Below are positions 1-64,000 of a stretch of 64,000 nucleotides of DNA, piece after piece (positions within the stretch are counted from its first letter, which is position 1; the number at the start of each line of letters is the position of its first letter). The translations under genes were made by a program, and so were the position numbers. This DNA is from Acidobacteriota bacterium (GTDB lineage Bacteria; Acidobacteriota; UBA6911), in the NCBI GenBank assembly GCA_012729555.1, contig JAAYCX010000020.1:14908-78907 (forward strand), written 5' to 3'. Below the pieces are notes generated by a model. It was not told the DNA's origin, searched no databases, and saw only the letters and a list, made by a program, of their open reading frames with translations.

Positions 1-783
1 GTCGCCATGACGCTGCTCAACCTCGCCAAGCGGACCGGCATCCCCGTCTTCCTCATCGGCCACGTCACCAAGGACGGCGCCATCGCGGGACCGAAGGCGC
101 TCGAGCACATCGTCGACGTCGTCCTCTATTTCGAGGGGGAGGGACGGCGCAACCACCGCATCGTCCGGGCGGTGAAGAACCGCTTCGGGGCGGCCAACGA
201 GGTCGGCATCTTCGAGATGACCTCCCGCGGCCTGGTCCCGGCCGCCAACCCCTCCGGCCTCTTTCTCCCCGACCGGGAGCTTTCGGCCGGCAGCTCGGTC
301 ATCTGCGCGATGGAGGGGACGCGGCCGCTCCTGGTCGAAATCCAGGCGCTGGTGGTCGCCACCCAGTACAGCACGGCGCGCCGCGTCGCCGACGGCGTCA
401 ACTACAACCGGATCTCGGTCCTGGTGGCGATGCTCGAAAAGCGGCTGGGAGTGCAGATGACGGGGAGCGACATCTACGTCAACACCGCCGGGGGGCTCGA
501 GGTGGACGAGCCCGCGGCCGACCTCGGCCTCTTCGCCGCCATCCTCGGCAGCCTGCGCAACCGCCCGCTGACCCCCGGGACCGTGCTCGTGGGGGAACTG
601 AGCCTGTCGGGCGACGTGCGCCCCGTCCCCCAGGCCCCCCTGAGGGTGCGCGAGGCGGCGGCCATGGGTTTCTCCCGCGTCCTCCTCCCCGCGGGGAACC
701 TCCCCCTCGTCGACCCCGTCGGCGGCATCGGGCTCGTGCCGATCGGGACGGTGGCGGAGCTCGCCGAGCTGATCTTCCCCTGA
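1..783 (+). CDS. radA: DNA repair protein RadA/Sms, C-terminal portion (5' end lies outside window)
   Basis: ORF 7..783 is open to the window edge; translation carries the RadA KNRFG motif (VKNRFGAANEVGIFEMT) and the Lon-protease-like C-terminal domain (GELSLSGDVRPV). Confidence 0.85.
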   Translation, partial: VAMTLLNLAKRTGIPVFLIGHVTKDGAIAGPKALEHIVDVVLYFEGEGRRNHRIVRAVKNRFGAANEVGIFEMTSRGLVPAANPSGLFLPDRELSAGSSVICAMEGTRPLLVEIQALVVATQYSTARRVADGVNYNRISVLVAMLEKRLGVQMTGSDIYVNTAGGLEVDEPAADLGLFAAILGSLRNRPLTPGTVLVGELSLSGDVRPVPQAPLRVREAAAMGFSRVLLPAGNLPLVDPVGGIGLVPIGTVAELAELIFP

Positions 784-917
784 CGCCGGTCCAGGAATAT
801 AAGGTGACTGCGCCGCCGATTCCTGCTAGATTGTATGCATGTCAGCCGTAATCCATTTCTGGCTTTACTTTCTTTTTTCCATTGATAGCGTTCGGTTTAT
901 ACCAAAGGAGTCCCTCG

Positions 918-2006
918 ATGGATCTCTGGATCATCCGGGTTTTTCTCTTCGCCGCCATCCTGATAAGCGGTTTCTACGTGCGCCCCTTCGGGCCCAATCT
1001 TTACCTGACCTTCGTCTTCGGCATTGTTTTCGGGCTCGTCATTCTCTTTGTTGAGTACCGCATCCGCGCGCTCTCCCTGAAAACCCTGCTGGGGGGGGCG
1101 GTCGGTTCGCTTCTGGGCATCATCGGCGCGAGCCTCGTCAGCCTCGTCGTCGGGCGGATGAACTTCGTCCACCCCCAGACCGAAACCTTCGTGCAGATCC
1201 TCATCCTCATCCTGATGACCTACATCGGGATGCTCTCGGGGGCCGGCAAGGGGGAATTCCTCGACCTCACCTCGCTCGGGGGGATCTTCACCGACAGCGC
1301 CCTGCGCAAGTCGTGCAAGATCCTCGACACCAGCGTCATCATCGACGGCCGCATCGCCGACATCTGCAAGACCGGTTTTCTGGAGGGGACGCTGGTCGCC
1401 CCCCATTTCGTGCTGCGCGAGCTGCAGCAGATCGCCGACAGCGCCGACAGCGCCAAGCGCAACCGCGGCCGGCGCGGGCTGGACGTGCTCGAGAAGATCA
1501 AGTCCGCCCCCGGGGTGTCGGTGCAGATCGTCGAAAAGGACTTCCCCGAGGTCAAGGAAGTGGACCTCAAGCTGATCGAACTGGCCAAGGACATGGGAGC
1601 CAAGATCGTCACCAACGACTTCAACCTCAACAAGGTGTCGCAGCTGAGGGGGGTCGACGTCCTGAACATCAACGAGCTGGCCAACGCGCTCAAGCCCGTC
1701 GTCCTCCCCGGCGAGACGATGAAGGTGTTCATCCTGAAGGAGGGGAAGGAGTACAACCAGGGGGTGGCCTACCTCGACGACGGGACGATGGTGGTGGTCG
1801 ACAACGCCCGCCGCATGATCGGCAAGACCATCGCCACCCAGGTCACCTCGGTGCTGCAGACGACGGCGGGGAAGATGATCTTCGGGCGCTTCCCCGAGGA
1901 GGCGGAACCGGGCTCCCGGCAGGAGCGCCGTTCCTATGACCGCGGCGGGACGGTCGCGCGCTTCAGCAACGGCGAAGACGAGAAAGAACGCCTGAAGGAA
2001 CGGTAG
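918..2006 (+). CDS. yacL: YacL-like membrane protein with PIN and TRAM domains
   Basis: ATG at 918 preceded by AAAGGAG (905-911); N-terminal hydrophobic helices, PIN-like region (ILDTSVIIDGRIADI...KIVTNDFNLNKV) and C-terminal TRAM-like beta region; position immediately after radA as in Bacillus radA-disA-yacL. Confidence 0.7.
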   Translation: MDLWIIRVFLFAAILISGFYVRPFGPNLYLTFVFGIVFGLVILFVEYRIRALSLKTLLGGAVGSLLGIIGASLVSLVVGRMNFVHPQTETFVQILILILMTYIGMLSGAGKGEFLDLTSLGGIFTDSALRKSCKILDTSVIIDGRIADICKTGFLEGTLVAPHFVLRELQQIADSADSAKRNRGRRGLDVLEKIKSAPGVSVQIVEKDFPEVKEVDLKLIELAKDMGAKIVTNDFNLNKVSQLRGVDVLNINELANALKPVVLPGETMKVFILKEGKEYNQGVAYLDDGTMVVVDNARRMIGKTIATQVTSVLQTTAGKMIFGRFPEEAEPGSRQERRSYDRGGTVARFSNGEDEKERLKER

Positions 2007-2014
2007 CCGCCCGT

Positions 2015-3220
2015 ATGCCCGACACACGCACCCTCAGCCGGCTCCGGGCCGCGGCGGTGATCGCCGCCGGCGGTACCGGCACGCGCATGAACGCCGGGGT
2101 CCCCAAGCAGTTCCTGGAGATCGCCGGCCGGCCGATCCTCTGCCGCACCGTGGAGCGGATGGCCCTCCTCCCCCAGGTGCGGGCGATCGTCGTGGCGCTG
2201 CCGGCCGCGCACATCCCGCGGGCGGAGGCGCTCCTCGGCGGCCGCGCGCGCTGCGTTGCGGGGGGGGAGACGCGCCAGGACTCGGTCCTCGGTGCCGTCC
2301 GGGCGCTCCCCGCGGACATCGACGTCATCCTGGTGCACGACGCGGTGCGCCCCCTCTGCCCGGAGGAGGTGATGCTGCGGGTGCTCGAAACCGCGTGGGC
2401 CAAAGGGGCCGCGGTCCCCGCCCTCCCCGCGACCGACACCATCGGGCGCGTCTCCAGGCGCGGGCGGGTGCTCCGGACGCCGCCGCGCGCGGAGCTCTAC
2501 GCGATCCAGACGCCGCAGGGGTTCCACGCCGCGCTCCTCAGGGAGGCGCTCGAGCGCGCCGAGGCGGAGGGGTTCCAGGGGACCGACGAGTCCTCGGTGG
2601 TGCGCCGGGCGGGGCACGCGGTCTGGGTGGTCCCCGGCTCCCCCGACAACCTGAAGATCACCCGCCCGCTCGACCTGGAGATCGCCGGGCGGCTGCTCGG
2701 GAAGGAGGGGGCCGTGAACGGACCGGAAATGCGCGTCGGGCAGGGGATCGACTACCACCGCCTGGCCACCGGGCGCCGGCTGGTCCTGGGGGGGGTGGAG
2801 ATCCCTTTTGAAAAGGGGCTCGAGGGGCATTCGGACGCCGACGTGCTCCTGCACGCCGTCTGCGACGCGCTCCTGGGCGCGGCCGGGATGGGCGACATCG
2901 GGCGCCTCTTCCCCGACACCGACCCCGCCTGGCGCGGGCGCGCGAGCCTCTTCTTCCTGGAGGAGGTGGGCCGCCGCGTCGCCGCCGCAGGGTGGCGCGC
3001 GGTGAACGTCGACGCCACGCTCGTGCTCGAGAGGCCGAAGATCGCGCCGCACGCGGCCGCGATGCGGCGCCGCATCGCCGCGGCCCTGGGACTCGGCGAG
3101 GGGGCCGTCAGCGTCAAGGCGACGACGAGCGAGGGGATGAACGCCGAGGGGCGCGGCGAGGGGGTGTCGGCGCAGGCGGTCGCCCTCCTCGCCCGCGCCC
3201 CGGCACCTGTCACGGGATGA
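2015..3220 (+). CDS. ispDF: bifunctional 2-C-methyl-D-erythritol 4-phosphate cytidylyltransferase / 2-C-methyl-D-erythritol 2,4-cyclodiphosphate synthase (IspD-IspF fusion)
   Basis: N-terminal half with IspD glycine-rich motif AAVIAAGGTGTRM; C-terminal half with IspF motifs GIDYHRL...GHSDADVLLHAV...DIGRLFPDTDP; single 401-aa ORF. Confidence 0.9.
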   Translation: MPDTRTLSRLRAAAVIAAGGTGTRMNAGVPKQFLEIAGRPILCRTVERMALLPQVRAIVVALPAAHIPRAEALLGGRARCVAGGETRQDSVLGAVRALPADIDVILVHDAVRPLCPEEVMLRVLETAWAKGAAVPALPATDTIGRVSRRGRVLRTPPRAELYAIQTPQGFHAALLREALERAEAEGFQGTDESSVVRRAGHAVWVVPGSPDNLKITRPLDLEIAGRLLGKEGAVNGPEMRVGQGIDYHRLATGRRLVLGGVEIPFEKGLEGHSDADVLLHAVCDALLGAAGMGDIGRLFPDTDPAWRGRASLFFLEEVGRRVAAAGWRAVNVDATLVLERPKIAPHAAAMRRRIAAALGLGEGAVSVKATTSEGMNAEGRGEGVSAQAVALLARAPAPVTG

Positions 3221-3224
3221 GACC

Positions 3225-4721
3225 ATGAATTCCGAAAATCCGATCCGGGTGCGCTTCGCGCCCAGCCCCACCGGCTTCCTGCACGTGGGGAACGTGCGCA
3301 CGGCCCTGTTCAACTGGCTCCTGGCCGGCCGGCACGGGGGGACCTTCGTCCTGCGCATCGAGGACACCGACGCCGCGCGGAGCGAGACGCGCTTCGAGCG
3401 GCAGCTCGTGGAGGACCTCTCCTGGCTGGGGCTCGACTGGAGCGAGGGGATCGACCGGGGGGGGGAGTACGGCCCCTACCGGCAGACCGACCGCTACGAC
3501 CTCTACCGCCGCTACGCCGCGCGCCTCCTCGACGAGGACCGTGCCTACCGCTGCTTCTGCTCCGCCGCGGAGCTCGAGGAGACGCGCCGGCTGCAGCTCG
3601 AGCGGCGGGAGACCCCCCGCTACGCGGGCACCTGCCGGCGCCTCCCCCCGGACGAGATCCGGGAGCGGGTGGGGAGGGGAGACCCCTTCACCCTGCGCCT
3701 CCGGGTACGCCCCGGGTGCGTCGGCTTCGACGACCTCGTCTTCGGCCGGATCGAGATCGAGACCTCCCAGGTGAGCGACCCGGTGCTCGTGCGCAGCGAC
3801 GGGAGCCCGACCTACAACTTCTGCTGCGTCGTCGACGACCTGCTGATGCGGATATCGCACGTCGTGCGCGGCGACGGCCACCTGTCGAACACCCACCGCC
3901 AGGTCCTGATCTACGAGGCGCTCTCGGCGGAGCCGCCGCGCTTCGCCCACCTGTCGACCATCCTGGGCCCCGACGGGCAGAAGCTGAGCAAGCGCCACGG
4001 CGCGACTTCCATCGAGGATTTCCGGCGGCGCGGCTACCTCCCCGAGGCCCTGGTCAACTACCTGGCGCTGCTCGGGTGGTCCCCCCCCGAGGACGGCCGG
4101 GAGGTCCTCGCGCTCGACGAGATCAGGGAGCAGTTCGACCTCGGGCGGGTGCAGAAGAGCCCCGCCATCTTCGACACGGCCAAGCTCGACTGGATGAACC
4201 GCACCTGGATCCACCGGATCCCCGGGACGGAGCTGCTCGGCGCCGCGCGCCCCCATTTCACGGCGGCGGGCCTCCTCCCCGCCGAATCTTCCCCCGCCCT
4301 GGACGCCTGGGCCGGCAGGGTGATCGACCTGGTCAAGACGCGGGTGGACCACCTCGACCAGCTCCCGGAGGCCGCGGAGGTCGTCTACGGCGCCGACCCG
4401 CCCGCGCTCGATGCGGACGCCCGCGCCGCGCTCGCGGCCCCGGAAGGGCGGGAGGTCGCCCTCGACTTCGTGCGGCGGGTGGAGGCCGGGGGAGCGCTCA
4501 CGCCCGAGGGCTACCGGCGGATCGTGGGGGAGGTCAAGTCGGCCACCGGGCGCAAGGGACGGCACCTCTACCACCCGATCCGGGCGGTCCTGACCGGGCA
4601 GGGCTCCGGCCCCGACCTCGAAACCCTGGCGCCGCTCTGCGACGAGGGGGCGCGCCTGCCGCTGCCGCGCCCGGTGCTCTCCCCGGCCGCGCGCGCGCGC
4701 CGCATCCTCGAGGCGGTCTGA
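3225..4721 (+). CDS. gltX: glutamate--tRNA ligase
   Basis: Class I HIGH region (PSPTGFLHVGNVRTALFNWLLA) and KLSKR (KMSKS-type) motif; 498 aa. Confidence 0.9.
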   Translation: MNSENPIRVRFAPSPTGFLHVGNVRTALFNWLLAGRHGGTFVLRIEDTDAARSETRFERQLVEDLSWLGLDWSEGIDRGGEYGPYRQTDRYDLYRRYAARLLDEDRAYRCFCSAAELEETRRLQLERRETPRYAGTCRRLPPDEIRERVGRGDPFTLRLRVRPGCVGFDDLVFGRIEIETSQVSDPVLVRSDGSPTYNFCCVVDDLLMRISHVVRGDGHLSNTHRQVLIYEALSAEPPRFAHLSTILGPDGQKLSKRHGATSIEDFRRRGYLPEALVNYLALLGWSPPEDGREVLALDEIREQFDLGRVQKSPAIFDTAKLDWMNRTWIHRIPGTELLGAARPHFTAAGLLPAESSPALDAWAGRVIDLVKTRVDHLDQLPEAAEVVYGADPPALDADARAALAAPEGREVALDFVRRVEAGGALTPEGYRRIVGEVKSATGRKGRHLYHPIRAVLTGQGSGPDLETLAPLCDEGARLPLPRPVLSPAARARRILEAV

Positions 4722-4727
4722 GGCGCC

Positions 4728-5462
4728 ATGTCCCTGATCTACGGCATCCACGCGGTGGCGGAAGCGCTCCGGGCGCACCCCGAAAAGATCGAGCGGATCA
4801 CCGTCGAGCGCGGCGGGCGCAACCCCCGCGTCCAGGAGATCGTCCGGGAAGCCGGGGAGCGCCGCGTGCGCCTCTCCTTCGAGCCGCGGGAGTGGATGGA
4901 CCGCCGGTGCGGCGGGGAGCGGCACCAGGGGGTGCTCGCCGTCACCGCCGAAATCGACACCCTCGAAGTCGAGGAGGTCCTCGCCGCGGCCCGGACCCCC
5001 GGCCTCCTGGTGGTGCTCGACGGGATCGAAGACCCCCACAACCTGGGCGCCGTCCTGCGCTCGGCCGAGGCCGCCGGCGCCGACGGCGTCTTCGTGCCGC
5101 GCCACCGCTCCGCCGCGCTCGGCGCCGCGGCGGTCAAGGCGAGCGCCGGGGCCGCCGCCCACGTCCGCCTCGCGCGGGCGCCCAACGTCTCCCGCCTCAT
5201 CGAGAGCCTGAAGGGCGCGGGGTACTGGAGCGTGGGGCTCGACGCGGCGGCGCCCGAGCCGCTCTGGAAGATCGATCTGACCGTCCCGGTCGCCCTGGTG
5301 CTGGGCAACGAGGGGACGGGGCTGCACCGGCTGGTGCGGGAGAAGTGCGACCTCGTGGCCTCGCTCCCGATCGCCGGGCGGGTGGGCTCCTACAACGTGA
5401 GCGTCGCCGCCGGGATCACCCTGTACGAAGTGCAGCGCCAGCGCGCCCAAAAACTGAAGTGA
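4728..5462 (+). CDS. rlmB: TrmH-family 23S rRNA 2'-O-ribose methyltransferase (RlmB-like)
   Basis: SpoU/TrmH methylase motifs (LVLGNEGTGL, IPIAGRVGSYNVSVAAGI); follows gltX as yacO/rlmB does in Firmicutes. Confidence 0.75.
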   Translation: MSLIYGIHAVAEALRAHPEKIERITVERGGRNPRVQEIVREAGERRVRLSFEPREWMDRRCGGERHQGVLAVTAEIDTLEVEEVLAAARTPGLLVVLDGIEDPHNLGAVLRSAEAAGADGVFVPRHRSAALGAAAVKASAGAAAHVRLARAPNVSRLIESLKGAGYWSVGLDAAAPEPLWKIDLTVPVALVLGNEGTGLHRLVREKCDLVASLPIAGRVGSYNVSVAAGITLYEVQRQRAQKLK

Positions 5463-5523
5463 ACGGCCCCCGCTGCCGAAAAGCAGGAGTGCCCGGACTC
5501 ATTGGACTTTCGGGGTCGCCCCT

Positions 5524-6450
5524 ATGGCCGTCATAGAGATAGAAAACCTGACCAAGGACTTCGCCGTCGGCTTCTGGCGCAAGCGGCCGGTGCGCGCGCT
5601 CGACGCCCTCTCCCTCGAGGTGCGCGCGGGGGAGATCTTCGGCTTCCTCGGGCCGAACGGGGCGGGCAAGAGCACCACCCTGAAGCTCCTGATGCACCTG
5701 CTGCACCCGACATCGGGCTCGGCCCGCATCCTGGGGCGCCCGGCGGGGGACACCGCGATGCACGAGCGGATCGGGTACCTGCCCGAAAACCCCTACTTCT
5801 ACGACTACCTGACCCCCCGGGAGCTCCTCACATTCATGGGCCGGCTTTTCGGCCTGGCGGGGCCCCCCCTCGCCCGCAGGGTCCGGGAGCTCGTCGGCGA
5901 GGTGGGACTCGCGGCGTCGGCCGACGTGCAGCTGCGCAAATTCTCCAAGGGGATGGTCCAGCGCCTGGGGATCGCCCAGGCCCTCGTCAACGAACCCGAG
6001 GTGGTCTTCCTCGACGAACCGATGTCGGGGCTCGACCCGCTCGGGCGCATGGAGGTGCGCCGCATCGTGACCGGGCTGAGGGAGCGGGGGGTGACCGTCT
6101 TCCTGAGCTCCCACATCCTCCCCGACGTCGAGGCGATGTGCGACCGGGTGGCGATCCTCGACCGGGGGAGGCTCCAGGAGGCGGGGACGCTCGAGGACAT
6201 CCTCAGGGCGCGGATCGCGGGGCACGAGATCATCCTCTCCGGCTGGACCGAGGCCACCCCGGACCTCCTCCGCCCCTGGTGCTCCGAGGTGCGGGCCATG
6301 GGGGAGCGGCTGCACCTGCGTGCGGACGACCGCGAAAACCTCGAGGCGGTGCTCGGCTTCGTCTTCGCCCACGGGCTGGACCTCGTCTCGGTCAACCCGA
6401 TCCGCCCCTCGCTCGAGGAATATTTCCAGACCCTGGTGACCGGAAAGTAG
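5524..6450 (+). CDS. ABC transporter ATP-binding protein (ABC-2 type)
   Basis: Walker [11 protein letters not shown], signature [15 protein letters not shown], Walker [13 protein letters not shown]. Confidence 0.85.
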
Positions 6451-6460
6451 AGGCAGCGTC

Positions 6461-7255
6461 ATGAACCGCATCCTGGCCATCGCCGAGAACACCTTCCGCG
6501 AAACGGTCCGCGACAAGATCCTCTACAACCTGATCCTCTTCGCCCTCGTCATGATCGGCAGTTCGCTCGCCCTGGGGCAGCTCACCCTCGGCAACGAGGA
6601 CAAGGTGATCCTCGACCTGGGCCTGGGCGCCATCTCCGTCTTCGGGCTCCTGATCGCCATCTTCATCGGGATCGGCCTGGTCTACAAGGAGCTGGAAAAA
6701 CGGACCGTCTACGCCCTCCTGGCCAAGCCGGTGCGGCGCCACGAACTGATCCTGGGCAAGTACCTCGGCCTCCTCTCGACGCTCGGGGTCAACCTGGCCG
6801 TGATGACGGCGGGGCTCGCCCTGGCGCTCGCTTACACGGGGCGGGCGCCGGCGGGGGCCTACGGGCGCCTCCTGCCGGCCGTGGGCCTCATCTTCCTCTC
6901 GCTCGCCCTGGCCACCGCGCTCGCGCTCCTCTTTTCGACCTTTTCGACGCCGGCCCTGGCCGCCCTCTTCACCTTCTTCCTCTGGGTCATCGGGCATTTC
7001 AACGCCGACCTCCGCCGCTTCGGCGAACTCTCGGGATCGCCCGCCGTCGAGGCTCTCGGCCGCGCGCTCTACTACGTCATCCCCAATTTCGGGAACTTCA
7101 ACCTGATCGACGGCCGTGCCGTCCTGCAGACGGCGGGCTACGCGCGCCCCGTCGAGTGGTGGGCCGTGGGGGGAGCCGGCGCCTACGCCGTCGTCTACAT
7201 CGCCCTCCTGCTGGCCCTCTCGATCCTCATCTTCGCCCGGCGGGACTTCAAATGA
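6461..7255 (+). CDS. ABC-2 family transporter permease
   Basis: Six predicted hydrophobic helices, immediately downstream of the ATPase (10-nt gap). Confidence 0.75.
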   Translation: MNRILAIAENTFRETVRDKILYNLILFALVMIGSSLALGQLTLGNEDKVILDLGLGAISVFGLLIAIFIGIGLVYKELEKRTVYALLAKPVRRHELILGKYLGLLSTLGVNLAVMTAGLALALAYTGRAPAGAYGRLLPAVGLIFLSLALATALALLFSTFSTPALAALFTFFLWVIGHFNADLRRFGELSGSPAVEALGRALYYVIPNFGNFNLIDGRAVLQTAGYARPVEWWAVGGAGAYAVVYIALLLALSILIFARRDFK

Positions 7256-8121
7256 AAGGCGGGGGGGGGGAAACATCGAAGGTGGTGCTCGGCTGCGTCG
7301 GCGCCGCCCTGGCCGCGGCGCTGCTGGTCGGCCCGGTGCAGGACTTCATCGACGCGCGCTCCCCGGCCGGGGAGGAGCCCGACCTCCTCTTCTTCAACTC
7401 CCCCGGCCTGGTCCAGAAGATGGCCCTCGGCTTCGAGCCCCTGCTGGCCGACCTCTACTGGATGCGCACCATCCAGTACTACGGGCGGCGCGACGACGAG
7501 GGGCGGCGGCGGGAGAGCTTCGGAAACCTCTACACCCTCCTCGACATCACCACCACCCTCGACCCGGGACTCCAGGACGCCTACCGCGCCGGGAGCTGCT
7601 TCCTCTCCGAGCCCCCGCCGGTCGGGGCGGGCCGGCCCGACCTGGCCCTCGAGCTCCTCAAGAAGGGGGCGCGGGCGCATCCCCGCGAGTGGCGCCTGGT
7701 CTACGAGCGGGGGTTCGTCCACTACCTCTACCTGAAGGACTACGCCGCCGCGGGGGACACCTGGCTCGAGGCGGGCCGGGTCCCCGGGGCGCCCGAGTGG
7801 CTCGCGGGCCTGGCGGCCATGGCGCTGTCGAAGGGGGGGGCCGAGGAGGTCGCCGTCGCCCTCTGGCGGCGCCAGTACGAGGAGGCGACGAGCGACGCGG
7901 TGCGCGACAACGCCCGCAACCACCTCCACTCGCTCCAGGTCAAGCGGGACCTCGCCGAGCTCAGGGACCGCATCGAGCGCCACCGCGCCGCGACCGGCTC
8001 CTTCCCCCCGAGCCTCCGGACCCCCCGGGACCCGATGGGGACCCCCTACGCCTACGACCCCCGCTCCGGCCGGGTGGAGCTCGACCCGGGGAGCGCCGTC
8101 CGCTTCCTCGACCTCCCCTGA
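7252..8121 (+). CDS. hypothetical membrane-anchored protein, translationally coupled to the ABC-2 permease
   Basis: ATG at 7252 overlaps the permease stop (ATGA); N-terminal hydrophobic anchor (VVLGCVGAALAAALLVG) followed by a helical soluble domain; no recognisable family. Confidence 0.5.
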   Translation: MKGGGGETSKVVLGCVGAALAAALLVGPVQDFIDARSPAGEEPDLLFFNSPGLVQKMALGFEPLLADLYWMRTIQYYGRRDDEGRRRESFGNLYTLLDITTTLDPGLQDAYRAGSCFLSEPPPVGAGRPDLALELLKKGARAHPREWRLVYERGFVHYLYLKDYAAAGDTWLEAGRVPGAPEWLAGLAAMALSKGGAEEVAVALWRRQYEEATSDAVRDNARNHLHSLQVKRDLAELRDRIERHRAATGSFPPSLRTPRDPMGTPYAYDPRSGRVELDPGSAVRFLDLP

Positions 8122-8174
8122 CCCATCATTTTTGTTTATTATCCCGAAATCCTATCCTATAGTCGATGCAGCTT

Positions 8175-8190
8175 CCATTTTCTAAAATGG
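8175..8190. promoter_or_regulatory. perfect 7-bp inverted repeat CCATTTT-CT-AAAATGG upstream of aqpZ
   Basis: Palindrome seen directly in sequence 27 nt upstream of the aqpZ start codon, inside an AT-richer leader. Confidence 0.3.
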
Positions 8191-8216
8191 CTGTATTCCG
8201 ACAAGGAGACTCCGCT

Positions 8217-8909
8217 ATGGGTAAGAAACTGGGCGCCGAATTCATCGGCACGTTCTGGCTCGTGCTCGGCGGCTGCGGCAGCGCGGTCCTGGCGGCCGCC
8301 TTCCCCGACCTGGGGATCGGCTTCGCCGGCGTGGCCCTGGCCTTCGGGCTGACCGTCCTGACCATGGCCTTCGCCATTGGCCACATCTCCGGCTGCCACC
8401 TCAACCCCGCCGTGTCCTTCGGGCTCTGGGCGGGCCGCCGCTTTCCCGGCAGGGACCTGTTCGGGTACATCGTGGCCCAGGTGCTGGGCGGCGCGCTCGC
8501 GGCCCTGGTCCTCTACCTCATCGCCAGCGGGAGCTCGGGCTTCAGCCTGAGCGGCGGGTTCGCCGCCAACGGGTACGGGGAGCATTCCCCCGGCGGGTAC
8601 GCGCTCGGGGCCGCTTTCCTGTGCGAGCTGGTGATGACGTTCATCTTCCTCATCGTCATCATGGGCGCGACCGACAAGCGGGCGCCGCAGGGGTTCGCCC
8701 CCATCGCCATCGGGCTGGCGCTGACGCTGATCCACCTGATCAGCATCCCGGTCACGAACACCTCGGTCAACCCCGCGCGCAGCACCAGCCAGGCGCTCTT
8801 CGTCCAGGGGTGGGCGCTCGCGCAGCTCTGGCTCTTCTGGCTCGCCCCCATCCTGGGCGCGCTCCTGGCGGGCCTCACCTACCGCGGGATTTTCGAGGAC
8901 AAGGCCTGA
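8217..8909 (+). CDS. aqpZ: aquaporin Z (MIP-family water channel)
   Basis: Two NPA boxes (HLNPAVS and SVNPARS), six TM helices; ATG 8217 with AAGGAG at 8204-8209. Confidence 0.9.
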
Positions 8910-8920
8910 CCCGAATGCAG

Positions 8921-8946
8921 GGAAGGGGGCCTCGGGGCCCCCTTCC
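8921..8946. terminator. GC-rich hairpin GGAAGGGGGCC-tcgg-GGCCCCCTTCC between convergent aqpZ and a GGDEF gene
   Basis: Perfect 11-bp stem with 4-nt loop read from the sequence 12 nt after the aqpZ stop; no U-tract. Could act bidirectionally. Confidence 0.4.
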
Positions 8947-8967
8947 GGTTCCCGCCGCCCCATACCC

Positions 8968-9015
8968 CCATTCCGTCAAATCATTTGACAGAATGGGGCC
9001 TATTCTGTCAAATCG
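8968..9015. repeat. cluster of three TTCYGTCAAAT(C) motifs (forward, reverse, forward)
   Basis: ttccgtcaaatc 8971-8982, atttgacagaa (reverse complement) 8984-8994, ttctgtcaaatc 9004-9015; lies in the convergent intergenic region; locally AT-richer. Confidence 0.45.
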
Positions 9016-9039
9016 TTGGACGAAATCGGGGGATGGAGC

Positions 9040-11334
9040 CTATTCCGCCATGGTCACGCGGTCGCGCCCGGCGTTCTTGCTGCGGTAAAGGGCCTTGTCG
9101 GCCGCCTCGACGAGCGCCTGGGCGCTGCGGCCGTGGTCGGGGAAGACGGCCACCCCCATCGACGCCGTGATGCGCCCCAGGGGGATGCCGCGGTAGTGGA
9201 CATCCAGGCGCTGGATCGCCTCCTTGAAGAACTCGGCCCGCTGCCGGGTGACGTCGCGGCTCCCCTCGGGCAGGATCAGGGTGAACTCCTCCCCCCCGTA
9301 ACGGCAGGCGATGTCCTCGCCGCGGATGTTGCCCCGCAGCAGCAGCCCCAGCTCCTTCAGCAGCAGGTCCCCCGCCTCGTGCCCGAAGTTGTCGTTGAAG
9401 TACTTGAAGTGGTCGAGGTCGATCATGATCATCCCCAGCGGGCGCTGGTTCCGGGCCGCCCGGCGCAGTTCCAGCTCGAGCGACTCCTCCATGAACCTCC
9501 GGTTGAAGAGCCCCGTCAGCGGGTCGCGGATCGACTGGCTGCGCAGCGTCTCGTGCAGGCGCAGGTTCGACAGCGCCATGGCGATGTGCTCCGACATGGT
9601 GACGGCCAGCCGCTGCTTGCTCTCGGTCATCTGGACGTCGTCCGGCTGCATGAGGTGCAGCATCCCGAGCGCCTCGCTCTGCGCCATCATCGGGATGCAC
9701 ATGTAGCCGGCCGGGGCGGGGTGGTGCACGTGGCGGCAGACCAGGCCGGAGCCCGCGTGCTCGACCCAGTGGATCCGCCCCCGCCGCAGCGCCCAGCATT
9801 CGGCCGGGGCGAAGGACTCCTCCGCCAGCTCCGGGTCCCCCCAGACCGCCGCGGCCTCCACCGAGTCGCGGGAGGAGGAGATGACGTAGAGCGCCCCCAC
9901 CTTCGCCGGGAAGATCTGCTGCGCCACCCGGACGATGGCGCCGTAGGCCTCCTCGGTCGTGAGGCAGGCGCGCAGGATGTCGCCCATCTCGTTGAGGAGG
10001 ACCATCTCGCGCGTCCGCTGCTCCAGCTCCCCCACCCAGGCCTCGAGCTTCTCCTTCGCCTCCTTCAGCTGCGCCTCGGTCTTCTTGCGCGCGGTGATGT
10101 CGCGCGCGATCCCCTGCACCGACACGGCCCTCCCCTCGCGGAAGAGGGGGCGGGTGCTGACCTCCAGGGCGACGCGGCCGCCGTCCTTGGCCACGATCTC
10201 CAGTTCGTAATTCAGGGGGATTTCGCCCGCCACCTGCGGGTCGGTCAGCACTTCCCCCAGGTGGGCGCACTCGGGCGTCAGGAGGTCGGTGAACTTCATC
10301 TCGAGCGCCTCGGAGCGGGTGTAGAGCGCGATCCGCTCGATCGCCCGGTTGATCGACAGGATCCTCCCCTCGAAGTCGTGGGTGTAGATGATGTCGCTGG
10401 CGTTTTCGAACATCTCCCGGTAGATCCCTTCGCGCTCCTTCCGTTCCCCGGTGCCGCTGCGGCGGAAATACTCCCCGGGGTTGCGGAAGATCTCGACCAG
10501 GCGCGGCTCCTGGTGCACCAGGGGGAGAAAATGGGCCCGCACCGCCGGGTGGAGTTCGCTCCCGATCTCCGGGTGCGCCTCCATCCACATGTGCTCCCCC
10601 CGGGCCGCGGCGAGCAGGAGCGTCAGCGAAAGGTACCAGGCGTCCCCCAGCAGGTCCTTCAGCCCCGCCGTCGCGCGCTCCGCCCCGGGGACCCCCAAAA
10701 AGAGGGCCAGGGCGAGGGTGGACACCCCCTCCTCGAACCCGGGGACGCCGGCGGGCCAGGATCCGGAGGAGCGTGTCGTGCCGGCCAGGGCCGAGAGCGC
10801 GTTTTCGATCTCCCCGGCGTCGGGCTCCGGGAGTTCCAGCAGTTCCCTCACCTCGCGCGCGCCGACCCCCAGCTCGCGCAGGGTGCACGCGTGCACCACG
10901 GCGAAATAGGGGGAGGTCGTCGAACGGGAGAGGCGCAGCCGGAGCTTCTCCCTGAAAAGCTCCGGGAGCGGGTTGTCGCAGAAGCCCGCACGGTACCGGC
11001 GCCAGAGGTCTTCGAGGATGTCGGGAAACTCGAGGGCGGGAATGAAGCAGGGGGGTAGGAAACCGATCCGCTCCTCGATCGCGGCGCGGATGCGGGAAGC
11101 GTCCCCGCCGGCGGCCGGGGGCGCGGGCGCGGCCTCCGGGGCGAGTTCCGGTTCCAGGCGCTTCAGCTCCTCGAGCTTCCCCCAGAGGGCTTCCAGTTCG
11201 CCGTCCGTGCTGCCTTCCCGTTCCATTGCGCGATGAACCCGAGTGAGTAGAGCCTGCCCGTGACGCACCAGCGACGACGCATCTTCGGTTTGCTTCATCA
11301 GGGGCGGGGGGAGCGCTGTTTGCCTGAAGGGCAA
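9040..11334 (-). CDS. PAS-GAF-GGDEF diguanylate cyclase (intact GGEEF active site and RxxD I-site)
   Basis: C-terminal GGDEF domain with RGEDIACRYGGEEF; upstream GAF and PAS segments. Start is uncertain: TTG at 11334 or ATG at 11298. Confidence 0.85.
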   Translation of the reverse strand: MPFRQTALPPPLMKQTEDASSLVRHGQALLTRVHRAMEREGSTDGELEALWGKLEELKRLEPELAPEAAPAPPAAGGDASRIRAAIEERIGFLPPCFIPALEFPDILEDLWRRYRAGFCDNPLPELFREKLRLRLSRSTTSPYFAVVHACTLRELGVGAREVRELLELPEPDAGEIENALSALAGTTRSSGSWPAGVPGFEEGVSTLALALFLGVPGAERATAGLKDLLGDAWYLSLTLLLAAARGEHMWMEAHPEIGSELHPAVRAHFLPLVHQEPRLVEIFRNPGEYFRRSGTGERKEREGIYREMFENASDIIYTHDFEGRILSINRAIERIALYTRSEALEMKFTDLLTPECAHLGEVLTDPQVAGEIPLNYELEIVAKDGGRVALEVSTRPLFREGRAVSVQGIARDITARKKTEAQLKEAKEKLEAWVGELEQRTREMVLLNEMGDILRACLTTEEAYGAIVRVAQQIFPAKVGALYVISSSRDSVEAAAVWGDPELAEESFAPAECWALRRGRIHWVEHAGSGLVCRHVHHPAPAGYMCIPMMAQSEALGMLHLMQPDDVQMTESKQRLAVTMSEHIAMALSNLRLHETLRSQSIRDPLTGLFNRRFMEESLELELRRAARNQRPLGMIMIDLDHFKYFNDNFGHEAGDLLLKELGLLLRGNIRGEDIACRYGGEEFTLILPEGSRDVTRQRAEFFKEAIQRLDVHYRGIPLGRITASMGVAVFPDHGRSAQALVEAADKALYRSKNAGRDRVTMAE
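9459..9592. repeat. about 130-bp segment roughly 95% identical to 11816..11949 (paralog gene conversion tract)
   Basis: Manual alignment of both gene segments (both encode MALSNLRLHETLRNQSIRDPLTGLFNR at the start of the GGDEF domain); only about 7 mismatches over about 130 nt. Confidence 0.7.
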
Positions 11335-11391
11335 TTCTGACCCAACTCCCCGGAAAGGCCAAGAAAAAAATGCGTTGGGGGGGAGCCGGCG

Positions 11392-13356
11392 TCAGCTGGC
11401 GACCACCACCGAGTCCCCGCCCCCCGAGCGCGCCCGGCCGACGGCCGCCTCCGCCGAGCGCAGGAGGGCCTCCACGGTCTGCCCGTGATCGGGGAAGAGG
11501 GCCATCCCGACCGACGCGGAGACCCGGTCCCCCTCCCGCGCCCCGGGATACTGCACGTCCATCCCCCGCACCAGGTCCCTCAGCGTCTCGGCCCGCCTCC
11601 GGCCGACGTCGCGGCCGCTGTGGGGAAGGAGCAGCACGAAAGCGTGCCCGCTGAAGCGGCAGGCGACGTCTCCCTTGCGGATCCTGGACTGCAGCCGCGC
11701 GGCGGTCCGGCAGAGGAGGGAGTCCCCGGCGTCGAGCCCCCAGTCTTCGGTCATTTTCTGGAACCGGTCGAGCGCGGCCATGATCACCACCAGCGTCCCC
11801 TGGGTGCGCGCCGCGCGCCGCAGCTCCAGCTCGAGCGCCTCCTCCATGAAGCTGCGGTTGAAGAGCCCGGTCAGCGGGTCGCGGATCGACTGGTTGCGCA
11901 GCGTCTCGTGCAGGCGCAGGTTCGACAGCGCCATGGCGACCCGCTCCCCCATGGCGGTCGCGAGCCGCTGCTTCGCTTCGCCGAGCGGCGTCCCGTCGGC
12001 GTGGGCCAGGTGGAGCACCCCCACCGCCTCGCTCTGGGCCATCATCGGGACGCAGAGGTAGCCGCGCGGAGGGGGGGTCTCCAGGTGCTTGCACAGGAGG
12101 CCGACGCCGGTGTCCTCCACCCAGTGCACCCTCCCCCGGCGCAGGGCCCAGCATTCGTCGGGGGTGAAGGTGGTCGCCATCCGCTCCGCGTCCCCCCACC
12201 CGGCGACCGATTCCACGATGTTGCGGAGCGGGCCCATCACGTAGAGCGCCCCCGCCTCCTCCGGAAAGATCTCCCGGGCGATCCGCACGATCACCTCGTA
12301 GACCTCCTCGGCCGTGAGGCAGGCGCGCAGGATGTCGCCCATCTCGCCGAGCAGCGTCATCTCGCGGGTGCGCTGCTCCAGGTCCCGCACCCAGGCCTCG
12401 AGCCTGCGGTTGGCCGCGGCGAGCTCCCCCTCGGCCCTCTTCCGCTCGCTGACGTCCCGGGCGATCCCCTGGATCCCGTGGGGGCGGCCTTCGCGGAAGA
12501 TGAGACGGTGGCTCACCTCGAAGGTGAAGCGGGCGCCGTCCTTGGCGATGACGTCCAGTTCGGCCGTCATCGGCACCGCGTCGGCGATCTGCCGGTCGAT
12601 CATCCTGCGGGCGGCCGCCCTCGATTCGGGGGCCACCAGCTGGCTGAACCGCATCCGGAGGGCCTCCTCCAGGGAGTATCCCAGCATCCGCTCCGCCGCC
12701 TTGTTCATGGAGGTGATTCTGCCGGAGAGGTCGTGGGTGTAGACCATGTCGTAGGCGTTTTCGAACAGTTCCCGGTAGCGCTCCTCGCTCGCGCGCCGCG
12801 CCTCCTCGGCCAGCGCCCGCTCGGTCACGTCGCGCACGATCGCCAGGCCCCCGATCACCTCCCCCTCCCCCGGGCCGTGGATGGGACCGTAGTACCCCTC
12901 GAACCAGACGCTCGCGCCCCCCGGGGCCGTGTAGCACTTCCCCTTCGAAACGCTCTTCCGCCCCTCGAGCGCCGCACCGATGTTCGCGTCCTCCCCCAGC
13001 TCCTCCAGGAAGGGGCAGGCCAGGAAGGCGGGGCGGCCGAGGACCTCCCCCGCGGCGAGGCCGAACATCCTCTCCATCGCGGGGTTCCAGACCGTGAAGA
13101 ACCCGTCCCGGTCGAAGGCGATGATGCCGTCGACGCTGCTGTCGACGAGCCACCCGAGGAGCTGTTTCTCGCTCTCGAGCGCGCGGACCCTGGCGGGGAC
13201 GGGGGGGCGCTCCGGGGCGCCGGCCGGGGCGGGGGGGGCGCTCGCGGCGCCGCTGGGGGACGGGCGCAGGATGAGGCTGTGCAGGTGCGCGATCTCCTCG
13301 CGCAGCGACTCCAGTTCCTCTGCAAGATCGCTCTTGGGCGTGTCTTTCGGTTCCAT
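11392..13356 (-). CDS. PAS-PAS-GAF protein with degenerate GGDEF domain (SGHAF in place of GGDEF; I-site RKGD retained)
   Basis: Tandem paralog of the downstream gene. Active-site pentapeptide is SGHAF, confirmed on DNA (agcgggcacgctttc read on the minus strand); the RxxD motif is present 5 residues upstream. Confidence 0.85.
   Translation of the reverse strand: MEPKDTPKSDLAEELESLREEIAHLHSLILRPSPSGAASAPPAPAGAPERPPVPARVRALESEKQLLGWLVDSSVDGIIAFDRDGFFTVWNPAMERMFGLAAGEVLGRPAFLACPFLEELGEDANIGAALEGRKSVSKGKCYTAPGGASVWFEGYYGPIHGPGEGEVIGGLAIVRDVTERALAEEARRASEERYRELFENAYDMVYTHDLSGRITSMNKAAERMLGYSLEEALRMRFSQLVAPESRAAARRMIDRQIADAVPMTAELDVIAKDGARFTFEVSHRLIFREGRPHGIQGIARDVSERKRAEGELAAANRRLEAWVRDLEQRTREMTLLGEMGDILRACLTAEEVYEVIVRIAREIFPEEAGALYVMGPLRNIVESVAGWGDAERMATTFTPDECWALRRGRVHWVEDTGVGLLCKHLETPPPRGYLCVPMMAQSEAVGVLHLAHADGTPLGEAKQRLATAMGERVAMALSNLRLHETLRNQSIRDPLTGLFNRSFMEEALELELRRAARTQGTLVVIMAALDRFQKMTEDWGLDAGDSLLCRTAARLQSRIRKGDVACRFSGHAFVLLLPHSGRDVGRRRAETLRDLVRGMDVQYPGAREGDRVSASVGMALFPDHGQTVEALLRSAEAAVGRARSGGGDSVVVAS
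11816..11949. repeat. partner copy of the about 130-bp near-identical tract at 9459..9592
   Basis: See 9459..9592. Confidence 0.7.
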
Positions 13357-13537
13357 GGGATCTCACGCCCCGCTCCGGGGCCGGGTGCCGGGGAGCTCAA
13401 ATGCATTTATATGAAAGGCTTATGCCCCCCCGCACCGCACTCAGGTTATCGTTGGGGGGAGGCGGAACCTTTAGACAAATCGCCTCCGGCGGGGCTCCCG
13501 TTTGTCATCCGCCCCCCGCCCGTATATATTTAATACC

Positions 13538-14410
13538 ATGAAGTACGAAGGGATGATTTACCGGCCTCCCAGCGAGGCCGACAGCCTGATCCTGCAGGTG
13601 GCGGTGGGGTGCTCCTACAACCGCTGCACCTTCTGCCACTCCTTCCGGGGGAAGACCTTCCGCGTCAAGTCGTTCGAGGAGATCCGGGAGGACATCGACG
13701 AGGCCTCCGCCTGCGGCCCGATCCGGCGCGTTTTCCTGGCCGACGGGGACGCGCTGGTGATGACCCAGCCGGAGCTGGTGCGGGTGCTCGGCTACCTCCG
13801 GGAGAAGATCCGCGGGCTGGAGCGGGTGGGGATCTACGCCAACGCCGTCGACATCCTGAAAAAGGAGCCGGAGGAGCTCGAAGAGCTCCGCTCCCTGGGG
13901 CTCGGCATCCTCTACCTGGGGCTGGAATCGGGGAACCCGGAGGTGCTCCGGCGGATCCGCAAAAACGCCACCGCGGAGCAGATGGTCCGGGCGGGAAAGC
14001 GGGTGAAGAGCTCGGGCATCCTCCTCTCGATCACGGTGCTGCTGGGGATCGGCGGGGTCGAGCTGAGCCAGGAGCACGCGCGGGACACCGGCAGGGTCCT
14101 GTCGGAGATGGACCCCGATTTCGTCGGCGCCCTCTCCCTCATCGTCGTCCCCGGCACCCCGATCGAAGAGGACCTCCGGAGCGGCCGCCTGGTCCTCCCC
14201 TCCCCCTTCGGCCTCATCCAGGAGCTGGGGATCATGATCGCCCACACCGACGTCACCCGCTGCTTCTTCGCCTCCAACCACGCCTCCAATTACCTGCCGC
14301 TCAGGATCCGGATGCCGGAGGAAAAGGGGCGCGCCCTCGGCCTCATCCGGGAAGTGCTGGAAAGAAAGGACCCGGAGCTGCTGCGCCCCGAATTCATGCG
14401 GGCCCTGTAA
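13538..14410 (+). CDS. radical SAM domain protein (unusual CX4CX2C cluster spacing)
   Basis: ATG 13538; motif VGCSYNRCTFCHSF read from gtg gcg gtg ggg tgc tcc tac aac cgc tgc acc ttc tgc; glycine-rich SAM-binding region follows. Family not assignable by eye. Confidence 0.7.
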   Translation: MKYEGMIYRPPSEADSLILQVAVGCSYNRCTFCHSFRGKTFRVKSFEEIREDIDEASACGPIRRVFLADGDALVMTQPELVRVLGYLREKIRGLERVGIYANAVDILKKEPEELEELRSLGLGILYLGLESGNPEVLRRIRKNATAEQMVRAGKRVKSSGILLSITVLLGIGGVELSQEHARDTGRVLSEMDPDFVGALSLIVVPGTPIEEDLRSGRLVLPSPFGLIQELGIMIAHTDVTRCFFASNHASNYLPLRIRMPEEKGRALGLIREVLERKDPELLRPEFMRAL

Positions 14411-14476
14411 CTCGCGGGTCGGCCCGGGCCTGTGGTATACTCGATGGGATTGGGAACCGTTCCGGAAAGAAGCGTT

Positions 14477-14881
14477 ATGGGCGCAGGAAAGAAATTCTGG
14501 GTGGGAGGCCTCATCATCGTCGCGGCCCTGGCGTGGCTCGGGTTCGTGGGCTTCCAGGAGAGCAAGGCCTACTACATCACGGTGGACGAGTTCAGCTCGC
14601 TGCGGGGGGAATACGAGGGGAAGCGCTTCAAGCTCGCCGGGGACGTCGTCGAGGGATCGATCGACCGGAGCCGGCCGCAGATGGAGTTCGTCATCTCGAG
14701 CCCCCGGTCGAGCATCCGCGTCCGCTACACCGGCGCGGACATCATCCCCGACACCTTCAAGGACGGGTCGAAGGCCCTGGTGGAAGGGACCGTCGCCCCC
14801 GACGGCGTCTTCGAAGCCCGGCGGATAGAGGCGAAGTGCGCTTCGAAATACGAAGCGGAGTACGACGAGAGAACCTCCTGA
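14477..14881 (+). CDS. ccmE: cytochrome c-type biogenesis heme chaperone CcmE, Cys (CxxxY) variant
   Basis: N-terminal membrane anchor and OB-fold core; heme-binding motif reads AKCASKYEA, with Cys where canonical CcmE has His (HxxxY). Confidence 0.85.
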   Translation: MGAGKKFWVGGLIIVAALAWLGFVGFQESKAYYITVDEFSSLRGEYEGKRFKLAGDVVEGSIDRSRPQMEFVISSPRSSIRVRYTGADIIPDTFKDGSKALVEGTVAPDGVFEARRIEAKCASKYEAEYDERTS

Positions 14882-14894
14882 CTTCAGGGACTTC

Positions 14895-16880
14895 ATGGCC
14901 GATTTCGGAAATTTCTGCCTTCTCCTGGCCCTGTGCCTTTCGCTCTACGCCCTCATCGCCTCGCTGACCGGCGCCTCCCTCGCCCGGCGCCGCGTCGTCT
15001 GGAGCGGGGAGCGCGCGGCGCTCGCCGCCTCGGCGGCCGCCCTCCTCGCCTTCGGCGCCCTCCTCTACCTCATGCTGGCGGACGATTTCGCCACCTCCCA
15101 CGTGGCCAACAACAGCAGCCGCTCGCTCCCCATCCTGTACAAGATCTCGGCCATCTGGGGGGGGCACGACGGCTCGATGCTCCTGTGGGTGTTCTTCACC
15201 GCCCTCCTCTCGGGCCTCGTCATCGTGCAGAACCGCCGCCGCCACCGGGACATGATGCCCTGGGTGGTCGCCGTGCTGATGGTCAACCTCGCCTTCTTCC
15301 TCGCGCTCAACCTCTTTTTGTCCAACCCCTTCGACCAGCTGGTCCGGATCTCGCCCGACGGCGCGACGGCCCCCTTCGTCCCCGCCGACGGGAGGGGGCT
15401 CAACCCGCTGCTCCAGTACTGGGCCATGGTCATCCACCCCCCGATCCTCTACGTGGGCTTCATCGGCTTCGTGGTCCCCTTCGCCTTCGCCGTCGCCGCC
15501 CTCGTCACCCGGCAGCAGGGCAACGCCTGGGTCCGGATCGTCCGGCGCTGGACGCTGGTGGTCTGGCTGTTGCTGGGGATCGGCATCATCCTCGGCGGCA
15601 AGTGGGCCTACGTCGTGCTCGGGTGGGGGGGGTACTGGGGGTGGGACCCGGTGGAGAACGCCTCCCTGATGCCGTGGCTGGTGAGCACCGCTTTCCTCCA
15701 TTCCATCGTCGTGCAGGAGCGGCGCGGGATGCTGAAGGTCTGGAACGTCATCCTGGTCCTCCTCACCTACCTCCTCGGGATCTTCGGGACCTTTCTCACC
15801 CGCAGCGGGATCGTCAATTCGGTGCACGCCTTCGCCGACTCGAACCTGGGAAGGTTCTTCGTCTACTACATGGCCTTCGTGCTCGCCGGCACCCTCCTGC
15901 TCCTGGCCGACCGGCAGCCGTACCTGCGGAGCGAGCGGCGGCTCGACTCGATGATCTCGCGCGAAAGCGCCTTCCTGTTCAACAACCTCGTGCTGGTGGC
16001 CGCCTGTTTCGCCGTGTTCTGGGGCACGATGTTCCCCGCCCTGTCGGAATGGATCCGGGGGACCAAGATCTCGGTCGGCCCCCTCTTCTTCGACAGGATC
16101 AACGTCCCGATCGGTCTGCTCCTGCTCCTGCTGACCGGGATCGGGCCGCTGCTGGCCTGGCGCCGGGCCTCGCCCGCCGCCCTCGGCCGGGCGTTTTTGT
16201 GGCCCGGCGTCGCCGCCGCCCTGGCCCTGGCCGGGCTCCTCGCCGGGGGGCTCCGGAATTTTTACGTGACCGTCTGCCTCACCCTCTGCGCCTTCGTCCT
16301 GGCGACCATCGTCCAGGAGTTCGCCGAAGGCGCCCGGGTACGGATGCGGCAGCACGGGGAACGTTTCCCCGAAGCCCTCGGCCGCCTCGTCCTCCGCAAC
16401 ACCCGCCGCTACGGGGGGTACGTCGTCCACCTCGGCGTGGTGCTCATGTTCGTGGGGTTCGCCGGGAACGCCTTCAACCGGGAGGCCACGCTCCACCTCC
16501 AGACGGGGGAGACGGGGAGGGTGGGCGATTACGCCCTCACCCTGGCCGATTTCCACCAGGGGCGGGAGGCCCTGTACGAGTACGGGCGGGCGGTGATCGA
16601 GGTCACCCGCGACGGCCGGCCGGCCGGCACCCTGACCGCGGAAAAGCGCATCTTCGATTCCGGGGGGCAGACCACCACGACCGTGGGCCTTCGCAGCACC
16701 CCGAAGGAGGACCTGTACGTGGTCTTCACCGGCATCACGGGGGACGCCTTCGAGATCAAGGCGCACGTGAACCCCCTGGTGTTCTGGCTCTGGCTCGGGT
16801 CCGGGATCCTGGTCCTGGGGACCCTCCTGACCCTTTTGAACTCAAAGCGCGGCGGCCGCCCCGGGGAGGCCGTTCGCTGA
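14895..16880 (+). CDS. ccmF: cytochrome c-type biogenesis protein CcmF
   Basis: 661-aa polytopic membrane protein with CcmF/NrfE signature segments (WGGYWGWDPVEN, conserved His residues). Confidence 0.9.
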   Translation: MADFGNFCLLLALCLSLYALIASLTGASLARRRVVWSGERAALAASAAALLAFGALLYLMLADDFATSHVANNSSRSLPILYKISAIWGGHDGSMLLWVFFTALLSGLVIVQNRRRHRDMMPWVVAVLMVNLAFFLALNLFLSNPFDQLVRISPDGATAPFVPADGRGLNPLLQYWAMVIHPPILYVGFIGFVVPFAFAVAALVTRQQGNAWVRIVRRWTLVVWLLLGIGIILGGKWAYVVLGWGGYWGWDPVENASLMPWLVSTAFLHSIVVQERRGMLKVWNVILVLLTYLLGIFGTFLTRSGIVNSVHAFADSNLGRFFVYYMAFVLAGTLLLLADRQPYLRSERRLDSMISRESAFLFNNLVLVAACFAVFWGTMFPALSEWIRGTKISVGPLFFDRINVPIGLLLLLLTGIGPLLAWRRASPAALGRAFLWPGVAAALALAGLLAGGLRNFYVTVCLTLCAFVLATIVQEFAEGARVRMRQHGERFPEALGRLVLRNTRRYGGYVVHLGVVLMFVGFAGNAFNREATLHLQTGETGRVGDYALTLADFHQGREALYEYGRAVIEVTRDGRPAGTLTAEKRIFDSGGQTTTTVGLRSTPKEDLYVVFTGITGDAFEIKAHVNPLVFWLWLGSGILVLGTLLTLLNSKRGGRPGEAVR

Positions 16881-16918
16881 CGGGCGCCGGCCCGGGGGCC
16901 GGCTGACAGGGAGTGGCG

Positions 16919-17323
16919 ATGCTCTGGATCGTGTGCGCGGTGGCCGTCGTGGTCGCGGGAGGGTTCGTCCTCGCCCCCCTCTTCAGGAGCGCGCCCCCGG
17001 GGGCGGACGCCGGGGGGGAAACGGAGCGCGACCGCCTGCTCGAGCGCAAGACGGCGTGCTACCGCAACCTCAAGGAGCTGGAGTTCCAGTTCGGGATGGG
17101 GCGCCTCCTCGAGGCCGATTACGAAATGCTCCGGGCGGAACACCGGGCCGAGGCGGCCCGCATCCTGGAGGAGCTGGAGCGGCTCGGGGCTCCCGGCGGC
17201 CGGCGGGCGGCCGGGCTCGGGCCGGGGGGGAAGAAAGAGCGTGACAGCGCCCGCTGCCCCGCCTGCGGCGCCGCCGTCTCCCCCGGCAAGAAATTCTGTG
17301 CGGACTGCGGAAAGCGGCTTTAA
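16919..17323 (+). CDS. hypothetical membrane-anchored protein with C-terminal zinc ribbon (CPAC...CADC)
   Basis: Sits between ccmF and ccmA; N-terminal TM helix, helical middle and two CxxC pairs at the C-terminus; ATG 16919 after AGGGAG. Confidence 0.5.
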   Translation: MLWIVCAVAVVVAGGFVLAPLFRSAPPGADAGGETERDRLLERKTACYRNLKELEFQFGMGRLLEADYEMLRAEHRAEAARILEELERLGAPGGRRAAGLGPGGKKERDSARCPACGAAVSPGKKFCADCGKRL

Positions 17324-17327
17324 AACC

Positions 17328-18395
17328 ATGAAAACGGTGCGCCTGATTCTGATCCTGATCCTCTCCGCGGCCGGGGCACGGGCCCAGGAGCGCGGCGTCG
17401 TCGAAGGGCGGCTGGTCAACCGGACCGACCCCTCGATCCTCCCCTCCGGCGCCCCGCTCGAGATCCTCGAGCTGGAGGGGGGGATGCGGACCATCCGGAG
17501 CGCCGTCACCGATGCCGCGGGGGGAGTGCGCATCGAGGGGCTCCCCCGGTCGGAGCGGCTGATGCTGCGCGCCTCCTGGCGGGGGGTCCCCTACCACGCC
17601 CCGCTCGCCTTCGACGCCGCGGGGGTGGCCCGGGTGGAGCTCGAAGTCTACGAGACCACCTCTTCCGACGCCGACATCCGGGTGGAAAAGGTCCAGATGG
17701 CGTTCCAGTTCTCCGGGGACCGGATCCAGGCGCTCGAAACCTGGACCCTCCATAACCGCTCCCGTCCCCCCAGGATCTACGCCGACCCGGCGGGCACCTT
17801 CCGGATCTCCAAGGCGCCGGGGATCCTCCAGCCGCCGCGGATGCGGGTGACGGCCCCCGACTCCACCATGCCGCTGGTGCAGCCGGCGCTCGAAAGCGCC
17901 GACGGGGAGAGCTACTACACCCTCTACCCCTTGCGCCCCGGCCTGACCCTCATCGAGGCGGAGCAGGCGCTCCCCTACGCCGACCGCGCCTACACGTTCG
18001 TCAAGAAGTTCCACCGCGACGTGGAAGCGTTCCATATCGGCGTCCTCCCCGCCGACATGCTCCTCGAGGGGGCGGGGATCGAGCGGGTCGAGTCGCCCGG
18101 CGGCATGGCCGTCTACTCGAGCCCCGCGGCGGGCGCGGGGACGGAGGCGGCCTGGACCTTCTCGGGCGGGACCCCGGTGCCCGCGGCGTCCGCGCCCGGG
18201 GCGTCCGCGCCCGGGGCGGAGGAGGCGGAAGAGGGGGACCGCGTGGTGGCCCGCCCTTCGGCGGTGGGGCGAAACGCCCTCGTCATCGGCCCCCTGTTGC
18301 TCCTCGCCTTCATCCTCCCGCTCTGGTACGCCTGCAACCGGCCCCCCGGCCGGGGGCGTACGGCGAAGGCGTACAGCGAAAAAGTAAAGCCATGA
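17328..18395 (+). CDS. hypothetical exported protein with carboxypeptidase-regulatory-like N-domain and C-terminal TM anchor
   Basis: Signal peptide MKTVRLILILILSAAGARA, then GVVEGRLVNRTD..., then C-terminal hydrophobic helix VIGPLLLLAFILPLWY; inserted inside the ccm cluster. Confidence 0.55.
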   Translation: MKTVRLILILILSAAGARAQERGVVEGRLVNRTDPSILPSGAPLEILELEGGMRTIRSAVTDAAGGVRIEGLPRSERLMLRASWRGVPYHAPLAFDAAGVARVELEVYETTSSDADIRVEKVQMAFQFSGDRIQALETWTLHNRSRPPRIYADPAGTFRISKAPGILQPPRMRVTAPDSTMPLVQPALESADGESYYTLYPLRPGLTLIEAEQALPYADRAYTFVKKFHRDVEAFHIGVLPADMLLEGAGIERVESPGGMAVYSSPAAGAGTEAAWTFSGGTPVPAASAPGASAPGAEEAEEGDRVVARPSAVGRNALVIGPLLLLAFILPLWYACNRPPGRGRTAKAYSEKVKP

Positions 18396-19126
18396 TCGAA
18401 GTCCGGGGACTGGCCAAATACTACGGCAGGCAGAGCGCGCTGCGCGGCCTCGACCTGCGGATCGCGCGGGGGGACTTCATCGCCCTCTTCGGCAGAAACG
18501 GCGCCGGGAAGACCACCTTCCTGAGGATCCTGGCGGGGCTCGCGCGCCCCTCCGCCGGCACCTGCCGGATCGCGCCGGCGGCCGGAGGCGCCGGCGGGGA
18601 GACCCCCGCCCGGACCCGCGGCCGGATCGGATACCTCTCCCACCACACCTCCCTCTACCCCGACCTGACCGCCCTGGAAAACCTGCGCTTCTTCGCCCAT
18701 CTGGCGGGGGTGCCGGCCGACGACCCCTCGCTCGCCGGGAAAATCGGCGCGGTGGGGCTCGCCGGGCGGGAGCGCGAACCGGTGCGCACCTACTCCCGGG
18801 GGATGCAGCAGCGCCTGGGCATCGCCCGGGCGCTGCTGCACGACCCCGACATTCTCCTGCTCGACGAGCCCTTCACGGGCCTCGACCAGGCCGGCGCCGA
18901 TTTTCTGAAGGGCTACCTCGCCGGGGCGCGCCGCGCGGGAAAGACGTGCGTCATGGCGCTCCACGACGCCGGGCTCGGCCACCAGCTGGCGAGCCGGCTG
19001 GTGGTGATCGACCGGGGGACGGCCGCGCTCGACGTCGAGCGGGACTCCCTCCCGCTCGACGCCTTCCGCGAGCGGTACGCGGCCATCCTCGGCCCGCGCC
19101 CCCCCGCCGGCGGGGGGGCGTCATGA
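18392..19126 (+). CDS. ccmA: heme exporter ATP-binding protein CcmA
   Basis: Walker A GRNGAGKTT, signature YSRGMQQRLGIARAL, Walker B ILLLDEPFTGLD; ATGA overlap with the previous gene. Confidence 0.8.
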   Translation: MIEVRGLAKYYGRQSALRGLDLRIARGDFIALFGRNGAGKTTFLRILAGLARPSAGTCRIAPAAGGAGGETPARTRGRIGYLSHHTSLYPDLTALENLRFFAHLAGVPADDPSLAGKIGAVGLAGREREPVRTYSRGMQQRLGIARALLHDPDILLLDEPFTGLDQAGADFLKGYLAGARRAGKTCVMALHDAGLGHQLASRLVVIDRGTAALDVERDSLPLDAFRERYAAILGPRPPAGGGAS

Positions 19127-19791
19127 GAAGGCTCTGGGCCGTGTTCCGCAAGGACCTCGCGATCGAGCTGAGAACCAAGGACTCGCTCAACACGATGCTG
19201 TTCTTCGGGATCGTGGTCCTGGTCGTCTTCCACTTCGCCCTCCGTTCGGGCGAGGTCGAGGCGCGGGCGGCCGCGCCCGGGGTCCTCTGGGTCGCCTTCG
19301 CCTTCGCCGGGACGCTGGGGCTCAACCGGATGTTCGCGGCGGAGAAGGAAAACGGCTGCCTGGAGGGGCTGATGATGATGCCGGCGGACCGGGGGGTCCT
19401 CTACCTCGGGAAGATGCTGGCCGGGACCGTCTTCATGCTCGCGGCCGAAGCCGTCATCTTCGTCGCGAGCCTCGTCTTCTTCAACCTCGAAGTCTGGGGC
19501 GAACTCCCCTGGCTCGCGCTGGTGTTTTTCGTCGGGACGCTGGGGTTCACCGCCGTCGGGACGCTCCTGGCGGCCGTCGCCGTGAACACCCGGATGCGGG
19601 AGGTGCTCCTCCCCGTGATCCTCTTCCCCGTGGTCCTGCCGGTGCTGATCCACGCGGTGGAGGCGACGGCCCTCGTCCTGGGCGGGGCGGACCGGGGGGA
19701 GCTCCGGCTCCCGCTCGCCGTCCTGTCGGTTTTCACGGTCGTGTTCGGCACGATCGCCTATCTGCTCTTCGAGCACGTTCTGGAGGACTAG
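19123..19791 (+). CDS. ccmB: heme exporter protein CcmB
   Basis: Six-TM protein; ATG 19123 overlaps the ccmA stop; typical CcmB N-terminus MRRLWAVFRKDLAIELR. Confidence 0.8.
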   Translation: MRRLWAVFRKDLAIELRTKDSLNTMLFFGIVVLVVFHFALRSGEVEARAAAPGVLWVAFAFAGTLGLNRMFAAEKENGCLEGLMMMPADRGVLYLGKMLAGTVFMLAAEAVIFVASLVFFNLEVWGELPWLALVFFVGTLGFTAVGTLLAAVAVNTRMREVLLPVILFPVVLPVLIHAVEATALVLGGADRGELRLPLAVLSVFTVVFGTIAYLLFEHVLED

Positions 19792-19792
19792 G

Positions 19793-20473
19793 ATGAACGA
19801 ACGGACCTCCGCCCGCCTGGACCCGGTCCTGTGGGGCATCCTGGGGATCGCGATGCTGGCCGCGCTCTACCTGGCCCTCGTCGACGCCCCCAGGGAGCGG
19901 ACCATGGGGGACCTGCAGCGCATCTTCTACTTTCACGTGGCCGCCGCCGTCGCGGGGCTGACGGCCTTCGGCGTCAATTTCGCCTCCTCGATCGCTTACG
20001 TGGCCCGCCGGGAGCGGCGGTGGGACCGCCTGGCGCTCTGCGCGGCCGAGACCGGGGTCGCCTTTTTCGCCATCGTCCTCCTCACCGGCCCGATCTGGGC
20101 CAAGCCGGTCTGGATGGTCTGGTGGACCTGGTCGCCGCGGCTGACCTCGTCCCTCGTCCTCTGTCTCCTCTACGTCGCCTACCTGCTCGTGCGGCGCTAC
20201 CTCGAGGACCCCGACCGGCGGGCGATGATCGCCGCCGTGTTCGGCATCGTGGCCTTCGTCGACGCCCCGCTGGTCTGGTTCTCCATCCGCTGGTGGCGCG
20301 ACATCCACCCCTCGCCGATGCTCGAGAGCGGGGGGATCGACCCGGCCATGCGCCCCGCGTTCTGGGCCTGCCTGGCGGCCTTCGAGCTGCTGCTGGTCTA
20401 CCTGCTGCGGCGGCGCTACGCGCTGGAATCGCTCGAGGAGGAGCTGGAACGGCTCGGGCGCCTGGCGGAATGA
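19793..20473 (+). CDS. ccmC: heme exporter protein CcmC
   Basis: Conserved tryptophan-rich WWD-type segment (WAKPVWMVWWTWSPRL) and conserved His residues. Confidence 0.85.
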   Translation: MNERTSARLDPVLWGILGIAMLAALYLALVDAPRERTMGDLQRIFYFHVAAAVAGLTAFGVNFASSIAYVARRERRWDRLALCAAETGVAFFAIVLLTGPIWAKPVWMVWWTWSPRLTSSLVLCLLYVAYLLVRRYLEDPDRRAMIAAVFGIVAFVDAPLVWFSIRWWRDIHPSPMLESGGIDPAMRPAFWACLAAFELLLVYLLRRRYALESLEEELERLGRLAE

Positions 20474-20492
20474 TTTTCAGGGAGTCTGCCCC

Positions 20493-20633
20493 ATGAACAC
20501 CATGAACTATCTCTTCGCGGCCAACGCCGTCATCTGGATCGTGCTCGCCCTCTTCCTGCTCCGGCTGCACGCGCGCGAGCGGAAACTGGGGGAGGAAATC
20601 GCCCGCCTGCGCCGGCTGATCGACAGGACCTAG
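20493..20633 (+). CDS. ccmD: heme exporter protein CcmD (46 aa; absent from ORF track)
   Basis: atgaacaccatgaactat...gacaggacctag gives MNTMNYLFAANAVIWIVLALFLLRLHARERKLGEEIARLRRLIDRT: single TM followed by a basic tail, directly after ccmC. Confidence 0.6.
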   Translation: MNTMNYLFAANAVIWIVLALFLLRLHARERKLGEEIARLRRLIDRT

Positions 20634-22828
20634 TCGGCGGCGACGGGCTGCGGGGCCAGCCGGAGGAGGAGGGCGCGCGCTTCTTCGCCGAGGAATTCCC
20701 AGAGCCCGAGCCGCGAGAGCGTTTCGGGGAGCGGGACCCCCTCCGGGCTCCACCCCCGCTCGCGGTAGTAGGCCGCGATCAGCCCCCGCAGCCGCTCCTT
20801 GCGGCAGGCCATGAGCCGCTCCCGCTTTTCCGCCGTCGGCAGCTCCGCGAGCCGCTCGGGCGCGAGGCCGCAGCAGGCGGCGAGCTCCCCGTCGTTGTAG
20901 GCGGCCTCCGCCTCGTAGAGGAGGTCGTCGGTCGGCCCGAGGGCGCGGTCGGGGATCCAGTCGTGGCGCGAGGTCTCCTCCCCGTAGCGGAGCACGTTCA
21001 GGACCCGCTGCAGGTTGATGTCGCGGTCGGTGCGGGCGAAGATCTCCTCCCACCCCAGCTCGGTCCCCAGCACGCCGTTGTAGTACTCGGCGTAGATCTC
21101 CTGCGTCGCCGGGTTGATGTTGACGTCCCCCTCCCCGCGCGCGTTCGATTCCGGGTTGAAGACATCGACCCAGGGGAGCTTGCACACCCCCATGTTGTCG
21201 TTCCCCAGGCGCACGCGCGGGTAGCTGACCAGCGCCCGGGCCTTGTCCTCGAAGGTGGGGAAGGCGCCCAGGAGGTCGGCCTTGATCAGCCAGGCGGCGG
21301 CGTGGTGGGCGCCGATGTCGCTCGCCGCGGCGTAGGACGCCTGCATCGAGAGGGAGCGGTGGGTCCGGTAGAAGGAGAAGGGAAGCCCCTTGGTCTGCAT
21401 CGCGAACGTCTCCAGTTCCGGGAGCGCGTCCTCCCCCGTCCGGGCGCGATGGCGCGCGGCGACCCAGGCGACCAGTTCCCCGATCCCCCTCCCGGCGGCG
21501 CGCGCCATTTCGCCCGACCCGTGCGCCAGGCGGTGGATGAATTCCAGGGCGGCCGGTTCGTCCCCCCACGAGAGCGCCGGGCCCCCGCCGTCCCCCGGCT
21601 CGAGGTAGCCGCGCTGCAGCGCCTCCATCAGGAACGCCATGATGCAGGAGGTGGTGATGGTGTCGATGCCGTAGTTGTCGCAGTGCCAGTTGGCTTCCAT
21701 GATGAACTCGGGGTTCCAGATGCCGAGGTTCGACCCGAAGCCGGCGGCGGTCTCGTATTCGGGCCCGTCCACCCACACCCGGCGCCCGGCGTGCGGGCCG
21801 CTCCGGAGCGTCACGCACCCCCCCTTGGTGCACTGCAGGTTGCAGCCGGGGAAGCAGCCGTCCATCCCCCGGTGGTCGAAGAGGTGCTCGGCGTAGTGCC
21901 TCCCGCAGATCTGTCCCGCCCTGGGGTCGGAGCCGAGCTGGAAGTTGCGGACCGGGAGCGACTGGTACTCCTCCCTGTTCATGAAGGTGATGAGCCCCGC
22001 GCTCCCCTTGCGCGCCATCTGGAGCGACCCGGGGTCGACCTCGCGCACCACCTTCTGCAGCCGCCCCCCCGCCCGGCGGGCGCGCTCCCAGTCGGCGGCG
22101 CCGTAGGGGTTTTCGCCGCGCGGGCTCTCGGCCACGACCACGATCGCGCCGAGGTTCTTGTCCCGCATAACGGTGCCGAGGCCCGTCCTTCCCGCCTGCT
22201 TGACCCGGAAGATCCCGCGCCCCCCCTCGCGCGGCTTGGTGACGTCCCAGTAGTGGCTGTTGATGCAGCCGTAGGCCGTGTGGGCGGCGCCGACGCCGGT
22301 GGAGAGGAAGGCGATGCGGCGCCGGTCGACCCCGGCCGCCTCGAAACGCCGGGCGATCTCCCCCTCCAGCTCGAACGCCTCCTCCCCCGGGGGCGCCTCC
22401 TCGATCCGCACCTCCCCCCGCAGGCCGTCGACGACCACCATCGCCCGCCCGGCCGATTTCCCGACCACCTCGAGGGCGTCGAACCCCGCGTACTTCAGGT
22501 AGGCCCCGAAATACCCGCCGAAGTTGGACACCCCGGGGATGCGGGTCAGGGGGGAGAGGGAGACCGCCATCGCCTTGGCCGCCCCCGGGAACTGGGGGAT
22601 CCCCCCGAGCGGGCCGTTGGCCACGATCAGGGGGTTTTCGGGGTCCTCGGGCCGGGTGGCGGCCGAGACCGCCTGGTGCAGCAGGTAGAGGCCCAGGGCG
22701 CGCCCCCCCAGGAAATAGTCCCGGACCTTCGGGTCGAGCGTCCGGACCGCGGCCGAGCGCGCGGCGAGGTCCACGCGGAGGACCCTGTTGGTGTAGCCGC
22801 GCTCGATCGTCCCTCTGCTGTAGTGCAT
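20630..22828 (-). CDS. tungsten-type aldehyde:ferredoxin oxidoreductase (AOR family), long 732-aa form
   Basis: N-terminal AOR_N-like segment (GYTNRVLRVDL...) and catalytic-domain motifs including DGCFPGCNLQCTKGGC; ATG at 22828. Confidence 0.8.
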   Translation of the reverse strand: MHYSRGTIERGYTNRVLRVDLAARSAAVRTLDPKVRDYFLGGRALGLYLLHQAVSAATRPEDPENPLIVANGPLGGIPQFPGAAKAMAVSLSPLTRIPGVSNFGGYFGAYLKYAGFDALEVVGKSAGRAMVVVDGLRGEVRIEEAPPGEEAFELEGEIARRFEAAGVDRRRIAFLSTGVGAAHTAYGCINSHYWDVTKPREGGRGIFRVKQAGRTGLGTVMRDKNLGAIVVVAESPRGENPYGAADWERARRAGGRLQKVVREVDPGSLQMARKGSAGLITFMNREEYQSLPVRNFQLGSDPRAGQICGRHYAEHLFDHRGMDGCFPGCNLQCTKGGCVTLRSGPHAGRRVWVDGPEYETAAGFGSNLGIWNPEFIMEANWHCDNYGIDTITTSCIMAFLMEALQRGYLEPGDGGGPALSWGDEPAALEFIHRLAHGSGEMARAAGRGIGELVAWVAARHRARTGEDALPELETFAMQTKGLPFSFYRTHRSLSMQASYAAASDIGAHHAAAWLIKADLLGAFPTFEDKARALVSYPRVRLGNDNMGVCKLPWVDVFNPESNARGEGDVNINPATQEIYAEYYNGVLGTELGWEEIFARTDRDINLQRVLNVLRYGEETSRHDWIPDRALGPTDDLLYEAEAAYNDGELAACCGLAPERLAELPTAEKRERLMACRKERLRGLIAAYYRERGWSPEGVPLPETLSRLGLWEFLGEEARALLLRLAPQPVAAD

Positions 22829-22893
22829 ATTCCCTTCCCGGACCGCAAAACCGCCGAAGCAAAGGTATCAAAGATAAGGGGGCGGGGTTCACC

Positions 22894-22924
22894 CTGTCAA
22901 GAAATCCCTCCCCCCCTGCTATAA
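22894..22924 (+). promoter_or_regulatory. putative sigma70-like promoter for pepP (TGTCAA-19-TATAAT)
   Basis: tataat at 22919-22924 about 27 nt upstream of the GTG start, AAAGGAG RBS at 22940; -35 is weak. Confidence 0.3.
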
Positions 22925-22951
22925 TGGGACCCAGCCACAAAGGAGCCTGAC

Positions 22952-24355
22952 GTGAAAACAGCTTCCCCGAACGCCGACTGGGCCGCGATCTTCCGCGGGC
23001 GACGCGACCGGATCCGGGCCCGGACCGGAGGCGGCCCGATCCTCTGGCTGGGGCACGCGCCCCAGCCGCGCAACTACGCCGCCAACACCTACCCCTTCCG
23101 GCAGAATTCCCATTTCCTCTACTGCACCGGGCTGGCCGAACCGGACCTCGCCCTCCTCTCGCTGCCGGAAGCGGGGCGCGACATCCTCTTCGGCGACGGG
23201 GCGAGCCTCGACGACATCGTCTGGACCGGCCCGCGCCCCTCGCTCGAGGAGCTGGCGGCCGCGGCCGGCATCGACGACGTCCGCCCGGCGGAGAGCCTCC
23301 GGGGAGTCCTCGACGAGGCGCGGCGGCAGGGGCAGCCCGTCCACTACCTCCCCCCCTACCGGCACTCCTCGGTCTACGCCCTCTCGCGCCTGCTCGACAT
23401 CCCGATGGAGGAAGTGGGGGGGCGCGCCTCCTCCCTCCTGATGGAGCAGGTGGCGATCGAGCGGAGCGTCAAGGGCCCCGAGGAGGTGGCCGAGATCGAG
23501 GAGGCGCTCGGGATCACCGGCCGGATGCACCGCGCGGCGATGGCGGCGGCGCGCCCCGGGATGAAGGAAAGCGAGCTGGCGGGCCTGATCCAGGCGATTG
23601 CCCTCGCCGAAGACCGCGCCCAGGCCTACGACCCGATCGTGACGGTGCACGGGGAGGTGCTGCACAACCACTCCTACGACAATGTCCTCGCCGCGGGGGG
23701 GCTGGTGCTCAACGACTCCGGGGCGGAGTCCCCGATGGGCTACGCTTCGGACATCACCCGCACCTTCCCCGTCTCCGGGCGCTTCTCGCCGCTCCAGGCC
23801 GACCTCTACCGCGCCGTGCTCGGGACGCAGCGGGAGGCCATCGCCATGATCCGCCCCGGCGTCTCCTACCGCGAAGTCCACCTCGGCGCCTGCCGCCGCC
23901 TGGCCGAAGCGCTCCGCGGCCTGGGGCTGATGAAGGGGGACCCCGCGGCCGCGGTCGAGGCGGGGGCCCACGCGCTCTTTTTGCCGCACGGGATCGGCCA
24001 CATGCTCGGGCTCGACGTGCACGACATGGAGGACCTCGGGGACGTGGTCGGGCACGGAAAGGAGAAGCGCCCGGGTCAGTTCGGGCTCAACTACCTGAGG
24101 CTCAGCCGCCCGCTCGAGGCGGGGTTCGTGCTGACGGTGGAGCCGGGGGTCTACTTCATCCCCGCCCTCATCGAGCGCTGGCGCGCCGAAGGGCTCCACC
24201 GGGAATTTCTCGACTACGACCGGATCGCCCCCCTGGCCGGCTTCGGGGGGATCCGCACCGAAGACGACGTCCTGGTCACCCCCGAAGGGGCCCGCGTCCT
24301 GGGCCCCCCGGTCCCGAAGACGGTCGAGGAGGTGGAGGAGGCGTGCGCCCGATGA
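22952..24355 (+). CDS. pepP: Xaa-Pro aminopeptidase (M24B family)
   Basis: GTG start 22952; M24 metal-binding segments (HGIGHMLGLDVHD, VEPGVYF) and the AMP_N domain. Confidence 0.85.
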   Translation: MKTASPNADWAAIFRGRRDRIRARTGGGPILWLGHAPQPRNYAANTYPFRQNSHFLYCTGLAEPDLALLSLPEAGRDILFGDGASLDDIVWTGPRPSLEELAAAAGIDDVRPAESLRGVLDEARRQGQPVHYLPPYRHSSVYALSRLLDIPMEEVGGRASSLLMEQVAIERSVKGPEEVAEIEEALGITGRMHRAAMAAARPGMKESELAGLIQAIALAEDRAQAYDPIVTVHGEVLHNHSYDNVLAAGGLVLNDSGAESPMGYASDITRTFPVSGRFSPLQADLYRAVLGTQREAIAMIRPGVSYREVHLGACRRLAEALRGLGLMKGDPAAAVEAGAHALFLPHGIGHMLGLDVHDMEDLGDVVGHGKEKRPGQFGLNYLRLSRPLEAGFVLTVEPGVYFIPALIERWRAEGLHREFLDYDRIAPLAGFGGIRTEDDVLVTPEGARVLGPPVPKTVEEVEEACAR

Positions 24356-24933
24356 AGGCGGTGTGCGTCTACTGCGGCTCGAGCGCCGGCACCGGCGCAA
24401 AATACCGGGAAGCCGCGCGCACCCTGGGCCGCACGCTGGTCCGGCAAGGCCTCGAGCTGGTCTACGGGGGGGCGCGGGTGGGACTGATGGGGGAGCTGGC
24501 CGACGCCGTGCTCGCTTCGGGAGGAAGGGTCACCGGCGTCATCCCGGAAGCCTTCGCCGCGCGGGTGGCGCACGGGGGCCTCACCGGGCTCGAGATCGTC
24601 GGCGGCATGCACGAACGCAAGCAGAGGATGTTCGACCTCTCCGACGCCTTCATCGCCCTCCCCGGCGGGTTCGGGACCCTGGAGGAGCTGACGGAACTCC
24701 TGACGTGGGGGCAGCTCGACTTTCACCGGAAACCGTGCGGCCTTCTCAATGTTTCGGGCTTCTACGACCCGCTGCTGGCCTTTCTGGATCACGCCGTGCG
24801 GGAGGGCTTCATCAAGGCGGCGCACCGCCGGATGCTTTTCGCCTCGGAGGACTCCGAAGCCCTGCTCGAGCATTTCGGTTGCTACGACGCCCCGAAGACC
24901 GATAAGTGGTATAATCGGCCGATCGATTCCTGA
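24352..24933 (+). CDS. LOG-family cytokinin riboside 5'-monophosphate phosphoribohydrolase
   Basis: Motifs VCVYCGSS, GGxGxMG-like (GGARVGLMG) and PGGFGTLEEL; ATGA overlap with pepP. Confidence 0.85.
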   Translation: MKAVCVYCGSSAGTGAKYREAARTLGRTLVRQGLELVYGGARVGLMGELADAVLASGGRVTGVIPEAFAARVAHGGLTGLEIVGGMHERKQRMFDLSDAFIALPGGFGTLEELTELLTWGQLDFHRKPCGLLNVSGFYDPLLAFLDHAVREGFIKAAHRRMLFASEDSEALLEHFGCYDAPKTDKWYNRPIDS

Positions 24934-24937
24934 AGGC

Positions 24938-26230
24938 ATGATCCGAAACAGCGGATTTTCAAGAATAACCATAGAGGGGAAAGTGATTACGCTTATTGAG
25001 GCCCTGAATTTCCGTTCCCTCAGGTACGTGCGCCAGAGCCTTGGCGGATTTCACGTCCTGATCGGACCCAATGCCAGCGGAAAGACCACTTTCCTGGATG
25101 TTCCCGCCTTCCTCGGCCGGCTCGTATCCGACGGCCTGGAATCGGCCGTCGGCGAGCGCACGGCGAATTTCCAGGATCTTGTATGGCGCCGTGAGGGGCA
25201 GAGATTCGAACTCGCCATCGAGGCGGCGATACCGGCAAAACTCCGGAAGACGGGGGGCAACGGGGATTTCGATACCATTCGCTACGAAGTCGCCGTCGGG
25301 GCCCATCCGCAAACGGAGGAGTTGTCGATACTGGCGGAAAGCGTTCTGCTCAGGAATGCCCCGGTCGCCGAACCTCCCCAGAGAGACTTTTTTCCTTTCC
25401 TGCGGACGCCCCCCAATACGATCCTGTCGCCGAAATCCTCCCGGGGCTCAAAAACCGTTATCCGGAAGGTAGCTAAAGGCAACGACAACTTTTACGACGA
25501 AACGGGGAAAGGCTGGGATCATTCCTTCAAACTTGGCCCGATGAAGAGCGCCCTGGGCAACCTCCCGGAAGACGAATCCAGATTCCCGGTTTCAAGCTGG
25601 CTCAAGGGGTTCCTGATCAACGGTCTGCAACAGATCATCCTCAACAGCCTGCTCATCCGGCGGGCCAGCCCGCCCGGACAAATCCGGGGATTCCGGCCGG
25701 ATGGCTCCAACCTCCCCTGGGTGATTTCCGAGCTCGAAAAAAAGGGTTCCCCTGTCCTGGGGGAATGGATCGCCCACCTGCGGACGGCCCTGCCCGATCT
25801 CGAGGGCATCCGTACCGTCGAGAGGGCGGATGACCGGCACCGTTACATGATGTTGAGGTACCGGGACGGGCTGGAAGTCCCTTCATGGATGGCGTCCGAC
25901 GGGACGCTCCGGCTGCTGGCATTGACACTGCCCGCGTATCTTCCGGAATTCAGGGGCGCCTACCTGATCGAGGAGCCGGAAAACGGCATCCATCCGCGCG
26001 CCGTGGAGACCCTGTTCCAGTCGCTCTCCTCCGTCTACGACGCCCAGATTCTGGTGGCCACCCACTCCCCCGTGATTTTGAGCATCGTCCGGCCGGAGGA
26101 TGTGCTCTGCTTCGCCAAAACAGAAGAGGGGGCCACCGATATCGTGCGCGGCAGCGAGCATCCGGCCCTCGCGGAATGGCGGGGGGAGACCAACCTGGGC
26201 GTCATCTTCGCCGCCGGAGTTCTGGGATGA
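24938..26230 (+). CDS. cytosolic ABC-type ATPase of the AAA_21 / OLD-like family
   Basis: Walker A GPNASGKTTFLD, signature-like SDGTLRLLALTL, Walker B AYLIEEPENGIHP, H-loop VATHSP; no TM segments. Alternative start GTG 24983 is preceded by GAGGGGA; lower GC than the flanks. Confidence 0.8.
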   Translation: MIRNSGFSRITIEGKVITLIEALNFRSLRYVRQSLGGFHVLIGPNASGKTTFLDVPAFLGRLVSDGLESAVGERTANFQDLVWRREGQRFELAIEAAIPAKLRKTGGNGDFDTIRYEVAVGAHPQTEELSILAESVLLRNAPVAEPPQRDFFPFLRTPPNTILSPKSSRGSKTVIRKVAKGNDNFYDETGKGWDHSFKLGPMKSALGNLPEDESRFPVSSWLKGFLINGLQQIILNSLLIRRASPPGQIRGFRPDGSNLPWVISELEKKGSPVLGEWIAHLRTALPDLEGIRTVERADDRHRYMMLRYRDGLEVPSWMASDGTLRLLALTLPAYLPEFRGAYLIEEPENGIHPRAVETLFQSLSSVYDAQILVATHSPVILSIVRPEDVLCFAKTEEGATDIVRGSEHPALAEWRGETNLGVIFAAGVLG

Positions 26231-26886
26231 AGGCCGAGGCGCCCGGCAAGGACCTCATCGCCCTGGTCGCCGACAAGAATATGGAACACGCCCTGCGGGG
26301 CCTGCTGAATCGTCACGAATCTCTGGGAATCCGTCCACTAAGAGAAAAAAGGGACTACGACATATTCGTACACCCGCACAGGGATCCGGGCTGCCTGGCA
26401 AAATCCACCGAATTCCTTCGGCCCTGGCAGCGGACCTATCGCCGGGCCCTGGTGATGTTTGACCGGGAAGGCTGTGGCCGGGAAGCCCAATCGCGCCTCG
26501 AACTCGAAAGCGAGCTCGAGCAGCAGCTGGCGCGATCGGGATGGGACGAACGGGCGGCGGTGGTGATCATCGACCCGGAGCTGGAAAACTGGGTGTGGAG
26601 CAGCTCGCCTCTCGTGGATCGGGCGCTGGGCTGGACAGGACGGTCCCCCGACCTCCGCCAATGGCTCCTGGATGAAGGCTTTCTGAAATCAGCCGCGGAG
26701 GCGAAGCCCGCGCCCCCCAAACCGGCCATGGATCGAGCCCTGAGGATGGGGAAAAAACCGCATTCATCCTCGCTGTTCCAGCAGCTTGCCGAGACGGTTT
26801 CGCTTTCGGGATGCACCGACGACGCCTTCCTGAAGCTCAGGCAGATCCTGATCGGCTGGTTTCCGCTGTCGGCGTCGGAAAATTGA
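26227..26886 (+). CDS. uncharacterised 219-aa partner of the AAA_21 ATPase (possible divergent Toprim/RloB/DUF4276-like effector)
   Basis: ATG 26227 overlaps the ATPase stop (ATGA); alternating hydrophobic-strand and acidic motifs (LIALVADKNMEH, ALVMFDREG, VVIIDPELENW); no confident family by eye; low-GC DNA. Confidence 0.55.
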   Translation: MKAEAPGKDLIALVADKNMEHALRGLLNRHESLGIRPLREKRDYDIFVHPHRDPGCLAKSTEFLRPWQRTYRRALVMFDREGCGREAQSRLELESELEQQLARSGWDERAAVVIIDPELENWVWSSSPLVDRALGWTGRSPDLRQWLLDEGFLKSAAEAKPAPPKPAMDRALRMGKKPHSSSLFQQLAETVSLSGCTDDAFLKLRQILIGWFPLSASEN

Positions 26887-26914
26887 TGACTCTCCCGGGC
26901 TGATGCCGTCCCGT

Positions 26915-27907
26915 TCAGCGGTTGGGGATCCCCATCGCCGCGCGCACCTCGCGAAGGAGGGGCGCGGCGACCCGGCGCGCGCGCTCCGCGCCGCGGCGCA
27001 GGACCTCGGCGATATACTCCGGCTGGCTCTCCAGTTCGCGCCGGCGCGCGCGCACCGGCTCGAACCGGCGCATGTAGAGGTCGAAGATCGCCTCCTTCAC
27101 CTCGCGGTAGCCGAGACCCCCGCTCGTGAAGCGGTCGCGCCAGTACTCCCGCTCCTCCTCCGTGCAGAAGAGTTTCAGGACCGCGTAGAGCATGCTCCTG
27201 TCCGGGTCCTTCGGCTCCTTGAGGGAGGCGGAATCGGTGACGATGGAGAAGATCTGCTGGCGCACCTCCTCCTCGGGGGCGAACAGTTCGATGGTGTTGT
27301 TGTACGACTTCGACATCTTCCGGCCGTCCCGCCCCGGGACCACCGCCACGCTCTCCGGGATGTAGGCCTCGGGGACGGTGAGCAGCTCCCCGTAGAGGTG
27401 GTTGAAACTCCCGGCGATGTCGCGCGTCACCTCGATGTGCTGCTTCTGGTCCTGGCCGACGGGGACGCGGTTGGCGCGCACGATGAGGATGTCGGCCGCC
27501 TGCAGGACCGGGTAGGCGAACAGGCCGTGGTCGGAGGAGAGCCCCTGCGCGATCTTGTCCTTGTAGGCGTGGCAGCGCTCGAGCAGCCCCATCGGGGTCA
27601 CCGTGGTCAGCAGCCACTGCAGTTCGCACACCTCGGGCAGGTCGCTCTGCACGTAGATGGCCGCCAGCTCCGGGTCGAGCCCCAGGGCGATGTAGTCGGC
27701 CGCGGTGCTGCGGGTCAGCCCAAGCAGCCGCCCCGGCTCGCGCACCGAGGTCAGCGCGTGGTAGTTCGCCAGGAAGTAGTAGCACTCGTGCCCTTCCCGG
27801 ATGAACTGGACGAACTGCTGCACCGCCCCGAAATAATTGCCGAGATGGAGGTTTCCCGAGGGCTGGATGCCCGAGACAATGGTCAGCTTCCTGGTCGCGT
27901 CGGTCAT
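26915..27907 (-). CDS. trpS: tryptophan--tRNA ligase
   Basis: Class I motifs (SGIQPSGNLHLGNY as HIGH; KMSKS as KMSKS); start chosen at MTDATRKL (27907); the ORF is open up to 27979. Confidence 0.85.
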   Translation of the reverse strand: MTDATRKLTIVSGIQPSGNLHLGNYFGAVQQFVQFIREGHECYYFLANYHALTSVREPGRLLGLTRSTAADYIALGLDPELAAIYVQSDLPEVCELQWLLTTVTPMGLLERCHAYKDKIAQGLSSDHGLFAYPVLQAADILIVRANRVPVGQDQKQHIEVTRDIAGSFNHLYGELLTVPEAYIPESVAVVPGRDGRKMSKSYNNTIELFAPEEEVRQQIFSIVTDSASLKEPKDPDRSMLYAVLKLFCTEEEREYWRDRFTSGGLGYREVKEAIFDLYMRRFEPVRARRRELESQPEYIAEVLRRGAERARRVAAPLLREVRAAMGIPNR

Positions 27908-28105
27908 GGTGTTCCTTGTCGTTCCCCTTTGAGTTGGTGCGCAATCGAAGATAGTGTCATTGCCCGCCCCCTTTTTCAACGAAGAGTTTGCCGGCGGGGC
28001 GGAGATTGTGGAACCCCGCGGGGGTGCGGGGCGTATCGCCCTTCGTTGACTCGCTGGTGCATAATGCCTATACTTTTCCGAGGGAATGAAGTATCCGGAG
28101 GGTAG

Positions 28106-29764
28106 ATGATGCGTTTTTCAAGAATTTGGGCCGTTCTGGCCATCCTCAGCCTGGGATCGGGCCTCTGCCTTTCCGGCGCGGCCCAGGACAGTTCCAGGAA
28201 AAGGGAGCGGAGCCAGACCGAGCGCTACAAGGAGTGGCTCGACAAGGACGTGGTCTACATCATCTCCGAGGAGGAGAAACAGTTCTTCAAGGACCTGAAG
28301 AACGACGAGGAACGGGAGAGCTTCATCGAGCAGTTCTGGCAGCGGCGCAACCCCGACCCGCGCTCCCCTTACAACTCCTTCAAGGAAGAGCATTACCGGC
28401 GCATCGCCTACGCCAACCAGCACTACACCTCCGGCATCCCGGGCTGGCGCACCGACCGCGGGCGCGTCTACATCCTCTGGGGCCCCCCCGACCAGACCGA
28501 ATCGCGCCCGACCGGCGGCATCTACTACCGGAGCCGCCTGGAAGGAGGGGGGTCCACTTCCGTCTTCCCCTTTGAAAAGTGGTGGTACCGCCACATCGAC
28601 GGCGTCGGCGACGACATCGAGCTGGAGTTCGTCGACAGCTCCAACAGCGGGGAGTACCGCCTGGCGATGAGCCCGGACGAAAAGGACGCCCTGATCAACG
28701 TCCCCGGCGCCGGCCTGACCCTGGCGGAGGAAATGGGGCTGGCCGACAAGCGGGACCGCGCCTTCTTCAACCCGAGCGGCTGGTACGACCCCAACAACCC
28801 CCAGGCCGCGGGGCGCCGCACCAAGGACGGACCGTTCGACCGGATGGAGCAGTTCTTCACCGTGCAGCGCCCGCCCAAGATCAAGTTCGAGGACCTCAAG
28901 AGCGTGGTCACCACCAACGTCACCTTCAGCAGCCTGGCCTACGACCTGAAGACCGATTACATCAAGCTCTCCGAGGACAAGGTCATGGTCCCGATCACCC
29001 TGGAACTCGACAACCGGGACCTGGAATTCAAGAAGGACAAGGACTTCAACCGCGCGCACATCAACGTCTACGGCATCGTGACCGGGCTCACCAACCGCAT
29101 CCACGCGGAATGGGAGGACGAGATCGCGCGCGACTTCATCGACCTCTACTTCGACGCCGGGAAGGAGAAGCGGTCGGCCTACCAGCGCATCATCGCCCTG
29201 CCGCCCGGACAGCGCTACAAGCTCGACCTGGTGCTCAAGGACGTCAACAGCAAGAAGGTGGGGGCCATGAGCGTGGGCCTGGTCGTGCCCAAGTTCGACT
29301 CCCCCGGGCTGCAGTCGAGCACCATCATCCTGGCCAACACGATCACGGCCGCGCCGATGAACGCCACGCAGCTGGACCAGTACGTCATCGGGGACATGCG
29401 GGTGGTCCCCAACGTCACCGCCGAATACGTCCCGGGGCAGAACCTGGTCCCCTACATGCAGATCTACAACATGGAGATCGACCAGACCAGCGAGAAGCCT
29501 TCGCTCGACATCAAGTTCGTCGTCAAGAAGGACGGGAAGGTGGTGGAGGAGACCGAGGACACCGCCGTCAATTCCGAACAGTTCTACTACGGCCAGCGGG
29601 TGGTGCTGGTCGGCAGGATCCCCCTGAAGGGGGTCTCCCCGGGGAAATACACCCTGGAAATCCAGGTGGTGGACAAGATCTCGGGGAATTCGCTGACGAC
29701 CAGGACGGACTTCAAGGTCAAGAACCCCCCGGCGCCCCCGGTCCAGGCCGCCAACCCGGACTGA
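28106..29764 (+). CDS. GWxTD-domain exported protein
   Basis: Signal peptide MMRFSRIWAVLAILSLGSGLCLSGAA; GWxTD motif GWRTDRGRVYILWGPPD. Confidence 0.75.
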   Translation: MMRFSRIWAVLAILSLGSGLCLSGAAQDSSRKRERSQTERYKEWLDKDVVYIISEEEKQFFKDLKNDEERESFIEQFWQRRNPDPRSPYNSFKEEHYRRIAYANQHYTSGIPGWRTDRGRVYILWGPPDQTESRPTGGIYYRSRLEGGGSTSVFPFEKWWYRHIDGVGDDIELEFVDSSNSGEYRLAMSPDEKDALINVPGAGLTLAEEMGLADKRDRAFFNPSGWYDPNNPQAAGRRTKDGPFDRMEQFFTVQRPPKIKFEDLKSVVTTNVTFSSLAYDLKTDYIKLSEDKVMVPITLELDNRDLEFKKDKDFNRAHINVYGIVTGLTNRIHAEWEDEIARDFIDLYFDAGKEKRSAYQRIIALPPGQRYKLDLVLKDVNSKKVGAMSVGLVVPKFDSPGLQSSTIILANTITAAPMNATQLDQYVIGDMRVVPNVTAEYVPGQNLVPYMQIYNMEIDQTSEKPSLDIKFVVKKDGKVVEETEDTAVNSEQFYYGQRVVLVGRIPLKGVSPGKYTLEIQVVDKISGNSLTTRTDFKVKNPPAPPVQAANPD

Positions 29765-29792
29765 CCCGGGCCGTCGCCGGAAAGGGGAAGGC

Positions 29793-30641
29793 ATGAGGGT
29801 CCTCATCGTCGGTGCGCGCGGGATGCTGGGCGGCGAGCTCCTCGAAGCGTTCGCCCCGCGCCATGACACCGCGGGGCTCGACCTGCCCGACATCGACATC
29901 ACCGACGAGGCCTCGTCCCTGGAGCTCGTGCGGGCGGCCGCCCCGGACCTCGTCGTCAACGCCGCCGCCTATACCCGCGTCGACGAATGCGAAACGCATC
30001 CCGGGGCCGCATTCCGCGTCAACGGAGAGGGGGCGGGCCACCTCGCCCGGGCGGCCGCGGAGGCGGGCGCCGCGCTGGTCCACTTCAGCACCGACTACGT
30101 CTTCGACGGGGAGAAGGCGGATCCCTATGTCGAGGAGGACGTCCCGAACCCCCGGAGCGTCTACGGCCGTTCCAAGCTGCTGGGGGAGACGCTGGTCCGC
30201 GAGCGCTGCCCGGAGCACCTCCTCCTGCGCATCTCCTGGCTCTTCGGCCCCCACGGGAAAAACTTCATCCGCACCATCCTCGACGCCGCCCGGAGGGGGA
30301 AGCCGCTGCGGGTGGTGGACGACCAGACGGGAAGCCCCACCTGCGCGCGGGACGCGGCGGCGCGGACGGTCGAGATGGCCGAGGCCGGCTGCCGGGGGGT
30401 GTACCACCTCACCAACCGCGGCTCCTGCAGCTGGTACGAGCTGGCCCGCCGCTCGGTCGAGTGGGCCGGGCTGACCGGGGTGAGCCTCACCCCGGTCCCC
30501 GCCTCGGAATTCCCCAGCCTCGCGCCGCGCCCCGCCCGCTCCACCCTGGCCAACGCCCGCCTGCTGCGCGAGGGCTTCCCGCCGCTGCGCCCCTGGCAGG
30601 AAGCGGCGCGCGAATATGTCGAAAATCACCTGAAAAAATAG
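29793..30641 (+). CDS. rmlD: dTDP-4-dehydrorhamnose reductase
   Basis: Rossmann GxxGxxG (VGARGMLGGEL) and YxxxK (YGRSK), RmlD_sub_bind-like length. Confidence 0.85.
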   Translation: MRVLIVGARGMLGGELLEAFAPRHDTAGLDLPDIDITDEASSLELVRAAAPDLVVNAAAYTRVDECETHPGAAFRVNGEGAGHLARAAAEAGAALVHFSTDYVFDGEKADPYVEEDVPNPRSVYGRSKLLGETLVRERCPEHLLLRISWLFGPHGKNFIRTILDAARRGKPLRVVDDQTGSPTCARDAAARTVEMAEAGCRGVYHLTNRGSCSWYELARRSVEWAGLTGVSLTPVPASEFPSLAPRPARSTLANARLLREGFPPLRPWQEAAREYVENHLKK

Positions 30642-30720
30642 AACCTACCCCCTCTTATAGTATACTTTCCCCTCGGGGAGACAGATTTCCAATACATAGG
30701 GTTTTCGATTCGGCGGGGCC

Positions 30721-31188
30721 ATGGCGGAGAAGCAGGCGGGGGAAAAGGTCGTCGCGACCAACAAGAAGGCGTTTCACGAGTATTTCATCCTGGACAGGCT
30801 GGAGGCCGGCATCAGCCTCCTGGGGACCGAGGTCAAGGCCATCCGCGAAGGGCGGCTGAACCTCAAGGACAGCTACGCCCTGATCAGGAACGGCGAGGCC
30901 CTCCTCTTCAACTGCCACATCAGCCCCTATTCCCACGGCAACCGCGAAAACCACGAGCCGACGCGCCCCCGCAAGCTCCTGCTGCACCGGCAGGAGATCC
31001 GCAAGCTGATCGGGAAGACGCAGGAGAAGGGGCTGACCCTGACCCCCCTGCGCGTCTATTTCAAGCGGGGGAAGATCAAGGTCGAGCTCGGCGTCGCGCG
31101 GGGGAAGAAGCTGGTGGACAAGAGAGAATCGGAGCGGCGGAAGGAAGCGGACCGGGAAGCGGCCGCCGCCATGAAGAACCGTCGCTGA
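30721..31188 (+). CDS. smpB: SsrA-binding protein
   Basis: Canonical SmpB sequence ([35 protein letters not shown]...); possible -10 TATAGT/TATACT in the 30.66 kb leader. Confidence 0.9.
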
Positions 31189-31204
31189 CCACAGGAGGCT
31201 GCAT

Positions 31205-32689
31205 ATGGATATAGAGTATCGGCCGGGCGCTTTTTCCGACACCGCCTGCGACCTGCTGGCGTATCCCGTTTTTGAAGAGGAGGCCGGGGACTTCGCCCCG
31301 CTCGAGCCGCTGGACACAAGGGTCCGCGGCGCGGTCCGGAGGGCGCTGGAATCGGGCGAGTTCAAACCGGAACCCTGCCGGACCTGCACCCTCTTCCCCG
31401 CCGGTGGGCTGCGGGCGCGCCGCCTGCTGCTGGTGGGGGCGGGAAAGAAAGGGCGCTTCGACCCCGCCGCGCTGCGCGACGTCGCCGGCACCGCGGTGCG
31501 GGCGGCCCGGGCGGCCGCCTGCCGGACGATGGCCCTCCTCGGCCGGGGGGACCACCCGCCGGGGCTCGCGGCCCGGGTGGCGGCCGAGGGGGCGCTCTAC
31601 GCCGGCTACGAGGCCGATATCTACAAGACGCGCGACCGCGAGCGGCGGGAGCTCGAGCGGTTCTACGTCCTCCTGCCCGGCGCCCCCGCGCGCGCCGCGG
31701 GCGAGGCGGCCGAAGGGATCCGGCGCGGCGTCATCACGGGGGAAGCCACCAATTTCGCCCGCACCCTGGCCAACGAACCGGCCAATATCCTGACCCCCGC
31801 GCGCCTGGCCGAGCGCGCCCGGGAGATCCCCGGCCTCGCCGTGCGGACCCTGGACCGCGAAGAGATGGAAAAGATGGGGATGCACGCGCTCCTGGCCGTC
31901 AGCCGCGGCAGCGCCGAGCCCCCGGGCCTCATCGTCCTGGAAATCCCCGGGGAGAAGGGGAAGCGGCCGGGCCGTGGTCCGCTGCACGCCCTGGTGGGCA
32001 AGGGCGTCACCTTCGACAGCGGGGGGATCTCGCTCAAGCCCGCGGACAAGATGGAGGAGATGAAGGGGGACATGGCCGGGGGCGCCGCGGTCCTCGGGGC
32101 CATGGCCGCCCTGGCCAGGCTCAAGCCCCGGGTCCCCGTCATCGGGCTGGTCCCGGCGGTCGAAAACCTTCCCGGCGGCCGGGCCACCCGGCCGGGGGAC
32201 GTGGTCCGATCGTACCTGGGCAAGACGGTGGAGATCATCAACACCGACGCCGAGGGGCGCCTCATCCTGGCCGACGCGCTGGCCTACGCCCGGACCCTGG
32301 GCGCCGCCCGTCTCCTCGATGTCGCCACCCTGACCGGGGCCTGCATGGTCGCCCTCGGGCGCGTCAACGCCGGGATGATGGGGACGGACCAGAAGACGAT
32401 GGACCTGCTGCTCCGGAACCGCCGCGTCACCGGGGAGGGGCTCTGGCAGCTCCCGATGGACGACGCCTACCGGAAGGCGATCCGGAGCGAGATCGCCGAC
32501 GTGAAGAACATCGGCGACCGCTGGGGGGGGGCCATCACGGCGGCCAAGTTCCTCGAGGAGTTCACCGAGGACACCCCCTGGGTTCACCTCGACATCGCGG
32601 GGATGGACCTGGAGACCGACGGGCGCCCCTTCGCCTGCAAGGGGGCCACGGGGTTCGGGGTGAGGACGCTCGTCAGCTGGCTGGAATAG
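31205..32689 (+). CDS. pepA: leucyl aminopeptidase (M17)
   Basis: M17 signature NTDAEGRLILADALAYA and catalytic KGVTFDSGG. Confidence 0.85.
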   Translation: MDIEYRPGAFSDTACDLLAYPVFEEEAGDFAPLEPLDTRVRGAVRRALESGEFKPEPCRTCTLFPAGGLRARRLLLVGAGKKGRFDPAALRDVAGTAVRAARAAACRTMALLGRGDHPPGLAARVAAEGALYAGYEADIYKTRDRERRELERFYVLLPGAPARAAGEAAEGIRRGVITGEATNFARTLANEPANILTPARLAERAREIPGLAVRTLDREEMEKMGMHALLAVSRGSAEPPGLIVLEIPGEKGKRPGRGPLHALVGKGVTFDSGGISLKPADKMEEMKGDMAGGAAVLGAMAALARLKPRVPVIGLVPAVENLPGGRATRPGDVVRSYLGKTVEIINTDAEGRLILADALAYARTLGAARLLDVATLTGACMVALGRVNAGMMGTDQKTMDLLLRNRRVTGEGLWQLPMDDAYRKAIRSEIADVKNIGDRWGGAITAAKFLEEFTEDTPWVHLDIAGMDLETDGRPFACKGATGFGVRTLVSWLE

Positions 32690-32693
32690 GCCG

Positions 32694-33710
32694 TCACCGG
32701 CACCGGGTGCGGGCGGCCGCGAGGCGCAGGGCCCAGCGGACGGCCGAGTTCATGCTGTCGTGGCGCGCCGTCCCCTTCCCCGCGATCTCGTAGGCCGTGC
32801 CGTGGTCGACCGAGGTGCGCACGAAGGGGAGCCCGAGCGTCACGTTGACCGTCTCCCCGAAGCCGATGAGCTTGACGGGGCCGAGCCCCTGGTCGTGGTA
32901 CATGGCCAGCACCACGTCGAACTCGCCGCTGTAGGCGCGCCAGAAGAGGGTGTCGGCCGGGAGCGGGCCCTCGATGACGGCGGCGGGAAACTCGGCGCGC
33001 GCCCGCCCGATCGCGGGCAGCAGCACCCTCTCTTCCTCCGACCCCATGATCCCCCCCTCCCCGGCGTGCGGGTTGAGCCCCGCGACCGCCACCCGCCGGC
33101 AGGGGAGCCCCAGGCGCGGGAACTCGGTCAGGAGGACGCGCAGCTTCCCGTACACGATGTCGGGTGAGAGGGTGTCGACGACCGTGCGCAGCGGGGAGTG
33201 GATGGTGGCCAGGACCACCCGGAGCCGCTCGGTCAAAAAGGCCATCGCGATCTCGCGGGCCCCCGAGAGATGGGCCAGAAACTCGGTGTGCCCCGGAAAG
33301 TCGTAGCCCGCCTCCTGGAAGAACCACTTGTTCAGGGGGGCGGTGACCATGGCGTCGAGGTTCCCCCGGAGGCAGGCGGCGGCGCATTCACAGACGTTGC
33401 GCGCCGCGGCGGCCCCGCTCGCCCTCGATCCCTTCCCGGGGACGACGCCCGAGACCGGGATGTCCACGACCGCCCGCTCCGGCAGGGGGCGGCCGCCGTG
33501 CAGGGCTTCGGGGGCCACGGTCTCGTAGGGGAAGGGGAGCCCGAGCTCCCGCGCGCGCTCCGCGAGCAGGTCGCGGCCGCCGAAGAGCACCAGGCGGCAT
33601 CGTCCGAACTCCTCCTCCGCGGCCGCCCGGAGCGAAACCTCCGGCCCGACCCCGGCGGGATCGCCGGTGGTGATGCCGATGCGGGGAGTAAAAGCGGCCT
33701 GTTCTGGCAA
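32694..33710 (-). CDS. pdxA: 4-hydroxythreonine-4-phosphate dehydrogenase family protein
   Basis: PdxA-family motifs (GDPAGVGPE, HTEFLA, DHGTAYEIAGKG). Confidence 0.8.
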   Translation of the reverse strand: MPEQAAFTPRIGITTGDPAGVGPEVSLRAAAEEEFGRCRLVLFGGRDLLAERARELGLPFPYETVAPEALHGGRPLPERAVVDIPVSGVVPGKGSRASGAAAARNVCECAAACLRGNLDAMVTAPLNKWFFQEAGYDFPGHTEFLAHLSGAREIAMAFLTERLRVVLATIHSPLRTVVDTLSPDIVYGKLRVLLTEFPRLGLPCRRVAVAGLNPHAGEGGIMGSEEERVLLPAIGRARAEFPAAVIEGPLPADTLFWRAYSGEFDVVLAMYHDQGLGPVKLIGFGETVNVTLGLPFVRTSVDHGTAYEIAGKGTARHDSMNSAVRWALRLAAARTRCR

Positions 33711-33720
33711 GGGGACCCGG

Positions 33721-34062
33721 TTACTCCTCTTCGCGGTGGTCCAGATCGACCTCGTCGGGCTCCTGGTCTTCGTTCTGCTTGTGGATGTACTTGATCACGT
33801 GCTTCATGATGAGGAGGTTCGGCCCGTCGCCGCGGTGCACCTTGATGCAGCTCTTGTCGTACCACTCGATGACGCCCCGGATCTCCTCGCCGTCGATGAG
33901 GGCGACGACCATCGGTGTCTTTGCCGCCATCTGCTTGATGTAGTAATAGTTCTCGGCGTTGGTCACCTCCGGCGGGACGCGCTTGCGAGGCACGGAACCG
34001 TAACGCGGCATCTGGTCCTTGATCTCGGACAAACTGGGACGAATGAGCTTCCTGTTTACCAT
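33721..34062 (-). CDS. Hfq-like Sm-fold RNA-binding protein (divergent)
   Basis: Alignable to the Hfq Sm1/Sm2 core: NYYYIKQMAAKTPMVVALIDGEEIRGVIEWYDKSCIKV...MKHVIKYI against the Hfq ...[25 protein letters not shown]...YKHAIST; acidic tail; AT-richer gene. Confidence 0.45.
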   Translation of the reverse strand: MVNRKLIRPSLSEIKDQMPRYGSVPRKRVPPEVTNAENYYYIKQMAAKTPMVVALIDGEEIRGVIEWYDKSCIKVHRGDGPNLLIMKHVIKYIHKQNEDQEPDEVDLDHREEE

Positions 34063-34182
34063 AGGATCCTCCGGTGGAGGTTGCTAGAGAGCGATTGGCG
34101 ATATTCCGCGAGCCGCCGTAAGCTGCCTGTCCGTGCGGTCGATCAGTCGGATTAAGCGGCATTGTAATCTCTCACTGTCCCT

Positions 34183-34211
34183 TTGACAAGAGAAAATTAA
34201 TCCGCTAAATT
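34183..34211 (+). promoter_or_regulatory. near-consensus sigma70 promoter TTGACA-17-TAAATT upstream of the TPR gene
   Basis: TTGACA at 34183-34188, 17-nt spacer, TAAATT at 34206-34211, about 45 nt before ATG 34257; located in a 194-nt AT-rich divergent intergenic region. Confidence 0.4.
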
Positions 34212-34256
34212 TAATGTCCAGTGAGTTTAGAAATGCCTTATTCCCCGGGGTGCCGC

Positions 34257-34685
34257 ATGATGAAACCCCTGCTGGTCCTGTCGCTGCTGCTGGCGCCCGC
34301 CCTCCCGCGGCCGGACGCGGCCGGGGCGCAGGACTCCGGCCGGCCCCGACTGATCCGGGACACCGCCGTGGCCGAAGGGGAGGAGGAGAGGGCCGCGGAG
34401 GAGCCGCTGCCGGAGCCCGACCCCGCCCGGGCGGAGGAAAGCGTCGATATCGGCGACTACTATTTCAAGCGGAAGAACTATCCGGCCGCCATCGAGCGAT
34501 ACCTCGAGGCGCTCCGGTACCAGCCCGACTTCATCCCGGCCTGGGAAGCCCTGTCGAAGGCCTACGAGAAAAGCGGGCAGCGCTCCAGGGCGATCGACGC
34601 CCTGAAGTCGCTGATCGAAAAGAACCCCGACTCCCCCGGGGTCCCGGAATACCGCCGGAAGCTGGAGCGGCTGGAAAAGCCGTAG
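34257..34685 (+). CDS. exported tetratricopeptide-repeat protein
   Basis: Signal peptide MMKPLLVLSLLLAPALP; TPR-like helices (YYFKRKNYPAAIERYLEALRYQPDFIPAWEALSKAYEKSGQ). Confidence 0.55.
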   Translation: MMKPLLVLSLLLAPALPRPDAAGAQDSGRPRLIRDTAVAEGEEERAAEEPLPEPDPARAEESVDIGDYYFKRKNYPAAIERYLEALRYQPDFIPAWEALSKAYEKSGQRSRAIDALKSLIEKNPDSPGVPEYRRKLERLEKP

Positions 34686-34698
34686 ACCCCGGCCGGAA

Positions 34699-35796
34699 TC
34701 AGCGCCGGGTGATTTCGATGAAGAGGGCCTCGAGCGCGATCTGGCGGTTCACGTTGCTCCTGAGGTTCAGCTTGAGCCTCCGCACCCCCTCGATGGCGCG
34801 CACCACGGTCTGGTGCCGCGCCGACCGGGCGAGCGGGCCGATCCGGTCGAGCAGGTCCCGCTGCCCCACCCGCCCCGGGTCGATCCCCGCGTAGTAGACA
34901 TCCTCGAGCAGGGCCGAAACCGAATCGATGTAGACCGGGAAGGACTGCTTGTCCCGGGCCGCCTGGGCCGCCGCGGCGCTGGCTTCGCGGAAGGACCCCT
35001 TCCGCAGCAGGAGGGATACGAAGGCGAACGCCTGCTCCCGGATCCCGCCGTAGGCGGCGGTGTCGACCTCGAGGGCGGCCCCGAGGCTCCCCCCGCCGAG
35101 GAGGGCCGCCAGGCGCGCCTGGGCCGCCGGACGGCCCTCCGCCTCGACCAGGTGCCGTTCGATCCTCTCCGGAGGGATCTCCCCGAAATGGAGCAGGCGG
35201 CAGCGCGAGCGGATGGTGTCGAGCAGCGCGTAGGGGTTGGAGGTCACGAGAAGGATCACCGTGCGGCTCGGGGGCTCCTCCAGGGTCTTGAGCAGGCAGT
35301 TCTGGGCCTCGACCGTCATCTGGTCGGCCGGGTCGAGGATCACGGCGCGGTAGCGCGCCTCGATCGGCTGAAAGGCGATTTCCCCGATGAGGCCCCGGAC
35401 CCGCTTGATGCCGATCGCCGTCTTCCCCTCGTCCGGCCCGACCAGGTGCAGATCGGGATGGCGCATCTCCCTGATCCTGCAGCTCGGGCAGCTGCCGCAG
35501 GGACGGTCCCCCCTTTTTTCGCATTCCAGCCGCCGCGCCAGGAGGGCGGCGCCGATCCTCACGCAGGGGGAGCAGCGGCCGCAGGCGTCGTCCCCTTCCG
35601 GGGAGAGGCAGTTGAGGCGGCGGGCGGCCATGAGGGCCAGGGTGCATTTGCCGACCCCGGGCGGGCCGGCGAAGATCATGGCGTGCGGCAACCGGTCGCG
35701 GCCGATCGCGCGCCGCAGGATTTCGACCGCCCGCGCGTTGCCGATGAAGGAGTCGAAGCCGGGGGCCGTCTTCGGGGGAAGGGTGCGCGCGCTCAC
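34699..35796 (-). CDS. holB: DNA polymerase III subunit delta'
   Basis: AAA+ Walker A GPPGVGKCT, zinc module CxxC-CxxC (CGRCSPC...CGSCPSC), sensor motifs; GTG start at 35796 overlaps the tmk stop (GTGA). Confidence 0.8.
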   Translation of the reverse strand: MSARTLPPKTAPGFDSFIGNARAVEILRRAIGRDRLPHAMIFAGPPGVGKCTLALMAARRLNCLSPEGDDACGRCSPCVRIGAALLARRLECEKRGDRPCGSCPSCRIREMRHPDLHLVGPDEGKTAIGIKRVRGLIGEIAFQPIEARYRAVILDPADQMTVEAQNCLLKTLEEPPSRTVILLVTSNPYALLDTIRSRCRLLHFGEIPPERIERHLVEAEGRPAAQARLAALLGGGSLGAALEVDTAAYGGIREQAFAFVSLLLRKGSFREASAAAAQAARDKQSFPVYIDSVSALLEDVYYAGIDPGRVGQRDLLDRIGPLARSARHQTVVRAIEGVRRLKLNLRSNVNRQIALEALFIEITRR

Positions 35797-36422
35797 GGCA
35801 GCCACCGGTCGAGAAGCTCCCGGACCCGGGCGAAGACCTCGTCCGGACTCCCGCCGGCGTCCACGACCTCGATCCGGCCGGGAAAGCGCCGGGCCAGCTC
35901 GAGGTAGCCCTGGCGGATCTTCCGGTGGAAGGAAAGATCCTCCTCCTCGAACCGCCCCTCGGCCGCCGCGGCCGGGTCGGAGCCGTTGCGCGCCCGCGCC
36001 CGGCCGAGCCCCGTTTCCACGTCGAGGTCGAAGAGGACGGTCCGGTCCGGCTCGATGATGCCCAGGAGCCGGGCCACCCGCTCGATGTCGTCCATGGGAA
36101 TCCCGCGCGCGGCCCCCTGGTAGACGCGCGTGGCGTCCTGGTACCGGTCGCACAGCACCACCTGGCCGCGCCCGAGGGCGGGCTCGATCTCTTCGCGCAG
36201 ATGCTGGTGCCGGTCGGCGAGGTAGAGGAGGAGTTCCGACCACGGCTCCCGCCGGCCGCCATCGGGACTGAGCAAAACCCGGCGCAGCGCGCGCCCGAAC
36301 TCGGTCCCCCCGGGCTCCCGCGTCAGCAGGCAGGGGACGCCGCGGCGGACGAGGTGCCCGTGCGCCCGCCCGATCTGCAGGCTCTTGCCGGAACCTTCTA
36401 TCCCTTCAAAGGTGATGAACAT
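35793..36422 (-). CDS. tmk: thymidylate kinase
   Basis: P-loop FEGIEGSGKS, DRY-like motif (CDRYQDA) and lid region. Confidence 0.9.
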   Translation of the reverse strand: MFITFEGIEGSGKSLQIGRAHGHLVRRGVPCLLTREPGGTEFGRALRRVLLSPDGGRREPWSELLLYLADRHQHLREEIEPALGRGQVVLCDRYQDATRVYQGAARGIPMDDIERVARLLGIIEPDRTVLFDLDVETGLGRARARNGSDPAAAAEGRFEEEDLSFHRKIRQGYLELARRFPGRIEVVDAGGSPDEVFARVRELLDRWLP

Positions 36423-36523
36423 CGGAATCCTTGCCAGGGGGGCCGAAGCCTTCTAGAATGCATCAGGGTAACAAAGCCCGGTCCTCAACTCAAACCGAAT
36501 TCTCAGCCGAGGCGCGGAGGCCC

Positions 36524-37219
36524 ATGAACCCGATTGCGCGGAACCTTCAATCGATCCGGGAGGAGATCGGCAGGGCGGCCCGGGAGTGCGGGCGCGCGCC
36601 CGGGGACGTCCTCCTCCTGGCGGTGAGCAAGACCTTCCCCCCGGAAACGATCGCGGAAGCGGTCCGGGCGGGGCAGACGCGATTCGGGGAAAACCGCGTC
36701 CAGGAGGCCGAGGGGAAGATCCCCCTGTTCGGCCCCGATCCGAAGCTCGAATGGCACCTGATCGGCCACCTGCAGTCGAACAAGGCGCGCCGGGCGGCGG
36801 AGCTGTTCGACGTCATCCACTCGGTGGACGGCCTGAAGCTGGCCGCGCGCCTCGACCAGGCCGCGGGGGAGGCCGGCCGGACCCTTTCGGTCCTGCTGCA
36901 GGCGGACCTCGCCGGGGAGGAGACCAAATTCGGCGCGACCCCCGAGGAGATCCGCGCGCTCCTGGAAGCGGCCGCCGGCTGGCCCAACCTCCGCGTCGAC
37001 GGGCTGATGACGATCCCCCCCTTCTTCGACGACCCCGCCCGCTCGCGCCCCTATTTCGAGCGGCTGCGCCGGTTGCTGGAGGAGCTCGAATCGGAGCGGC
37101 CCGGGTGCCTGGGGCGGCGGCATCTTTCGATGGGGATGAGCCACGATTTCGCGGAGGCGATCCGGGAGGGGGCCACCATCGTCCGCGTCGGCACCGCCAT
37201 CTTCGGGTCGCGCGCATGA
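36524..37219 (+). CDS. yggS: YggS-family pyridoxal phosphate homeostasis protein
   Basis: PLP-binding AVSKT (Lys) motif and HxIGxLQSNK motif (HLIGHLQSNK). Confidence 0.85.
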   Translation: MNPIARNLQSIREEIGRAARECGRAPGDVLLLAVSKTFPPETIAEAVRAGQTRFGENRVQEAEGKIPLFGPDPKLEWHLIGHLQSNKARRAAELFDVIHSVDGLKLAARLDQAAGEAGRTLSVLLQADLAGEETKFGATPEEIRALLEAAAGWPNLRVDGLMTIPPFFDDPARSRPYFERLRRLLEELESERPGCLGRRHLSMGMSHDFAEAIREGATIVRVGTAIFGSRA

Positions 37220-37548
37220 CGGGGGAGCTCGACATCCGGGAAACCGCGGAGGGGGTGGAGGTGCGCCTCCACGTCCAGCCGCGGGCGAAGCGGACGGAAA
37301 TCGCCGGGACCCACAACCGCGCCCTGAAGCTGAAGGTGGCCGCCCCGCCGGTCGACGACGCCGCCAACCACGCCGTCATCCGGTTCCTGGCCTCCGTCCT
37401 GGGGGTCGCCCGGTCCTCCATCGCCATCGCGGCGGGAACGAAATCGAGGGACAAGACGGTCCGGGTCCGCGGCCTGTCGCCCGCGCAGGTCCTGGCCCGC
37501 CTCGAACCCCGCCAGGTCCCGCCCGCTGTGCAAAAACTGTGGAAATGA
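37216..37548 (+). CDS. DUF167 (YggU-like) protein
   Basis: ATGA overlap with yggS; translation has DUF167-like stretches (VHVQPRAKRTEI, LKLKVAAPPVDDAANHAVIRFLA); yggS-yggU synteny. Confidence 0.7.
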   Translation: MTGELDIRETAEGVEVRLHVQPRAKRTEIAGTHNRALKLKVAAPPVDDAANHAVIRFLASVLGVARSSIAIAAGTKSRDKTVRVRGLSPAQVLARLEPRQVPPAVQKLWK

Positions 37549-37678
37549 TGTGGAAAGGGCTGAGGACGTCTTTCCGTTAACGTTGCATCGAAAGGGTTTG
37601 AGAATTACGCACCGGGTGGGGGGCGGCCTGTGGAAAATTCCGCCCGTCCTCGTCCTATCGGCTGGGGGCCCGGGAGGG

Positions 37679-38485
37679 TTACGTTCCGGTCAGGATGCGG
37701 ACGACGACGGCGGTGATGTTGTCCGGCCCCCCCGCCTCGTTGGCCGACCGGACCAGGCGCCGGCAGGAGTCCTCCGGGGAGGCGTCCGGCCCGGCGAGGA
37801 TCCGCCCGATCTCCCCGTCCCCGAGCACGTCGGTCAGCCCGTCGGAGCAGAGGAGGTAGAGGTCCCCTTCCCGGCAATCGGCGGAGCGGAGGTCCACCTC
37901 GACGTCGGGGTGGGTGCCGATCGAGCGGGTGACGAGGTGCTTGTGGGGGTGGCGGACGATCTCGTCCTTGGAGAGGATCCCGTTTTCGTACAGCGGCCAG
38001 ACCAGGGAGTGGTCGCGCGTCAGCTGCTCGAGAACCCCCTCCCGCAGGAGGTAGGCGCGCGAGTCCCCCACCTGGGCCACGTGGTAGCGGGGCCCGTCGA
38101 AAAGGAGCGCCGTCAGGGTGGTGCCCATCCCGCGGTACTCGGCGCGCGCCCGCTGCGTCTCGTACACGCGCGCGTTGGCCTGCCGCACGGCCGAGCCGAG
38201 AGTCTTTCCCGCATCCCCGGCGGCGCCGGCGGCATCGATGGCGTCGTGCACGACCGAGGCCGCGATCCGGCTGGCGACCTCGCCGGCGGCGTGCCCCCCC
38301 ATCCCGTCGGCCACCAGGAAAAGGCGGTTCGGGCCGTCGACGACGAACGCGTCCTCGTTGGAGGCGCGCACCCTCCCCTGATCGCTCAGCACCCCGAATT
38401 CGATGTGCACTCGGCATACCCCGGCGTCCGTGATGGGGCCGGTCCGCCGCCCGCGCGGCGGCCGGTCCAGGACGCTGTTCATCAT
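37679..38485 (-). CDS. PP2C-family Ser/Thr protein phosphatase
   Basis: PPM metal-binding motifs (FVVADGMGGHAAGEVAS, DGLTD, GGPDNITAVVV); ATG at 38485. Confidence 0.85.
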   Translation of the reverse strand: MMNSVLDRPPRGRRTGPITDAGVCRVHIEFGVLSDQGRVRASNEDAFVVDGPNRLFLVADGMGGHAAGEVASRIAASVVHDAIDAAGAAGDAGKTLGSAVRQANARVYETQRARAEYRGMGTTLTALLFDGPRYHVAQVGDSRAYLLREGVLEQLTRDHSLVWPLYENGILSKDEIVRHPHKHLVTRSIGTHPDVEVDLRSADCREGDLYLLCSDGLTDVLGDGEIGRILAGPDASPEDSCRRLVRSANEAGGPDNITAVVVRILTGT

Positions 38486-38610
38486 ACCCCGCTTTCGGCC
38501 CGAACGACACCAAAACCATGGGGCGAAATCGCACCCGTTCACCGGCCGCGGACACCCGGCCGGCTTGAGCCGTGTGCTATGATATCGCAAACCACAGGCA
38601 CGAGGCCCAT

Positions 38611-40386
38611 ATGATCCCAAGCCATAAAAACATATTCCGGTTTCTTTCCCTTCTCCTGCTGCTCGGGGGCGTCGCCCTCCCCGCCGCGGCCGGGGTTTCC
38701 CGCGCCGTCCAGCAGGAATACCGGGAACGCTACGAGAACAAGGCGATGGTGCTGAAGGTCCCCCTGTACGGCGACCGGCAGACGGTGCGCATCACGGGCC
38801 CGGGCTATCGCGTCGAGCCGGGGTCCGGGACCCCGCGCTTCAAGGTGGGGGACCAGCTGCGGGTCATGGAAGTCTCCTTCTCGGGGGACCAGGTCCGTTT
38901 CCGCCTGAGCCCCGTCACCACTTCCGAGACGGTCGAGCTCTCCTTCCAGTTCGACGCCGGCCTCGAGGACGATTTCCCCAACCGGAAGGTGTTCGACCAG
39001 GCGCTCGGGGCCGTCCTCACGGAGGGGCTCCGGTACACCGAGATCGACGACGCCCGGCGCCGATTCGTGACCGGCCATTTCGAACGGTCGGTGCGGGAAC
39101 TGGCGGAGGCCGCCTCCATCAGCCGTGACGCGGCGCTCGAGCAGATCGCCCCGCTCCTCCCCGCCTACCAGCAGGCGAAGCGGGAAACCGCCTCGCTGGA
39201 GGAACGGCTCCGGAAGATATCGGCCCAGCTGGAAGCCGCCCGGGGCGAGAACCGCGAGCTCCAGGCGCAGGTCGGGAACCTCGAGGCGGAATCCTCCCGC
39301 CTGAAGCGCTCGAGCTCGGAGCTGGAGCAACGGATGCGCGCCTCCTCCTCCCAGATTTCGCGCCTGGGGGAGGAACTGCGGGCGGCCCAGGGGACGGCCC
39401 AGGGGTACCAGAAGGAGTTGGCGGAAATCCAGCGCTCGCTGAACCTGAAGGCGGAGGCGGGCAAGGACCTCTCCAGGCAGATCGCCGAACTGGGCCGGGC
39501 GCTGCGCACCCTGCAGGGGGAAAAGGAGACGCTCACGGGGAAGGTCGCCTCGCTCGAGAAGGAGCTCGCGTCCCGCGCGGCGGCCGCCGCGCGCCTCGGG
39601 GACGAAATCACCGAGCTCCGGCGGGGTAACGCCGACCTGGAGAAGACCATCCGGACGCTGACCTCGAAGGAGGATTCGCTCGCCCGGCGGTACCTGGAGC
39701 TCAAGAACGAGAAGGAAAAGCTGGACGACTTCGCCGCGGGCGTCCGGGCGCTGCGGACGCGGCTCGTGGAGGAGAAGGACTCGGACGGCTTCCGCACCGG
39801 CAAGGCGGAGGTGCTCGTCAACGACCTGGTCATCGGCTCCCTCGAATGGAGGATCCCCGCCGCGGTCGCGCGCGGCCGGGGGGCGGAGGCGGAAGCCGCG
39901 TTCACGGCCGAGTCGATCGATTACGTGCGCGCCACGCCGGAGGAAAAGCGCGTGCTCCGCTCCCTGGTCGACCCGCTCCGGGTCCGCATCGGCCTCGACC
40001 CGGGGGCCGCGGCCCTCCGGGCGGAGGCGGGGCCGGGGGAAGCGGTCCGGGAGGTCCGGGAGCGGGAGCGCTCCCTCTGGACATGGACGCTGCACAACCA
40101 GGGAACCCGCGACGCCCGGCTCCGCTTTTCGGTCCGCCTGGTCCACCGTGGCGGCGGGGAGATCGAGCTCTTCGACCGCGAGCCGGTGCTCGAAGCCTCG
40201 GACGCGCTGCGCCGCGTGCGCGATGCCCTGCGCCCGGTCCCCCTGGCCGTCGGCGCGGTCCTGGGGTTTCTCCTCTTCGGCATCGTCGGCGTGTTCCGGC
40301 GCCCGGGCCGTCCCCGCCCGCCCGCCCCGCGTTCCGGCACGCGCGCGGAACCCGGGCCGGACCCCGCCCACACGAAAGGGCTGTGA
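38611..40386 (+). CDS. exported coiled-coil protein with C-terminal TM anchor
   Basis: Signal peptide, about 250 aa of heptad-rich Ala/Glu/Leu/Arg sequence, C-terminal hydrophobic helix AVGAVLGFLLFGIVGVF; divergent from the PP2C gene. Confidence 0.55.
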   Translation: MIPSHKNIFRFLSLLLLLGGVALPAAAGVSRAVQQEYRERYENKAMVLKVPLYGDRQTVRITGPGYRVEPGSGTPRFKVGDQLRVMEVSFSGDQVRFRLSPVTTSETVELSFQFDAGLEDDFPNRKVFDQALGAVLTEGLRYTEIDDARRRFVTGHFERSVRELAEAASISRDAALEQIAPLLPAYQQAKRETASLEERLRKISAQLEAARGENRELQAQVGNLEAESSRLKRSSSELEQRMRASSSQISRLGEELRAAQGTAQGYQKELAEIQRSLNLKAEAGKDLSRQIAELGRALRTLQGEKETLTGKVASLEKELASRAAAAARLGDEITELRRGNADLEKTIRTLTSKEDSLARRYLELKNEKEKLDDFAAGVRALRTRLVEEKDSDGFRTGKAEVLVNDLVIGSLEWRIPAAVARGRGAEAEAAFTAESIDYVRATPEEKRVLRSLVDPLRVRIGLDPGAAALRAEAGPGEAVREVRERERSLWTWTLHNQGTRDARLRFSVRLVHRGGGEIELFDREPVLEASDALRRVRDALRPVPLAVGAVLGFLLFGIVGVFRRPGRPRPPAPRSGTRAEPGPDPAHTKGL

Positions 40387-40387
40387 C

Positions 40388-42247
40388 TCACTCCACCTTG
40401 CCGCCGACGATGATCTGGCGGGTGGAGGAGATCCAGGCGCGGATGCGCTCGGAATCGCCGGCGTTGAGGAAACGGAAGTTGTATTTCCGGTTGTCGCGGG
40501 TCCGGACCGACATCTGGTCCCCCTCGATCGCGAAGTGGCGCATTTCGCGGTAGGACTCGTAGAAGCTGTGGTCGGTCTCCGACGTCCGGTATTCCATCCC
40601 CTGCTCCGAGAAATGGAGGTTCCCCCGGCAGCTCGAAAACGCGTGGCGGTGCTCCACCGGGTAGGAATGCTTCATGACGGCGGCGGCGCGGTCCCGGTCC
40701 CTCAGGTCCTGGATCATGGACAGGAGGCGCTCGGGGGTGTACGAATCCGCCCCCCCGAGTTCACGGGCCCGGACCAGGTGCGCCTCGGCCCGCCCGAGGT
40801 CGTTGCGGTGGTAGTCGTAGAGCAGGCCCAGGTTCAGGTGCGCCAGGACGTTGCGCGGGTTCAGTTGGAGGCTCTTCTCGAAATTCAGGATGGCGGTATC
40901 GAGCTGCTTCCGGTTCTGGTGGCTGGCGCCGATGTAGAAGTAGGCCTCGTCGCTCGCCGGCTCCGACTTGAGATATTCGCCCCACTCCGCGATCGATTTT
41001 TCGTAGGCGCCCGCGCGAAAGGACTGGAGCGCCGACTGGCGCAGCGCGGTGACCCTGGCGCGCGATTCCTTTTCCTCGCTCTTCTGCCGCTCGGTCTGCG
41101 CCGCCTCCGCGAGCCGGGACTCGACCGTCTCCAGGCGGGCGCGGCTGTAGGTGTCCTCGGGGAAATACTGGAGCATCGCCCGGAAATCGGCGCGCGCCCC
41201 GGCCCAGTCGGAAGCGGCGATCTTGGCGTCCCCGCGGTTCTGCATCAGCTCCTTGAGGTGCGCGATCGCCTCCCGGATGTAGCCGTTGTTCGGGTCGAGA
41301 CGCTGGATGCTCCGGATGGCGTCGAGCGCGTTGTCCCGGTCGGGGGGGAGGAGGCTGCCGACCTTCATGGCCGCCTCGGCCCGGGCGCGCCACCGGGCGA
41401 TCTGCTCCTCGCGGTCCTGCACTCTCGCGTCGAGCCTGGCCGCGATCTCCTCGAGGCGCTCCCCGATGGCGCCGTCCTCCGGGAAAAGGAGGAGGAGGTT
41501 CTTGTACTGCTTTTCCGATTCCAGCCAGTCCTCCCGCGCGTAGGCCAGTTCGGCGCGCCGGCGGAAGGTGTCGGCCAGCCGGGCGCGGGTGTCGGCCGCG
41601 TCCTTGTTGGCGGGGTCGATCTCGAGGATCCGGTCGACGAAATAGAGAACGTTGTAGTCCTCGGGCGGGGGGAGCAGGATGTTGTCCTTCAGGGCGCCGT
41701 CCAGCTTCCGGCCGAGCGCTTCGATTTCCGCCAGCTGTTCGTTGCTGAGCCGGGGAACCACGGGCTCCAGTTCCCAGTGCACGCTTTCGGTCGCATACGG
41801 GATCACCATCACCTGCCGGGTCTGCTCCCGGTACCCCTCGAGCCGGACCCCCACCTGGTGCCCCCCGCTCGGCAGGTTCCCGATCGAGAGGGGCGACGTC
41901 CCCCTCACCTTGCCGTCGATGGAGACCAGCGCCCCCGCGGGGGTGGTCTTGACCGTCAGCCCCCCGAACTTCGGCTTCCAGTACTGGTAGAGGAAGGCGG
42001 CGGTGAAGGCGACCATCCCGAGGAGGACCAGGACCGCAAACCCCGTCATGAGGGTGCGCACCCTGATCTGGGCCGGCCTCCGCGGCCCCCCCTTCGGCGC
42101 CCCCCCGCCGGACGGGCCCCCGCCGGACGGGCCCCCGCCGGGCGGACCCCCGCCGGGCGGGCCCCCGGCCAGGGACCTCCCGTCGACGGGGCAGAAGGAG
42201 AATTCCTCCGGGTACTCTTTACCGCACTCTGGACACTCTCTGGTCAA
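40388..42247 (-). CDS. zinc-ribbon / low-complexity (PGGG)n / TM / PEGA / TPR multidomain protein
   Basis: N-terminus ECPECGKEYPEEFSFCPVDG (zinc ribbon), Gly/Pro repeats, TM helix, PEGA-like beta domain (LTVKTTPAGALVSIDGKVRGTSPL), multiple TPR-like repeats. Confidence 0.6.
   Translation of the reverse strand: MTRECPECGKEYPEEFSFCPVDGRSLAGGPPGGGPPGGGPSGGGPSGGGAPKGGPRRPAQIRVRTLMTGFAVLVLLGMVAFTAAFLYQYWKPKFGGLTVKTTPAGALVSIDGKVRGTSPLSIGNLPSGGHQVGVRLEGYREQTRQVMVIPYATESVHWELEPVVPRLSNEQLAEIEALGRKLDGALKDNILLPPPEDYNVLYFVDRILEIDPANKDAADTRARLADTFRRRAELAYAREDWLESEKQYKNLLLLFPEDGAIGERLEEIAARLDARVQDREEQIARWRARAEAAMKVGSLLPPDRDNALDAIRSIQRLDPNNGYIREAIAHLKELMQNRGDAKIAASDWAGARADFRAMLQYFPEDTYSRARLETVESRLAEAAQTERQKSEEKESRARVTALRQSALQSFRAGAYEKSIAEWGEYLKSEPASDEAYFYIGASHQNRKQLDTAILNFEKSLQLNPRNVLAHLNLGLLYDYHRNDLGRAEAHLVRARELGGADSYTPERLLSMIQDLRDRDRAAAVMKHSYPVEHRHAFSSCRGNLHFSEQGMEYRTSETDHSFYESYREMRHFAIEGDQMSVRTRDNRKYNFRFLNAGDSERIRAWISSTRQIIVGGKVE
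42102..42170. repeat. 4.6 tandem copies of a 15-nt unit CCCCCGCCGG(A/G)CGGG encoding (G)GPPGG repeats
   Basis: Units at 42102-42116, 42117-42131, 42132-42146, 42147-42161 and a partial copy at 42162-42170, read directly from the sequence. Confidence 0.65.
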
Positions 42248-42296
42248 AGCCGCTCCCTGTCGGTTGTCGATGCCTCATCGGCGGCGGGCCGCCCCG

Positions 42297-43673
42297 TCAC
42301 GGCACCTTGAAACGGGCCGCGGGGAGGAACTCGCCCTGCCCGGCGCGCCCGTGGACCTTGTTCTCCCGCGCGATCACCTTCCCCCGCTGCAGCACCATCC
42401 AGGGGGTCCCGCGCAGGTTCATCCCCTCGTAAGGGGTGTAGTCGGAGCGCGAGAGGCTCGTGGCCTTCGAAAGGGTGACCTCGGCCGCGGGATCGAAGAG
42501 GATCATGTCGGCGTCGCTCCCCACCGCCAGCGTCCCCTTGCGCGGGAAGAGCCCGAAAATCTTGGCCGGCGAGGTGCTCACCAGGTCGACCAGGCGGTTG
42601 GGCGAGATCCTCCCCGCGGCGACGCCGGCGGAATGAAGGAGGGACACCCGCTCCTGGATCCCCGCGAACCCGCGCGGGGCCCTGGTGAAATCCTCCCTCC
42701 CGAGGTCCTTCTGCCCCGCGTAGTGGAACGCCCGGTGGTCGCTCCCGACCGAGTGGATGTCGCCGCTCGAGATCGCCTTCCAGAGGACGTCGGCGTGCCA
42801 GGAGGGGCGCAGCGGCGGGATGCAGGTGTACTTCACGCCGTCCGGCTCCTCGTACCGGTCGCTCGCGAGCACCAGGAAATGGGGGGAGGTCTCGGCGTAG
42901 ACCACCTGGCCGCGGTCCCGGGCCGCCTTGACCTTCTCGATCGCGTGCGCGGAGGAGATGCCGCTCAGGTAGATGGGGGCCCGGGCCATCTCGGCGATGC
43001 TGATGGCGCGGGCGGTCGCCTGGGCCTCCACTTCCGGCGGCCGGGCCTCGGGAAGGTACCGGGCCGACGTCTTCCCCTCCGACGCCAGCCGGCCCAGGTA
43101 GGTCCGGATGATCTCCCCGTTCTCGGCGTGCAGGCAGACGATCGCCCCGGCGCCGCGGGCGCACTCGAGCAGTTCCAGCAGCCGGCCGTCGTGGATGTAC
43201 CGTTCGCCCCACCCGTCGAGCCGGGCGTGAAAGCTGGTGACGCCGGCGGCGACCATGGCGGGGATTTCCTCGAGGATCCCCGGGGTCACCTCGCTGAGCG
43301 CGATGTGAAAGGCGTAGTCCACCACCGAACGCCCGGCCGCCTTCTCCTTCCATGTCTCCAGGGCCCCGGCCAGGGTCCCCCCGGGGACCTGTTCCGCGTA
43401 ATCGATCACGGTGGTGGTCCCCCCGGCGGCGCCCGCCGCGGTCGCGCTCTCGAAATCGTCGACCGTCGTCATGCCGTCGCACTCGACGTCGAGGTGCGTG
43501 TGCGCGTCGACGGCCCCCGGCAGCACCCACTTGCCCGTCGCGTCGATGATCTCGTTGGCGATCTTGGATATCTCCCCCCCGATTTCGCACACCCTGCCGT
43601 TCTTGACCAGGATGTCGGCCCGGTAGGTGTCGGTGGCCGTGATGATGGTTCCGTTCTTGATCAGTGTCGTCAT
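42297..43673 (-). CDS. dihydropyrimidinase / D-hydantoinase (cyclic amidohydrolase)
   Basis: Amidohydrolase metal ligands (DAHTHLD, carbamylated-Lys region VTSFH, HAENG, GSDH). Confidence 0.8.
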   Translation of the reverse strand: MTTLIKNGTIITATDTYRADILVKNGRVCEIGGEISKIANEIIDATGKWVLPGAVDAHTHLDVECDGMTTVDDFESATAAGAAGGTTTVIDYAEQVPGGTLAGALETWKEKAAGRSVVDYAFHIALSEVTPGILEEIPAMVAAGVTSFHARLDGWGERYIHDGRLLELLECARGAGAIVCLHAENGEIIRTYLGRLASEGKTSARYLPEARPPEVEAQATARAISIAEMARAPIYLSGISSAHAIEKVKAARDRGQVVYAETSPHFLVLASDRYEEPDGVKYTCIPPLRPSWHADVLWKAISSGDIHSVGSDHRAFHYAGQKDLGREDFTRAPRGFAGIQERVSLLHSAGVAAGRISPNRLVDLVSTSPAKIFGLFPRKGTLAVGSDADMILFDPAAEVTLSKATSLSRSDYTPYEGMNLRGTPWMVLQRGKVIARENKVHGRAGQGEFLPAARFKVP

Positions 43674-43739
43674 CTGGTTCTCCCGCGTGCGTGGCCCGGC
43701 CGATAATTTCCGGATTATATCAAAGTGAGCGGGCGCCTG

Positions 43740-45050
43740 TCAGCGGCCCTGTTCGGCCCCGTCGAAGACCCGGGCGAAGACGGCGTCGACGTTGCGCAGC
43801 TGCAGGTCGGGGTTGACGACCGCGCGCACCTCCTCCGCGTCGAGGACCCGGGTGATGTCGGGGTCCCCGGCGAGGACCTCGAAAAAGTCCCGGTCCTCGT
43901 CCCATACCTTCATGGCGCAGCGCTGGACCCAGCGGTAGGCCTCCTCCCGCAGCACCCCCTTGCGGGTCAGGTCGAGGAGCAGCTGCCCGGAATAGGCCAG
44001 CCCGCGCGTCAGCCCGATGTTTTTGAGCATGCGGTCGGGGTGGACCACCAGCCCCGACACGATGCGCGTCATCGCCCGGAGCATGTAGCAGAGCACCGAG
44101 GTGGCGTCGGGGAGGATCACGCGTTCGGCGGAGGAGTGGGAGATGTCCCGCTCGTGCCAGAGCGCGACGTTCTCGAGCGCCGTGACCGAGTACCCCCGCA
44201 GCAGGCGGGAGAGCCCCGAGACCTGCTCGCACTTGACCGGGTTCCGCTTGTGCGGCATCGCCGAGGACCCCTTCTGCCCGGAGGCGAAAGGCTCCTCCGC
44301 CTCCCGCACCTCGGTCCTCTGCAGGTGGCGGATCTCGGTGGCGAACTTGTCGAGGGAGCTCCCGGCGATGGCGATCGCCGAGACGTACTCCGCGTGGCGG
44401 TCCCGCTGCAGCGTCTGGGTGGACACGGGCGCGGGCACGAGCCCCAGCCGCTCGCACACCCGCGCCTCCACGTCCGGGTCGAGGTGCGCGAAGGTCCCCA
44501 CCGCCCCCGACAGCTTGCCGACGGCCATCGTCTCGGCCGCCCGCCGCATCCGCTCCCGGTTGCGCCGCATCTCGTCGTACCAGACCGCCAGCTTGAGCCC
44601 GAAGGTGGTGATTTCGGCGTGCACCCCGTGCGTGCGTCCCATCATGAGGGTCCGCCGGTGCTCCAGGGCGCGGGCGCGGATGGCGTCCGCGAGCGCATCC
44701 ATCGCCTCGAGGATCCTGGCGCTCGCCTGCAGGAGCTGCACCGCGCGGGCGGTGTCGACCACGTCGGTGGAGGTCAGGCCCCAGTGGATGTAGCGGGATT
44801 CGGGCCCCACGTGCTCGGCCACGCTGGTGGTGAACGCGATCAGGTCGTGGTGCGTGACCGATTCGATCTCCCTGATCCGGGGGACGGAGAACGCCGCCTT
44901 CCGCTCGATGACGTCCATCGCCTCGCGCGGGATCCACCCCTTTTCGGCCAGCACGCGGCAGGTCTCCAGCTCCACCAGGAGCCAGGTCCGGAACATGTTC
45001 TCCTCCGACCAGATCTCGGCCAGGTCCCCGGGCATATAACGATCGATCAT
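43740..45050 (-). CDS. purB: adenylosuccinate lyase
   Basis: Fumarate-lyase signature GSSAMPHKRNP and typical PurB N-terminus MIDRYMPGDLAEIWSEENMF. Confidence 0.9.
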   Translation of the reverse strand: MIDRYMPGDLAEIWSEENMFRTWLLVELETCRVLAEKGWIPREAMDVIERKAAFSVPRIREIESVTHHDLIAFTTSVAEHVGPESRYIHWGLTSTDVVDTARAVQLLQASARILEAMDALADAIRARALEHRRTLMMGRTHGVHAEITTFGLKLAVWYDEMRRNRERMRRAAETMAVGKLSGAVGTFAHLDPDVEARVCERLGLVPAPVSTQTLQRDRHAEYVSAIAIAGSSLDKFATEIRHLQRTEVREAEEPFASGQKGSSAMPHKRNPVKCEQVSGLSRLLRGYSVTALENVALWHERDISHSSAERVILPDATSVLCYMLRAMTRIVSGLVVHPDRMLKNIGLTRGLAYSGQLLLDLTRKGVLREEAYRWVQRCAMKVWDEDRDFFEVLAGDPDITRVLDAEEVRAVVNPDLQLRNVDAVFARVFDGAEQGR

Positions 45051-45070
45051 GGTTCTCTCCTCCAGCTTCT

Positions 45071-45856
45071 TCAGTATCGGAACGTCGGGCCGATCCTGTC
45101 CGGGTGGGCCAGTTCGATCCGGGTCTGCGGCGCCTGCGGCCCGGCGCGCTCCTCCAGGGCCCTCCGGGCCGACAGCAGCGCCAGTTCGGGAAGGTTGTTC
45201 TGTTTGCTGAGGTGGGCCAGCACCACCACCGCCGCCCGGCCGTCGAAATCGTGCGCCAGGTAGTGCGCCACCGAATCGTTGGAAAGGTGGCCGCGCCGGC
45301 TCATCACCCGCTGCTTCAGCGCCCAGGGGTAGGGCCCCACCTTGAGCAGCCGCTCGTCGTGGTTCGACTCGAGCACGATGGCGTCGGAGCCGCGCAGCCG
45401 CTCCAGGACGAGGTTCGAAAGAAACCCCAGGTCGAGCGCGATCGAGATCCTCACCCCGTCCTTCTCCAGGACGAAGCCGAGCGGGTCGGTCGCGTCGTGG
45501 GGGACCGAAAAGCCGGTGACGCCGATCCCCCCGATCTGGAAACCTTCGCCCGGGCGGATCGACCGGAGCCTGCGTTCGTCGAGCCGCAGGCCCGAACCGC
45601 CGAACGCCTCCTCCGTCATGAAGACGGGGATGTCGAGGCCCTTGGCGAAGGGGCCGACCCCCCGGCAGTGGTCGCCGTGCTCGTGGGAGATCACGATGGC
45701 CGACACCCTCTCCGGTTCCAGCCCGATTTCACGCAGCCTGCGCGCGGTTTCCCGCCCGCTCAGCCCGACATCGACCAGGATATGGGTCTCCCCGTCGCTC
45801 ACCAGGGTGGCGTTGCCCGAACTGCCGCTTCCCAGCACCGTGAAACAGAGCCCCAT
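45071..45856 (-). CDS. MBL-fold metallo-hydrolase
   Basis: HxHxDH motif (ISHEHGDHCRG) and downstream His/Asp ligands. Confidence 0.8.
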   Translation of the reverse strand: MGLCFTVLGSGSSGNATLVSDGETHILVDVGLSGRETARRLREIGLEPERVSAIVISHEHGDHCRGVGPFAKGLDIPVFMTEEAFGGSGLRLDERRLRSIRPGEGFQIGGIGVTGFSVPHDATDPLGFVLEKDGVRISIALDLGFLSNLVLERLRGSDAIVLESNHDERLLKVGPYPWALKQRVMSRRGHLSNDSVAHYLAHDFDGRAAVVVLAHLSKQNNLPELALLSARRALEERAGPQAPQTRIELAHPDRIGPTFRY

Positions 45857-45859
45857 CGG

Positions 45860-47128
45860 TCACGCACCCGCGGGCGCAGCCCCGAAGTCCGCGCCGGCCC
45901 CGCTGCCGAGGGCGGTCAGGGCGAGGGAGGGGGGATCGAACACGCGGCCGGCCAGGGCGCGGATCTCCCGCGCCGTGACCCGGTCGACCGCTTTCAGGAT
46001 CTCCTCCGGTTCCTGGCACTTCCCGTGATACATCATCTGCTGGGCCAGGTGCGTCATCCGGTTGCCGGAACTCTCCAGCCCCAGCATGATCGAACCCTTC
46101 AGGCACTCCCGGGCGCGCTCGAGCTCCCCGTGCGCCACCGGCCGCTCCCTCAGCCGGCGCAGCTCCCGGAGCGTCAGCTCCACCACCTCCGCCGCCCGGG
46201 CGGGGGCGCACCCGGCGTAGACCACGAGCGAGCCGGTGTCCCGGTAGAGGTTCAGCATCGAGTAAATGGAATAGACCAGCCCCCGCTTTTCGCGGATGTT
46301 CTGGAACAGGCGGGAGCTCATCCCCCCCCCGAGGACGCTCGAGAGGAGGTAGGCGGCGTACCGCTCCCCGGAAACGACGGGGGGGGACACCGTCCCCAGG
46401 CAGAGGTGCGTCTGCTCCAGGTGCCGCTTGCGGCGCACCCTCCGCCCCGGGCAGGCTTCGGGGGGCGCCCCCGCGTCGGCCGCGGCGCCCGGGGCCAGGG
46501 CGGAGAAATGGCGCTCCGCCAGGGCCTGGACCTCCCGGTGGTTGACGTTCCCCGCGACCGCGACGAGGATGTTGCCGGCCGTGTAGTGCTCCCGGAAGAA
46601 CCTGCGGACGTCGGCGCGCGAGATCGCCGCCACCGTTTCCTTGGTGCCCGATATGGGCCGGCCGAGGGGGTGCCCCTTCCAGAAATGCTCCAGGTGCATG
46701 TCGAGGACCAGCTCCTGGGGGGAGTCCTCGACCATGTTGATCTCCTCGAAGATCACGTTGCGCTCCCGCTCGATCTCCCGCGCGGGGAAGGTCGGGTGGA
46801 GGACGATGTCGGACAGGAGGTCGAACGCCAGCGGCAGGTGCCTGTCCATCACCCGGGCGTAGTAGCCGACGTACTCCTTTTCGGTGAAGGCGTTGAGCTC
46901 GCCCCCCACCGAATCGATCGCGGCGGCGATGGCGGCGGCCGAGCGGGTGCGCGTCCCCTTGAAAAGGAGATGCTCGATGAAATGGGAGATCCCCGCGTGA
47001 TGGGCCCTTTCGGCCCGGGAGCCGCACCGGACCCAGACCCCCAGCGACACCGAGCGGAGCTGGGGCATGGCCTCGGAAACCACGACGAGACCGTTGGGGA
47101 GCACCTTTTTCCGGACGTCCATCCGCAT
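45860..47128 (-). CDS. M16-family zinc peptidase (pitrilysin-like)
   Basis: Inverted zincin motif HFIEHLLFKGT; start assigned to ATG 47128 (MRMDVRKKVLPNGLVVV); the in-frame upstream extension to 48079 is rejected. Confidence 0.8.
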   Translation of the reverse strand: MRMDVRKKVLPNGLVVVSEAMPQLRSVSLGVWVRCGSRAERAHHAGISHFIEHLLFKGTRTRSAAAIAAAIDSVGGELNAFTEKEYVGYYARVMDRHLPLAFDLLSDIVLHPTFPAREIERERNVIFEEINMVEDSPQELVLDMHLEHFWKGHPLGRPISGTKETVAAISRADVRRFFREHYTAGNILVAVAGNVNHREVQALAERHFSALAPGAAADAGAPPEACPGRRVRRKRHLEQTHLCLGTVSPPVVSGERYAAYLLSSVLGGGMSSRLFQNIREKRGLVYSIYSMLNLYRDTGSLVVYAGCAPARAAEVVELTLRELRRLRERPVAHGELERARECLKGSIMLGLESSGNRMTHLAQQMMYHGKCQEPEEILKAVDRVTAREIRALAGRVFDPPSLALTALGSGAGADFGAAPAGA

Positions 47129-47227
47129 GACCGTATTACTTACCACAACGGCGGAGCGGCGGCCAGCCTCAAACGGCGCCCCGGCACTCGAAGAGGGGGC
47201 GCCAAACATGGTATTTTGGAAACGGAT

Positions 47228-48286
47228 ATGAAAACCAGGAACGTGGTGGGGATGGACCTCGGGGAGATGGAGGCGGTGGCGGCGGGCCTGGGGGAGCCGC
47301 GCTACCGGGCGCGGCAGATCTACGCCGGGGTCTACCGCCGCCTGCGGCGCTCGTGGGACGCCTTCCCCGACCTGCCGAAAACGCTGCGCGCGCGCCTCGC
47401 GGCGGAATGTTCCATCGCCTGGCCGCCGCTCGCGGAGACGGCCGCTAGCCGGGACGGCACGCGCCGCTACCTGTTCGAGGTCTCCCCGGGGGCCTGCGTC
47501 GAGTCGGTCTTCATCCCCGAGGAGAAGCGGGACACCCTCTGCATCTCGACCCAGGTGGGGTGCGCCCTCGGCTGCCTCTTCTGCGTCACCGGCCGCCGGC
47601 CGCTCCTGCGCAACCTTACCCCGGGGGAGATCGCCGGCCAGGTGCTCACCCTCGCGGCCGACCGCGGCACGGCCTCCCGGCGCCTCAACATCGTGATCAT
47701 GGGAATGGGGGAACCGCTCCTCAACTACGACAACGTCATGGCCGCCGTGCGGCTGATGACCGACCCGGAGGGGATGGCCGTCTCCCCGCGCCGCGTCACC
47801 CTCTCCACGGCGGGCGTGGTCCCGGGGATCGAGCGGCTCGCCCGGGAACCGGTCCGGCCCAACCTGGCCGTCTCCCTGAACGCGGCGACCGACGAGGTCC
47901 GGGACTGGCTCATGCCCATCAACCGGACCTGGAACATCGCCGCGCTCCTGGACGCCTGCCGCCGTTTCCCCCTGGCCGAGCGGCGCCGGATCACCTTCGA
48001 ATACGTGCTCGTGGGCGGGGTGAACGACTCCCCCGCCGACGCCCGGGCGCTCGCGCGCCTGCTCCGCGGGCTGCGCCACAAGGTCAACCTGATCCCGCTC
48101 AACCCCGACCCGTCGATCGGGCTCGCCCCGCCCGCCGGGGAGCGGGTGCTGGAATTTCAGCAGGTCCTCTCCGCCGCCCGCGTCACCGCGAGCGTGCGCC
48201 GCGCCCGGGGGGAGGACATCGCCGCCGCCTGCGGCATGCTGGCGGGAAAGGCGCGCGGGCAGGCGGGGGTCACCCCAGGGCGATGA
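47228..48286 (+). CDS. rlmN: 23S rRNA (adenine2503-C2)-methyltransferase, radical SAM
   Basis: Radical SAM CxxxCxxC (CALGCLFC), plus typical RlmN N-terminal and C-terminal motifs (MGMGEPL, conserved catalytic Cys region). Confidence 0.9.
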   Translation: MKTRNVVGMDLGEMEAVAAGLGEPRYRARQIYAGVYRRLRRSWDAFPDLPKTLRARLAAECSIAWPPLAETAASRDGTRRYLFEVSPGACVESVFIPEEKRDTLCISTQVGCALGCLFCVTGRRPLLRNLTPGEIAGQVLTLAADRGTASRRLNIVIMGMGEPLLNYDNVMAAVRLMTDPEGMAVSPRRVTLSTAGVVPGIERLAREPVRPNLAVSLNAATDEVRDWLMPINRTWNIAALLDACRRFPLAERRRITFEYVLVGGVNDSPADARALARLLRGLRHKVNLIPLNPDPSIGLAPPAGERVLEFQQVLSAARVTASVRRARGEDIAAACGMLAGKARGQAGVTPGR

Positions 48287-48965
48287 CGGACATCATGCGC
48301 CCGGCGGCCGCCCCCTCCCGGCGGTAGGAGAAGAACTCCCGGGGGCGGCACGCCGTGCAGAGGCCCGAGTCGTACCGGCGCGCCCGCGCCACCCCGGCCT
48401 CCTCCATCTGCGCGTCGAGCACCCGGGGGAGGTCGAGGAGGAACTTTCCCGGCCGGCCGGGCGCGGGGCGCGCCGCCCCGGGGCAGCCCGCGGCGAAGGC
48501 GGCCGCCACCTCGGGCCCGACCTCGAAGCAGCAGGCGCGGATCCCGGGGCCGACGGCGACATGGAGGTCCCCCGGCCGGCTGCCGAATTCCCGGACCAGC
48601 GCGCGGAAGGTCTCGGCGAGGACGCCCGCGAGGGTGCCCCGCCAGCCGGAGTGGACCGCGGCCACGGCGCCCGCGACCGGGTCGGCGACCAGGACGGGGA
48701 AGCAGTCGGCCGTTCTCACCCCCAGCGCGGCGCCGGGGAAGGCGGCGGCCAGGGCGTCCCCCTCGGGGGGGTCCCACGCGCCGGGCGGTTCCCGCACGAC
48801 GCACACCCGGCTCGAGTGCACCTGGCGCAGGGTCAGCAGAGGGGAAGCGGCCGCGCCGGCGCGGGTGAAAAAGGCGTGGCGCACCCCCGGGACTCTTTCA
48901 AACTCCCGGCAGCTGTAATAAGGTATTCCCCGGGCGTACCGGAGGAGGAAAGCGTCGTGGGGCAT
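48270..48965 (-). CDS. pgeF: peptidoglycan editing factor PgeF (YfiH/DUF152 laccase-domain protein)
   Basis: Conserved Cys/His motifs (TADCFPV, HSGWRG, CTAC); its 3' end overlaps convergent rlmN by 17 nt. Confidence 0.75.
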   Translation of the reverse strand: MPHDAFLLRYARGIPYYSCREFERVPGVRHAFFTRAGAAASPLLTLRQVHSSRVCVVREPPGAWDPPEGDALAAAFPGAALGVRTADCFPVLVADPVAGAVAAVHSGWRGTLAGVLAETFRALVREFGSRPGDLHVAVGPGIRACCFEVGPEVAAAFAAGCPGAARPAPGRPGKFLLDLPRVLDAQMEEAGVARARRYDSGLCTACRPREFFSYRREGAAAGRMMSVIALG

Positions 48966-49023
48966 CGCCTGAAATAGTGGGGCGGCGCGCCGCCCGCTGT
49001 CAACCCGCTTCTCGGAGCCGAGC

Positions 49024-49404
49024 ATGATCGTGGGGACCGGAATCGATATCGTCGACATCCCCCGCCTGCGCAGGATCCTCGGGCGGCCGGGGGAGCGTTT
49101 CACCGCGCGGGTGTTCACCCCCTCCGAGCGGGAGTACTGCCTCGGCCACCGCGACCCGGTCCCCCATTTCGCCGCGCGCTTCGCCGCCAAGGAGGCGCTC
49201 ATGAAGGCGCTGGGGACCGGCTGGGGGAAAGGGGTCTCCTGGCGGGACGCCGAGGTGGTGCGCCGCCGGCCCGCCGCCCCCCTCCTGCTCCTTCACGGCG
49301 AGGCCGCGGCGATCGCCGCCTCCCTGGGGGCCTCGGCCGTCCACCTCAGCCTCACCCACGCGGACGGCTGGGCGGCCGCCACGGTGATCCTGGAAAAACG
49401 CTGA
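49024..49404 (+). CDS. acpS: holo-[acyl-carrier-protein] synthase
   Basis: GIDIVDIPR and FAAKEALMKA motifs. Confidence 0.85.
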   Translation: MIVGTGIDIVDIPRLRRILGRPGERFTARVFTPSEREYCLGHRDPVPHFAARFAAKEALMKALGTGWGKGVSWRDAEVVRRRPAAPLLLLHGEAAAIAASLGASAVHLSLTHADGWAAATVILEKR

Positions 49405-49420
49405 CCGCGGGGAGACGACC

Positions 49421-51241
49421 ATGAAGCCGCTGGAACTGCTCGCCCCCGCCGGGACCCCCGAGATCGGCATCGCCGCCATCGACCACGGCGCCGACGCCGT
49501 CTATATCGGCGCCCCGCGCTTCGGCGCCCGCGCCGCGGCCGGGGCCGACCTCGCGGGGATCGAGCGCCTGGTGCGGCACGCCCATTTCTTCCGCGCCCGG
49601 GTCTACGTGGCGCTCAACACCATCCTCACCGACGGGGAACTCCCCGAAGCCCTGGGGCTCTGCCGGGAGATCCACGCGCTCGGGGCGGACGGGCTGATCC
49701 TCCAGGACGTCGGCCTGCTCGAGCTCGACCTCCCCCCCATCCCCCTGATCGCCAGCACCCAGATGCACAACCACACGCCGGAGCGGATCGCGTTTCTCGA
49801 GAAGGTCGGGTTCCGCCGCGTCATCCTGGCGCGCGAGCTGGCGCTCGAGGAGATCGCGGCCATCCGCCGCGCCACGGGCGTCGAGCTCGAGTCCTTCGTC
49901 CACGGCGCCCTCTGCGTCAGTTACAGCGGCCGGTGCTACATGAGCCAGGCGGTGGCCGCCCGCAGCGGCAACCGCGGGGTCTGCGCCCAGCCCTGCCGCG
50001 GCCGCTACACCCTGCTCGACGGCCGCGGGCGCGTGATCGAGTCCGACCGCCACCTCCTCTCCCTCAGGGACCTCTGCCTGATCGAGGACCTCCCCGCCCT
50101 GGTCGGGGCGGGGGTCGCCTCCTTCAAGATCGAGGGGCGCTACAAGGAGATCGAGTACGTCAAGAACGTCACCGCCGCCTACAGCCGCGCGCTCGACGCC
50201 TTCATCGCCCGCACGGAGGGCTACCGCCGCGCCTCCTCCGGCCGGTGCGACCTCCGCTTCACCCCCGACCCGCGGAAAACGTTCAACCGCGGCTACACCC
50301 GCTTTTTCCTCCATGGCGGCGGGCCGAAGGTCGCCTCGCTCGACACGCAGAAATCGATCGGGGAGCCGGTCGGCGCCGTCACGCGCCTGGGCGACGGCTG
50401 GTTCGAGACCGACGGGGCGCGCCTGCAGAACGGGGACGGCCTCTGCTTTTTCACCCGCGCCCGCACCCTCGCCGGCTTCCGGGTGGAGCGGGTGGAGGGG
50501 GAGCGCGTCTACCCCTCCGCCATGGAGGGGGTGCGCCCGGGCGCCCGCCTCTTCCGCAACCTCGACATCGCCTTCAACCGGCTCCTCAGGAAGAGCTCCG
50601 GGCGGCGCCGGATCGGGGTGGAGATGGATTTCGCGCATGACGGCGACGCCGTCCGCCTCGCCGTCCGGGACGAGGACGGGCACGAGGCCGCGGCGGAGGC
50701 CCCCCTCCCCTTCGAACCCCCGCTCGACCCGGAGAAATCGCTCGAGCAGGTGCGGACGCGGCTCGCGGCCACCGGCAACACCCCCTTCGTCGCCACGGAG
50801 ATCCGCGTCCCCGGCCCGGTCGGCTTCTACCCCCTGAGCTTCCTCAACCGGCTCAAGCGCGACGCGCTCGAGGCGCTCGGGCGGGTCCGGGCCGAAACGT
50901 ACCCCCGCGCGGAGGCGCCGCTCGTCCCCAACGACGCCCCCTTCCCCGAGCCGCGCCTCGACTACCACTCGAACGTCCTCAACCGCCACGCGCGCCGCTT
51001 CTACGAGCGCCACGGCGCCGAGGTGGTCGAGGGCGCTTTCGAGACGCTGGCCGACCCGGTGGGGCGGGCGGTGATGACGTCGCGCTACTGCCTCCGCCGC
51101 GAGCTCGACGCCTGCCCCCGCTGCGGCGGCGCGCGCCTCCTCGATGAGCCGCTCCGGATCAGGGACAGCGGCCACACCTACCTTCTGCGCTTCGACTGCG
51201 ACGCCTGCCGGATGTCGGTCATCCTGGAAAGCAAAAAATAG
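49421..51241 (+). CDS. U32-family peptidase (collagenase-like; RlhA/YhbU-type)
   Basis: U32 motifs (ELLAPAG, IESFVHGALCVSYSGRCYMS) plus a C-terminal extension. Confidence 0.8.
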   Translation: MKPLELLAPAGTPEIGIAAIDHGADAVYIGAPRFGARAAAGADLAGIERLVRHAHFFRARVYVALNTILTDGELPEALGLCREIHALGADGLILQDVGLLELDLPPIPLIASTQMHNHTPERIAFLEKVGFRRVILARELALEEIAAIRRATGVELESFVHGALCVSYSGRCYMSQAVAARSGNRGVCAQPCRGRYTLLDGRGRVIESDRHLLSLRDLCLIEDLPALVGAGVASFKIEGRYKEIEYVKNVTAAYSRALDAFIARTEGYRRASSGRCDLRFTPDPRKTFNRGYTRFFLHGGGPKVASLDTQKSIGEPVGAVTRLGDGWFETDGARLQNGDGLCFFTRARTLAGFRVERVEGERVYPSAMEGVRPGARLFRNLDIAFNRLLRKSSGRRRIGVEMDFAHDGDAVRLAVRDEDGHEAAAEAPLPFEPPLDPEKSLEQVRTRLAATGNTPFVATEIRVPGPVGFYPLSFLNRLKRDALEALGRVRAETYPRAEAPLVPNDAPFPEPRLDYHSNVLNRHARRFYERHGAEVVEGAFETLADPVGRAVMTSRYCLRRELDACPRCGGARLLDEPLRIRDSGHTYLLRFDCDACRMSVILESKK

Positions 51242-51268
51242 AGGGCATCCGCATTCCGACGCCGGGAA

Positions 51269-52810
51269 TCAGGGAGTCTTCTTCTGCGCCTTCGCCGCCT
51301 CCATCATGCGGGTGAGCGGCCCGATATCGAAGCGGGTGCGGCTGTGCATCCCGCCGTCCCTCATGTCGACCTCCACCGTCATCTTCCCCGACAGCGGGGG
51401 GAGCGCCCCGGCGCCGGCACCCGGGGGCGCCAGCGTCCGGATCCCGGCGAAAAGCGCGCCGAGGTCGATCTCCATCAGGGAGGTGGGGCCCGCGGCGGGC
51501 ACGGGCGCCAAGGCGGCCGTGCGCGCCGCCAGGTCGGCGATCCCGGCGTCGCTCGAGGCGAAGAGGAGGAGGTCGCCCGAGGCCGCCATCCTCATCTCGA
51601 GAGGGACCTTTTCGAGCGGGTTGTCCCCCGCCCCGGTCCCGGGGAGCGCCCCGGGGTTCATCCGCAGCCCCACGACCCGCAGCCCGGCCACGGTGCTATC
51701 GGCCGTCCGCTCGTAAAGCGCTCCCGCCGGCGCCTGATCCTCTGCCGCGGCCAGCGCCGCCACCCGCCCGGCGTAGCGGTCCAGGAAGGGGAGATAGGTT
51801 TTGTCGATATACGCGTCGCCGTCGACCCCCGGGCGCAGGACGTAGATCCCCCTCATCGCGATCCCCTCCCGGTCGATCCGCATCCCGCCGGACATTTCGC
51901 CGGTGAACGCTTCGGCCAGCGCCGAGAGTTCCCCCGGATCGAAGCCGAGCCGGCGGTAGAGGCGCCCGTAAACCAGCTCGGCCAGTTCCATCATCCCCGA
52001 CATCTCCGGGGCGCGCGAGCGGAAGCGCAGCGGCATGTCGGCGGCCACCTCGCCCAACCGCATCTCCCCGCCGGGGTCGACGAAGAGGCGCCCGAGCGCC
52101 GTGTCCCGGCCCGCCTCGACGTCCAGGACCAGCGACAGGGCCTCCCCCTCCACCTCCATCCCCAGGCGCAGCGTCTCCGCCTGCCCGAGGAGGCCCAGCA
52201 TGTCGCCCATCATGGCCCGGATCTCCTCGGGGGGGATCGCGGCGGCCCCGGGCGCCCGAGGAGCCGGCTCCGCTTCCCCGATCTTCGCGAGCGCCGCGTC
52301 GAGCTGGGGCTTCATCCGGGCCGCCATGAGGGCGGCGGGAATCTCGAGCACCAGGTTGGCCGGCGGCCGGACGGCCGAGGCCCGCACGAGCGCCTGCTCG
52401 AGGGCCGGGTCCACGGCCTGGGGCGCCCCCGGCCTGGGCGGGAAGGAGAGAAGGTAGTACCCTTCCCGCGCGGCGGCGCCGAAGGCCGCCTGGAACTGCG
52501 GGTTGGGGGCGGCGTACGGGACCAGCGCCACCAGCGCGGGGCTCGGCCCCCCTTCGAGCACCCCGGCCACCACCGGGCGCGCGGGGTCGAGCCACCCGGT
52601 CCCCCCGACGAGGGCGCGCAGCATCCCCACCTGGGCCCGGACGGGCGAATCGGCCGGGGTCAGGGCCTCCACGTCCCGGATCAGCCGCTCCACGTCCCCG
52701 ATTTTGACGAGGAGCGGGGGCTCCGCGGCCCCGGCCGCGGGGAGGAAGACTCCTGCGGCCAGGGTGAAAAGCAGGCAAAGGACGGCGCACCGGCATCTCT
52801 GGTCAGGCAT
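51269..52810 (-). CDS. hypothetical exported Ala/Gly/Pro-rich protein
   Basis: Signal peptide AVLCLLFTLAAGVFLPAAGAA; no recognisable domain; AT-rich promoter region at 52811-52910. Confidence 0.5.
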   Translation of the reverse strand: MPDQRCRCAVLCLLFTLAAGVFLPAAGAAEPPLLVKIGDVERLIRDVEALTPADSPVRAQVGMLRALVGGTGWLDPARPVVAGVLEGGPSPALVALVPYAAPNPQFQAAFGAAAREGYYLLSFPPRPGAPQAVDPALEQALVRASAVRPPANLVLEIPAALMAARMKPQLDAALAKIGEAEPAPRAPGAAAIPPEEIRAMMGDMLGLLGQAETLRLGMEVEGEALSLVLDVEAGRDTALGRLFVDPGGEMRLGEVAADMPLRFRSRAPEMSGMMELAELVYGRLYRRLGFDPGELSALAEAFTGEMSGGMRIDREGIAMRGIYVLRPGVDGDAYIDKTYLPFLDRYAGRVAALAAAEDQAPAGALYERTADSTVAGLRVVGLRMNPGALPGTGAGDNPLEKVPLEMRMAASGDLLLFASSDAGIADLAARTAALAPVPAAGPTSLMEIDLGALFAGIRTLAPPGAGAGALPPLSGKMTVEVDMRDGGMHSRTRFDIGPLTRMMEAAKAQKKTP

Positions 52811-52910
52811 GGCTCCTCCCGAAGGAATATGACAAGTCTTATATCATATTTCCATGATTCCAAAAACCGCGCGCTTAACAAGAGCCGTTGGGTTGAGCGG
52901 ACCTTTTGGC

Positions 52911-53813
52911 CTAAAATTTCGCGATTTCAATCTTACGCATTTGCATCATGTTGGCGAACGCGTGCGGTTTGTTCATCAGTTCTTCCATGTTCGCCGGGAC
53001 CACCTGCCAGCTGACACCGAATCTGTCTTTGCTCCAGCCGCACTGCTCCGCCCCCGGTACCGCCGAGAGTTTTTCCCAGAAGTAATCGATCTCGGCCTGA
53101 TCCTGACACGCGATCGACAGGGAAATCGCTTCGTTGAAGTTGAAGTCATGCTCGACCCCGCTGTCCATCGCCGCGAACCATTGGCCTGCCAACGTGAAGT
53201 CGGCGAACATCAGCGACCCTGACCTGGCCGGACCGGTATCGTCCGCATAACGGGCGAGCGTGCCCAACCTGGCGTCTTCGAATACGGACAGATAATGATG
53301 GATCGCTTCCTCTGCGCGGTTGTTGTTTTCGCCTGAGAACATCAGCGACGGTATGACGAAGGGACGCGGCTCGCCGGCGGGGTCGGTCAAAATCAGCTGC
53401 CACGTCAGCCCGTAGCGGTCCTTGACCCAGCCATAGCGTTTGCTGAAGGGATAGGCCCCCAACGGCATGAGGGCCTCGCCGCCGTCGATGAGTCTGTTCC
53501 ACAGCTCCTCGAGGTGCTCGCCCGCCCGCCCGTCACGCGACGGGTCGAAATTCAGCATGAACGAAATCGATGGGTTGAATGCAAACTCCGGCCCGGCGTT
53601 GATGGCCACAAACCGAAACCCCCCGACTTCGAAGTCGACGGTCAGCACCTTGCCGGCCAGCCCGAGCTGAAACGCCGCCAACCCCTCCTCGGCGCTTTTC
53701 GGGTAATAAATAGTGGAACCCACCTTGCCCTCCGGAAACGCCGACGCGTAAAAACCGGCCGCTTCCTGGGCATTGCCATCGAACCACAAATTCGGAGTGA
53801 TTTTCTGTTGCAT
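52911..53813 (-). CDS. tandem-domain VOC/PhnB-like (3-demethylubiquinone-9 3-methyltransferase-domain) protein
   Basis: Two PhnB-like halves (ITPNLWFDGNAQEAAGFY... and FTLAGQWFAAMDSG...); ATG 53813 preceded by AAGGAGG; lower GC. Confidence 0.6.
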   Translation of the reverse strand: MQQKITPNLWFDGNAQEAAGFYASAFPEGKVGSTIYYPKSAEEGLAAFQLGLAGKVLTVDFEVGGFRFVAINAGPEFAFNPSISFMLNFDPSRDGRAGEHLEELWNRLIDGGEALMPLGAYPFSKRYGWVKDRYGLTWQLILTDPAGEPRPFVIPSLMFSGENNNRAEEAIHHYLSVFEDARLGTLARYADDTGPARSGSLMFADFTLAGQWFAAMDSGVEHDFNFNEAISLSIACQDQAEIDYFWEKLSAVPGAEQCGWSKDRFGVSWQVVPANMEELMNKPHAFANMMQMRKIEIAKF

Positions 53814-53870
53814 GACGCCCTCCTCCTTCATGCTCCTGTCACTCCATGATACCAGATGCGGGATCAGCTC

Positions 53871-53899
53871 TTTGCCCTGGTCCGTCCCCGTTTTTTTAT
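53871..53899. repeat. copy A of 28/29-nt repeat TTTGCCCTGGTCCGTCCCCGTTTTTT(T)AT
   Basis: Identical core to copy B at 55612..55639; overlaps the hipA stop codon (53896-53898). Confidence 0.65.
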
Positions 53900-55149
53900 C
53901 CTGATGCGGCCTTCAGATCTTCATGTTCGAACGCGGACGACATGCGGTCGATCTCAGCCGGTGTAAGGCCGAGCTTCCTCGCCTCCCGACGCCATGAGGA
54001 AACCGCCCGCCCCACCTGCTTCGCGATCGCATGGGCTTCGTCCTCGCATAGTTCGAAATAGCCGGAGACCTGGAGCGCCAGCTTCAGTGACGCGGTGCCG
54101 TCGTAGAGATCGATAGCGGTGGTCAGAATGCGCCGTTTAATGTCGGTGGGCACGGGATTGAGGTCGTATGCCGGCGACAGCCGCCAACCGGAGGAACCGG
54201 CCCATAGAAAGCCGTGGTTGCGCAGATGGTCGTCCGTATTCGAAATCAGGACGTTGAACACAATCCTCCGCCAGAGCGCGTGCATGTCTTCCTTCGGTTC
54301 CGCGCCATGCTGACGGAGAACATCGACGAATTCCAGGTAACTCCGCGCCTCGTTGTCTTTGGCGTCGAGCATGCTCATCGCGGATAAAAACGGCAGGCGC
54401 GTTTCCTGCTCCCGGTCGAAACGGCGCAGTAAAAGAACGGGCCTGTCGGCCACGGTTTCAAGACGCCAGGTCGGAACCGGGATGCCTGCCTTCGCGGCCA
54501 GCGTCAGGGCCACAGCCTCCCACAGGACCGTATTCACCTCGTCTCCCTTGTCCGGAAACTTGGCAATGGCGAGATGGCCGTCGCGGTCCCGGACCGAGGC
54601 TTTGGGCCGGGCGCCGCCGAGCGATGAGCCGGGCGCGAGGAGCAGCCGCAAATCCTCATCACTGTCCGTGTCGCTCGAAACATGCTCCGCCGCGGATAGA
54701 AGTCGCGGCAGCTCCCATAGTGGCGGAATCCTCCTCTGTCCCTGCCCGGCCAGAAACGGCCCCCCTTCCCGGTCGGCGAAACGCAATGCTCCCTGGCGCG
54801 CTTCATCGTCCACCATGAGGAGATAGTCGATTTCCCCGAGGGTGCGCGGCGTCTCTCCCTGAAGCTCGGCGCGCCTTCGCTCGGCGCGTCGCATCAGGAC
54901 GCGTCCCCATCGATCAGGGGCGGAGTCGCCGATGGATCCGAAAAGCGCTTTATCGGATGGTGTGTGAAACGGTCCCGGCCCGAGGGTCAGGGCAGGCTCG
55001 AGGGAAAAGCGATCGGAATGAGTGAGCCAGCTCTTGTCGTATTCAAAGGTGGCGCTCTCCCTGTCCTTGCGCATGCGCGCCCACAGGCGCCCCACCAGGT
55101 GAGGAATGCCTTGCAGGTCCACGAAGACCAGCACTTCTCTGTCCATCAA
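53896..55149 (-). CDS. hipA: HipA-family type II toxin (Ser/Thr kinase)
   Basis: HipA N-terminal domain and C-terminal catalytic motif ISNTDDHLRNHGFLW...SPAYDLNP. Confidence 0.85.
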   Translation of the reverse strand: MMDREVLVFVDLQGIPHLVGRLWARMRKDRESATFEYDKSWLTHSDRFSLEPALTLGPGPFHTPSDKALFGSIGDSAPDRWGRVLMRRAERRRAELQGETPRTLGEIDYLLMVDDEARQGALRFADREGGPFLAGQGQRRIPPLWELPRLLSAAEHVSSDTDSDEDLRLLLAPGSSLGGARPKASVRDRDGHLAIAKFPDKGDEVNTVLWEAVALTLAAKAGIPVPTWRLETVADRPVLLLRRFDREQETRLPFLSAMSMLDAKDNEARSYLEFVDVLRQHGAEPKEDMHALWRRIVFNVLISNTDDHLRNHGFLWAGSSGWRLSPAYDLNPVPTDIKRRILTTAIDLYDGTASLKLALQVSGYFELCEDEAHAIAKQVGRAVSSWRREARKLGLTPAEIDRMSSAFEHEDLKAASG

Positions 55150-55514
55150 CGGATACCCCCGTCTTTTGGCTTGCCGGGATTCCGCCGACGCGAAGGCCGG
55201 ATGCGCAGAGGGAGACGCTCCTCTTCAAGTTCCCGTCCGACGGCATCGTGCCGGGGGTCGGCGACATCGGCAAGCCGGTCGACCATTCCCAGGGCGAAAA
55301 GAACGGTGGCCCAGGTGCCCAGCGAGACGCCGGGATCCCCCTTCTCCACTTTGTTCAGGGTCGTGCGGCTGATGGACGCACGCTCCGCCATGACCGCGAC
55401 GGGGATGCGGCGCCGCCGCCGGGCGTCACGGACATCGTGCCCCAGCTTGCGGAGGGCACGCCTCACCGGTATCGGTGCCCCCGAAAATGATCGCCTGTCG
55501 CCTTTATCGTCCAT
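55146..55514 (-). CDS. hipB: HipB-like XRE-family HTH antitoxin
   Basis: HTH_XRE segment (MAERASISRTTLNKVEKGDPGVSLGTWATVLFALG); overlaps the hipA start by 4 nt. Confidence 0.75.
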   Translation of the reverse strand: MDDKGDRRSFSGAPIPVRRALRKLGHDVRDARRRRRIPVAVMAERASISRTTLNKVEKGDPGVSLGTWATVLFALGMVDRLADVADPRHDAVGRELEEERLPLRIRPSRRRNPGKPKDGGIR

Positions 55515-55515
55515 T

Positions 55516-55551
55516 ATAATAGTCCTTAATAAATAGAAGGTACACTATTAT
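55516..55551. promoter_or_regulatory. inverted repeat ATAATAGT-N20-ACTATTAT in hipBA leader (candidate HipB operator)
   Basis: Arms at 55516-55523 and 55544-55551, immediately upstream of the hipB start on the minus strand; a TTGACA-like box lies further upstream on that strand. Confidence 0.3.
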
Positions 55552-55611
55552 GGACGTTCTGTCAATGGAGGCGCGACCGCACCGGAAGAAGATCCTCTGT
55601 TTTTTCAGTTA

Positions 55612-55639
55612 TTTGCCCTGGTCCGTCCCCGTTTTTTAT
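55612..55639. repeat. copy B of the 28-nt repeat TTTGCCCTGGTCCGTCCCCGTTTTTTAT
   Basis: Overlaps the stop codon (55636-55638) of the cytochrome gene; identical core to copy A. Confidence 0.65.
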
Positions 55640-56766
55640 TGGAGGGCGCCGAAGAAAACGATCTTTTCGCCGGCCAGGAGGGCGTCGCGCTCCTTCTCCC
55701 ACTCGAAGTCGCGCGTCCCCTCCGGCAGGGGGCGGACGCGGACGGCGATGATCGAAAAAGAGCTCCGGCCGCCGTTATGGTCGTACTCCTCGTTGAAGGC
55801 GTACTCGGGGGCCACGCTCTTTTGACATTCGGCGCCGGCGTTTTTCGGCAGGTCGGGGGGCGAGGGGACGAACTGGGGAACGACCAGGCGCAGCGGGCCG
55901 GTGCCGACGATGCGGCCGCTCGCGGGGTCCAGGTGCGCCGGCTCGATCTTCCGGCCGTTCTCCTCGAAGGCGAGCATGACCTTCATCGAAGGGAGCGCCC
56001 GGCCGGGGTCGAGGCCCGCAGCGTTGTAATTGACCCAGCCGCAGGCGCCCAGCGCTTTCTTGTCGAGCCCCGGCACCGGCCTGGCCTGCGCCCACTCGCG
56101 CCGGAGCTCCTCGAGGGTGAACGTCCCCTCGAACCCGTCGACCGAGATGAAATCGACGCTCTCCGCCCCGGGCGCGAGCCCGATCGCCTCGAGGAGCGCG
56201 TACACGGAGTTGCCCCGGTACTGGTTGTAGAAGTCCCCCTGGCGGTTGTGGGAGGTGTTGAGAAACACGGTGTGGCCGACGACGGGGGAGAGGGCGCGGA
56301 GTTCCCGCCCGGAGTAGACCCGGTGGGGGGCGAGGGCGGCCCCGGGGCGGCTCGAAGCCTCCCCCGGGAGGGTGCCGGCCAGCAGTTCCGCCTCGTTCGA
56401 GACGCCGTCGCCGTCGGCGTCCCCCCCGGCGATCTTCCGCAGGGCGGCGACGCCGCGGCCGGCGGCCAGGTACTCGGCGCCGAACCGGGTGAGGGTGGCC
56501 ACGGCCGGACGGCCCCCCCGGACGTGGACCGCGTGGCAATAGCCGCAGTGGTTCTCGACCCGGCTCCCGGAGCCTTCCTCGACCCGCCCGCTCCGGTGGC
56601 AGGGGGCGCACGAATCGGACGCGCCCCCCTTGAGCTGCGGGTAGGCCGCCAGCACCGCTTCGACGTCGCGGTCGTCCGCATGCCCCTTGTAGGCCGCGTA
56701 GCCCGTAACCAACAACAGCCCGAGTCCCAGTGAAGCGGCCGCCAGCCACCGGTGGTTATGCGCCAT
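55636..56766 (-). CDS. membrane-anchored di-heme c-type cytochrome fused to a sulfite-oxidase-like (Mo-oxidoreductase-type) domain
   Basis: Two CxxCH motifs (CAPCH, CGYCH); C-terminal region has a PLRLVVP-type motif as in Mo-cofactor oxidoreductase domains; start taken at ATG 56766 (MAHNHRWLAAASLGLGLLLV). Confidence 0.55.
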   Translation of the reverse strand: MAHNHRWLAAASLGLGLLLVTGYAAYKGHADDRDVEAVLAAYPQLKGGASDSCAPCHRSGRVEEGSGSRVENHCGYCHAVHVRGGRPAVATLTRFGAEYLAAGRGVAALRKIAGGDADGDGVSNEAELLAGTLPGEASSRPGAALAPHRVYSGRELRALSPVVGHTVFLNTSHNRQGDFYNQYRGNSVYALLEAIGLAPGAESVDFISVDGFEGTFTLEELRREWAQARPVPGLDKKALGACGWVNYNAAGLDPGRALPSMKVMLAFEENGRKIEPAHLDPASGRIVGTGPLRLVVPQFVPSPPDLPKNAGAECQKSVAPEYAFNEEYDHNGGRSSFSIIAVRVRPLPEGTRDFEWEKERDALLAGEKIVFFGALQ

Positions 56767-56942
56767 GGCTCTCCATCCCTGTTCGTTTGAATTTGTCATC
56801 CGGAACGCTCCCTGCTCTTTTTGACGGATATTCACGTCCGCCGGAAGTGTACCACGAAGGGGCGGTTTCCCCTGTGCCCACAAATGGGGTATAATAAGAC
56901 TGGTTGTTAGACTAGTTGATACTTTGCGGGAGGGAAGCGGCC

Positions 56943-57188
56943 GTGAAGACCATAGGGGCTTTTGACGCCAAAACGAACCTCAGCCGGCTGCTGAGGGAGG
57001 TGGAAGTCGACCGGGAGGTGTTTGTCATCGAACGCAACCGGAGGAAGGTGGCTACCCTGGTTCCCTACCGCGAAGGGAACCGGGCGGCATCGGAATCGAT
57101 CGTGGAGCGTTTTCGCCGGCTCCGCGCCCGCGGCGGAAGCGACGCCACCCCGGTCAAAGAGCTCATTTCGGAAGGGAGAAAGCGATGA
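56943..57188 (+). CDS. Phd/YefM-family antitoxin (VapB-like)
   Basis: 81 aa from GTG 56943 (VKTIGAFDAKTNLSRLLREVEVDREVFVIERNRRKVATLVP...), a typical Phd N-terminus; TTG 56916 is an alternative start; 4-nt overlap with vapC. Confidence 0.65.
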   Translation: MKTIGAFDAKTNLSRLLREVEVDREVFVIERNRRKVATLVPYREGNRAASESIVERFRRLRARGGSDATPVKELISEGRKR

Positions 57189-57607
57189 GGGAGGAGACGG
57201 TGGTGGTGGACTGCTCCATCTCCGCTTCGTGGTACCTCAGGGACGAAGCCTCCCCCCGCGCTGAAAACGTTCTGGCGCGCATTGCCGATGGGACCTTTCA
57301 TGCCCTCGTCCCCTCGCTCTGGTGGTACGAAAACGTCAACGTCATCAAATCGGCGCAGCGCCGCGGGAGACTGCGCCCCCGGGATGCCGCCACCGCGCTC
57401 TTTCTCCTCCGGGAGTTGCCGCTGGAAACCTGGGATCCCGACAAGCAGGGGATCGCGGGGCTGCTCCAGTTCACGCTCGCGCATAATCTTTCCGCCTACG
57501 ACGCCGCTTATCTCCACCTGGCCGTTTCCACCGGGGCCACGCTGTTCACCGCGGATTCGGACCTTCTGGCCCTGAGCGATCGGTACCCCTGCATTTCCGG
57601 AAGGTAA
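57185..57607 (+). CDS. vapC: PIN-domain ribonuclease toxin VapC
   Basis: PIN acidic residues (VVVDCS...; ...FTADSDL) and 140-aa length; ATGA overlap with the antitoxin. Confidence 0.8.
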   Translation: MREETVVVDCSISASWYLRDEASPRAENVLARIADGTFHALVPSLWWYENVNVIKSAQRRGRLRPRDAATALFLLRELPLETWDPDKQGIAGLLQFTLAHNLSAYDAAYLHLAVSTGATLFTADSDLLALSDRYPCISGR

Positions 57608-57790
57608 ACCTCTTATTCTCAGTGCCTTACTTCGGTTCGGCGTATTGATGTAGACCCTTTCCGTCTTCATTGCTGACAACCATGCAGGTGATCCGAATCT
57701 CTTCACCCGTTCTTTTGATGAACCCTTTGCTTTCGAGAAAGGAAACCTCCTGCTCGTATTTTTCCCGGCTCCACTGGTTGCTATTCATAT

Positions 57791-58054
57791 ATGAAGCACA
57801 GCCGGAAAACGGATATCGGCGCCGAGTTGCTTCGTCACTTGAGTGAAAAACAGGTGCCCGGCACCGTTTATTCCTATCGGCCCGCCGATTTGCTCTACTA
57901 TGCAGATAGCGGCGGGAGAAAGACGGGCATGAGTGCAAGGTTCGGCGCGGGACTACGCAATTTTCGGGAGACCTACCAAAGGCTGGTGAACAGCTGGATT
58001 TGGATTGATAATGCCGGGGCGGAACCCATCATTATCGAAGCGGGAGACAACTGA
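57791..58054 (+). CDS. hypothetical 87-aa protein (first of overlapping small ORF pair)
   Basis: ATG 57791 in roughly 50% GC DNA; stop TGA overlaps the next ATG (TGATG); no family recognised. Confidence 0.4.
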   Translation: MKHSRKTDIGAELLRHLSEKQVPGTVYSYRPADLLYYADSGGRKTGMSARFGAGLRNFRETYQRLVNSWIWIDNAGAEPIIIEAGDN

Positions 58055-58281
58055 TGGCCAGCAGGATTATCGGTTCGAAGGATCCGGATATCCTTTCCTC
58101 CATAAAAGCGCTGCGTCGGGCGGCACGTCGGGCGCTTCAGATCGGTCTGGAGACAGGTACCCCGGTCTACGTGATGAAGCGGGGCAAAATCGTCGATCTC
58201 ACCCTGAGTTACCGCGGTAAAGCCAAGGGCAAATCCAAAACCGGGGATCGTGCAGCCGTCGTTGCTCGAGCCAAAAAATAG
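58054..58281 (+). CDS. hypothetical 75-aa basic protein (second of overlapping small ORF pair)
   Basis: ATG 58054 with GGGAGA 9 nt upstream; Lys/Arg-rich C-terminus; no family recognised. Confidence 0.4.
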   Translation: MASRIIGSKDPDILSSIKALRRAARRALQIGLETGTPVYVMKRGKIVDLTLSYRGKAKGKSKTGDRAAVVARAKK

Positions 58282-58337
58282 GCGCCCGCCGCTGTTCGAA
58301 CTGCCCCCTGCCCCCCTTGACTACCATATCTTCATGA

Positions 58338-59639
58338 TTACTCTGGTCCATCCCCGTTTATCAGGGAGGCGAGGCCTTCGGGCTCCTCGATGCGGACGGT
58401 GACGAGGCGGTTGGGGGGGAGCGGGTCGGGGACGCGGGCGGCGAGGTAGTTGCCGGTGAGGACGCGGGTGCCGTCCGGGCCCGCCGCGAGGGTGACGGCC
58501 GGCAGGGTGCGCCCCGTGAAGCGGCGGCGGAAGGCCGCGCTCTTGGCGCGGCCGATGGCGAGCACGCGCTCGAGCCGGCGGGCGAGCGCGCGCGGCGGGA
58601 CCCGGCCGGGGAGCGCGAACGCCTCCGTCCCCTCCCGGGGGGAGAAGGGGAAGACGTGCAGGTAGGCCAGGGGCAGCTCTTCGAGCAGCGCGCAGCCGGC
58701 GGCGAAATCGTCCTCCGTTTCCCCGGGGAAGCCGACGATGACGTCGGTGCCGACGGCGGCGTCGGGGAGCGAGCGCACGATCTCCCCGACGAGCTCCCGG
58801 TACCGGGCCGCGCCGTAGGGGCGGTGCATGAGGCGGAGGATCCGGTCGCACCCGCTCTGGAGCGGAATGTGAAAGTGGTGCGCGATGACGGGGCTCGACG
58901 CGGCGAGCCGGAGGATGCCGGGATCGAAGTCCATCGGTTCGATGCTGCTGAGGCGCACGCGGCCGATGCCGGGGATCCGGACGACCCGTTCGAGCAGCTC
59001 CGCGAGGCCCGGGTGACCCTCCTGCTTGCGGCCGTAGGCGCCCAGGTGCACCCCGGTGAGCACGATCTCACGGAACCCCGCCGCCGTGAGCGCACTGATT
59101 TCGGCCAGCACCGCTTCGGGGGGCGCGCTGCGGCCGGGGCCGCGCACCTTGGGGACGATGCAGTAGGCGCACCCGGAGTCGCACCCGTCCTGGATCTTCA
59201 CCAGGGGGCGGGTCTTCCCCCCGGTCCGCCCCATCGGGGGGAGGGGGCAGTCCGCGGCCGCGTCGACGGGGGACCACGAGACGCGGGCCGGCCCGGAGGC
59301 CGCGGTTTCCTTCAGCAGTTCGGGAAGGCGCGCGCGTTCGGCGTTTCCCACCACGAGGCGGACGCCGGGGAGGGCGGCGACCCCTTCGGGGTCGCGCTGG
59401 GCGTAGCAGCCCAGGACGACGATGCGGGCCCCGGGGTTGCCGCGGTGCAGGCGGCGCACGACCTGGCGCACCTCGCGGTCGGAGCGGTGGGTGACGGTGC
59501 AGCTGTTGACCACGATCAGGTCGGCGGCGCGCCAGTCGCCGCTTTCGTCCATGGGGAGCGCGGCGAGGGTCGCCCGGATGCCGGCGCTGTCGGCCTGGTT
59601 GGCGCGGCAGCCGAAGGTCCGGATGTGAAAGCTAGGCAT
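58338..59639 (-). CDS. MiaB/RimO-family radical SAM methylthiotransferase (MtaB-like)
   Basis: MTTase N-domain (IRTFGCRANQADS), radical SAM CDSGCAYC, and a TRAM-like C-terminus. Confidence 0.8.
   Translation of the reverse strand: MPSFHIRTFGCRANQADSAGIRATLAALPMDESGDWRAADLIVVNSCTVTHRSDREVRQVVRRLHRGNPGARIVVLGCYAQRDPEGVAALPGVRLVVGNAERARLPELLKETAASGPARVSWSPVDAAADCPLPPMGRTGGKTRPLVKIQDGCDSGCAYCIVPKVRGPGRSAPPEAVLAEISALTAAGFREIVLTGVHLGAYGRKQEGHPGLAELLERVVRIPGIGRVRLSSIEPMDFDPGILRLAASSPVIAHHFHIPLQSGCDRILRLMHRPYGAARYRELVGEIVRSLPDAAVGTDVIVGFPGETEDDFAAGCALLEELPLAYLHVFPFSPREGTEAFALPGRVPPRALARRLERVLAIGRAKSAAFRRRFTGRTLPAVTLAAGPDGTRVLTGNYLAARVPDPLPPNRLVTVRIEEPEGLASLINGDGPE
58343..58361. repeat. diverged copy C of the island repeat core (CTGGTCCATCCCCGTTTAT) inside the mtaB-like 3' end
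   Basis: Matches CTGGTCC.TCCCCGTTT.AT of copies A and B; here it encodes the C-terminal residues INGDGPE of the methylthiotransferase. Confidence 0.45.
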
Positions 59640-60138
59640 CCATCGCTTTCCTCAGGGCCAGGTCCTTCTCCTCGACCCGGTCCGCCAGCTTTTTCTTGTA
59701 GGCGCGGAGCCGCCCGGCCAGTTCCTCGTCGCCGCGCGCCAGGATCTGGGCGGCGAGCACCGCGGCGTTGGCCGCCCCCATCTTCCCGATCCCCATGGTC
59801 GCCACCGGGATCCCCGCCGGCATCATCGAGGTGGAGAGGAGCGCGTCCAGCCCCAGCAGCGGGGAGCTGTCGATCGGGACGCCGATGACGGGGAGGATCG
59901 TCTCCGCCGCGATGACGCCCGCCAGGTGCGCCGCCGCCCCCGCGCAGGCGATCACGACCTGGACCCCCCGCTCTTCGAGCCCCGCGGCGTAGCGGTGGGT
60001 GCGCGCCGGGGAGCGGTGGGCGCTCGAGATGGTCACCTCGTGCGGGATGCCCAGCTCCTTCAGGATCTTCTGCATCTCCCCGACGACGGGAAGATCGGAA
60101 TCGCTCCCCAGCACCACGGATACTTTCGGTTCAGTCAC
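59632..60138 (-). CDS. purE: 5-(carboxyamino)imidazole ribonucleotide mutase
   Basis: PurE motifs (VSVVLGSDSD, SAHRSP, AGAAAHLAG); GTG start at 60138 after GGGAGGAG. Confidence 0.9.
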   Translation of the reverse strand: MTEPKVSVVLGSDSDLPVVGEMQKILKELGIPHEVTISSAHRSPARTHRYAAGLEERGVQVVIACAGAAAHLAGVIAAETILPVIGVPIDSSPLLGLDALLSTSMMPAGIPVATMGIGKMGAANAAVLAAQILARGDEELAGRLRAYKKKLADRVEEKDLALRKAMDA

Positions 60139-60169
60139 GGCAATCTCCTCCCTGAAGGCGCGCGGCGGG

Positions 60170-61453
60170 TCAGGCGCCCTGTTTCAGCCCCTTCGCCCCG
60201 ATGTCGCGGCGGCACTGCATCCCCTCGAAATGGATCTTGTTGACCCCCTCGTAGGCCAGCATGATGGCCCCGGCCAGGTCGCGGTCGAGGGCCGTGACCC
60301 CCAGCACCCGGCCGCCGTCGGTGACGATCTCTTCCCCCTCGAGCCGCGTCCCGGCGTGAAAGACGGACACCCGGGGGTCTTCGGCCGCCATCTCGAGCCC
60401 CGTGATCCGCTTCCCCTTGACGTAGGGCCCGGGATACCCGCCGGAAGCGAGCACCACGCAGACGGCGGCGTCGGGGCTCCACTCGGCCTGGTAGTCCGCC
60501 AGCCGCCCGTCGCAGACGGCGCCGCACAGCTCGGCGAAATCGCTCCGGAGCCGGGGGAGGATCACCTGGCACTCGGGGTCCCCCATCCGGACGTTGAATT
60601 CCAGCACCCTGGGCCCCCGCTCGGTCAGCATCAGCCCGGCGTAGAGGATCCCCTTGAAGGGATACCCCTCGGCCCGCATCCCGTCGATCACGGGCCGGAT
60701 GACTTTCCTGAGCACCTCCCGCTCGAGGGCGGGGCCGAGGATGTCGTCGCACGAGTAGGTCCCCATCCCCCCCGTGTTGGGCCCCCGGTCGCCGTCGAAC
60801 ACGGCCTTGTGGTCGCGCGCGGCCGCGGCCGGGAGGACGGTCCGGCCGTCGGTGAAGACGATGTAGGAGGCCTCGATCCCCTGGAGGCACTCCTCGACGA
60901 TGATCCAGTTGCCGGCGGAGCCGAATTCCCGCTCCACCATGATCCGCCGCACGGCGTCGCACGCCTCGTCGGCGTCCCGGGCGACCACCACCCCCTTCCC
61001 CGCGGCCAGGCCGTCGGCCTTCACCACGATGGGGTATTCGGCCTCCGGCGAGCGCAGGTAGGCCTCGGCGATCTGCGGGTCCTGGTAGGTGGTGTAGCGC
61101 GCGGTCGGGATCCCGTGGCGCGCCATGAAGTCCTTGGAGAAGACCTTGCTCGATTCGAGCTGCGCCGCCTCGCGCGTCGGCCCCAGCACCCGGATCCCCT
61201 CGGCCTCCAGCCGGTTCACCAGCCCCGCGGCCAGCGGCCCCTCGGGCCCCACGATCACCAGGTCGATCCTCTCCCGCCGCGCCAGGTCGACGATCCCGCC
61301 GGCGTCGGCGGCCTCGACCGGCACGCAGCGCGCGTCGCGGGAGATGCCGCCGTTGCCCGGCGCGCACAGGACCGACTCCACCTTCGGGCTCTGGCGCAGT
61401 TTCCAGACCAGCACATGCTCTCTTCCCCCGGACCCGATGACCAGTACTCTCAT
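60170..61453 (-). CDS. purD: phosphoribosylamine--glycine ligase
   Basis: Typical PurD N-terminus MRVLVIGSGGREH and ATP-grasp motifs; ATG at 61453; the ORF-track extension to 62410 is rejected. Confidence 0.9.
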   Translation of the reverse strand: MRVLVIGSGGREHVLVWKLRQSPKVESVLCAPGNGGISRDARCVPVEAADAGGIVDLARRERIDLVIVGPEGPLAAGLVNRLEAEGIRVLGPTREAAQLESSKVFSKDFMARHGIPTARYTTYQDPQIAEAYLRSPEAEYPIVVKADGLAAGKGVVVARDADEACDAVRRIMVEREFGSAGNWIIVEECLQGIEASYIVFTDGRTVLPAAAARDHKAVFDGDRGPNTGGMGTYSCDDILGPALEREVLRKVIRPVIDGMRAEGYPFKGILYAGLMLTERGPRVLEFNVRMGDPECQVILPRLRSDFAELCGAVCDGRLADYQAEWSPDAAVCVVLASGGYPGPYVKGKRITGLEMAAEDPRVSVFHAGTRLEGEEIVTDGGRVLGVTALDRDLAGAIMLAYEGVNKIHFEGMQCRRDIGAKGLKQGA

Positions 61454-61482
61454 ATCGCCTCGCACACTTCGGTTGTGCTGCT

Positions 61483-62361
61483 TCAGTAACCTTCCAGGTC
61501 GAGCGACCGGAGCCACGCGCCGAACGCCGGCCCCAGCTCCCCGTGGCGCAGCGCCAGCTCGACCGTCGCCTGGAGAAACCCCAGCTTGTCCCCCGCGTCC
61601 AGCCGCCGGCCGCGGAAGCGGCAGGCCAGCACCCGTTCGCGGCCGAGCAGGCGGCGCAGGCCGTCGGTCAGCTGGATCTCCCCCCCGCTCCCCCGGCCGG
61701 TCTCCTCCAGGGCGGGGAAGATGGACGGGGGGAGGATGTACCTGCCGATGATGGCCAGCCGGGAGGGAGCCTCCCCGGGCCCCGGCTTCTCCACCATGTC
61801 CTCGACTTCGAACACCCCCTCTTCCCCGAGCGGGCGCGCCCTGACGATGCCGTAGCGGCCGGTCTCCTCCTCGGGCACCTCCATCACCGCCACGACCGCG
61901 GCCCCGTGCCGCTCGTGGATGTCCATCAGCTGGCGGGTGCAGGGAACGTCCGCGACGATGACGTCGTCCCCGAGGAGCACGGCGAACGGCTCCCCCGCCA
62001 CCAGGTCCCGGGCGGTCAGGACGGCGTGACCGAGCCCGAGCGCCTCGCCCTGCCGGATGTAGGCGATCCGGGCCAGGTCGGAAACCGCCCGCACGGCCCG
62101 GAGCAGCTCCGGCTTCCCCCGCTCCTCGAGCGTCTTCTCCAGCTCGTAGGACACGTCGAAATGGTCCTCGATGGCCCCCTTCCCCCGGCTCGTGACGATC
62201 ACCAGGCCCTCGAGCCCCGAGGCGACCGCCTCCTCCACCGCGTACTGCAGGATCGGCTTGTCCACCAGCGGCAGCATCTCCTTCGCCTGCGCCTTGGTGG
62301 CCGGGAGGAACCGGGTCCCCAGTCCCGCCGCCGGAAAAACCGCCCGCCTGATTCTGGCCAT
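61483..62361 (-). CDS. galU: UTP--glucose-1-phosphate uridylyltransferase
   Basis: GalU N-terminal signature region (AVFPAAGLGTRFLPATK) and VEKP motif. Confidence 0.85.
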   Translation of the reverse strand: MARIRRAVFPAAGLGTRFLPATKAQAKEMLPLVDKPILQYAVEEAVASGLEGLVIVTSRGKGAIEDHFDVSYELEKTLEERGKPELLRAVRAVSDLARIAYIRQGEALGLGHAVLTARDLVAGEPFAVLLGDDVIVADVPCTRQLMDIHERHGAAVVAVMEVPEEETGRYGIVRARPLGEEGVFEVEDMVEKPGPGEAPSRLAIIGRYILPPSIFPALEETGRGSGGEIQLTDGLRRLLGRERVLACRFRGRRLDAGDKLGFLQATVELALRHGELGPAFGAWLRSLDLEGY

Positions 62362-62467
62362 CGTGGTTTCCCCCCTGTGGTTTCCGGAAAAATGATTGAA
62401 ACAATGGCATCTGTCAAAGTCAATGGTAGAATGCGCATGGACATCAACCGATCACAGGGAAACGGCC

Positions 62468-63742
62468 ATGCTGGACAAGAACTTCGTGCGGGAAAACCTG
62501 GATTTCGTGAGGGAGCGGCTGGCCGCCCGCGGGGGCGCCTACCCGCTCGAGGAGCTCGTGGCCGCCGACGCCGGGTGGAAGGAAGTCCAGGGGCGGATCG
62601 AGGAGCTCCGGAGGAGGCGCAACGAGGCTTCGGAGGCGATAGGAAAGGTGAAGCGGGCGGGGGGGGACACCGCCGCCGAGCAGGCCCGGGTGAAGGAGAT
62701 CTCCTCGGAGATCAAGACGCTCGAGGAGGAGGCCCGCGCCGCCGAGGAGCGCCTCCTCGGCTGTCTGCACACCATCCCCAACCTGCCGCACCCCTCGGTC
62801 CCGGTCGGGCGCGACGAAAGCGCCAACGTGGAGGTGCGCCGCTGGGGAAAGGCCCCGGAGTTCGACTTCGAGCCCCTGGACCACGTCGACCTGGGCGCCT
62901 CGCTCGGGATCCTCGACATGGACCGCGCGGCGAAGATCACCGGCGCGCGCTTTTCGCTCCTTCGCGGCGCGGGGGCCCTGCTCGAGCGGGCGCTGATCCA
63001 GTTCATGCTCGACCTGCACACCCGGGAGCACGGGTACGAGGAGGTCCTCCCCCCCCTGATGGCCAACTCCGCCAGCCTGTTCGGCACGGGCAACCTCCCC
63101 AAGTTCGCCCAGGACCTCTTCCACGTGGAGGGGACCGACTACTACCTGATCCCGACGGCCGAGGTGCCGGTGACCAACATCTTCCGGGACGAGACGCTGG
63201 AGGCCGCGGAGCTGCCGCGGAAATTCGTCGCCTACACCCCCTGCTTCCGGAGCGAGGCCGGCTCCTACGGCAAGGATGTCCGGGGCCTGATCCGGCAGCA
63301 CCAGTTCAACAAGGTGGAGCTGGTGAAATTCGCCGACCCGGAAAGATCGTACGACGAGCTGGAGGCCCTGACGAGGGACGCGGCCGAGGTGCTGGAGCGC
63401 CTGGGGCTCCACCACAGGGTGGTGGCGCTCTCGACGGGGGACATGGGGTTTTCGAGCGCCAAGACCTACGACATCGAGGTGTGGCTGCCGAGCCAGGGGC
63501 GTTTCCGGGAGATCTCCTCCTGCAGCAACTTCGAGGCTTTCCAGGCGCGGCGCGCCAACATCCGCTTTCGCTCCGGGAGCGGCAGGAAACAGCACGTGCA
63601 CACCCTGAACGGTTCGGGCCTCGCCATAGGCCGGACCTGGCTGGCGGTTCTGGAGAACTGCCAGGAGCGGGACGGCTCGGTCCGGGTCCCGGAGGCGCTG
63701 CGCCCCTACATGCGGGGGATGGACGTCCTCAGGCCGAGGTAG
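62468..63742 (+). CDS. serS: serine--tRNA ligase
   Basis: N-terminal coiled-coil arm and class II motifs ([41 protein letters not shown]). Confidence 0.9.
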
Positions 63743-64000
63743 CTACTCCCCTTCCGTCGGGATCGGCAAGGGGCGCTCGAGCAGGATGTCGAGGGTGGAC
63801 CCGCGGTGGATCTCCAGGTCCCGCCCCTCGGAGCTGAATACGGACCCCCGGTCCCCCACCCTGGGCGCGTCGCCGGCCGCGCCGGAGGGAGGGGCGCCCT
63901 CTTTCCCCCGCCCGGAGGAGCTCTCCGGGCTCCCCTCGGCGTCGATCCGGACCAGGAGGGCGGCGATCTCCCGCTCCCCGCGGCCGGGGATGCTGATCGA
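63743..64000 (-). CDS. 3' end of an unidentified minus-strand gene running off the window edge
   Basis: Reverse-strand frame open from the edge to TAG at 63743 (...GSVFSSEGRDLEIHRGSTLDILLERPLPIPTEGE*), preceded by a Gly/Ser/Pro/Ala-rich linker; no M in window, so absent from the ORF track. Confidence 0.3.
   Translation of the reverse strand, partial: SISIPGRGEREIAALLVRIDAEGSPESSSGRGKEGAPPSGAAGDAPRVGDRGSVFSSEGRDLEIHRGSTLDILLERPLPIPTEGE

What the first reader, a model, noticed from the sequence alone, without database searches (positions are those of the whole stretch)
9040..13356. Tandem PAS-GAF-GGDEF paralogs: one catalytically intact, one with a degenerate active site but a retained inhibitory site
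The downstream gene carries RGEDIACRYGGEEF, with both I-site and A-site intact. The upstream paralog carries RKGDVACRFSGHAF, with the RxxD I-site kept and the GG(D/E)EF replaced by SGHAF; this was verified on the DNA. The two genes are co-directional, separated by 57 nt, and share the PAS-GAF-GGDEF domain order and extensive sequence. This suggests an enzyme plus a c-di-GMP-binding regulatory pseudo-enzyme that could heterodimerise.
Basis: partly seen in the sequence, partly recalled or inferred. Interest (0 to 1): 0.65.

Follow-up and report, generated by a model that had tools for sequence, protein, structure and literature searches.

The report
Active diguanylate cyclase plus dead paralog
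Two neighbouring sister genes in an uncultured Acidobacteria genome encode one intact enzyme that makes the bacterial messenger c-di-GMP and one catalytically dead copy that has kept only the messenger-binding site; the pair has been kept together through a long stretch of evolution, so it is a real but fairly ordinary example of an enzyme turned into a sensor.

Summary
Two co-directional minus-strand genes share a PAS-GAF-GGDEF core (54% identity over 467 aa). The downstream gene (DN) has RGEDIACRYGGEEF. The upstream gene (UP) has RKGDVACRFSGHAF.

Corrections:
- UP is PAS-PAS-GAF-GGDEF.
- DN carries an extra ~220-aa AhpD/CMD-fold N-terminal domain.
- DN most likely starts at ATG 11226, which makes the intergenic gap 165 nt, not 57.
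- UP has lost far more than the GGEEF motif: the equivalents of PleD D327, K332, N335, H340, E370, E371 and R446.

The pair is old and conserved.
- None of 109 UP-family proteins has GG[DE]EF. All 109 keep RxxD and the WspR-R198-like arginine.
- All 115 DN-family proteins keep GGEEF and every catalytic residue.
- The UP GGDEF domain is under purifying selection (dN/dS 0.05-0.5).
- In 22 of 23 informative clade-1 Acidobacteriota loci the DN gene directly follows the UP gene.
- A more distant clade has the same arrangement at the same chromosomal position.

Best reading: UP is a dead, I-site-retaining paralog that works as a c-di-GMP-binding regulatory partner of the adjacent cyclase. Binding and heterodimerisation are inferred, not shown. 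This is a new member of a known kind (PopA/PleD, CdgI, PelD, YdaK). Interest is moderate.

The parts
11392..13356 (-). UP gene: 654-aa PAS-PAS-GAF-degenerate-GGDEF protein (coordinates include the stop codon)
   Evidence: ORF. Pfam domains. The identical protein is called on JGI contig Ga0123326_1000045 and 22 further contigs.
12814..13146 (-). UP PAS domain A (residues 71-181)
   Evidence: Pfam PAS_4, residues 71-181. Most orthologs carry one more PAS domain N-terminal to this one.
12445..12783 (-). UP PAS domain B (residues 192-304), homologous to the single PAS of DN
   Evidence: Pfam PAS 192-302. The BLASTP alignment to DN begins here.
11920..12318 (-). UP GAF domain (residues 347-479)
   Evidence: Pfam GAF, GAF_2 and GAF_3. 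Invariant Cys, Trp and His residues are shared with DN.
11416..11886 (-). UP degenerate GGDEF domain (residues 491-647)
   Evidence: Pfam GGDEF E = 1.1e-34. Best solved relatives are WspR and PleD, E about 1e-21.
11638..11679 (-). UP primary I-site RKGD followed by the degenerate A-site SGHAF (residues 560-573)
   Evidence: Translation verified. RxxD is present in 109/109 orthologs and GG[DE]EF in 0/109.
11806..11820 (-). UP RRAAR stretch; R517 is the equivalent of the WspR R198 secondary I-site arginine
   Evidence: Aligned to WspR EWRRSLRE. R517 is present in 109/109 UP and 115/115 DN orthologs. The assignment of R198 as an I-site residue comes from my own knowledge of the WspR structure.
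11722..11781 (-). UP MAALDRFQKMTEDWGLDAGD: the degenerate metal-binding and guanine-binding stretch (canonical form xxDxDxFKxxNDxxGHxxGD)
   Evidence: Family frequencies are: the D327 position is A/S/E/T/I and never D, K332 is Q in 103/109, and H340 is L in 81/109.
11227..11391 (-). 165-nt UP-DN intergenic region, non-coding and conserved, with a T7 run and TTGGCC-17-CAGAAT
   Evidence: The DNA alignment with L002-L004 is 84% identical with 1-nt indels. No Rfam match. No terminator-like site and no convincing hairpin.
9040..11226 (-). DN gene: 728-aa AhpD-like-PAS-GAF-GGDEF diguanylate cyclase, counted from the conserved ATG (the ORF as listed starts at TTG 11334)
   Evidence: for the ORF. The start is inferred from about 730-aa orthologs.
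10444..11109 (-). DN N-terminal all-alpha AhpD/CMD-fold domain without the CxxC motif
   Evidence: AlphaFold2 model, mean pLDDT 88.9. The top 30 Foldseek PDB hits are all AhpD/CMD-fold proteins, probability 0.54-1.00, target TM-score 0.31-0.68, 0.54-0.68 for the top 27. The Pfam CMD hit is below its cut-off, 19.1 bits against 23.
10084..10422 (-). DN PAS domain
   Evidence: Pfam PAS and PAS_4, residues 305-417 of the 764-aa ORF.
9565..9963 (-). DN GAF domain
   Evidence: Pfam GAF families. AlphaFold2 model, mean pLDDT 89.3, a canonical GAF fold.
9058..9531 (-). DN intact GGDEF domain
   Evidence: Pfam GGDEF E = 1.6e-47. All catalytic residues are conserved in 115/115 orthologs, apart from the guanine-binding D344 equivalent, which is D in 114/115.
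9283..9324 (-). DN I-site RGED followed by the A-site GGEEF
   Evidence: Translation verified. GGEEF is present in 115/115 and RxxD in 115/115 orthologs.

Best explanation
UP and DN form a conserved two-gene c-di-GMP signalling module in a lineage of Acidobacteriota.

DN is a working diguanylate cyclase. It is controlled by an AhpD-like domain, a PAS domain and a GAF domain, and it is subject to product inhibition through its own I-site.

UP descends from an old duplication of the same PAS-GAF-GGDEF core. It can no longer bind metal or the GTP phosphates, so it cannot make c-di-GMP. It has kept a complete WspR-type inhibitory site (R560xxD563 plus R517).

The most likely role of UP is a c-di-GMP-binding regulatory partner of DN. 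It would read the product of DN, and its own PAS and GAF inputs, and feed back on DN. Two routes are possible. One is mixed dimers formed through the nearly identical signalling helices; such a dimer has only one catalytic half-site and so cannot make c-di-GMP. The other is c-di-GMP dimers bridging the I-sites of the two proteins.

Shown by sequence: loss of the catalytic residues, retention of the I-site, purifying selection, and conserved adjacency. Inferred: c-di-GMP binding, the physical contact, and the direction of regulation.
For: - Residue mapping onto WspR and PleD.
- Family statistics. UP family: GG[DE]EF in 0/109, RxxD in 109/109 (RKGD in 107), R517 in 109/109, R446 replaced by G in 108/109, K332 replaced by Q in 103/109. 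DN family: GGEEF, RxxD and all catalytic residues in 115/115 (the guanine-binding D344 equivalent in 114/115).
- Divergence between the families is concentrated in the GGDEF domain: 10 fixed switches and 23 positions conserved in DN only, out of 157. The PAS-GAF and GAF-GGDEF helices keep 88-89% consensus identity.
- dN/dS of the UP GGDEF domain is 0.05-0.50.
- DN directly follows UP in 22 of 23 informative clade-1 loci, and in a second clade at the same CcmF-CcmE ... orf7156 position. The same holds for the distant short variant P0120.
- The degenerate genes of both clades form one clade in a neighbour-joining tree (73/100 bootstraps; clade-1 UP 100/100).
[quoted passage not shown] PopA, PelD and YdaK are I-site receptors (PMC10333796, PMC5422440).
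Against:
- The intergenic gap is 165 nt here and 159-538 nt in clade-1 orthologs. It contains a promoter-like TTGGCC-17-CAGAAT, so the genes may not be co-transcribed or made in fixed proportion.
- One locus (L016) has UP without DN within 6 kb.
- Three family-specific fixed differences sit at the start of the C-terminal GAF helix (A468/T579, position 470/581 with family consensus A versus S (the window UP has G), V473/I584). These could equally encode homodimer specificity.
- Conserved adjacency is partly explained by the general collinearity of this chromosomal region.
Confidence: 0.5

Rival explanations
1. UP is a stand-alone c-di-GMP effector of the PopA or PelD type. It binds c-di-GMP at its I-site and acts on an unidentified third-party target. 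Its position next to DN reflects only the duplication history and perhaps a local supply of ligand, not physical contact with DN.
For: I-site invariance and purifying selection fit this reading equally well. PopA arose from a PleD-like cyclase and acts on other proteins (PMC10333796). The long, promoter-containing intergenic region allows independent expression. L016 keeps UP without DN. UP has its own extra PAS domains.
Against: UP has no recognisable output domain. The pairing survives in 22 of 23 loci and in a second clade. The dimerisation and signalling helices remain almost identical to those of DN.
Confidence: 0.3
2. UP does not bind c-di-GMP. The RKGD stretch is conserved for structural reasons. 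UP acts purely as a PAS/GAF sensor or scaffold that modulates DN or other proteins.
For: No binding has been measured. The PleD R390 position is not Arg in either paralog (T591 in UP, F702 in DN), so the site is not PleD-like in every respect.
Against: All three Arg/Asp residues that define a WspR-type site (R517, R560, D563) are present in 109/109 UP orthologs, while the mean conservation of the surrounding domain is only 0.76. Every tested degenerate GGDEF protein with an intact RxxD that I found in the literature binds c-di-GMP (PMC5635695, PMC5422440, PMC10333796).
Confidence: 0.1
3. UP retains weak or altered nucleotidyl cyclase activity despite its non-canonical motif.
For: The guanine-contacting positions are partly kept in the family (N335 equivalent in 68/109, D344 equivalent in 98/109).
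Against: Both motif glutamates, the metal Asp, K332 and R446 are gone in essentially all members. The window protein also lacks N335.
Confidence: 0.03
4. UP is a decaying, non-functional duplicate.
For: Its GGDEF domain evolves faster than that of DN at the protein level: dN is higher in all 11 pairs compared, 1.3- to 8-fold and typically 2-4-fold.
Against: The reading frame is intact in more than 100 orthologs at 59-97% identity. dN/dS is below 0.5 in every comparison. The sensor domains are as conserved as those of DN.
Confidence: 0.02

Closest known systems
PopA / PleD of Caulobacter (a degenerate-GGDEF I-site receptor derived from a cyclase of the same architecture)
   Same: An active cyclase and a paralog with the same domain order. 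The paralog has lost the GGDEF motif but kept RxxD, and is read as a c-di-GMP receptor (PMC10333796).
   Different: As far as I know, PopA and PleD are not adjacent genes. Their input domains are receiver domains, not PAS and GAF. PopA has known partners, whereas UP has none identified. In this case the two genes have stayed side by side across a whole lineage.
E. coli CdgI (YeaI), with the active cyclases DgcT and DgcX
   Same: Degenerate A-site and intact I-site. [quoted passage not shown] Its authors proposed inhibition by heteromer formation, modulated by c-di-GMP (PMC5635695).
   Different: CdgI is a membrane protein with a different sensor domain. The source does not report it next to its active relatives. 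Its function is still unknown.
PelD (Pseudomonas aeruginosa), YdaK (Bacillus subtilis), SgmT (Myxococcus xanthus): degenerate-GGDEF receptors
   Same: The GGDEF fold is kept, catalysis is lost, and RxxD is needed for function or binding (PMC10333796, PMC5422440, PMC3509222).
   Different: Those proteins sit in exopolysaccharide operons or are fused to a kinase, so they have an obvious output. UP has only sensor domains and an active paralog as its neighbour.
WspR and PleD product inhibition through the I-site
   Same: Both UP and DN carry RxxD five residues ahead of the A-site position, plus the Arg equivalent to WspR R198. In WspR and PleD, intercalated c-di-GMP dimers bridge GGDEF domains into an inactive arrangement (my own knowledge of those structures).
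   Different: In this pair one of the two bridged domains would belong to a catalytically dead subunit. The PleD R390 position is not conserved.
AhpD / carboxymuconolactone decarboxylase (CMD) fold proteins
   Same: The N-terminal domain of DN is predicted to adopt this all-alpha fold.
   Different: The catalytic CxxC motif is replaced (SPYF), only the His is kept, and the Pfam score is below the gathering threshold. I found no paper that mentions carboxymuconolactone decarboxylase, GGDEF and sensor domain together.

Membership tests
Active GGDEF diguanylate cyclase - applied to DN | GGDEF-domain fold | tested here: met
   Pfam PF00990 E = 1.6e-47. NCBIfam TIGR00254 E = 1.6e-52.
Active GGDEF diguanylate cyclase - applied to DN | GG[DE]EF A-site with both acidic residues, metal Asp (PleD D327), K332, guanine contacts N335 and D344, phosphate contacts K442 and R446 | tested here: met
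   MIDLDHFKYFNDNFGHEAGD ... RYGGEEF ... YRSKNAGRD. Each of these positions is conserved in 115/115 orthologs, apart from the D344 equivalent at 114/115.
Active GGDEF diguanylate cyclase - applied to DN | Makes c-di-GMP from GTP | not testable with these tools
   Needs an enzyme assay.
Active GGDEF diguanylate cyclase - applied to UP | GG[DE]EF A-site and the metal-binding and phosphate-binding residues | tested here: not met
   SGHAF. In the window UP the changes are D327 to A, K332 to Q, N335 to T, H340 to L, E370 to H, E371 to A, R446 to G. GG[DE]EF is present in 0/109 orthologs.
Degenerate-GGDEF I-site c-di-GMP receptor (PopA, PelD, CdgI, YdaK kind) - applied to UP | GGDEF fold retained while the A-site is degenerate | tested here: met
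   Pfam GGDEF E = 1.1e-34 over profile positions 2-159 of 161. PDB relatives WspR and PleD, E about 1e-21.
Degenerate-GGDEF I-site c-di-GMP receptor (PopA, PelD, CdgI, YdaK kind) - applied to UP | RxxD five residues upstream of the A-site position, conserved among orthologs | tested here: met
   RKGD-VACRF-SGHAF. R present in 109/109 and D in 109/109.
Degenerate-GGDEF I-site c-di-GMP receptor (PopA, PelD, CdgI, YdaK kind) - applied to UP | A secondary arginine that completes the site | tested here: met
   R517 aligns with WspR R198 and is present in 109/109 orthologs. The PleD R390 position is not Arg.
Degenerate-GGDEF I-site c-di-GMP receptor (PopA, PelD, CdgI, YdaK kind) - applied to UP | Binds c-di-GMP, with binding lost in RxxD mutants | not testable with these tools
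   Needs DRaCALA or ITC on purified protein.
Degenerate-GGDEF I-site c-di-GMP receptor (PopA, PelD, CdgI, YdaK kind) - applied to UP | A defined output or partner | not tested
   No output domain found. DN is proposed as the partner from conserved adjacency only.
AhpD/CMD family - applied to the DN N-terminal domain | AhpD-like all-alpha fold | tested here: met
   Model pLDDT 88.9. The top 30 Foldseek PDB hits are all AhpD/CMD proteins.
AhpD/CMD family - applied to the DN N-terminal domain | Sequence membership (Pfam gathering score) and the catalytic CxxC motif | tested here: not met
   CMD scores 19.1 bits against a cut-off of 23. The motif region reads SPYF..H.C in orthologs. The alignment of this motif to CxxC was made by eye.
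DosS/DosT-type haem-binding GAF - applied to the GAF domains | Proximal His at the DosT H147 position, and closest structural similarity to DosS/DosT GAF-A | tested here: inconclusive
   phmmer's best PDB hit is DosT GAF-A, but only over the C-terminal 60 residues (E = 1.7e-4). By my numbering of the PDB chain, the position aligned to DosT H147 is His in 93% of the DN family and 53% of the UP family, and is Glu in the window UP. Foldseek's top hits are generic GAFs (PtsP, Lcd1, phytochromes, fRMsr), not DosS/DosT.

The most novel reading that the evidence does not exclude
UP and DN form an obligate hetero-oligomeric cyclase in which the dead subunit is the dedicated allosteric and sensory subunit. 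Its I-site and its extra PAS domains would set the activity of the single type of catalytic subunit, much as a pseudokinase controls its kinase partner. This division of labour would have been fixed early in a lineage of Acidobacteriota. As far as I know, it would be the first conserved enzyme/pseudo-enzyme pair described for GGDEF proteins.
Probability: 0.25. Interest if true: 0.6.

Novelty: new member of a known kind. Interest (0 to 1): 0.38.

Why it matters
Catalytically dead GGDEF domains that keep the inhibitory site are an accepted class of c-di-GMP receptors, so the principle is not new.

This case adds three things:
- A large, previously unnamed family in Acidobacteriota, a phylum in which I found no c-di-GMP study of these proteins. 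More than 100 clusters at 90% identity belong to it.
- A dead copy that has stayed directly next to its active sister gene over deep divergence.
- An active partner that carries an AhpD-fold sensor domain, which I found no report of in cyclases.

Because both partners are defined by position and are soluble, the pair is a convenient natural system for testing an old suggestion: that degenerate GGDEF proteins regulate active cyclases through mixed oligomers or shared c-di-GMP bridges.

Tried and rejected
1. A homolog search with the DN N-terminal domain alone found nothing, because low-complexity words swamped the candidate list. The full-length search was used instead.
2. Sequence search of the DN N-terminal domain against the PDB gave only a meaningless hit. 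The fold was identified only through a structure prediction.
3. Two of my first sub-range references were out of frame and returned nothing (second protein). They were repeated correctly.
4. Haem-GAF idea: a weak DosT match was not backed by the fold search. It stays open.
5. fRMsr-like redox-GAF idea, based on the conserved cysteines: fRMsr appears only among many generic GAF hits, so there is no specific support.
6. c-di-GMP riboswitch or other RNA element in the intergenic regions: no Rfam match at E <= 1.
7. Terminator between the genes: none found by the scan, and the candidate hairpins fold no better than shuffled sequence.
9. Pseudogene reading: rejected.
10. TTG 11334 and ATG 11298 as the DN start: rejected. 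ATG 11298 is absent in L003 and L004, and 1-nt indels break the reading frame.
11. NCBIfam gives only domain-level matches and no named family for either protein.
Full report
**What is there.** The region holds two co-directional genes on the minus strand.
- UP: 11392-13356, 654 aa.
- DN: the ORF as listed runs 9040-11334, 764 aa from a TTG.

Pfam finds two PAS domains, a GAF and a GGDEF domain in UP. It finds PAS, GAF and GGDEF in DN, plus a sub-threshold CMD hit in the first 300 residues. BLASTP of one against the other gives 54% identity over 467 residues, E = 6e-179, covering PAS-GAF-GGDEF.

The window matches a 102,863-bp JGI metagenome contig (sample 3300009647), and the same UP protein occurs on 23 contigs. 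The closest named relatives are Acidobacteria metagenome-assembled genomes.

**Corrections to the observation.**
- Start of DN. About 115 DN orthologs are close to 730 aa and begin MERERR..ELESLWEKLEDLKRLE. That Met is ATG 11226 here. In the three closest genomes the stretch between the UP stop and this ATG is 84% identical at the DNA level, but it carries 1-nt insertions and a 6-nt deletion, and it lacks the ATG at 11298. It is therefore non-coding. The intergenic distance is 165 nt, not 57. In clade-1 orthologs it is 159-538 nt.
- Domain order. UP has an extra PAS domain, and most UP orthologs (about 766 aa) have two extra. The window protein and a few others lack the first one through an in-frame difference.
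- DN N-terminus. DN has a conserved N-terminal domain of about 220 residues. An AlphaFold2 model of it (pLDDT 88.9) matches only AhpD/carboxymuconolactone-decarboxylase-fold proteins among its top 30 PDB hits. The CxxC of that family is not present.

**How dead is UP?** The PDB search aligns the UP GGDEF domain to WspR and PleD (E about 1e-21). In PleD numbering the window UP has:
- D327 (metal) changed to A
- K332 changed to Q
- N335 (guanine) changed to T
- H340 changed to L
- G368 changed to S
- E370 (metal) changed to H
- E371 changed to A
- K442 changed to R
- R446 (phosphate) changed to G

The functional assignment of these residues is from my own knowledge of the PleD and WspR structures.

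By contrast, the I-site is complete. R560-K-G-D563 lies five residues ahead of the A-site position. R517, in ELRRAAR, aligns with WspR R198, the arginine that completes the site in WspR.

**Is this a lineage-wide state?** I aligned the shared core of 109 UP-family and 115 DN-family proteins.

UP family:
- GG[DE]EF in 0/109, with 32 different pentapeptides (SGQTF, SGHTF, SNQTY and others).
- The metal-Asp position is A/S/E/T/I and never D.
- K332 replaced by Q in 103/109.
- R446 replaced by G in 108/109.
- R560, G562, D563, R567 and R517 each present in 109/109.

DN family:
- GGEEF in 115/115 and RxxD in 115/115.
- Every catalytic residue conserved in 115/115, apart from the D344 equivalent at 114/115.

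Divergence between the families is concentrated in the GGDEF domain: 10 fixed switches and 23 positions conserved only in DN, out of 157. Consensus identity between the families is 0.51 for GGDEF, 0.61 for PAS and 0.68 for GAF. It is 0.88 and 0.89 for the PAS-GAF and GAF-GGDEF connecting helices.

Nei-Gojobori dN/dS for the UP GGDEF domain is 0.05-0.50 in the ten informative pairs (dS was saturated in the eleventh). Its dN exceeds that of the DN GGDEF domain in all eleven pairs, 1.3- to 8-fold and typically 2-4-fold. So the UP domain is constrained, but less tightly than the active one.

**Is the pairing conserved?** A scan of one genome per species returned 77 loci.
- In 22 of 23 informative loci of the closer clade (UP 61-96% identical to the window), a DN-type gene directly follows the UP-type gene on the same strand. 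That gene has the AhpD-like domain and GGEEF. The exception is L016.
- The whole neighbourhood is collinear: CcmF, CcmE, a divergently transcribed radical-SAM gene, UP, DN, then the homolog of window ORF 7156-8121. A distant short variant, P0120, shows the same context on its 137,908-bp contig.
- In a more distant clade (L020-L027, L030) the same chromosomal position, between CcmE and orf7156, holds a first gene with a degenerate GGDEF domain. Its A-site reads GAEKF, GADKF or GGEKF, its I-site RKED, and EVD replaces DxD. An active GGEEF paralog follows it. In this clade both genes carry the AhpD-like domain.
- In a neighbour-joining tree the degenerate genes of both clades group together (73/100 bootstraps). 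Clade-1 UP is recovered in 100/100, and the whole Acidobacteriota group in 100/100, with active single-copy outgroups.

Catalysis was therefore probably lost once, early, and the pair has been kept since. The tree is distance-based and the 73% support is moderate.

**Mechanism.** DN has everything expected of an active, product-inhibited cyclase. UP cannot be one. Its invariant I-site, in a domain that is otherwise the least conserved part of the protein, argues that nucleotide binding at this site is its selected function. This is as in PopA and PelD (PMC10333796), YdaK (PMC5422440), SgmT (PMC3509222) and CdgI (PMC5635695).

UP has no output domain, so it must act through protein contacts, and the conserved neighbour DN is the obvious candidate. 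A GGDEF cyclase needs two GTP-loaded domains, a point also made in PMC5635695. A UP:DN mixed dimer would therefore be inactive. Alternatively, c-di-GMP dimers could bridge the I-sites of UP and DN, as they bridge subunits in inhibited WspR and PleD (my own knowledge). Either way UP would tune DN output according to c-di-GMP level and its own PAS inputs.

The near-identity of the connecting helices fits this model but does not prove it. Three fixed family-specific differences lie at the start of the last GAF helix and could just as well enforce homodimers. I put 0.5 on a functional UP-DN partnership, 0.3 on UP as an independent receptor, and the rest on minor rivals.

**Inputs.** The GAF domains of both paralogs share invariant Cys, Trp and His residues. 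A weak sequence match to the haem GAF of DosT suggested a gas or redox sensor, but the predicted structure matches generic GAF domains best. The ligand is unknown. The AhpD-like domain lacks the redox CxxC, so it is probably a ligand-binding or protein-binding module rather than a peroxidase.

**Transcription.** No terminator-like site lies between the genes and no known RNA family matches. The conserved intergenic DNA contains a T7 run and TTGGCC-17-CAGAAT. Whether DN has its own promoter is open.

**Comparison and novelty.** The closest analogues are PopA/PleD (same architecture, one copy dead with the I-site kept) and CdgI (binds c-di-GMP and contacts active GGDEF domains). This case is the same kind of thing. 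Three points are new: the family itself, which is unnamed and gets only domain-level matches in NCBIfam; its host phylum; and its strict and old adjacency to the active sister gene together with the AhpD-fold sensor on the active partner. Literature searches found no description of such a pair or of that domain fusion, but the library is incomplete. I rate it a new member of a known kind, of moderate interest.

Noticed in passing
window 13147-13356 (UP N-terminus), compared with P0002, L002 and most orthologs: The window UP (654 aa) lacks the first of the three PAS domains that most orthologs carry (about 766 aa). P0002 is 96% identical elsewhere but is 770 aa. The short form recurs in P0001 (15 contigs) and in the distant P0115-P0120, so it is a real variant and not an assembly error.
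   Followed up: partly
window 13502-14410 (+): A 302-aa radical-SAM gene is transcribed divergently from UP. It is 75-97% identical at that position in every clade-1 locus where it was found, and it is absent from the second clade. It has only sub-threshold matches to the cores of B12-type radical-SAM methyltransferases. A functional link to the GGDEF pair is possible but untested.
   Followed up: partly
window 13267-13332 (-) in UP and 11149-11226 (-) in DN: Both paralogs begin with a similar short amphipathic helix (UP DLAEELESLREEIAHLHSLIL, DN GELEALWGKLEELKRLEPEL), ahead of otherwise unrelated N-terminal modules. It is conserved in both families and could be a shared docking or zipper element.
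   Followed up: no
window 10444-11109 (-): The sensor domain at the N-terminus of the active cyclase has an AhpD/CMD fold, with CxxC replaced by SxxF and the His kept. In the second clade the degenerate paralog carries it as well. I found no paper that mentions carboxymuconolactone decarboxylase, GGDEF and sensor domain together.
   Followed up: yes
window 11227-11391: The UP-DN intergenic DNA is as conserved as the coding sequence among the four closest genomes (84% identical). It contains a T7 run and a promoter-like TTGGCC-17-CAGAAT. There is no Rfam match and no convincing hairpin.
   Followed up: partly
window 9565-9963 and 11920-12318 (GAF domains): Three Cys, one Trp and two His are invariant across both paralog families (ECWALRRGR.H, LxC(K/R)H, YxC(V/I)PMM). 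That is an unusual level of conservation for a GAF pocket. The ligand is unknown. The haem (DosT-like) and fRMsr-like ideas were neither confirmed nor excluded.
   Followed up: partly
L016 8000-14259; L010 8583-10888; L022 7952-10317: L016 has a UP-type gene but no DN-type gene within 6 kb downstream. In L010 and L022 the DN-type gene is split into two overlapping ORFs, from either a frameshift or an assembly error.
   Followed up: no
L021, L023, L030 (second clade): In these loci 2.4-3.3 kb of other sequence lies between the degenerate gene and the active gene, so adjacency is looser in that clade. I did not examine the inserted genes.
   Followed up: no
window 9008-13366 (-) and other long overlapping ORFs: A 1452-aa ORF spanning both genes in another frame, and several ORFs of 600-680 aa on the opposite strand, are artefacts of the roughly 70% G+C content and are not genes.
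   Followed up: yes
window 14432-16880 (+) and 8166-8909 (+): The flanking genes are cytochrome c maturation genes CcmE and CcmF on one side and an aquaporin-type MIP channel on the other (convergent with DN). The ccm side is collinear across the whole lineage. The aquaporin was matched, beyond the window's own contig, only as a 50-residue fragment in L004.
   Followed up: partly

Follow-up and report, generated by a model that had tools for sequence, protein, structure and literature searches.

We find that cytochrome c maturation (Ccm) operons of the Cys type have, in at least four named bacterial groups, two conserved, previously undescribed members, which we call X1 and X2. Both are encoded in the window, the whole 64-kb stretch of DNA analysed here, where they lie within a group of eight closely packed plus-strand genes (14477-20633) that very probably forms a single operon for System I cytochrome c maturation in its Cys-type variant, System I*. 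The host is an uncultured Acidobacteria genome of about 70% GC, and the GC content of 0.64-0.75 throughout the window agrees with the high-GC bacterial genome proposed in the original prediction. All eight genes were found on the plus strand where they had been placed, and the proposed order of ccmE, ccmF, two further genes, ccmA, ccmB, ccmC and ccmD is borne out by coordinates, Pfam and NCBIfam:

14477-14881, plus strand: ccmE, membrane-anchored haem chaperone of the Cys type, 134 aa (Pfam PF03100, E = 2e-23; hydrophobic N-terminal anchor)
14837-14851, plus strand: CxxxY haem-binding motif of CcmE (C121-A-S-K-Y125), replacing HxxxY (read directly from the sequence; alignments)
14895-16880, plus strand: ccmF, haem lyase, 661 aa (Cytochrom_C_asm PF01578, E = 1e-35; CcmF_C PF16327, E = 2e-63; TIGR00353, 462 bits)
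16919-17323, plus strand: X1, 134 aa (Zn_ribbon_3, E = 1e-7; TIGR03142, 25 bits, cutoff 29.3)
17328-18395, plus strand: X2, 355 aa, short form without a cytoplasmic tail (no Pfam or NCBIfam match; AF2 model)
18392-19126, plus strand: ccmA, ABC ATPase (TIGR01189, 136 bits, cutoff 131.6; PF00005)
19123-19791, plus strand: ccmB, ABC permease (Pfam CcmB PF03379, E = 1e-36; gene call)
19793-20473, plus strand: ccmC, haem-handling WWD protein (TIGR01191, E = 3e-35, under cutoff; PF01578)
20493-20633, plus strand: ccmD, 46-aa single-pass membrane protein (TIGR04391 CcmD_alt_fam, 31.3 bits, cutoff 24)

Neighbouring genes are separated by 38 nt at most or overlap by 4 nt, as do the stop of X2 and the start of ccmA. 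The CcmE chaperone and the CcmF lyase of System I are both encoded here, the lyase having its WWD motif (WGGYWGWDPVEN), and the haem-delivery module CcmABCD is complete, with the ABC ATPase, the permease, the WWD protein CcmC and the small CcmD all identified through Pfam or NCBIfam. CcmD has one hydrophobic segment and, as a small single-pass protein encoded after ccmC that scores above the TIGR04391 cutoff, belongs to the alternative CcmD family. When motifs were tabulated across loci, the tryptophan-rich motif of CcmC in this lineage read WWTWSPRLT, without Asp. No convincing operon-boundary signals emerged from a scan for promoters and terminators, whose one promoter-like site lay at 13502, upstream of a radical-SAM gene. 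Rfam matched nothing in the window. ARAGORN called an odd tRNA with a 4-base anticodon at 487-578, within a coding region, which is probably spurious. At 55636-56979 the window also encodes a putative dihaem protein, a candidate substrate of the system.

The cysteine reported at the haem-binding position of CcmE withstood closer inspection. The DNA quoted for it, gcgaagtgcgcttcgaaatac, was located in the sequence, where the TGC codon at 14837-14839 encodes Cys121 within the motif AKCASKY. We aligned this CcmE by HMMER to the CcmE structures 2kct, 8ce8, 1sr3 and 1j6q of the PDB and, separately, by MAFFT; both place Cys121 in, and not outside, the column of E. coli CcmE His130 (AKHDENY) and the D. 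vulgaris CcmE Cys (TKCP), with the Tyr four residues further on (Tyr125) also conserved. At the level of sequence, these alignments support Cys121 as the haem-binding position of CcmE, where haem chemistry would presumably take place. The CASKY motif is found in all 40 Acidobacteriota species loci with a readable ccmE, and CcmE is of the Cys type in 46 of the 46 non-redundant loci in which it could be read.

The absence of ccmG and ccmH from the window, also part of the original prediction, was confirmed in two ways. Pfam, run on every other coding-like open reading frame of the 64 kb, detected no thioredoxin-like/CcmG, CcmH (PF03918) or DsbD/CcdA protein, and divergent sequences of CcmH, thioredoxin-like proteins and DsbD from related clusters gave no tblastn match at E < 1. 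Neither a second ccmE, canonical or otherwise, nor a second ccmF was detected by tblastn within the same 64 kb. Genes for CcmG, CcdA or a CcmH may lie in other parts of the genome. A divergent CcmH is encoded in three related Cys-type clusters of other phyla, where the gene order is F-H-X1-X2, so a Cys-type CcmE does not imply the lack of CcmH as a general rule. Furthermore, the N-terminal domain of CcmI is fused to CcmH in E. coli (PMC9084895) and X1 weakly resembles that domain, so the statement that ccmH is missing is valid only for the thiol-redox CcmH domain.

These observations bear on a more conventional reading, in which the cluster belongs to an ordinary System I, with ccmG, ccmH and ccdA in other parts of the genome, and the CcmE cysteine is a neutral substitution. 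Such a reading gains from our view being confined to 64 kb of the genome, from the one related Cys-type cluster that is adjoined by DsbD and a thioredoxin-like gene, and from the three with CcmH. However, the cysteine is invariant across the related loci, and the CcmH proteins encoded next to a Cys-type CcmE are of a divergent kind without LRCxxC. In addition, a passage of PMC9084895 reports that H130C CcmE of E. coli binds haem but is unable to hand it over to CcmFH, which means that in a canonical system the exchange is not neutral. We regard an ordinary System I as improbable.

A Cys-type CcmE system is in itself already known. It has been published as System I*, the variant Ccm of archaea and Desulfovibrio (Allen 2006 FEBS Lett 580:4827; Goddard 2010 J Biol Chem 285:22882; cited in passages of PMC3601427 and PMC9084895). 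According to the same passages, the Desulfovibrio Cys-CcmE system, without CcmH and CcmG, yields holocytochromes in E. coli (PMC3601427), and the Cys of CXXXY is required in Methanosarcina (PMC9084895). With its cysteine at the haem-binding position and no CcmH or CcmG in the window, the present cluster matches this variant, as originally suggested, and the core finding is therefore not new. It shares with System I* the CxxxY CcmE, the lack of CcmH and CcmG with the cluster, and the presence of CcmA, B, C, D and F; it differs from it in the placement of X1 and X2 between ccmF and ccmA, in its Acidobacteriota MAG host and in the Asp-less motif of CcmC. With canonical System I (E. coli CcmABCDEFGH) it has homologous CcmA to CcmF in common. 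It departs from that system in that CcmG and CcmH are not found in the window, the haem-binding His is replaced by Cys and the gene order is different. The Desulfovibrio genes are, we assume, arranged in a matching order, E-F-...-A-B-C-D.

X1 and X2 had been taken for genes inserted into the cluster; on the contrary, they are conserved members of this cluster type. All eight genes occur in the present order in 36 of 45 Acidobacteriota species-representative loci, 8 more are cut by contig ends but consistent with it, and there is one exception (L020), which has X2-ccmA-ccmB without ccmE, ccmF or X1 upstream. X2 occupies the same slot, with X1 adjoining, in 44 of the 45. Eight further loci, from KSB1, Planctomycetota, a Caldilineaceae-like MAG and other MAGs, were reached by looking up distant X2 homologues (20-25% identity) one by one for exact matches; X2 is part of a ccm cluster in each of the eight and is preceded by X1 in seven. 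Altogether, the pair was seen in Cys-type ccm operons of at least four named bacterial groups and nowhere else among the loci examined, and we consider the two likely to be genuine parts of the Ccm system. Databases currently label the genes 'hypothetical' or 'carboxypeptidase regulatory-like', and the literature searched yielded no relevant work on Ccm in Acidobacteria, nor on a part played in Ccm by zinc-ribbon or carboxypeptidase-regulatory proteins.

The contrary view would be that X1 and X2 are passengers unrelated to cytochrome c maturation, in a system that is simply CcmEFABCD as in Desulfovibrio. Passages of PMC3601427 and PMC9084895 describe the published System I* of Desulfovibrio and Methanosarcina as needing no more than the ccm genes, so there can be no universal requirement for X1 and X2; X2 has no recognizable catalytic or cofactor motif, and the exceptional locus L020 has X2 next to ccmA without the upstream genes. 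But a passenger is not expected to remain linked across phyla, and the X2 slot is retained both within Acidobacteriota and in every one of the distant loci. The overlap of the X2 stop with the ccmA start and the similarity of X1 to the CcmI N-domain also speak against passengers, which we think very unlikely.

X1 consists of an N-terminal transmembrane helix, a cytoplasmic helical hairpin, a disordered linker and a C-terminal C4 zinc ribbon, and helices are predicted at residues 2-22, 36-59 and 65-90 of its AF2 model. It aligns to the first ~70 positions of the TIGR03142 model of the CcmI N-domain, which comprise the transmembrane helix and the cytoplasmic helical region. This model is matched at E < 0.01 by 24 of 36 X1 family members, the best at 4e-6, all of them under the curated cutoff; judged by sequence, the relationship is a weak resemblance and not family membership. 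JGI names one close X1 homologue CcmI, and an X1 profile searched against PDB sequences matched zinc ribbons only. CcmI/CycH corresponds to the C-terminal half of E. coli CcmH and is the apocytochrome c chaperone of the CcmFHI complex. Besides the N-domain resemblance, X1 has in common with it the gene slot after ccmF or ccmH, which ccmI often holds. Unlike CcmI, X1 has neither a second transmembrane helix nor a periplasmic TPR domain and ends in the cytoplasmic zinc ribbon, and the periplasmic part is a separate protein, X2, a β-sandwich with the opposite domain order (periplasmic domain, then transmembrane helix).

X2 is built from a signal peptide or anchor, two periplasmic β-sandwich domains (residues ~22-280), a disordered linker and a C-terminal transmembrane helix at 315-337 that anchors it in the membrane. 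Its AF2 model has a mean pLDDT of 84.5 and a confidently predicted all-β periplasmic region, for which fold searches returned generic β-sandwich matches only (TM-score ≤ 0.33). A search of PDB sequences with a profile of 30 distant X2 homologues, the X2 of the window and one Acidobacteriota homologue gave nothing significant, and a further protein search with the same distant-homologue alignment recovered 7 proteins only. The family comprises at least 935 clusters at 50% identity (E < 1e-10). We considered X2 as a thiol oxidoreductase standing in for CcmG or CcmH; it has no periplasmic Cys, which rules this role out. In many X2 homologues the transmembrane helix is followed by a cytoplasmic tail, and this tail aligns with the helix region of X1 (hhalign E = 1.6e-4, probability 50%). 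We also considered this tail as a CcmI N-domain; given that hhalign probability and matches to TIGR03142 in just 1 of 34 and 1 of 32 members, it shows a resemblance only, and the lack of a tail in the X2 of the window counts against a link to CcmI.

X1 and X2 might alternatively act on the haem-delivery side, with X2 docking or releasing holo-CcmE or buffering periplasmic haem, and the zinc ribbon of X1 coupling CcmAB to the haem, iron or redox status of the cytoplasm. Translational coupling of X2 to ccmA and the strict tie of the pair to Cys-type CcmE would fit such a role, as would one homologue fused to two cytochrome c domains, and the X2 residues conserved within Acidobacteriota (Y89, Y196, Y200, Y217 and M53) could ligate haem. 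Across the wide family, however, only N, P, Y and G are invariant in X2, with no conserved His or Cys in the periplasmic part; the zinc ribbon is missing from three X1 homologues (L044, L048 and L056); and in clusters with CcmH, X1 and X2 follow ccmH, on the lyase side. We consider haem delivery an unlikely role for the pair.

We therefore favour, with good confidence, a System I* operon in which X1 and X2 are part of the machine. By analogy with characterized systems, CcmABCD would bring haem to the periplasmic face, where CcmC would load it onto Cys121 of membrane-anchored CcmE; holo-CcmE would pass it to the lyase CcmF, which would join it to Sec-exported apocytochromes at their CXXCH motifs, and these transfer steps would proceed without any cluster-encoded CcmH thiol-redox subunit. 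X1 and X2 may associate with CcmF in a complex and serve there as a chaperone, filling the classical role of CcmI by holding the apocytochrome at the lyase. We put forward such a CcmI-like handling of unmodified apocytochrome tentatively, at somewhat short of even chances; the absence of TPR repeats, the apocytochrome-binding part of CcmI, from both X1 and X2 (Pfam) counts against it. With the same reserve, X1 and X2 might constitute an unrecognized apocytochrome-handling module of bacterial System I*, conserved in Acidobacteriota, KSB1, Planctomycetota and Chloroflexota-like genomes, that is a non-orthologous stand-in for CcmI and possibly for CcmH too in CcmH-less lineages.

It is an acknowledged puzzle how cytochromes are matured by System I* in the absence of CcmH and CcmI, and a passage of PMC9084895 asks whether non-orthologous proteins replace them. 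A Cys-type CcmE alone is by now textbook knowledge, and the novelty lies in a pair of conserved, unannotated membrane proteins, which are concrete candidates for answering that question. Their recognition would lead to better annotation of cytochrome-rich uncultured anaerobes among the Acidobacteriota, KSB1 and Planctomycetota.

Eight tightly packed open reading frames fill positions 14477-20633 on the + strand of the window, with intergenic gaps of 4 to 38 nt and 4-nt overlaps at the X2/ccmA and ccmA/ccmB junctions, where X1 and X2 denote the two genes between ccmF and ccmA. Identical gene calls are found on the public JGI contig Ga0123326_1000045 (102.9 kb), from which the window derives, and the CcmF protein of the window is present on contigs from more than 20 samples. 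Pfam and NCBIfam recognize six standard Ccm proteins, with the small CcmD, so that the cluster reads, from 5' to 3':

CcmE, matching PF03100 (E = 2e-23)
CcmF, matching PF01578 and PF16327
16919-17323, + strand, X1, 134 aa
17328-18395, + strand, X2, 355 aa
CcmA, exceeding the cutoff of TIGR01189
CcmB, matching PF03379 (E = 1e-36)
19793-20473, CcmC, matching TIGR01191 (E = 3e-35, below cutoff)
CcmD, 46 aa, matching TIGR04391 'CcmD_alt_fam' (31 bits, cutoff 24)

This is the order E-F-(two genes)-A-B-C-D of the original prediction, and the high-GC setting it described was measured at ~70% GC across the window; its description of the two middle genes as inserted does not hold, as X1 and X2 are conserved members of the cluster in relatives.

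The feature on which the cluster had been classed as Cys-type is a TGC codon at 14837-14839, lying in the DNA then quoted, which was found, and encoding Cys121 of the 134-aa CcmE. In HMMER alignments with solved CcmE structures, the stretch '...IEAKCASKY' falls over '...VLAKHDENY' of the Escherichia coli (1sr3, 8ce8) and Shewanella (1j6q) proteins, and over '...LMTKCP' of the Cys-type CcmE of Desulfovibrio vulgaris (2kct). C121 and H130 share a column when the structure fragments are aligned by MAFFT with the CcmEs of related loci; an invariant Lys stands just before it and a conserved Tyr four residues after. Set against both His- and Cys-type CcmEs, Cys121 thus stands at the haem-binding position, which bears out the earlier assignment.

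Two approaches likewise showed that ccmG and ccmH are missing from the window. Every coding-like ORF in the window, picked by third-position GC, was either Pfam-scanned or covered by precomputed Pfam annotation, and no domain of the thioredoxin-like, Redoxin, CcmH (PF03918) or DsbD/CcdA kind turned up; a tblastn search of the window with divergent CcmH, thioredoxin-like and DsbD queries from related Cys-type clusters returned nothing at E < 1. A second ccmE or a nearby ccmH, either of which had been named as evidence against the Cys-type reading, was looked for within the window and not found, and tblastn detected no second ccmF there.

In the CcmEs of archaea and of some bacteria, Desulfovibrio among them, a Cys replaces the His that binds haem, and CcmH is lacking (FEBS J review, PMC3601427). 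When placed in E. coli, the Desulfovibrio operon yields holocytochromes with neither CcmH nor CcmG (PMC3601427), and Methanosarcina genetics found the Cys of CXXXY to be required (PMC9084895). The combination seen here, a Cys-type CcmE with no ccmH or ccmG in the window, is the one published as System I*, so there is support for the proposed match to the variant system of archaea and Desulfovibrio, the core of which was known before; as first noted, it would not surprise specialists. A regular System I whose missing genes lie elsewhere in the genome was considered beside System I*. What lies beyond the searchable literature is X1 and X2, no mention of either having been found in it, key older papers being outside its reach.

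Several further features of the window were recorded:

487-578, - strand, 'tRNA-???' (ARAGORN) lying within a coding region, its anticodon of four bases, probably a false positive
9040-13356, - strand, two large PAS-GAF-GGDEF signalling proteins encoded side by side (752 and 654 aa), upstream of the cluster
13538-14410, radical-SAM gene between these and ccmE
20630-22828, - strand, aldehyde:ferredoxin oxidoreductase gene convergent with ccmD, the stop ends overlapping by 4 nt
22952-24355, + strand, M24 peptidase gene, next after the oxidoreductase
53896-57607, toxin-antitoxin-like genes (HipA kinase and HTH partner on the - strand, PIN-domain ORF on the + strand)
55636-56979, - strand, ORF of ~385 aa carrying a hydrophobic segment at the N terminus and CXXCH twice (CAPCH, CGYCH)

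The last of these, flanked by the toxin-antitoxin-like genes and matching nothing in Pfam at E < 1e-4, is a candidate dihaem c-type cytochrome and probably serves as a substrate for the ccm operon. The oxidoreductase gene is also downstream of ccm in two distant Acidobacteriota loci (L003 and L005), the second of which retains the M24 peptidase. No Rfam RNA family was matched in the window.

X1 has a hydrophobic helix at its N terminus and a C4 zinc ribbon at its C terminus (Zn_ribbon_3, E = 1e-7), the latter missing in three relatives (L044, L048 and L056); in its AF2 model, a transmembrane helix (2-22) and a helical hairpin (36-90, pLDDT ~90) are joined through a disordered linker to the zinc ribbon. 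Residues 1-76 align with the CcmI N-terminal domain model TIGR03142 at a sub-threshold 25 bits (cutoff 29.3), a model that is matched at E < 0.01 by 24 of the 36 X1 homologues from related loci (best 4e-6), and one close homologue is labelled CcmI by JGI. CcmI itself has two transmembrane helices with a cytoplasmic region between them, which in Rhodobacter is a leucine zipper, and then a TPR domain in the periplasm (PMC3884852); the likeness of X1 is limited to its first helix and cytoplasmic region.

X2 matches no Pfam or NCBIfam family, and the identical NCBI entry is a hypothetical protein from an 'Acidobacteria bacterium' MAG. In the AF2 model (mean pLDDT 84.5, above 90 across the periplasmic part), a signal/anchor helix leads into a pair of all-beta domains (22-280), from which a disordered linker runs to a transmembrane helix at the C terminus (315-337); a Foldseek search of the model against the PDB returned generic beta-sandwich proteins only (TM-score <= 0.33). 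As X2 has no periplasmic Cys, we rejected it as a CcmG- or CcmH-type reductase. Most members of the family (~400 aa) continue past the transmembrane helix into a cytoplasmic helical tail of ~50 residues (consensus ...LLxxLAxLDxxYExxxLxxxEYxxxRExxKxxL), a feature missing from the X2 of the window and from its nearest relatives (341-355 aa; compared using alignments A1 and A4, of which A4 includes 30 distant homologues). A profile of helix plus tail aligned with the transmembrane-plus-helix region of X1 in hhalign (E = 1.6e-4, probability 50%), and TIGR03142 was matched by the helix-plus-tail of only 1/34 and 1/32 members; a resemblance between the X2 tail and the X1 helix region is suggestive, not established.

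For Acidobacteriota, 239 X2 homologues (~50% identity) came out of a word-indexed search, and scanning a single genome for each GTDB species gave 45 X2 loci, every one in an Acidobacteriota MAG, whose gene order was read by tblastn with the eight window proteins. The complete ccmE-F-X1-X2-A-B-C-D is present in 36, and eight more, cut by contig ends, agree with it. The remaining locus, L020 (JAISUT010000064.1), the sole one of its kind among the Acidobacteriota loci, holds X2-ccmA-ccmB only; ccmE, ccmF and X1 are all missing from the 4 kb of upstream sequence and ccmC is missing downstream, which could reflect either a cluster that has been split or an assembly error. All 40 readable CcmEs carry CASKY. 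The tryptophan-rich haem-handling motif of CcmC is WWTWSPRLT in 43 loci (among L006-L050, counting the contig of the window and a few duplicates) and WWAWTPRLT or WWNWTSRLT in three others; one motif position is Ser/Thr in all of these, whereas it is Asp/Glu in the distant L051 and L053-L055 (for example, WWDWDARLT).

Beyond the phylum, an exhaustive X2 profile search returned 2,636 clusters at 50% identity with E < 1e-3, and 935 with E < 1e-10. Many distant homologues are ~400 aa long and span the whole profile, with candidate division KSB1, Planctomycetota and Caldilineaceae among the named sources. We examined the genomic context of eight, mutually 20-25% identical, and X2 lay in a ccm cluster in all eight:

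L051 (KSB1 MAG) and the locus of homologue P0175, E-F-X1-X2-A-B-C-D
L055, E-F-X1-X2-A-B-C-D, the X1-slot gene without a Pfam match but with X1 motifs and a zinc ribbon in its sequence
L054, E-F-X1-X2-A-B-C, ccmD not called
L053 (Planctomycetota MAG), E-F-CcmH-X1-X2-A-B-C
L056, E-F-CcmH-X1-X2-A-B-C, plus ccmD
Locus of homologue P0154, E-F-CcmH-X1-X2-A-B-C, a 155-aa gene in the X1 slot being placed by position (no DNA on record)
L052 (Caldilineaceae-like genome), E-[two cytochrome c domains fused to X2-like region]-A-B-C-D-DsbD-thioredoxin

CcmE is Cys-type in all six distant loci with DNA (KCASKY, KCPSRY or KCSSKY), and X1 precedes X2 except in L052 and L020. Since the distant loci all lie in ccm clusters and their readable CcmEs are Cys-type, X2 tracks Cys-type ccm clusters across phyla, a linkage that makes it unlikely that X1 and X2 are passenger genes in the operon. 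In L052, the fusion (8001-9815; its cytochrome c domains, at the N terminus, carry CAPCH and CVECH) has ccmE (KCPSRY) and ccmA as its immediate neighbours; ccmF and X1 are not adjacent, and DsbD and thioredoxin-like genes come after ccmD.

A PF03918 CcmH lies between ccmF and X1 in three of these Cys-type clusters (L053:6110-6844, L056:6140-6649 and the locus of P0154) and is divergent, with CQCGC or CLCAGC (LVCQCGCQ, LNCLCAGCR) and not LRCxxC. Cys-type CcmE and CcmH are therefore not mutually exclusive, and, judging from these genes, the statement that System I* lacks CcmH does not hold universally among bacteria.

By homology, CcmABCD and CcmC would put haem onto CcmE, presumably through a thioether to Cys121, as proposed for System I* (PMC3601427), and CcmE would hand it to CcmF for ligation to CXXCH. 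We propose that X1 and X2 act as a membrane module partnering CcmF in the role of CcmI, in which X2 would use its beta-sandwich domains to hold the apocytochrome on the periplasmic side and the CcmI-like membrane and cytoplasmic part would come from X1. The strict linkage of the pair to ccm clusters across phyla, its placement after ccmF or ccmH, the likeness of X1 to the CcmI N-terminal domain and the periplasm-facing topology of the pair argue for this role; against it, CcmI has a periplasmic TPR domain whereas X1 and X2 have none, and every similarity score is below the family threshold. That the two proteins work instead on the haem-delivery side was also considered. The System I* systems described so far reportedly function with ccm genes only (PMC3601427; PMC9084895), so X1 and X2 are at most accessory or lineage-specific. 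With two conserved components that lack a full family assignment, the cluster counts as a new variant of System I*, and X1 and X2 are candidates, amenable to testing, for the proteins that take the place of CcmH and CcmI in this system.

Follow-up and report, generated by a model that had tools for sequence, protein, structure and literature searches.

A MAD3–MAD4-type ATPase/Toprim gene pair between a LOG-family gene and trpS in an Acidobacteriota bacterium: a probable horizontally acquired stand-alone defence cassette

A study of the methylation-associated defence system (MADS) reports that protection depends on mad3 as well as on mad4, and that mad5 tolerates deletion only when mad2 or mad3 is removed with it (Maestri et al., bioRxiv 10.1101/2023.03.30.534895; cited in PMC12065111 as Cell Host Microbe 2024). 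The MacSyFinder model of those authors makes MAD6 (a kinase), MAD7 and MAD8 mandatory within 10 genes; they note that MADS operons vary in completeness, and they class MAD3 and MAD4 as accessory because detection of the two is unreliable (10.1101/2023.03.30.534895). Mad4 has been called a homologue of DUF4276, and DUF4276/Mad4 proteins have been placed in the Toprim superfamily (PMC12065111). PADLOC further lists HEC-01, the "Hma-embedded candidate 01", which failed to protect against any of the phages in the published assay (Payne et al., bioRxiv 10.1101/2024.01.29.577857). PARIS, a demonstrated defence, consists of the ABC ATPase AriA and the DUF4435 Toprim nuclease AriB, where AriA is a hexameric scaffold ATPase sensing phage triggers, Ocr among them (PMC11464382). 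An ATPase paired with a Toprim protein is the architecture common to PARIS (AriA/AriB), AbiL, HEC-01 and the gene pair described here.

This pair lies in a window of 64 kb, the whole stretch of DNA that was analysed, from an Acidobacteriota bacterium. We regard it as probable (about 0.65) that the segment at 24934–26890 was acquired horizontally and is a self-contained defence cassette, a split OLD-like ATPase/nuclease of the MAD3–MAD4/HEC-01 type. As first described, the segment holds two coupled genes and no more, on the same strand and joined by an ATGA overlap at 26227–26230, between the stop of a LOG-family gene (TGA, 24931–24933) and the minus-strand stop of trpS (26915–26917), with the stop of the second gene at 26884–26886.

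The first gene, gene A (24983..26230, + strand), encodes a MAD3-family ABC ATPase of the SMC/Rad50/OLD type, 415 aa long, with a GTG start. The preliminary description had placed the start at ATG 24938, which would give a protein of 430 aa. That ATG is not conserved at two related loci (L083 and L172), the GAGGGG motif and GTG 24983 are conserved there, and the alignment to the MAD3 model starts at residue 16 of the longer form. Judged from the sequence, GTG 24983 is thus probably the true start, rather than ATG 24938. The protein scored 502.7 bits against the NCBIfam equivalog MAD3 (NF047739; cut-off, 420), covering model positions 1–427 of 427. Its motifs are intact, with a Walker A (GPNASGKT, residue 28), a Walker B (YLIEEPE, residue 327), an H-loop (ATHS, residue 359) and a signature-like SDG at residue 305. 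In the fold comparison it resembled the ATPase heads of SMC, Rad50, PtuA, AriA, OLD and GajA. Its best PADLOC matches were to HEC-01A (PDLC04182, 1.6e-40, residues 17–421 against profile positions 4–392 of 406), and the AbiLi profile matched at 1.1e-19. The PADLOC match to AriA has the same length and coordinates as that to Pfam AAA_21 and thus looks like a generic profile. Matches to RecF and SMC profiles were weak, and those of a PDB sequence search were confined to the Walker B/signature region.

The second gene, gene B (26227..26886, + strand), is translationally coupled to gene A through the ATGA overlap and encodes a MAD4-family protein of 219 aa with a Toprim fold (DUF4276-like), a putative nuclease. 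It matched the NCBIfam equivalog MAD4 (NF047734) over its full length with 241.8 bits (cut-off, 160), and the fold comparison placed it with Toprim nuclease domains of the OLD type; the alignment used for the structure prediction left out the plasmid-derived row. Conserved acidic residues occupy the putative active-site positions of the Toprim fold, where strands β1 (D16), β3 (D79) and β4 (E118 and E120) end at their C-terminal side or immediately beyond. D53 and K165 are conserved as well, and all six residues are common to gene B and the canonical MAD4 of MADS. The literal Toprim Glu/DxD signature is absent from gene B, with D16 and D79-x-E81 in its place. Among 63 homologues of gene B, 61 matched the mad4 profile and 21 also matched HEC-01B (best, 1e-7); gene B itself gave no HEC-01B match in the PADLOC profile search. 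The only Pfam family recurring among these homologues was DUF4276 (PF14103), with weak matches in 20 of the 63 (best E = 1.3e-3). On gene B itself this family scored 13.6 bits, below the gathering threshold of 30.2. Searches with gene B against PDB sequences and PHROGs returned no match, and neither DUF4435 nor RloB matched it.

As in MADS, both proteins pass the MAD3 and MAD4 equivalog models, and mad3 precedes mad4 and overlaps it by 4 nt, the layout of the canonical Piscinibacter operon; however, MAD1, MAD2 and MAD5 to MAD8 are missing from the window, and this pair is only about 35% identical to the MADS-embedded pair. [quoted passage not shown] The two-gene ATPase/Toprim architecture is also that of PARIS, although AriB is a DUF4435 Toprim protein with 305 residues in the matched chain, in contrast to the 219 aa of gene B and its lack of a DUF4435 match. 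The Toprim domain of gene B is of the type found in the OLD family (P2 Old; class 2 proteins such as 6nk8 and 6p74; GajA of Gabija). In those proteins (OLD classes 1 and 2), ATPase and Toprim form one polypeptide, whereas here they are two open reading frames, and the pair has no GajB-like helicase partner as in Gabija. A single fused ATPase–Toprim form was found (P0296), which may be a frameshift artefact. AbiL likewise joins an AAA_21 ATPase (AbiLi) to a small divergent Toprim protein (AbiLii), but the latter is of the RloB type, for which gene B has no match. Finally, gene B resembles DUF4276 proteins (PF14103, including the NsnC variants of Menshen), with a match far below the Pfam threshold.

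The absence of the other MADS components was evaluated by tblastn of the eight Piscinibacter proteins against the whole 64-kb window, which found only MAD3 (8e-72) and MAD4 (3e-33). MAD1, MAD2 and MAD5 to MAD8 were absent; for MAD6, MAD7 and MAD8, nothing in the 64 kb matched with E < 0.3, and no match to the MAD2 methyltransferase or the MAD5 specificity subunit was present in the window. No further MAD family turned up when the genes at 17–35 kb and 51–60 kb were scanned with HMMs, and as a positive control MAD1 to MAD8 were all recovered in the Piscinibacter plasmid operon (L171). The same arrangement was observed elsewhere: in all six sampled contexts, with MAD4 homologues 51–60% identical to gene B, the ATPase and MAD4 stood alone within ±10 kb and had differing neighbours. 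Gene B is 51–60% identical to these stand-alone versions and only about 35% to a MADS-embedded MAD4, in a family with about 1,360 representatives at 50%-identity clustering. Weak tblastn matches to the MAD6 kinase at two loci (L167 and L169) were rejected as MADS components, being a generic Ser/Thr kinase with TPR repeats located 9–10 kb away.

Composition sets the segment apart from its surroundings. Its GC content is 61.3%, compared with 69.2% for the window and 67–72% for the immediate flanks, placing it at the 1.5th percentile of same-size windows (SD, 3.1 points). GC3 is a clearer signal of deviation than overall GC, with values of 0.757 for gene A and 0.741 for gene B (z = -2.1 and -2.4); the approximately 48 other genes average 0.90, with a median of 0.92. 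A CAI-like index gave z = -2.0 for each gene, and the tetranucleotide distance of the segment reached z = 3.5, with equally deviant windows making up only 0.8%. Sliding GC, codon usage and tetranucleotides each distinguished the segment from the flanking genes. The AT-richer character reported in the preliminary description therefore holds for GC, GC3, codon usage and tetranucleotides, but the range of 50–58% GC given there was overstated. Only 20% of the 100-bp windows of the segment fall within it, and the 60-mer quoted as an example (25381–25440) has 55% GC. The segment is also not unique in the window, since two other islands (52.9–55.1 kb and 56.9–58.1 kb) deviate to an equal or greater degree.

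On the left, the segment is bounded by the LOG/TIGR00730-family gene (24343..24933, + strand; Pfam PF03641, 3.9e-40; TIGR00730, 188 bits), which overlaps the stop of pepP. We rejected this gene as a member of the cassette: it neighbours the pair in none of the six other contexts, and its GC3 of 0.86 and its codon usage are near native, with GC3 and CAI z values of about -0.5. A spacer of 49 nt (24934..24982, + strand) separates it from gene A and carries a conserved Shine–Dalgarno sequence, GAGGGG, 5 nt before the GTG start. A promoter and terminator scan around the insert found no promoter-like or terminator-like site in this spacer, so transcription of the cassette is likely to occur by read-through from pepP–LOG. 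On the right, 28 nt (26887..26914) lie between the stop of gene B and that of the convergent trpS, and no terminator-like hairpin was found in them. The tryptophan–tRNA ligase gene trpS (26915..27907, - strand; Pfam PF00579; TIGR00233, 273.6 bits) lies outside the cassette; its product has 330 or 323 aa in other assemblies (L081 and L172), and a 354-aa open reading frame starts at 27979. The neighbours of the cassette are housekeeping genes throughout. The classical hallmarks of a genomic island were not found at the segment; as already reported, there is no integrase (or transposase) among the genes scanned, no tRNA target near the segment and no flanking direct repeat above chance level. An Rfam scan around the segment gave zero matches.

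The LOG–trpS junction was then compared among relatives, where the pair is present in some and not conserved throughout the lineage. It adjoins trpS at L083 and L172 (GCA_016934555.1), whose TrpS is 93–94% identical, and is absent from the site in L174 (TrpS, 85%), L173 (83%), and L086 and L087 (74–75%). A metagenome scan with TrpS returned at least three loci at 74–75% identity. Despite the missing pair, synteny on the GWxTD/rmlD/smpB/pepA/pdxA side is retained in L173 and L174, and in L173 a PIN/AF2212-like toxin–antitoxin pair occupies the same site. Acquisition is accordingly recent and bracketed in time between the relatives whose TrpS is 93–94% identical, which have the pair, and those at 85% or less, which lack it. 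The pair-less relatives are rather distant (GC, 47–59%), and the LOG gene is missing at the site in all four of them (L086, L087, L173 and L174; TrpS identity, ≤85%).

Homologues of gene A that are 68–80% identical occur in Myxococcota, Bacillota, Chloroflexota, Planctomycetota, Bacteroidota and Betaproteobacteria. TrpS from other phyla reaches at best 55% identity among the matches listed (scan of genome contigs with TrpS). Of five independent hosts, four carry a homologous pair that lies 7–11 GC points under its flanks. The horizontal origin proposed in the preliminary description is thus supported by four independent lines of evidence, namely composition, empty sites, cross-phylum identity and low-GC pairs in other hosts. 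A tblastn search of 50,697 phage records gave zero matches and one of 72,556 plasmids a single match, identifying no carrier element. Cystobacter fuscus is among the carriers of the pair. Recombination into a variable site immediately 3' of trpS is the probable route by which the cassette arrived.

Purifying selection acts on both genes, as it does on their neighbours. The ω values were 0.19–0.20 for MAD3 and 0.25–0.32 for MAD4, and the dS of the pair (0.13–0.18) is in line with that of ten housekeeping genes in the flanks (dS, 0.07–0.19; ω, 0.20–0.37). Decaying pseudogenes were rejected on the basis of dN/dS and the intact motifs.

Under the reading of a self-contained defence cassette, gene A and gene B would form a complex in which the ATPase may act as sensor and regulator, keeping the nuclease inactive. 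An infection-associated cue would then license the nuclease in an ATP-dependent manner, and the licensed enzyme might cut nucleic acid, either phage DNA or host RNA such as tRNA, so that phage replication stops. Since the searches of the 64 kb revealed no cognate methyltransferase, self would probably be distinguished from non-self by trigger sensing, as in PARIS and OLD, and not by methylation, as in full MADS. Several observations weigh against this reading: HEC-01, with an equivalent architecture, did not protect; gene B lacks the literal Toprim Glu/DxD signature; the one fused form may be an artefact; no promoter, mobility gene or repeat accounts for expression or insertion; and the pair-less relatives are rather distant.

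Two other readings of the pair appear unlikely, to a similar degree. The pair could be what is left of a complete MADS or a satellite to one, with six genes lost or with the pair acting in trans with a MADS-like methylase and kinase elsewhere. Both proteins do pass the MADS equivalog models, the preprint reports variable operon completeness with MAD3/4 as accessory, in MADS the pair works inside a methylation-based system, and the part of the genome in view covers 64 kb. However, the insert consists of exactly two genes with junctions of 49 and 28 nt and no gene fragments, homologous pairs in unrelated hosts stand alone in all six sampled cases, gene B is nearer to stand-alone versions than to MADS-embedded MAD4, and both genes are under purifying selection. 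Alternatively, the pair might be a selfish, toxin–antitoxin-like addiction module, in which a nuclease toxin is restrained by the ATPase and the locus is kept by post-segregational killing. The Pfam text for AAA_21 reads "putative AbiEii toxin, type IV TA system", one PDB entry names AriA "AriA antitoxin", the same site in L173 holds the PIN/AF2212-like pair, other toxin–antitoxin modules (HipA and Phd–PIN) lie in the window, and HEC-01 showed no defence. Addiction is nevertheless compatible with abortive-infection defence, and the two are not mutually exclusive. Moreover, phage resistance by MADS requires mad3 as well as mad4, ATPase–Toprim relatives such as PARIS are demonstrated defences, and an ATPase identity of 68–80% across phyla suggests a sensing machine under constraint rather than a simple antitoxin.

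Less probable still is a native DNA-repair ATPase/nuclease of the RecF/SbcC/OLD-like kind, whose low GC would stem from amino acid composition or low expression. The SMC/Rad50/RecF-like fold of gene A, with its weak RecF and SMC matches, is consistent with such a role, and a GWxTD gene in the window does have low overall GC for amino acid reasons. Nevertheless, the GC3 of the pair is itself low (0.74–0.76), in contrast to 0.93 for the GWxTD gene, the pair is missing from four related lineages, its distribution is patchy and crosses phyla, and its matches to defence families are at the equivalog level. The horizontally acquired defence cassette remains the preferred reading, and as such the locus would be a mobile defence module of a rather ordinary kind, of note chiefly because the rest of MADS is missing.

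The locus is a clear natural case of a probable defence cassette captured between core genes without a mobility gene. The MAD3–MAD4 pair, described only within the eight-gene MADS, commonly occurs alone, which suggests that it serves MADS as a portable effector module made of ATPase and nuclease. It also suggests that the label "methylation-associated defense system", which pipelines attach to orphan pairs, implies a methylation context where there is none. More tentatively, and with somewhat less than even confidence, stand-alone pairs may constitute an autonomous, methylation-independent anti-phage system, a distinct split OLD-like clade widespread in environmental phyla, of which the MADS and Hma copies would be embedded instances; the 3' flank of trpS would then be an integrase-free swap hotspot, occupied by MAD3–MAD4 here and by a PIN toxin–antitoxin module in one relative. 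Unless the orphan pair defends by itself, the segment would be an ordinary horizontally acquired accessory locus; if it does, it would add one more OLD/PARIS-like system and provide a tractable two-protein model for killing by MADS.

Both genes of the AT-richer segment are members of known families, and their architecture is of a known class. Gene A (24983-26230, forward strand) encodes a 415-aa AAA_21 ABC ATPase (Pfam) with intact Walker A, signature-like, Walker B and H-loop motifs, which passes the NCBIfam MAD3 equivalog model over its full length (502.7 bits, cut-off 420). Its predicted structure (pLDDT 85) is an SMC/Rad50-type ABC head, matching SMC (18.1), the retron Ec83 ATPase (18.0), Rad50 (17.8) and PtuA (17.1), followed by AriA (15.3), OLD (14.1) and GajA (13.4). 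Gene B (26227-26886, forward strand) encodes a 219-aa protein that passes the MAD4 equivalog model (NCBIfam; 241.8 bits, cut-off 160). Against Pfam it matched no family above threshold, with DUF4276 at E = 0.083; DUF4276 has been assigned to the Toprim superfamily, with Mad4 named as a homologue (PMC12065111). The conserved acidic residues D16, D79 and E118/E120, which a canonical MAD4 also has, sit at or just past the points where strands β1, β3 and β4 end. The ATPase is much better conserved than its putative nuclease partner, as seen in the nearest non-self homologues (80% versus 60% identical) and in mean column identity (67% over 42 sequences versus 57% over 63).

The composition of the segment (24934-26890) was analyzed. 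The 50 to 58% GC of the preliminary description holds only locally: 20% of the 100-bp windows fall in that range and the lowest 300-bp windows reach 55 to 58%, while overall GC is 61.3%, against a window average of 69.2% (1.5th percentile; SD of same-size windows, 3.1 points). Third codon positions are a more telling signal than overall GC, with GC3 values of 0.757 for gene A and 0.741 for gene B (z = -2.1 and -2.4), compared with 0.94 for pepP, 0.86 for the LOG-family gene, 0.92 for trpS and a median of 0.92 over about 48 genes. The nearby GWxTD gene is also low in overall GC and yet has a GC3 of 0.93, indicating that the segment's GC3 signal is not an amino-acid effect. A CAI-like index (z = -2.0 for both genes) and tetranucleotide distance (z = 3.5) also deviate. 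The edges of the segment and the ATGA overlap of the two genes were confirmed from the sequence. Scans of the junctions revealed neither a tRNA nor a significant repeat, no site resembling a promoter or terminator, and no Rfam family, in agreement with the earlier remark that no tRNA or flanking direct repeat is visible. Gene A probably starts at the GTG at 24983, preceded by GAGGGG; both are kept in two related strains, and the ATG at 24938 is not.

To compare the junction between the LOG gene and trpS, relatives were ordered by TrpS identity, which the presence of the pair follows. Homologues of TrpS at 94, 79 and 77% identity carry acidobacterial names (NCBI), by which the host is an acidobacterium, and the identical MAD4 protein was found on 24 or more contigs from many samples, in the same context every time. 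At 93 to 94% TrpS identity (loci L083 and L172), the LOG-MAD3-MAD4-trpS arrangement is as in the window. At 85% (L174) and 83% (L173), the GWxTD-to-pdxA side is syntenic and MAD3, MAD4 and LOG are absent; past the trpS stop lie small unannotated ORFs in L174 and, in place of MAD3-MAD4, a PIN plus AF2212-like toxin-antitoxin pair in L173. At 74 to 75% (L086 and L087), pepP and trpS are directly convergent. The relatives lacking the pair have a much lower genomic GC (47 to 59%) and also lack LOG at this site, so this comparison spans considerable divergence. Moreover, MAD3 homologues 68 to 80% identical are found in Myxococcota, Bacillota, Chloroflexota, Planctomycetota, Bacteroidota and Betaproteobacteria, whereas TrpS from other phyla reaches at best 55% among the matches listed, and the homologous pair lies 7 to 11 GC points under its flanks in four of five independent hosts. 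Overall, composition, the relatives without the pair, cross-phylum MAD3 identity and low GC in other hosts support the horizontal origin proposed in the preliminary description.

The toxin-antitoxin pair of L173 (PF01850 toxin and PF01954 antitoxin; 11007-11657 of ENA ERZ21878447 ctg45467l; compare window 26887-26914) and the small ORFs of L174 give the trpS 3' flank the look of a variable, integrase-free hotspot of small cassettes. The LOG gene (24343-24933), which overlaps the pepP stop, and the aldehyde:ferredoxin oxidoreductase gene (20630-22828) are both missing at matching positions in relatives; L086 reads ccmC-pepP-trpS, and LOG is not found near trpS in L173 or L174. Their GC3 is near native (0.86 and 0.97), and they are either older insertions or genes lost in the relatives. 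In a comparison of the window with L173, L174 and L085 to L087, base composition has shifted widely inside a fairly narrow acidobacterial clade: the host locus has about 69% GC, compared with 47 to 49% in relatives sharing 83 to 85% TrpS and about 87% SmpB identity and 52 to 59% in those at 75% TrpS identity.

Two further low-GC3 islands were observed. In the first (52911-55149, reverse strand), a HipA-family kinase toxin (PF07804, GC3 0.73) accompanies a PhnB-like 3-dmu-9_3-mt domain protein (GC3 0.78). The other (56916-58054, forward strand) has a Phd/YefM antitoxin (56916-57188) overlapping a PIN-domain VapC-like toxin (57185-57607), followed by an 87-aa ORF (57791-58054, forward strand) without a family match, whose GC3 of 0.65 is the window minimum. 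Between these toxin-antitoxin islands lies a GEGP-motif diheme protein (NF041762, 354 bits; 55636-56883, reverse strand). An ARAGORN "tRNA-???" call at 487-578 (reverse strand), with a four-base anticodon (agga) and inside the first predicted ORF (7-783, forward strand), is probably a false positive.

MADS was described as an eight-gene operon of about 22 kb, and its authors' detection model treats MAD6-8 as mandatory and MAD3/4 as accessory (bioRxiv 10.1101/2023.03.30.534895), the latter because their detection is not reliable in every system. As a positive control, NCBIfam recognized all eight proteins, MAD1-8, in a complete operon on a Piscinibacter plasmid. When these eight were searched against the whole window by tblastn, MAD3 (35% identity, 8e-72) and MAD4 (35%, 3e-33) were recovered, all other matches having E ≥ 0.029. 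An HMM scan of every gene at 17-35 kb and 51-60 kb detected no further MAD family, and the 64 kb yielded no methyltransferase. On one side the neighbors are ccmB/C, aldehyde:ferredoxin oxidoreductase, pepP and LOG, and on the other trpS, GWxTD, rmlD, smpB, pepA and pdxA.

Against L172, MAD3 (ω 0.196, dS 0.18) and MAD4 (ω 0.323, dS 0.13) resemble ten flanking housekeeping genes (ω 0.20 to 0.37, dS 0.07 to 0.19), and L083 agrees; the pair is therefore older than the strain split and under ordinary purifying selection. Clustered at 50%, the MAD4 family numbers 1,360 representatives. Six contexts of the closest MAD4 homologues (51 to 60% identity) were sampled, and every one has the ATPase gene immediately upstream, unrelated housekeeping genes as neighbors and, within ±10 kb, neither a methylase nor a kinase nor any other MAD gene. 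One 825-aa representative, P0296, is MAD3-like over residues 1-394 (60% to gene A) and MAD4-like over 420-592 (56% to gene B), with an Arg-, Pro- and Ser-rich C-terminal tail; it could be a real fusion or result from a frameshift in the gene call. In one host (L165:10732-12119, JGI 3300041086), another AAA_15/AAA_21 ATPase (350 aa) and a small 112-aa ORF lie convergent to the pair and form with it a miniature defense island. At L167:8697-10004 (ENA ERZ25039546 contig_141837), an intact MAD4 homologue is preceded by an ATPase gene of which a mere 72-aa fragment is called, although tblastn recovers 216 residues of MAD3-like sequence there; an identical MAD4 in another sample adjoins an intact 417-aa ATPase, and the fragment is due either to a frameshift from sequencing or to genuine decay of the ATPase.

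In PADLOC, gene A best matched HEC-01A (1.6e-40), then AriA, mad3, AbiLi, GajA and Old, and mad4 was the sole match of gene B. Close MAD4 homologues matched mad4 in 61 of 63 cases and HEC-01B also in 21 of 63, and the MAD3-MAD4 and HEC-01 modules are therefore related. HEC-01 pairs an ABC ATPase with a TOPRIM protein; it was shortlisted in part since candidates of this kind are also seen away from Hma loci, and it gave no protection when assayed (bioRxiv 10.1101/2024.01.29.577857). Like PARIS and AbiL, the MAD3-MAD4 pair divides the OLD-family nuclease architecture between an ATPase and a Toprim protein. In MADS, resistance requires both mad3 and mad4, and mad5 is reported to tolerate deletion only jointly with mad2 or mad3 (bioRxiv 10.1101/2023.03.30.534895), which suggests that MAD3 belongs to the toxic effector arm. 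Since no methyltransferase accompanies it in the window, the orphan pair would most plausibly act like PARIS or OLD. After the PARIS model (PMC11464382), an ATPase oligomer would hold the putative nuclease in check, sense an infection cue and then release or activate the nuclease. What is modestly new is the occurrence of MAD3-MAD4 without the remaining MADS genes, here and commonly elsewhere.
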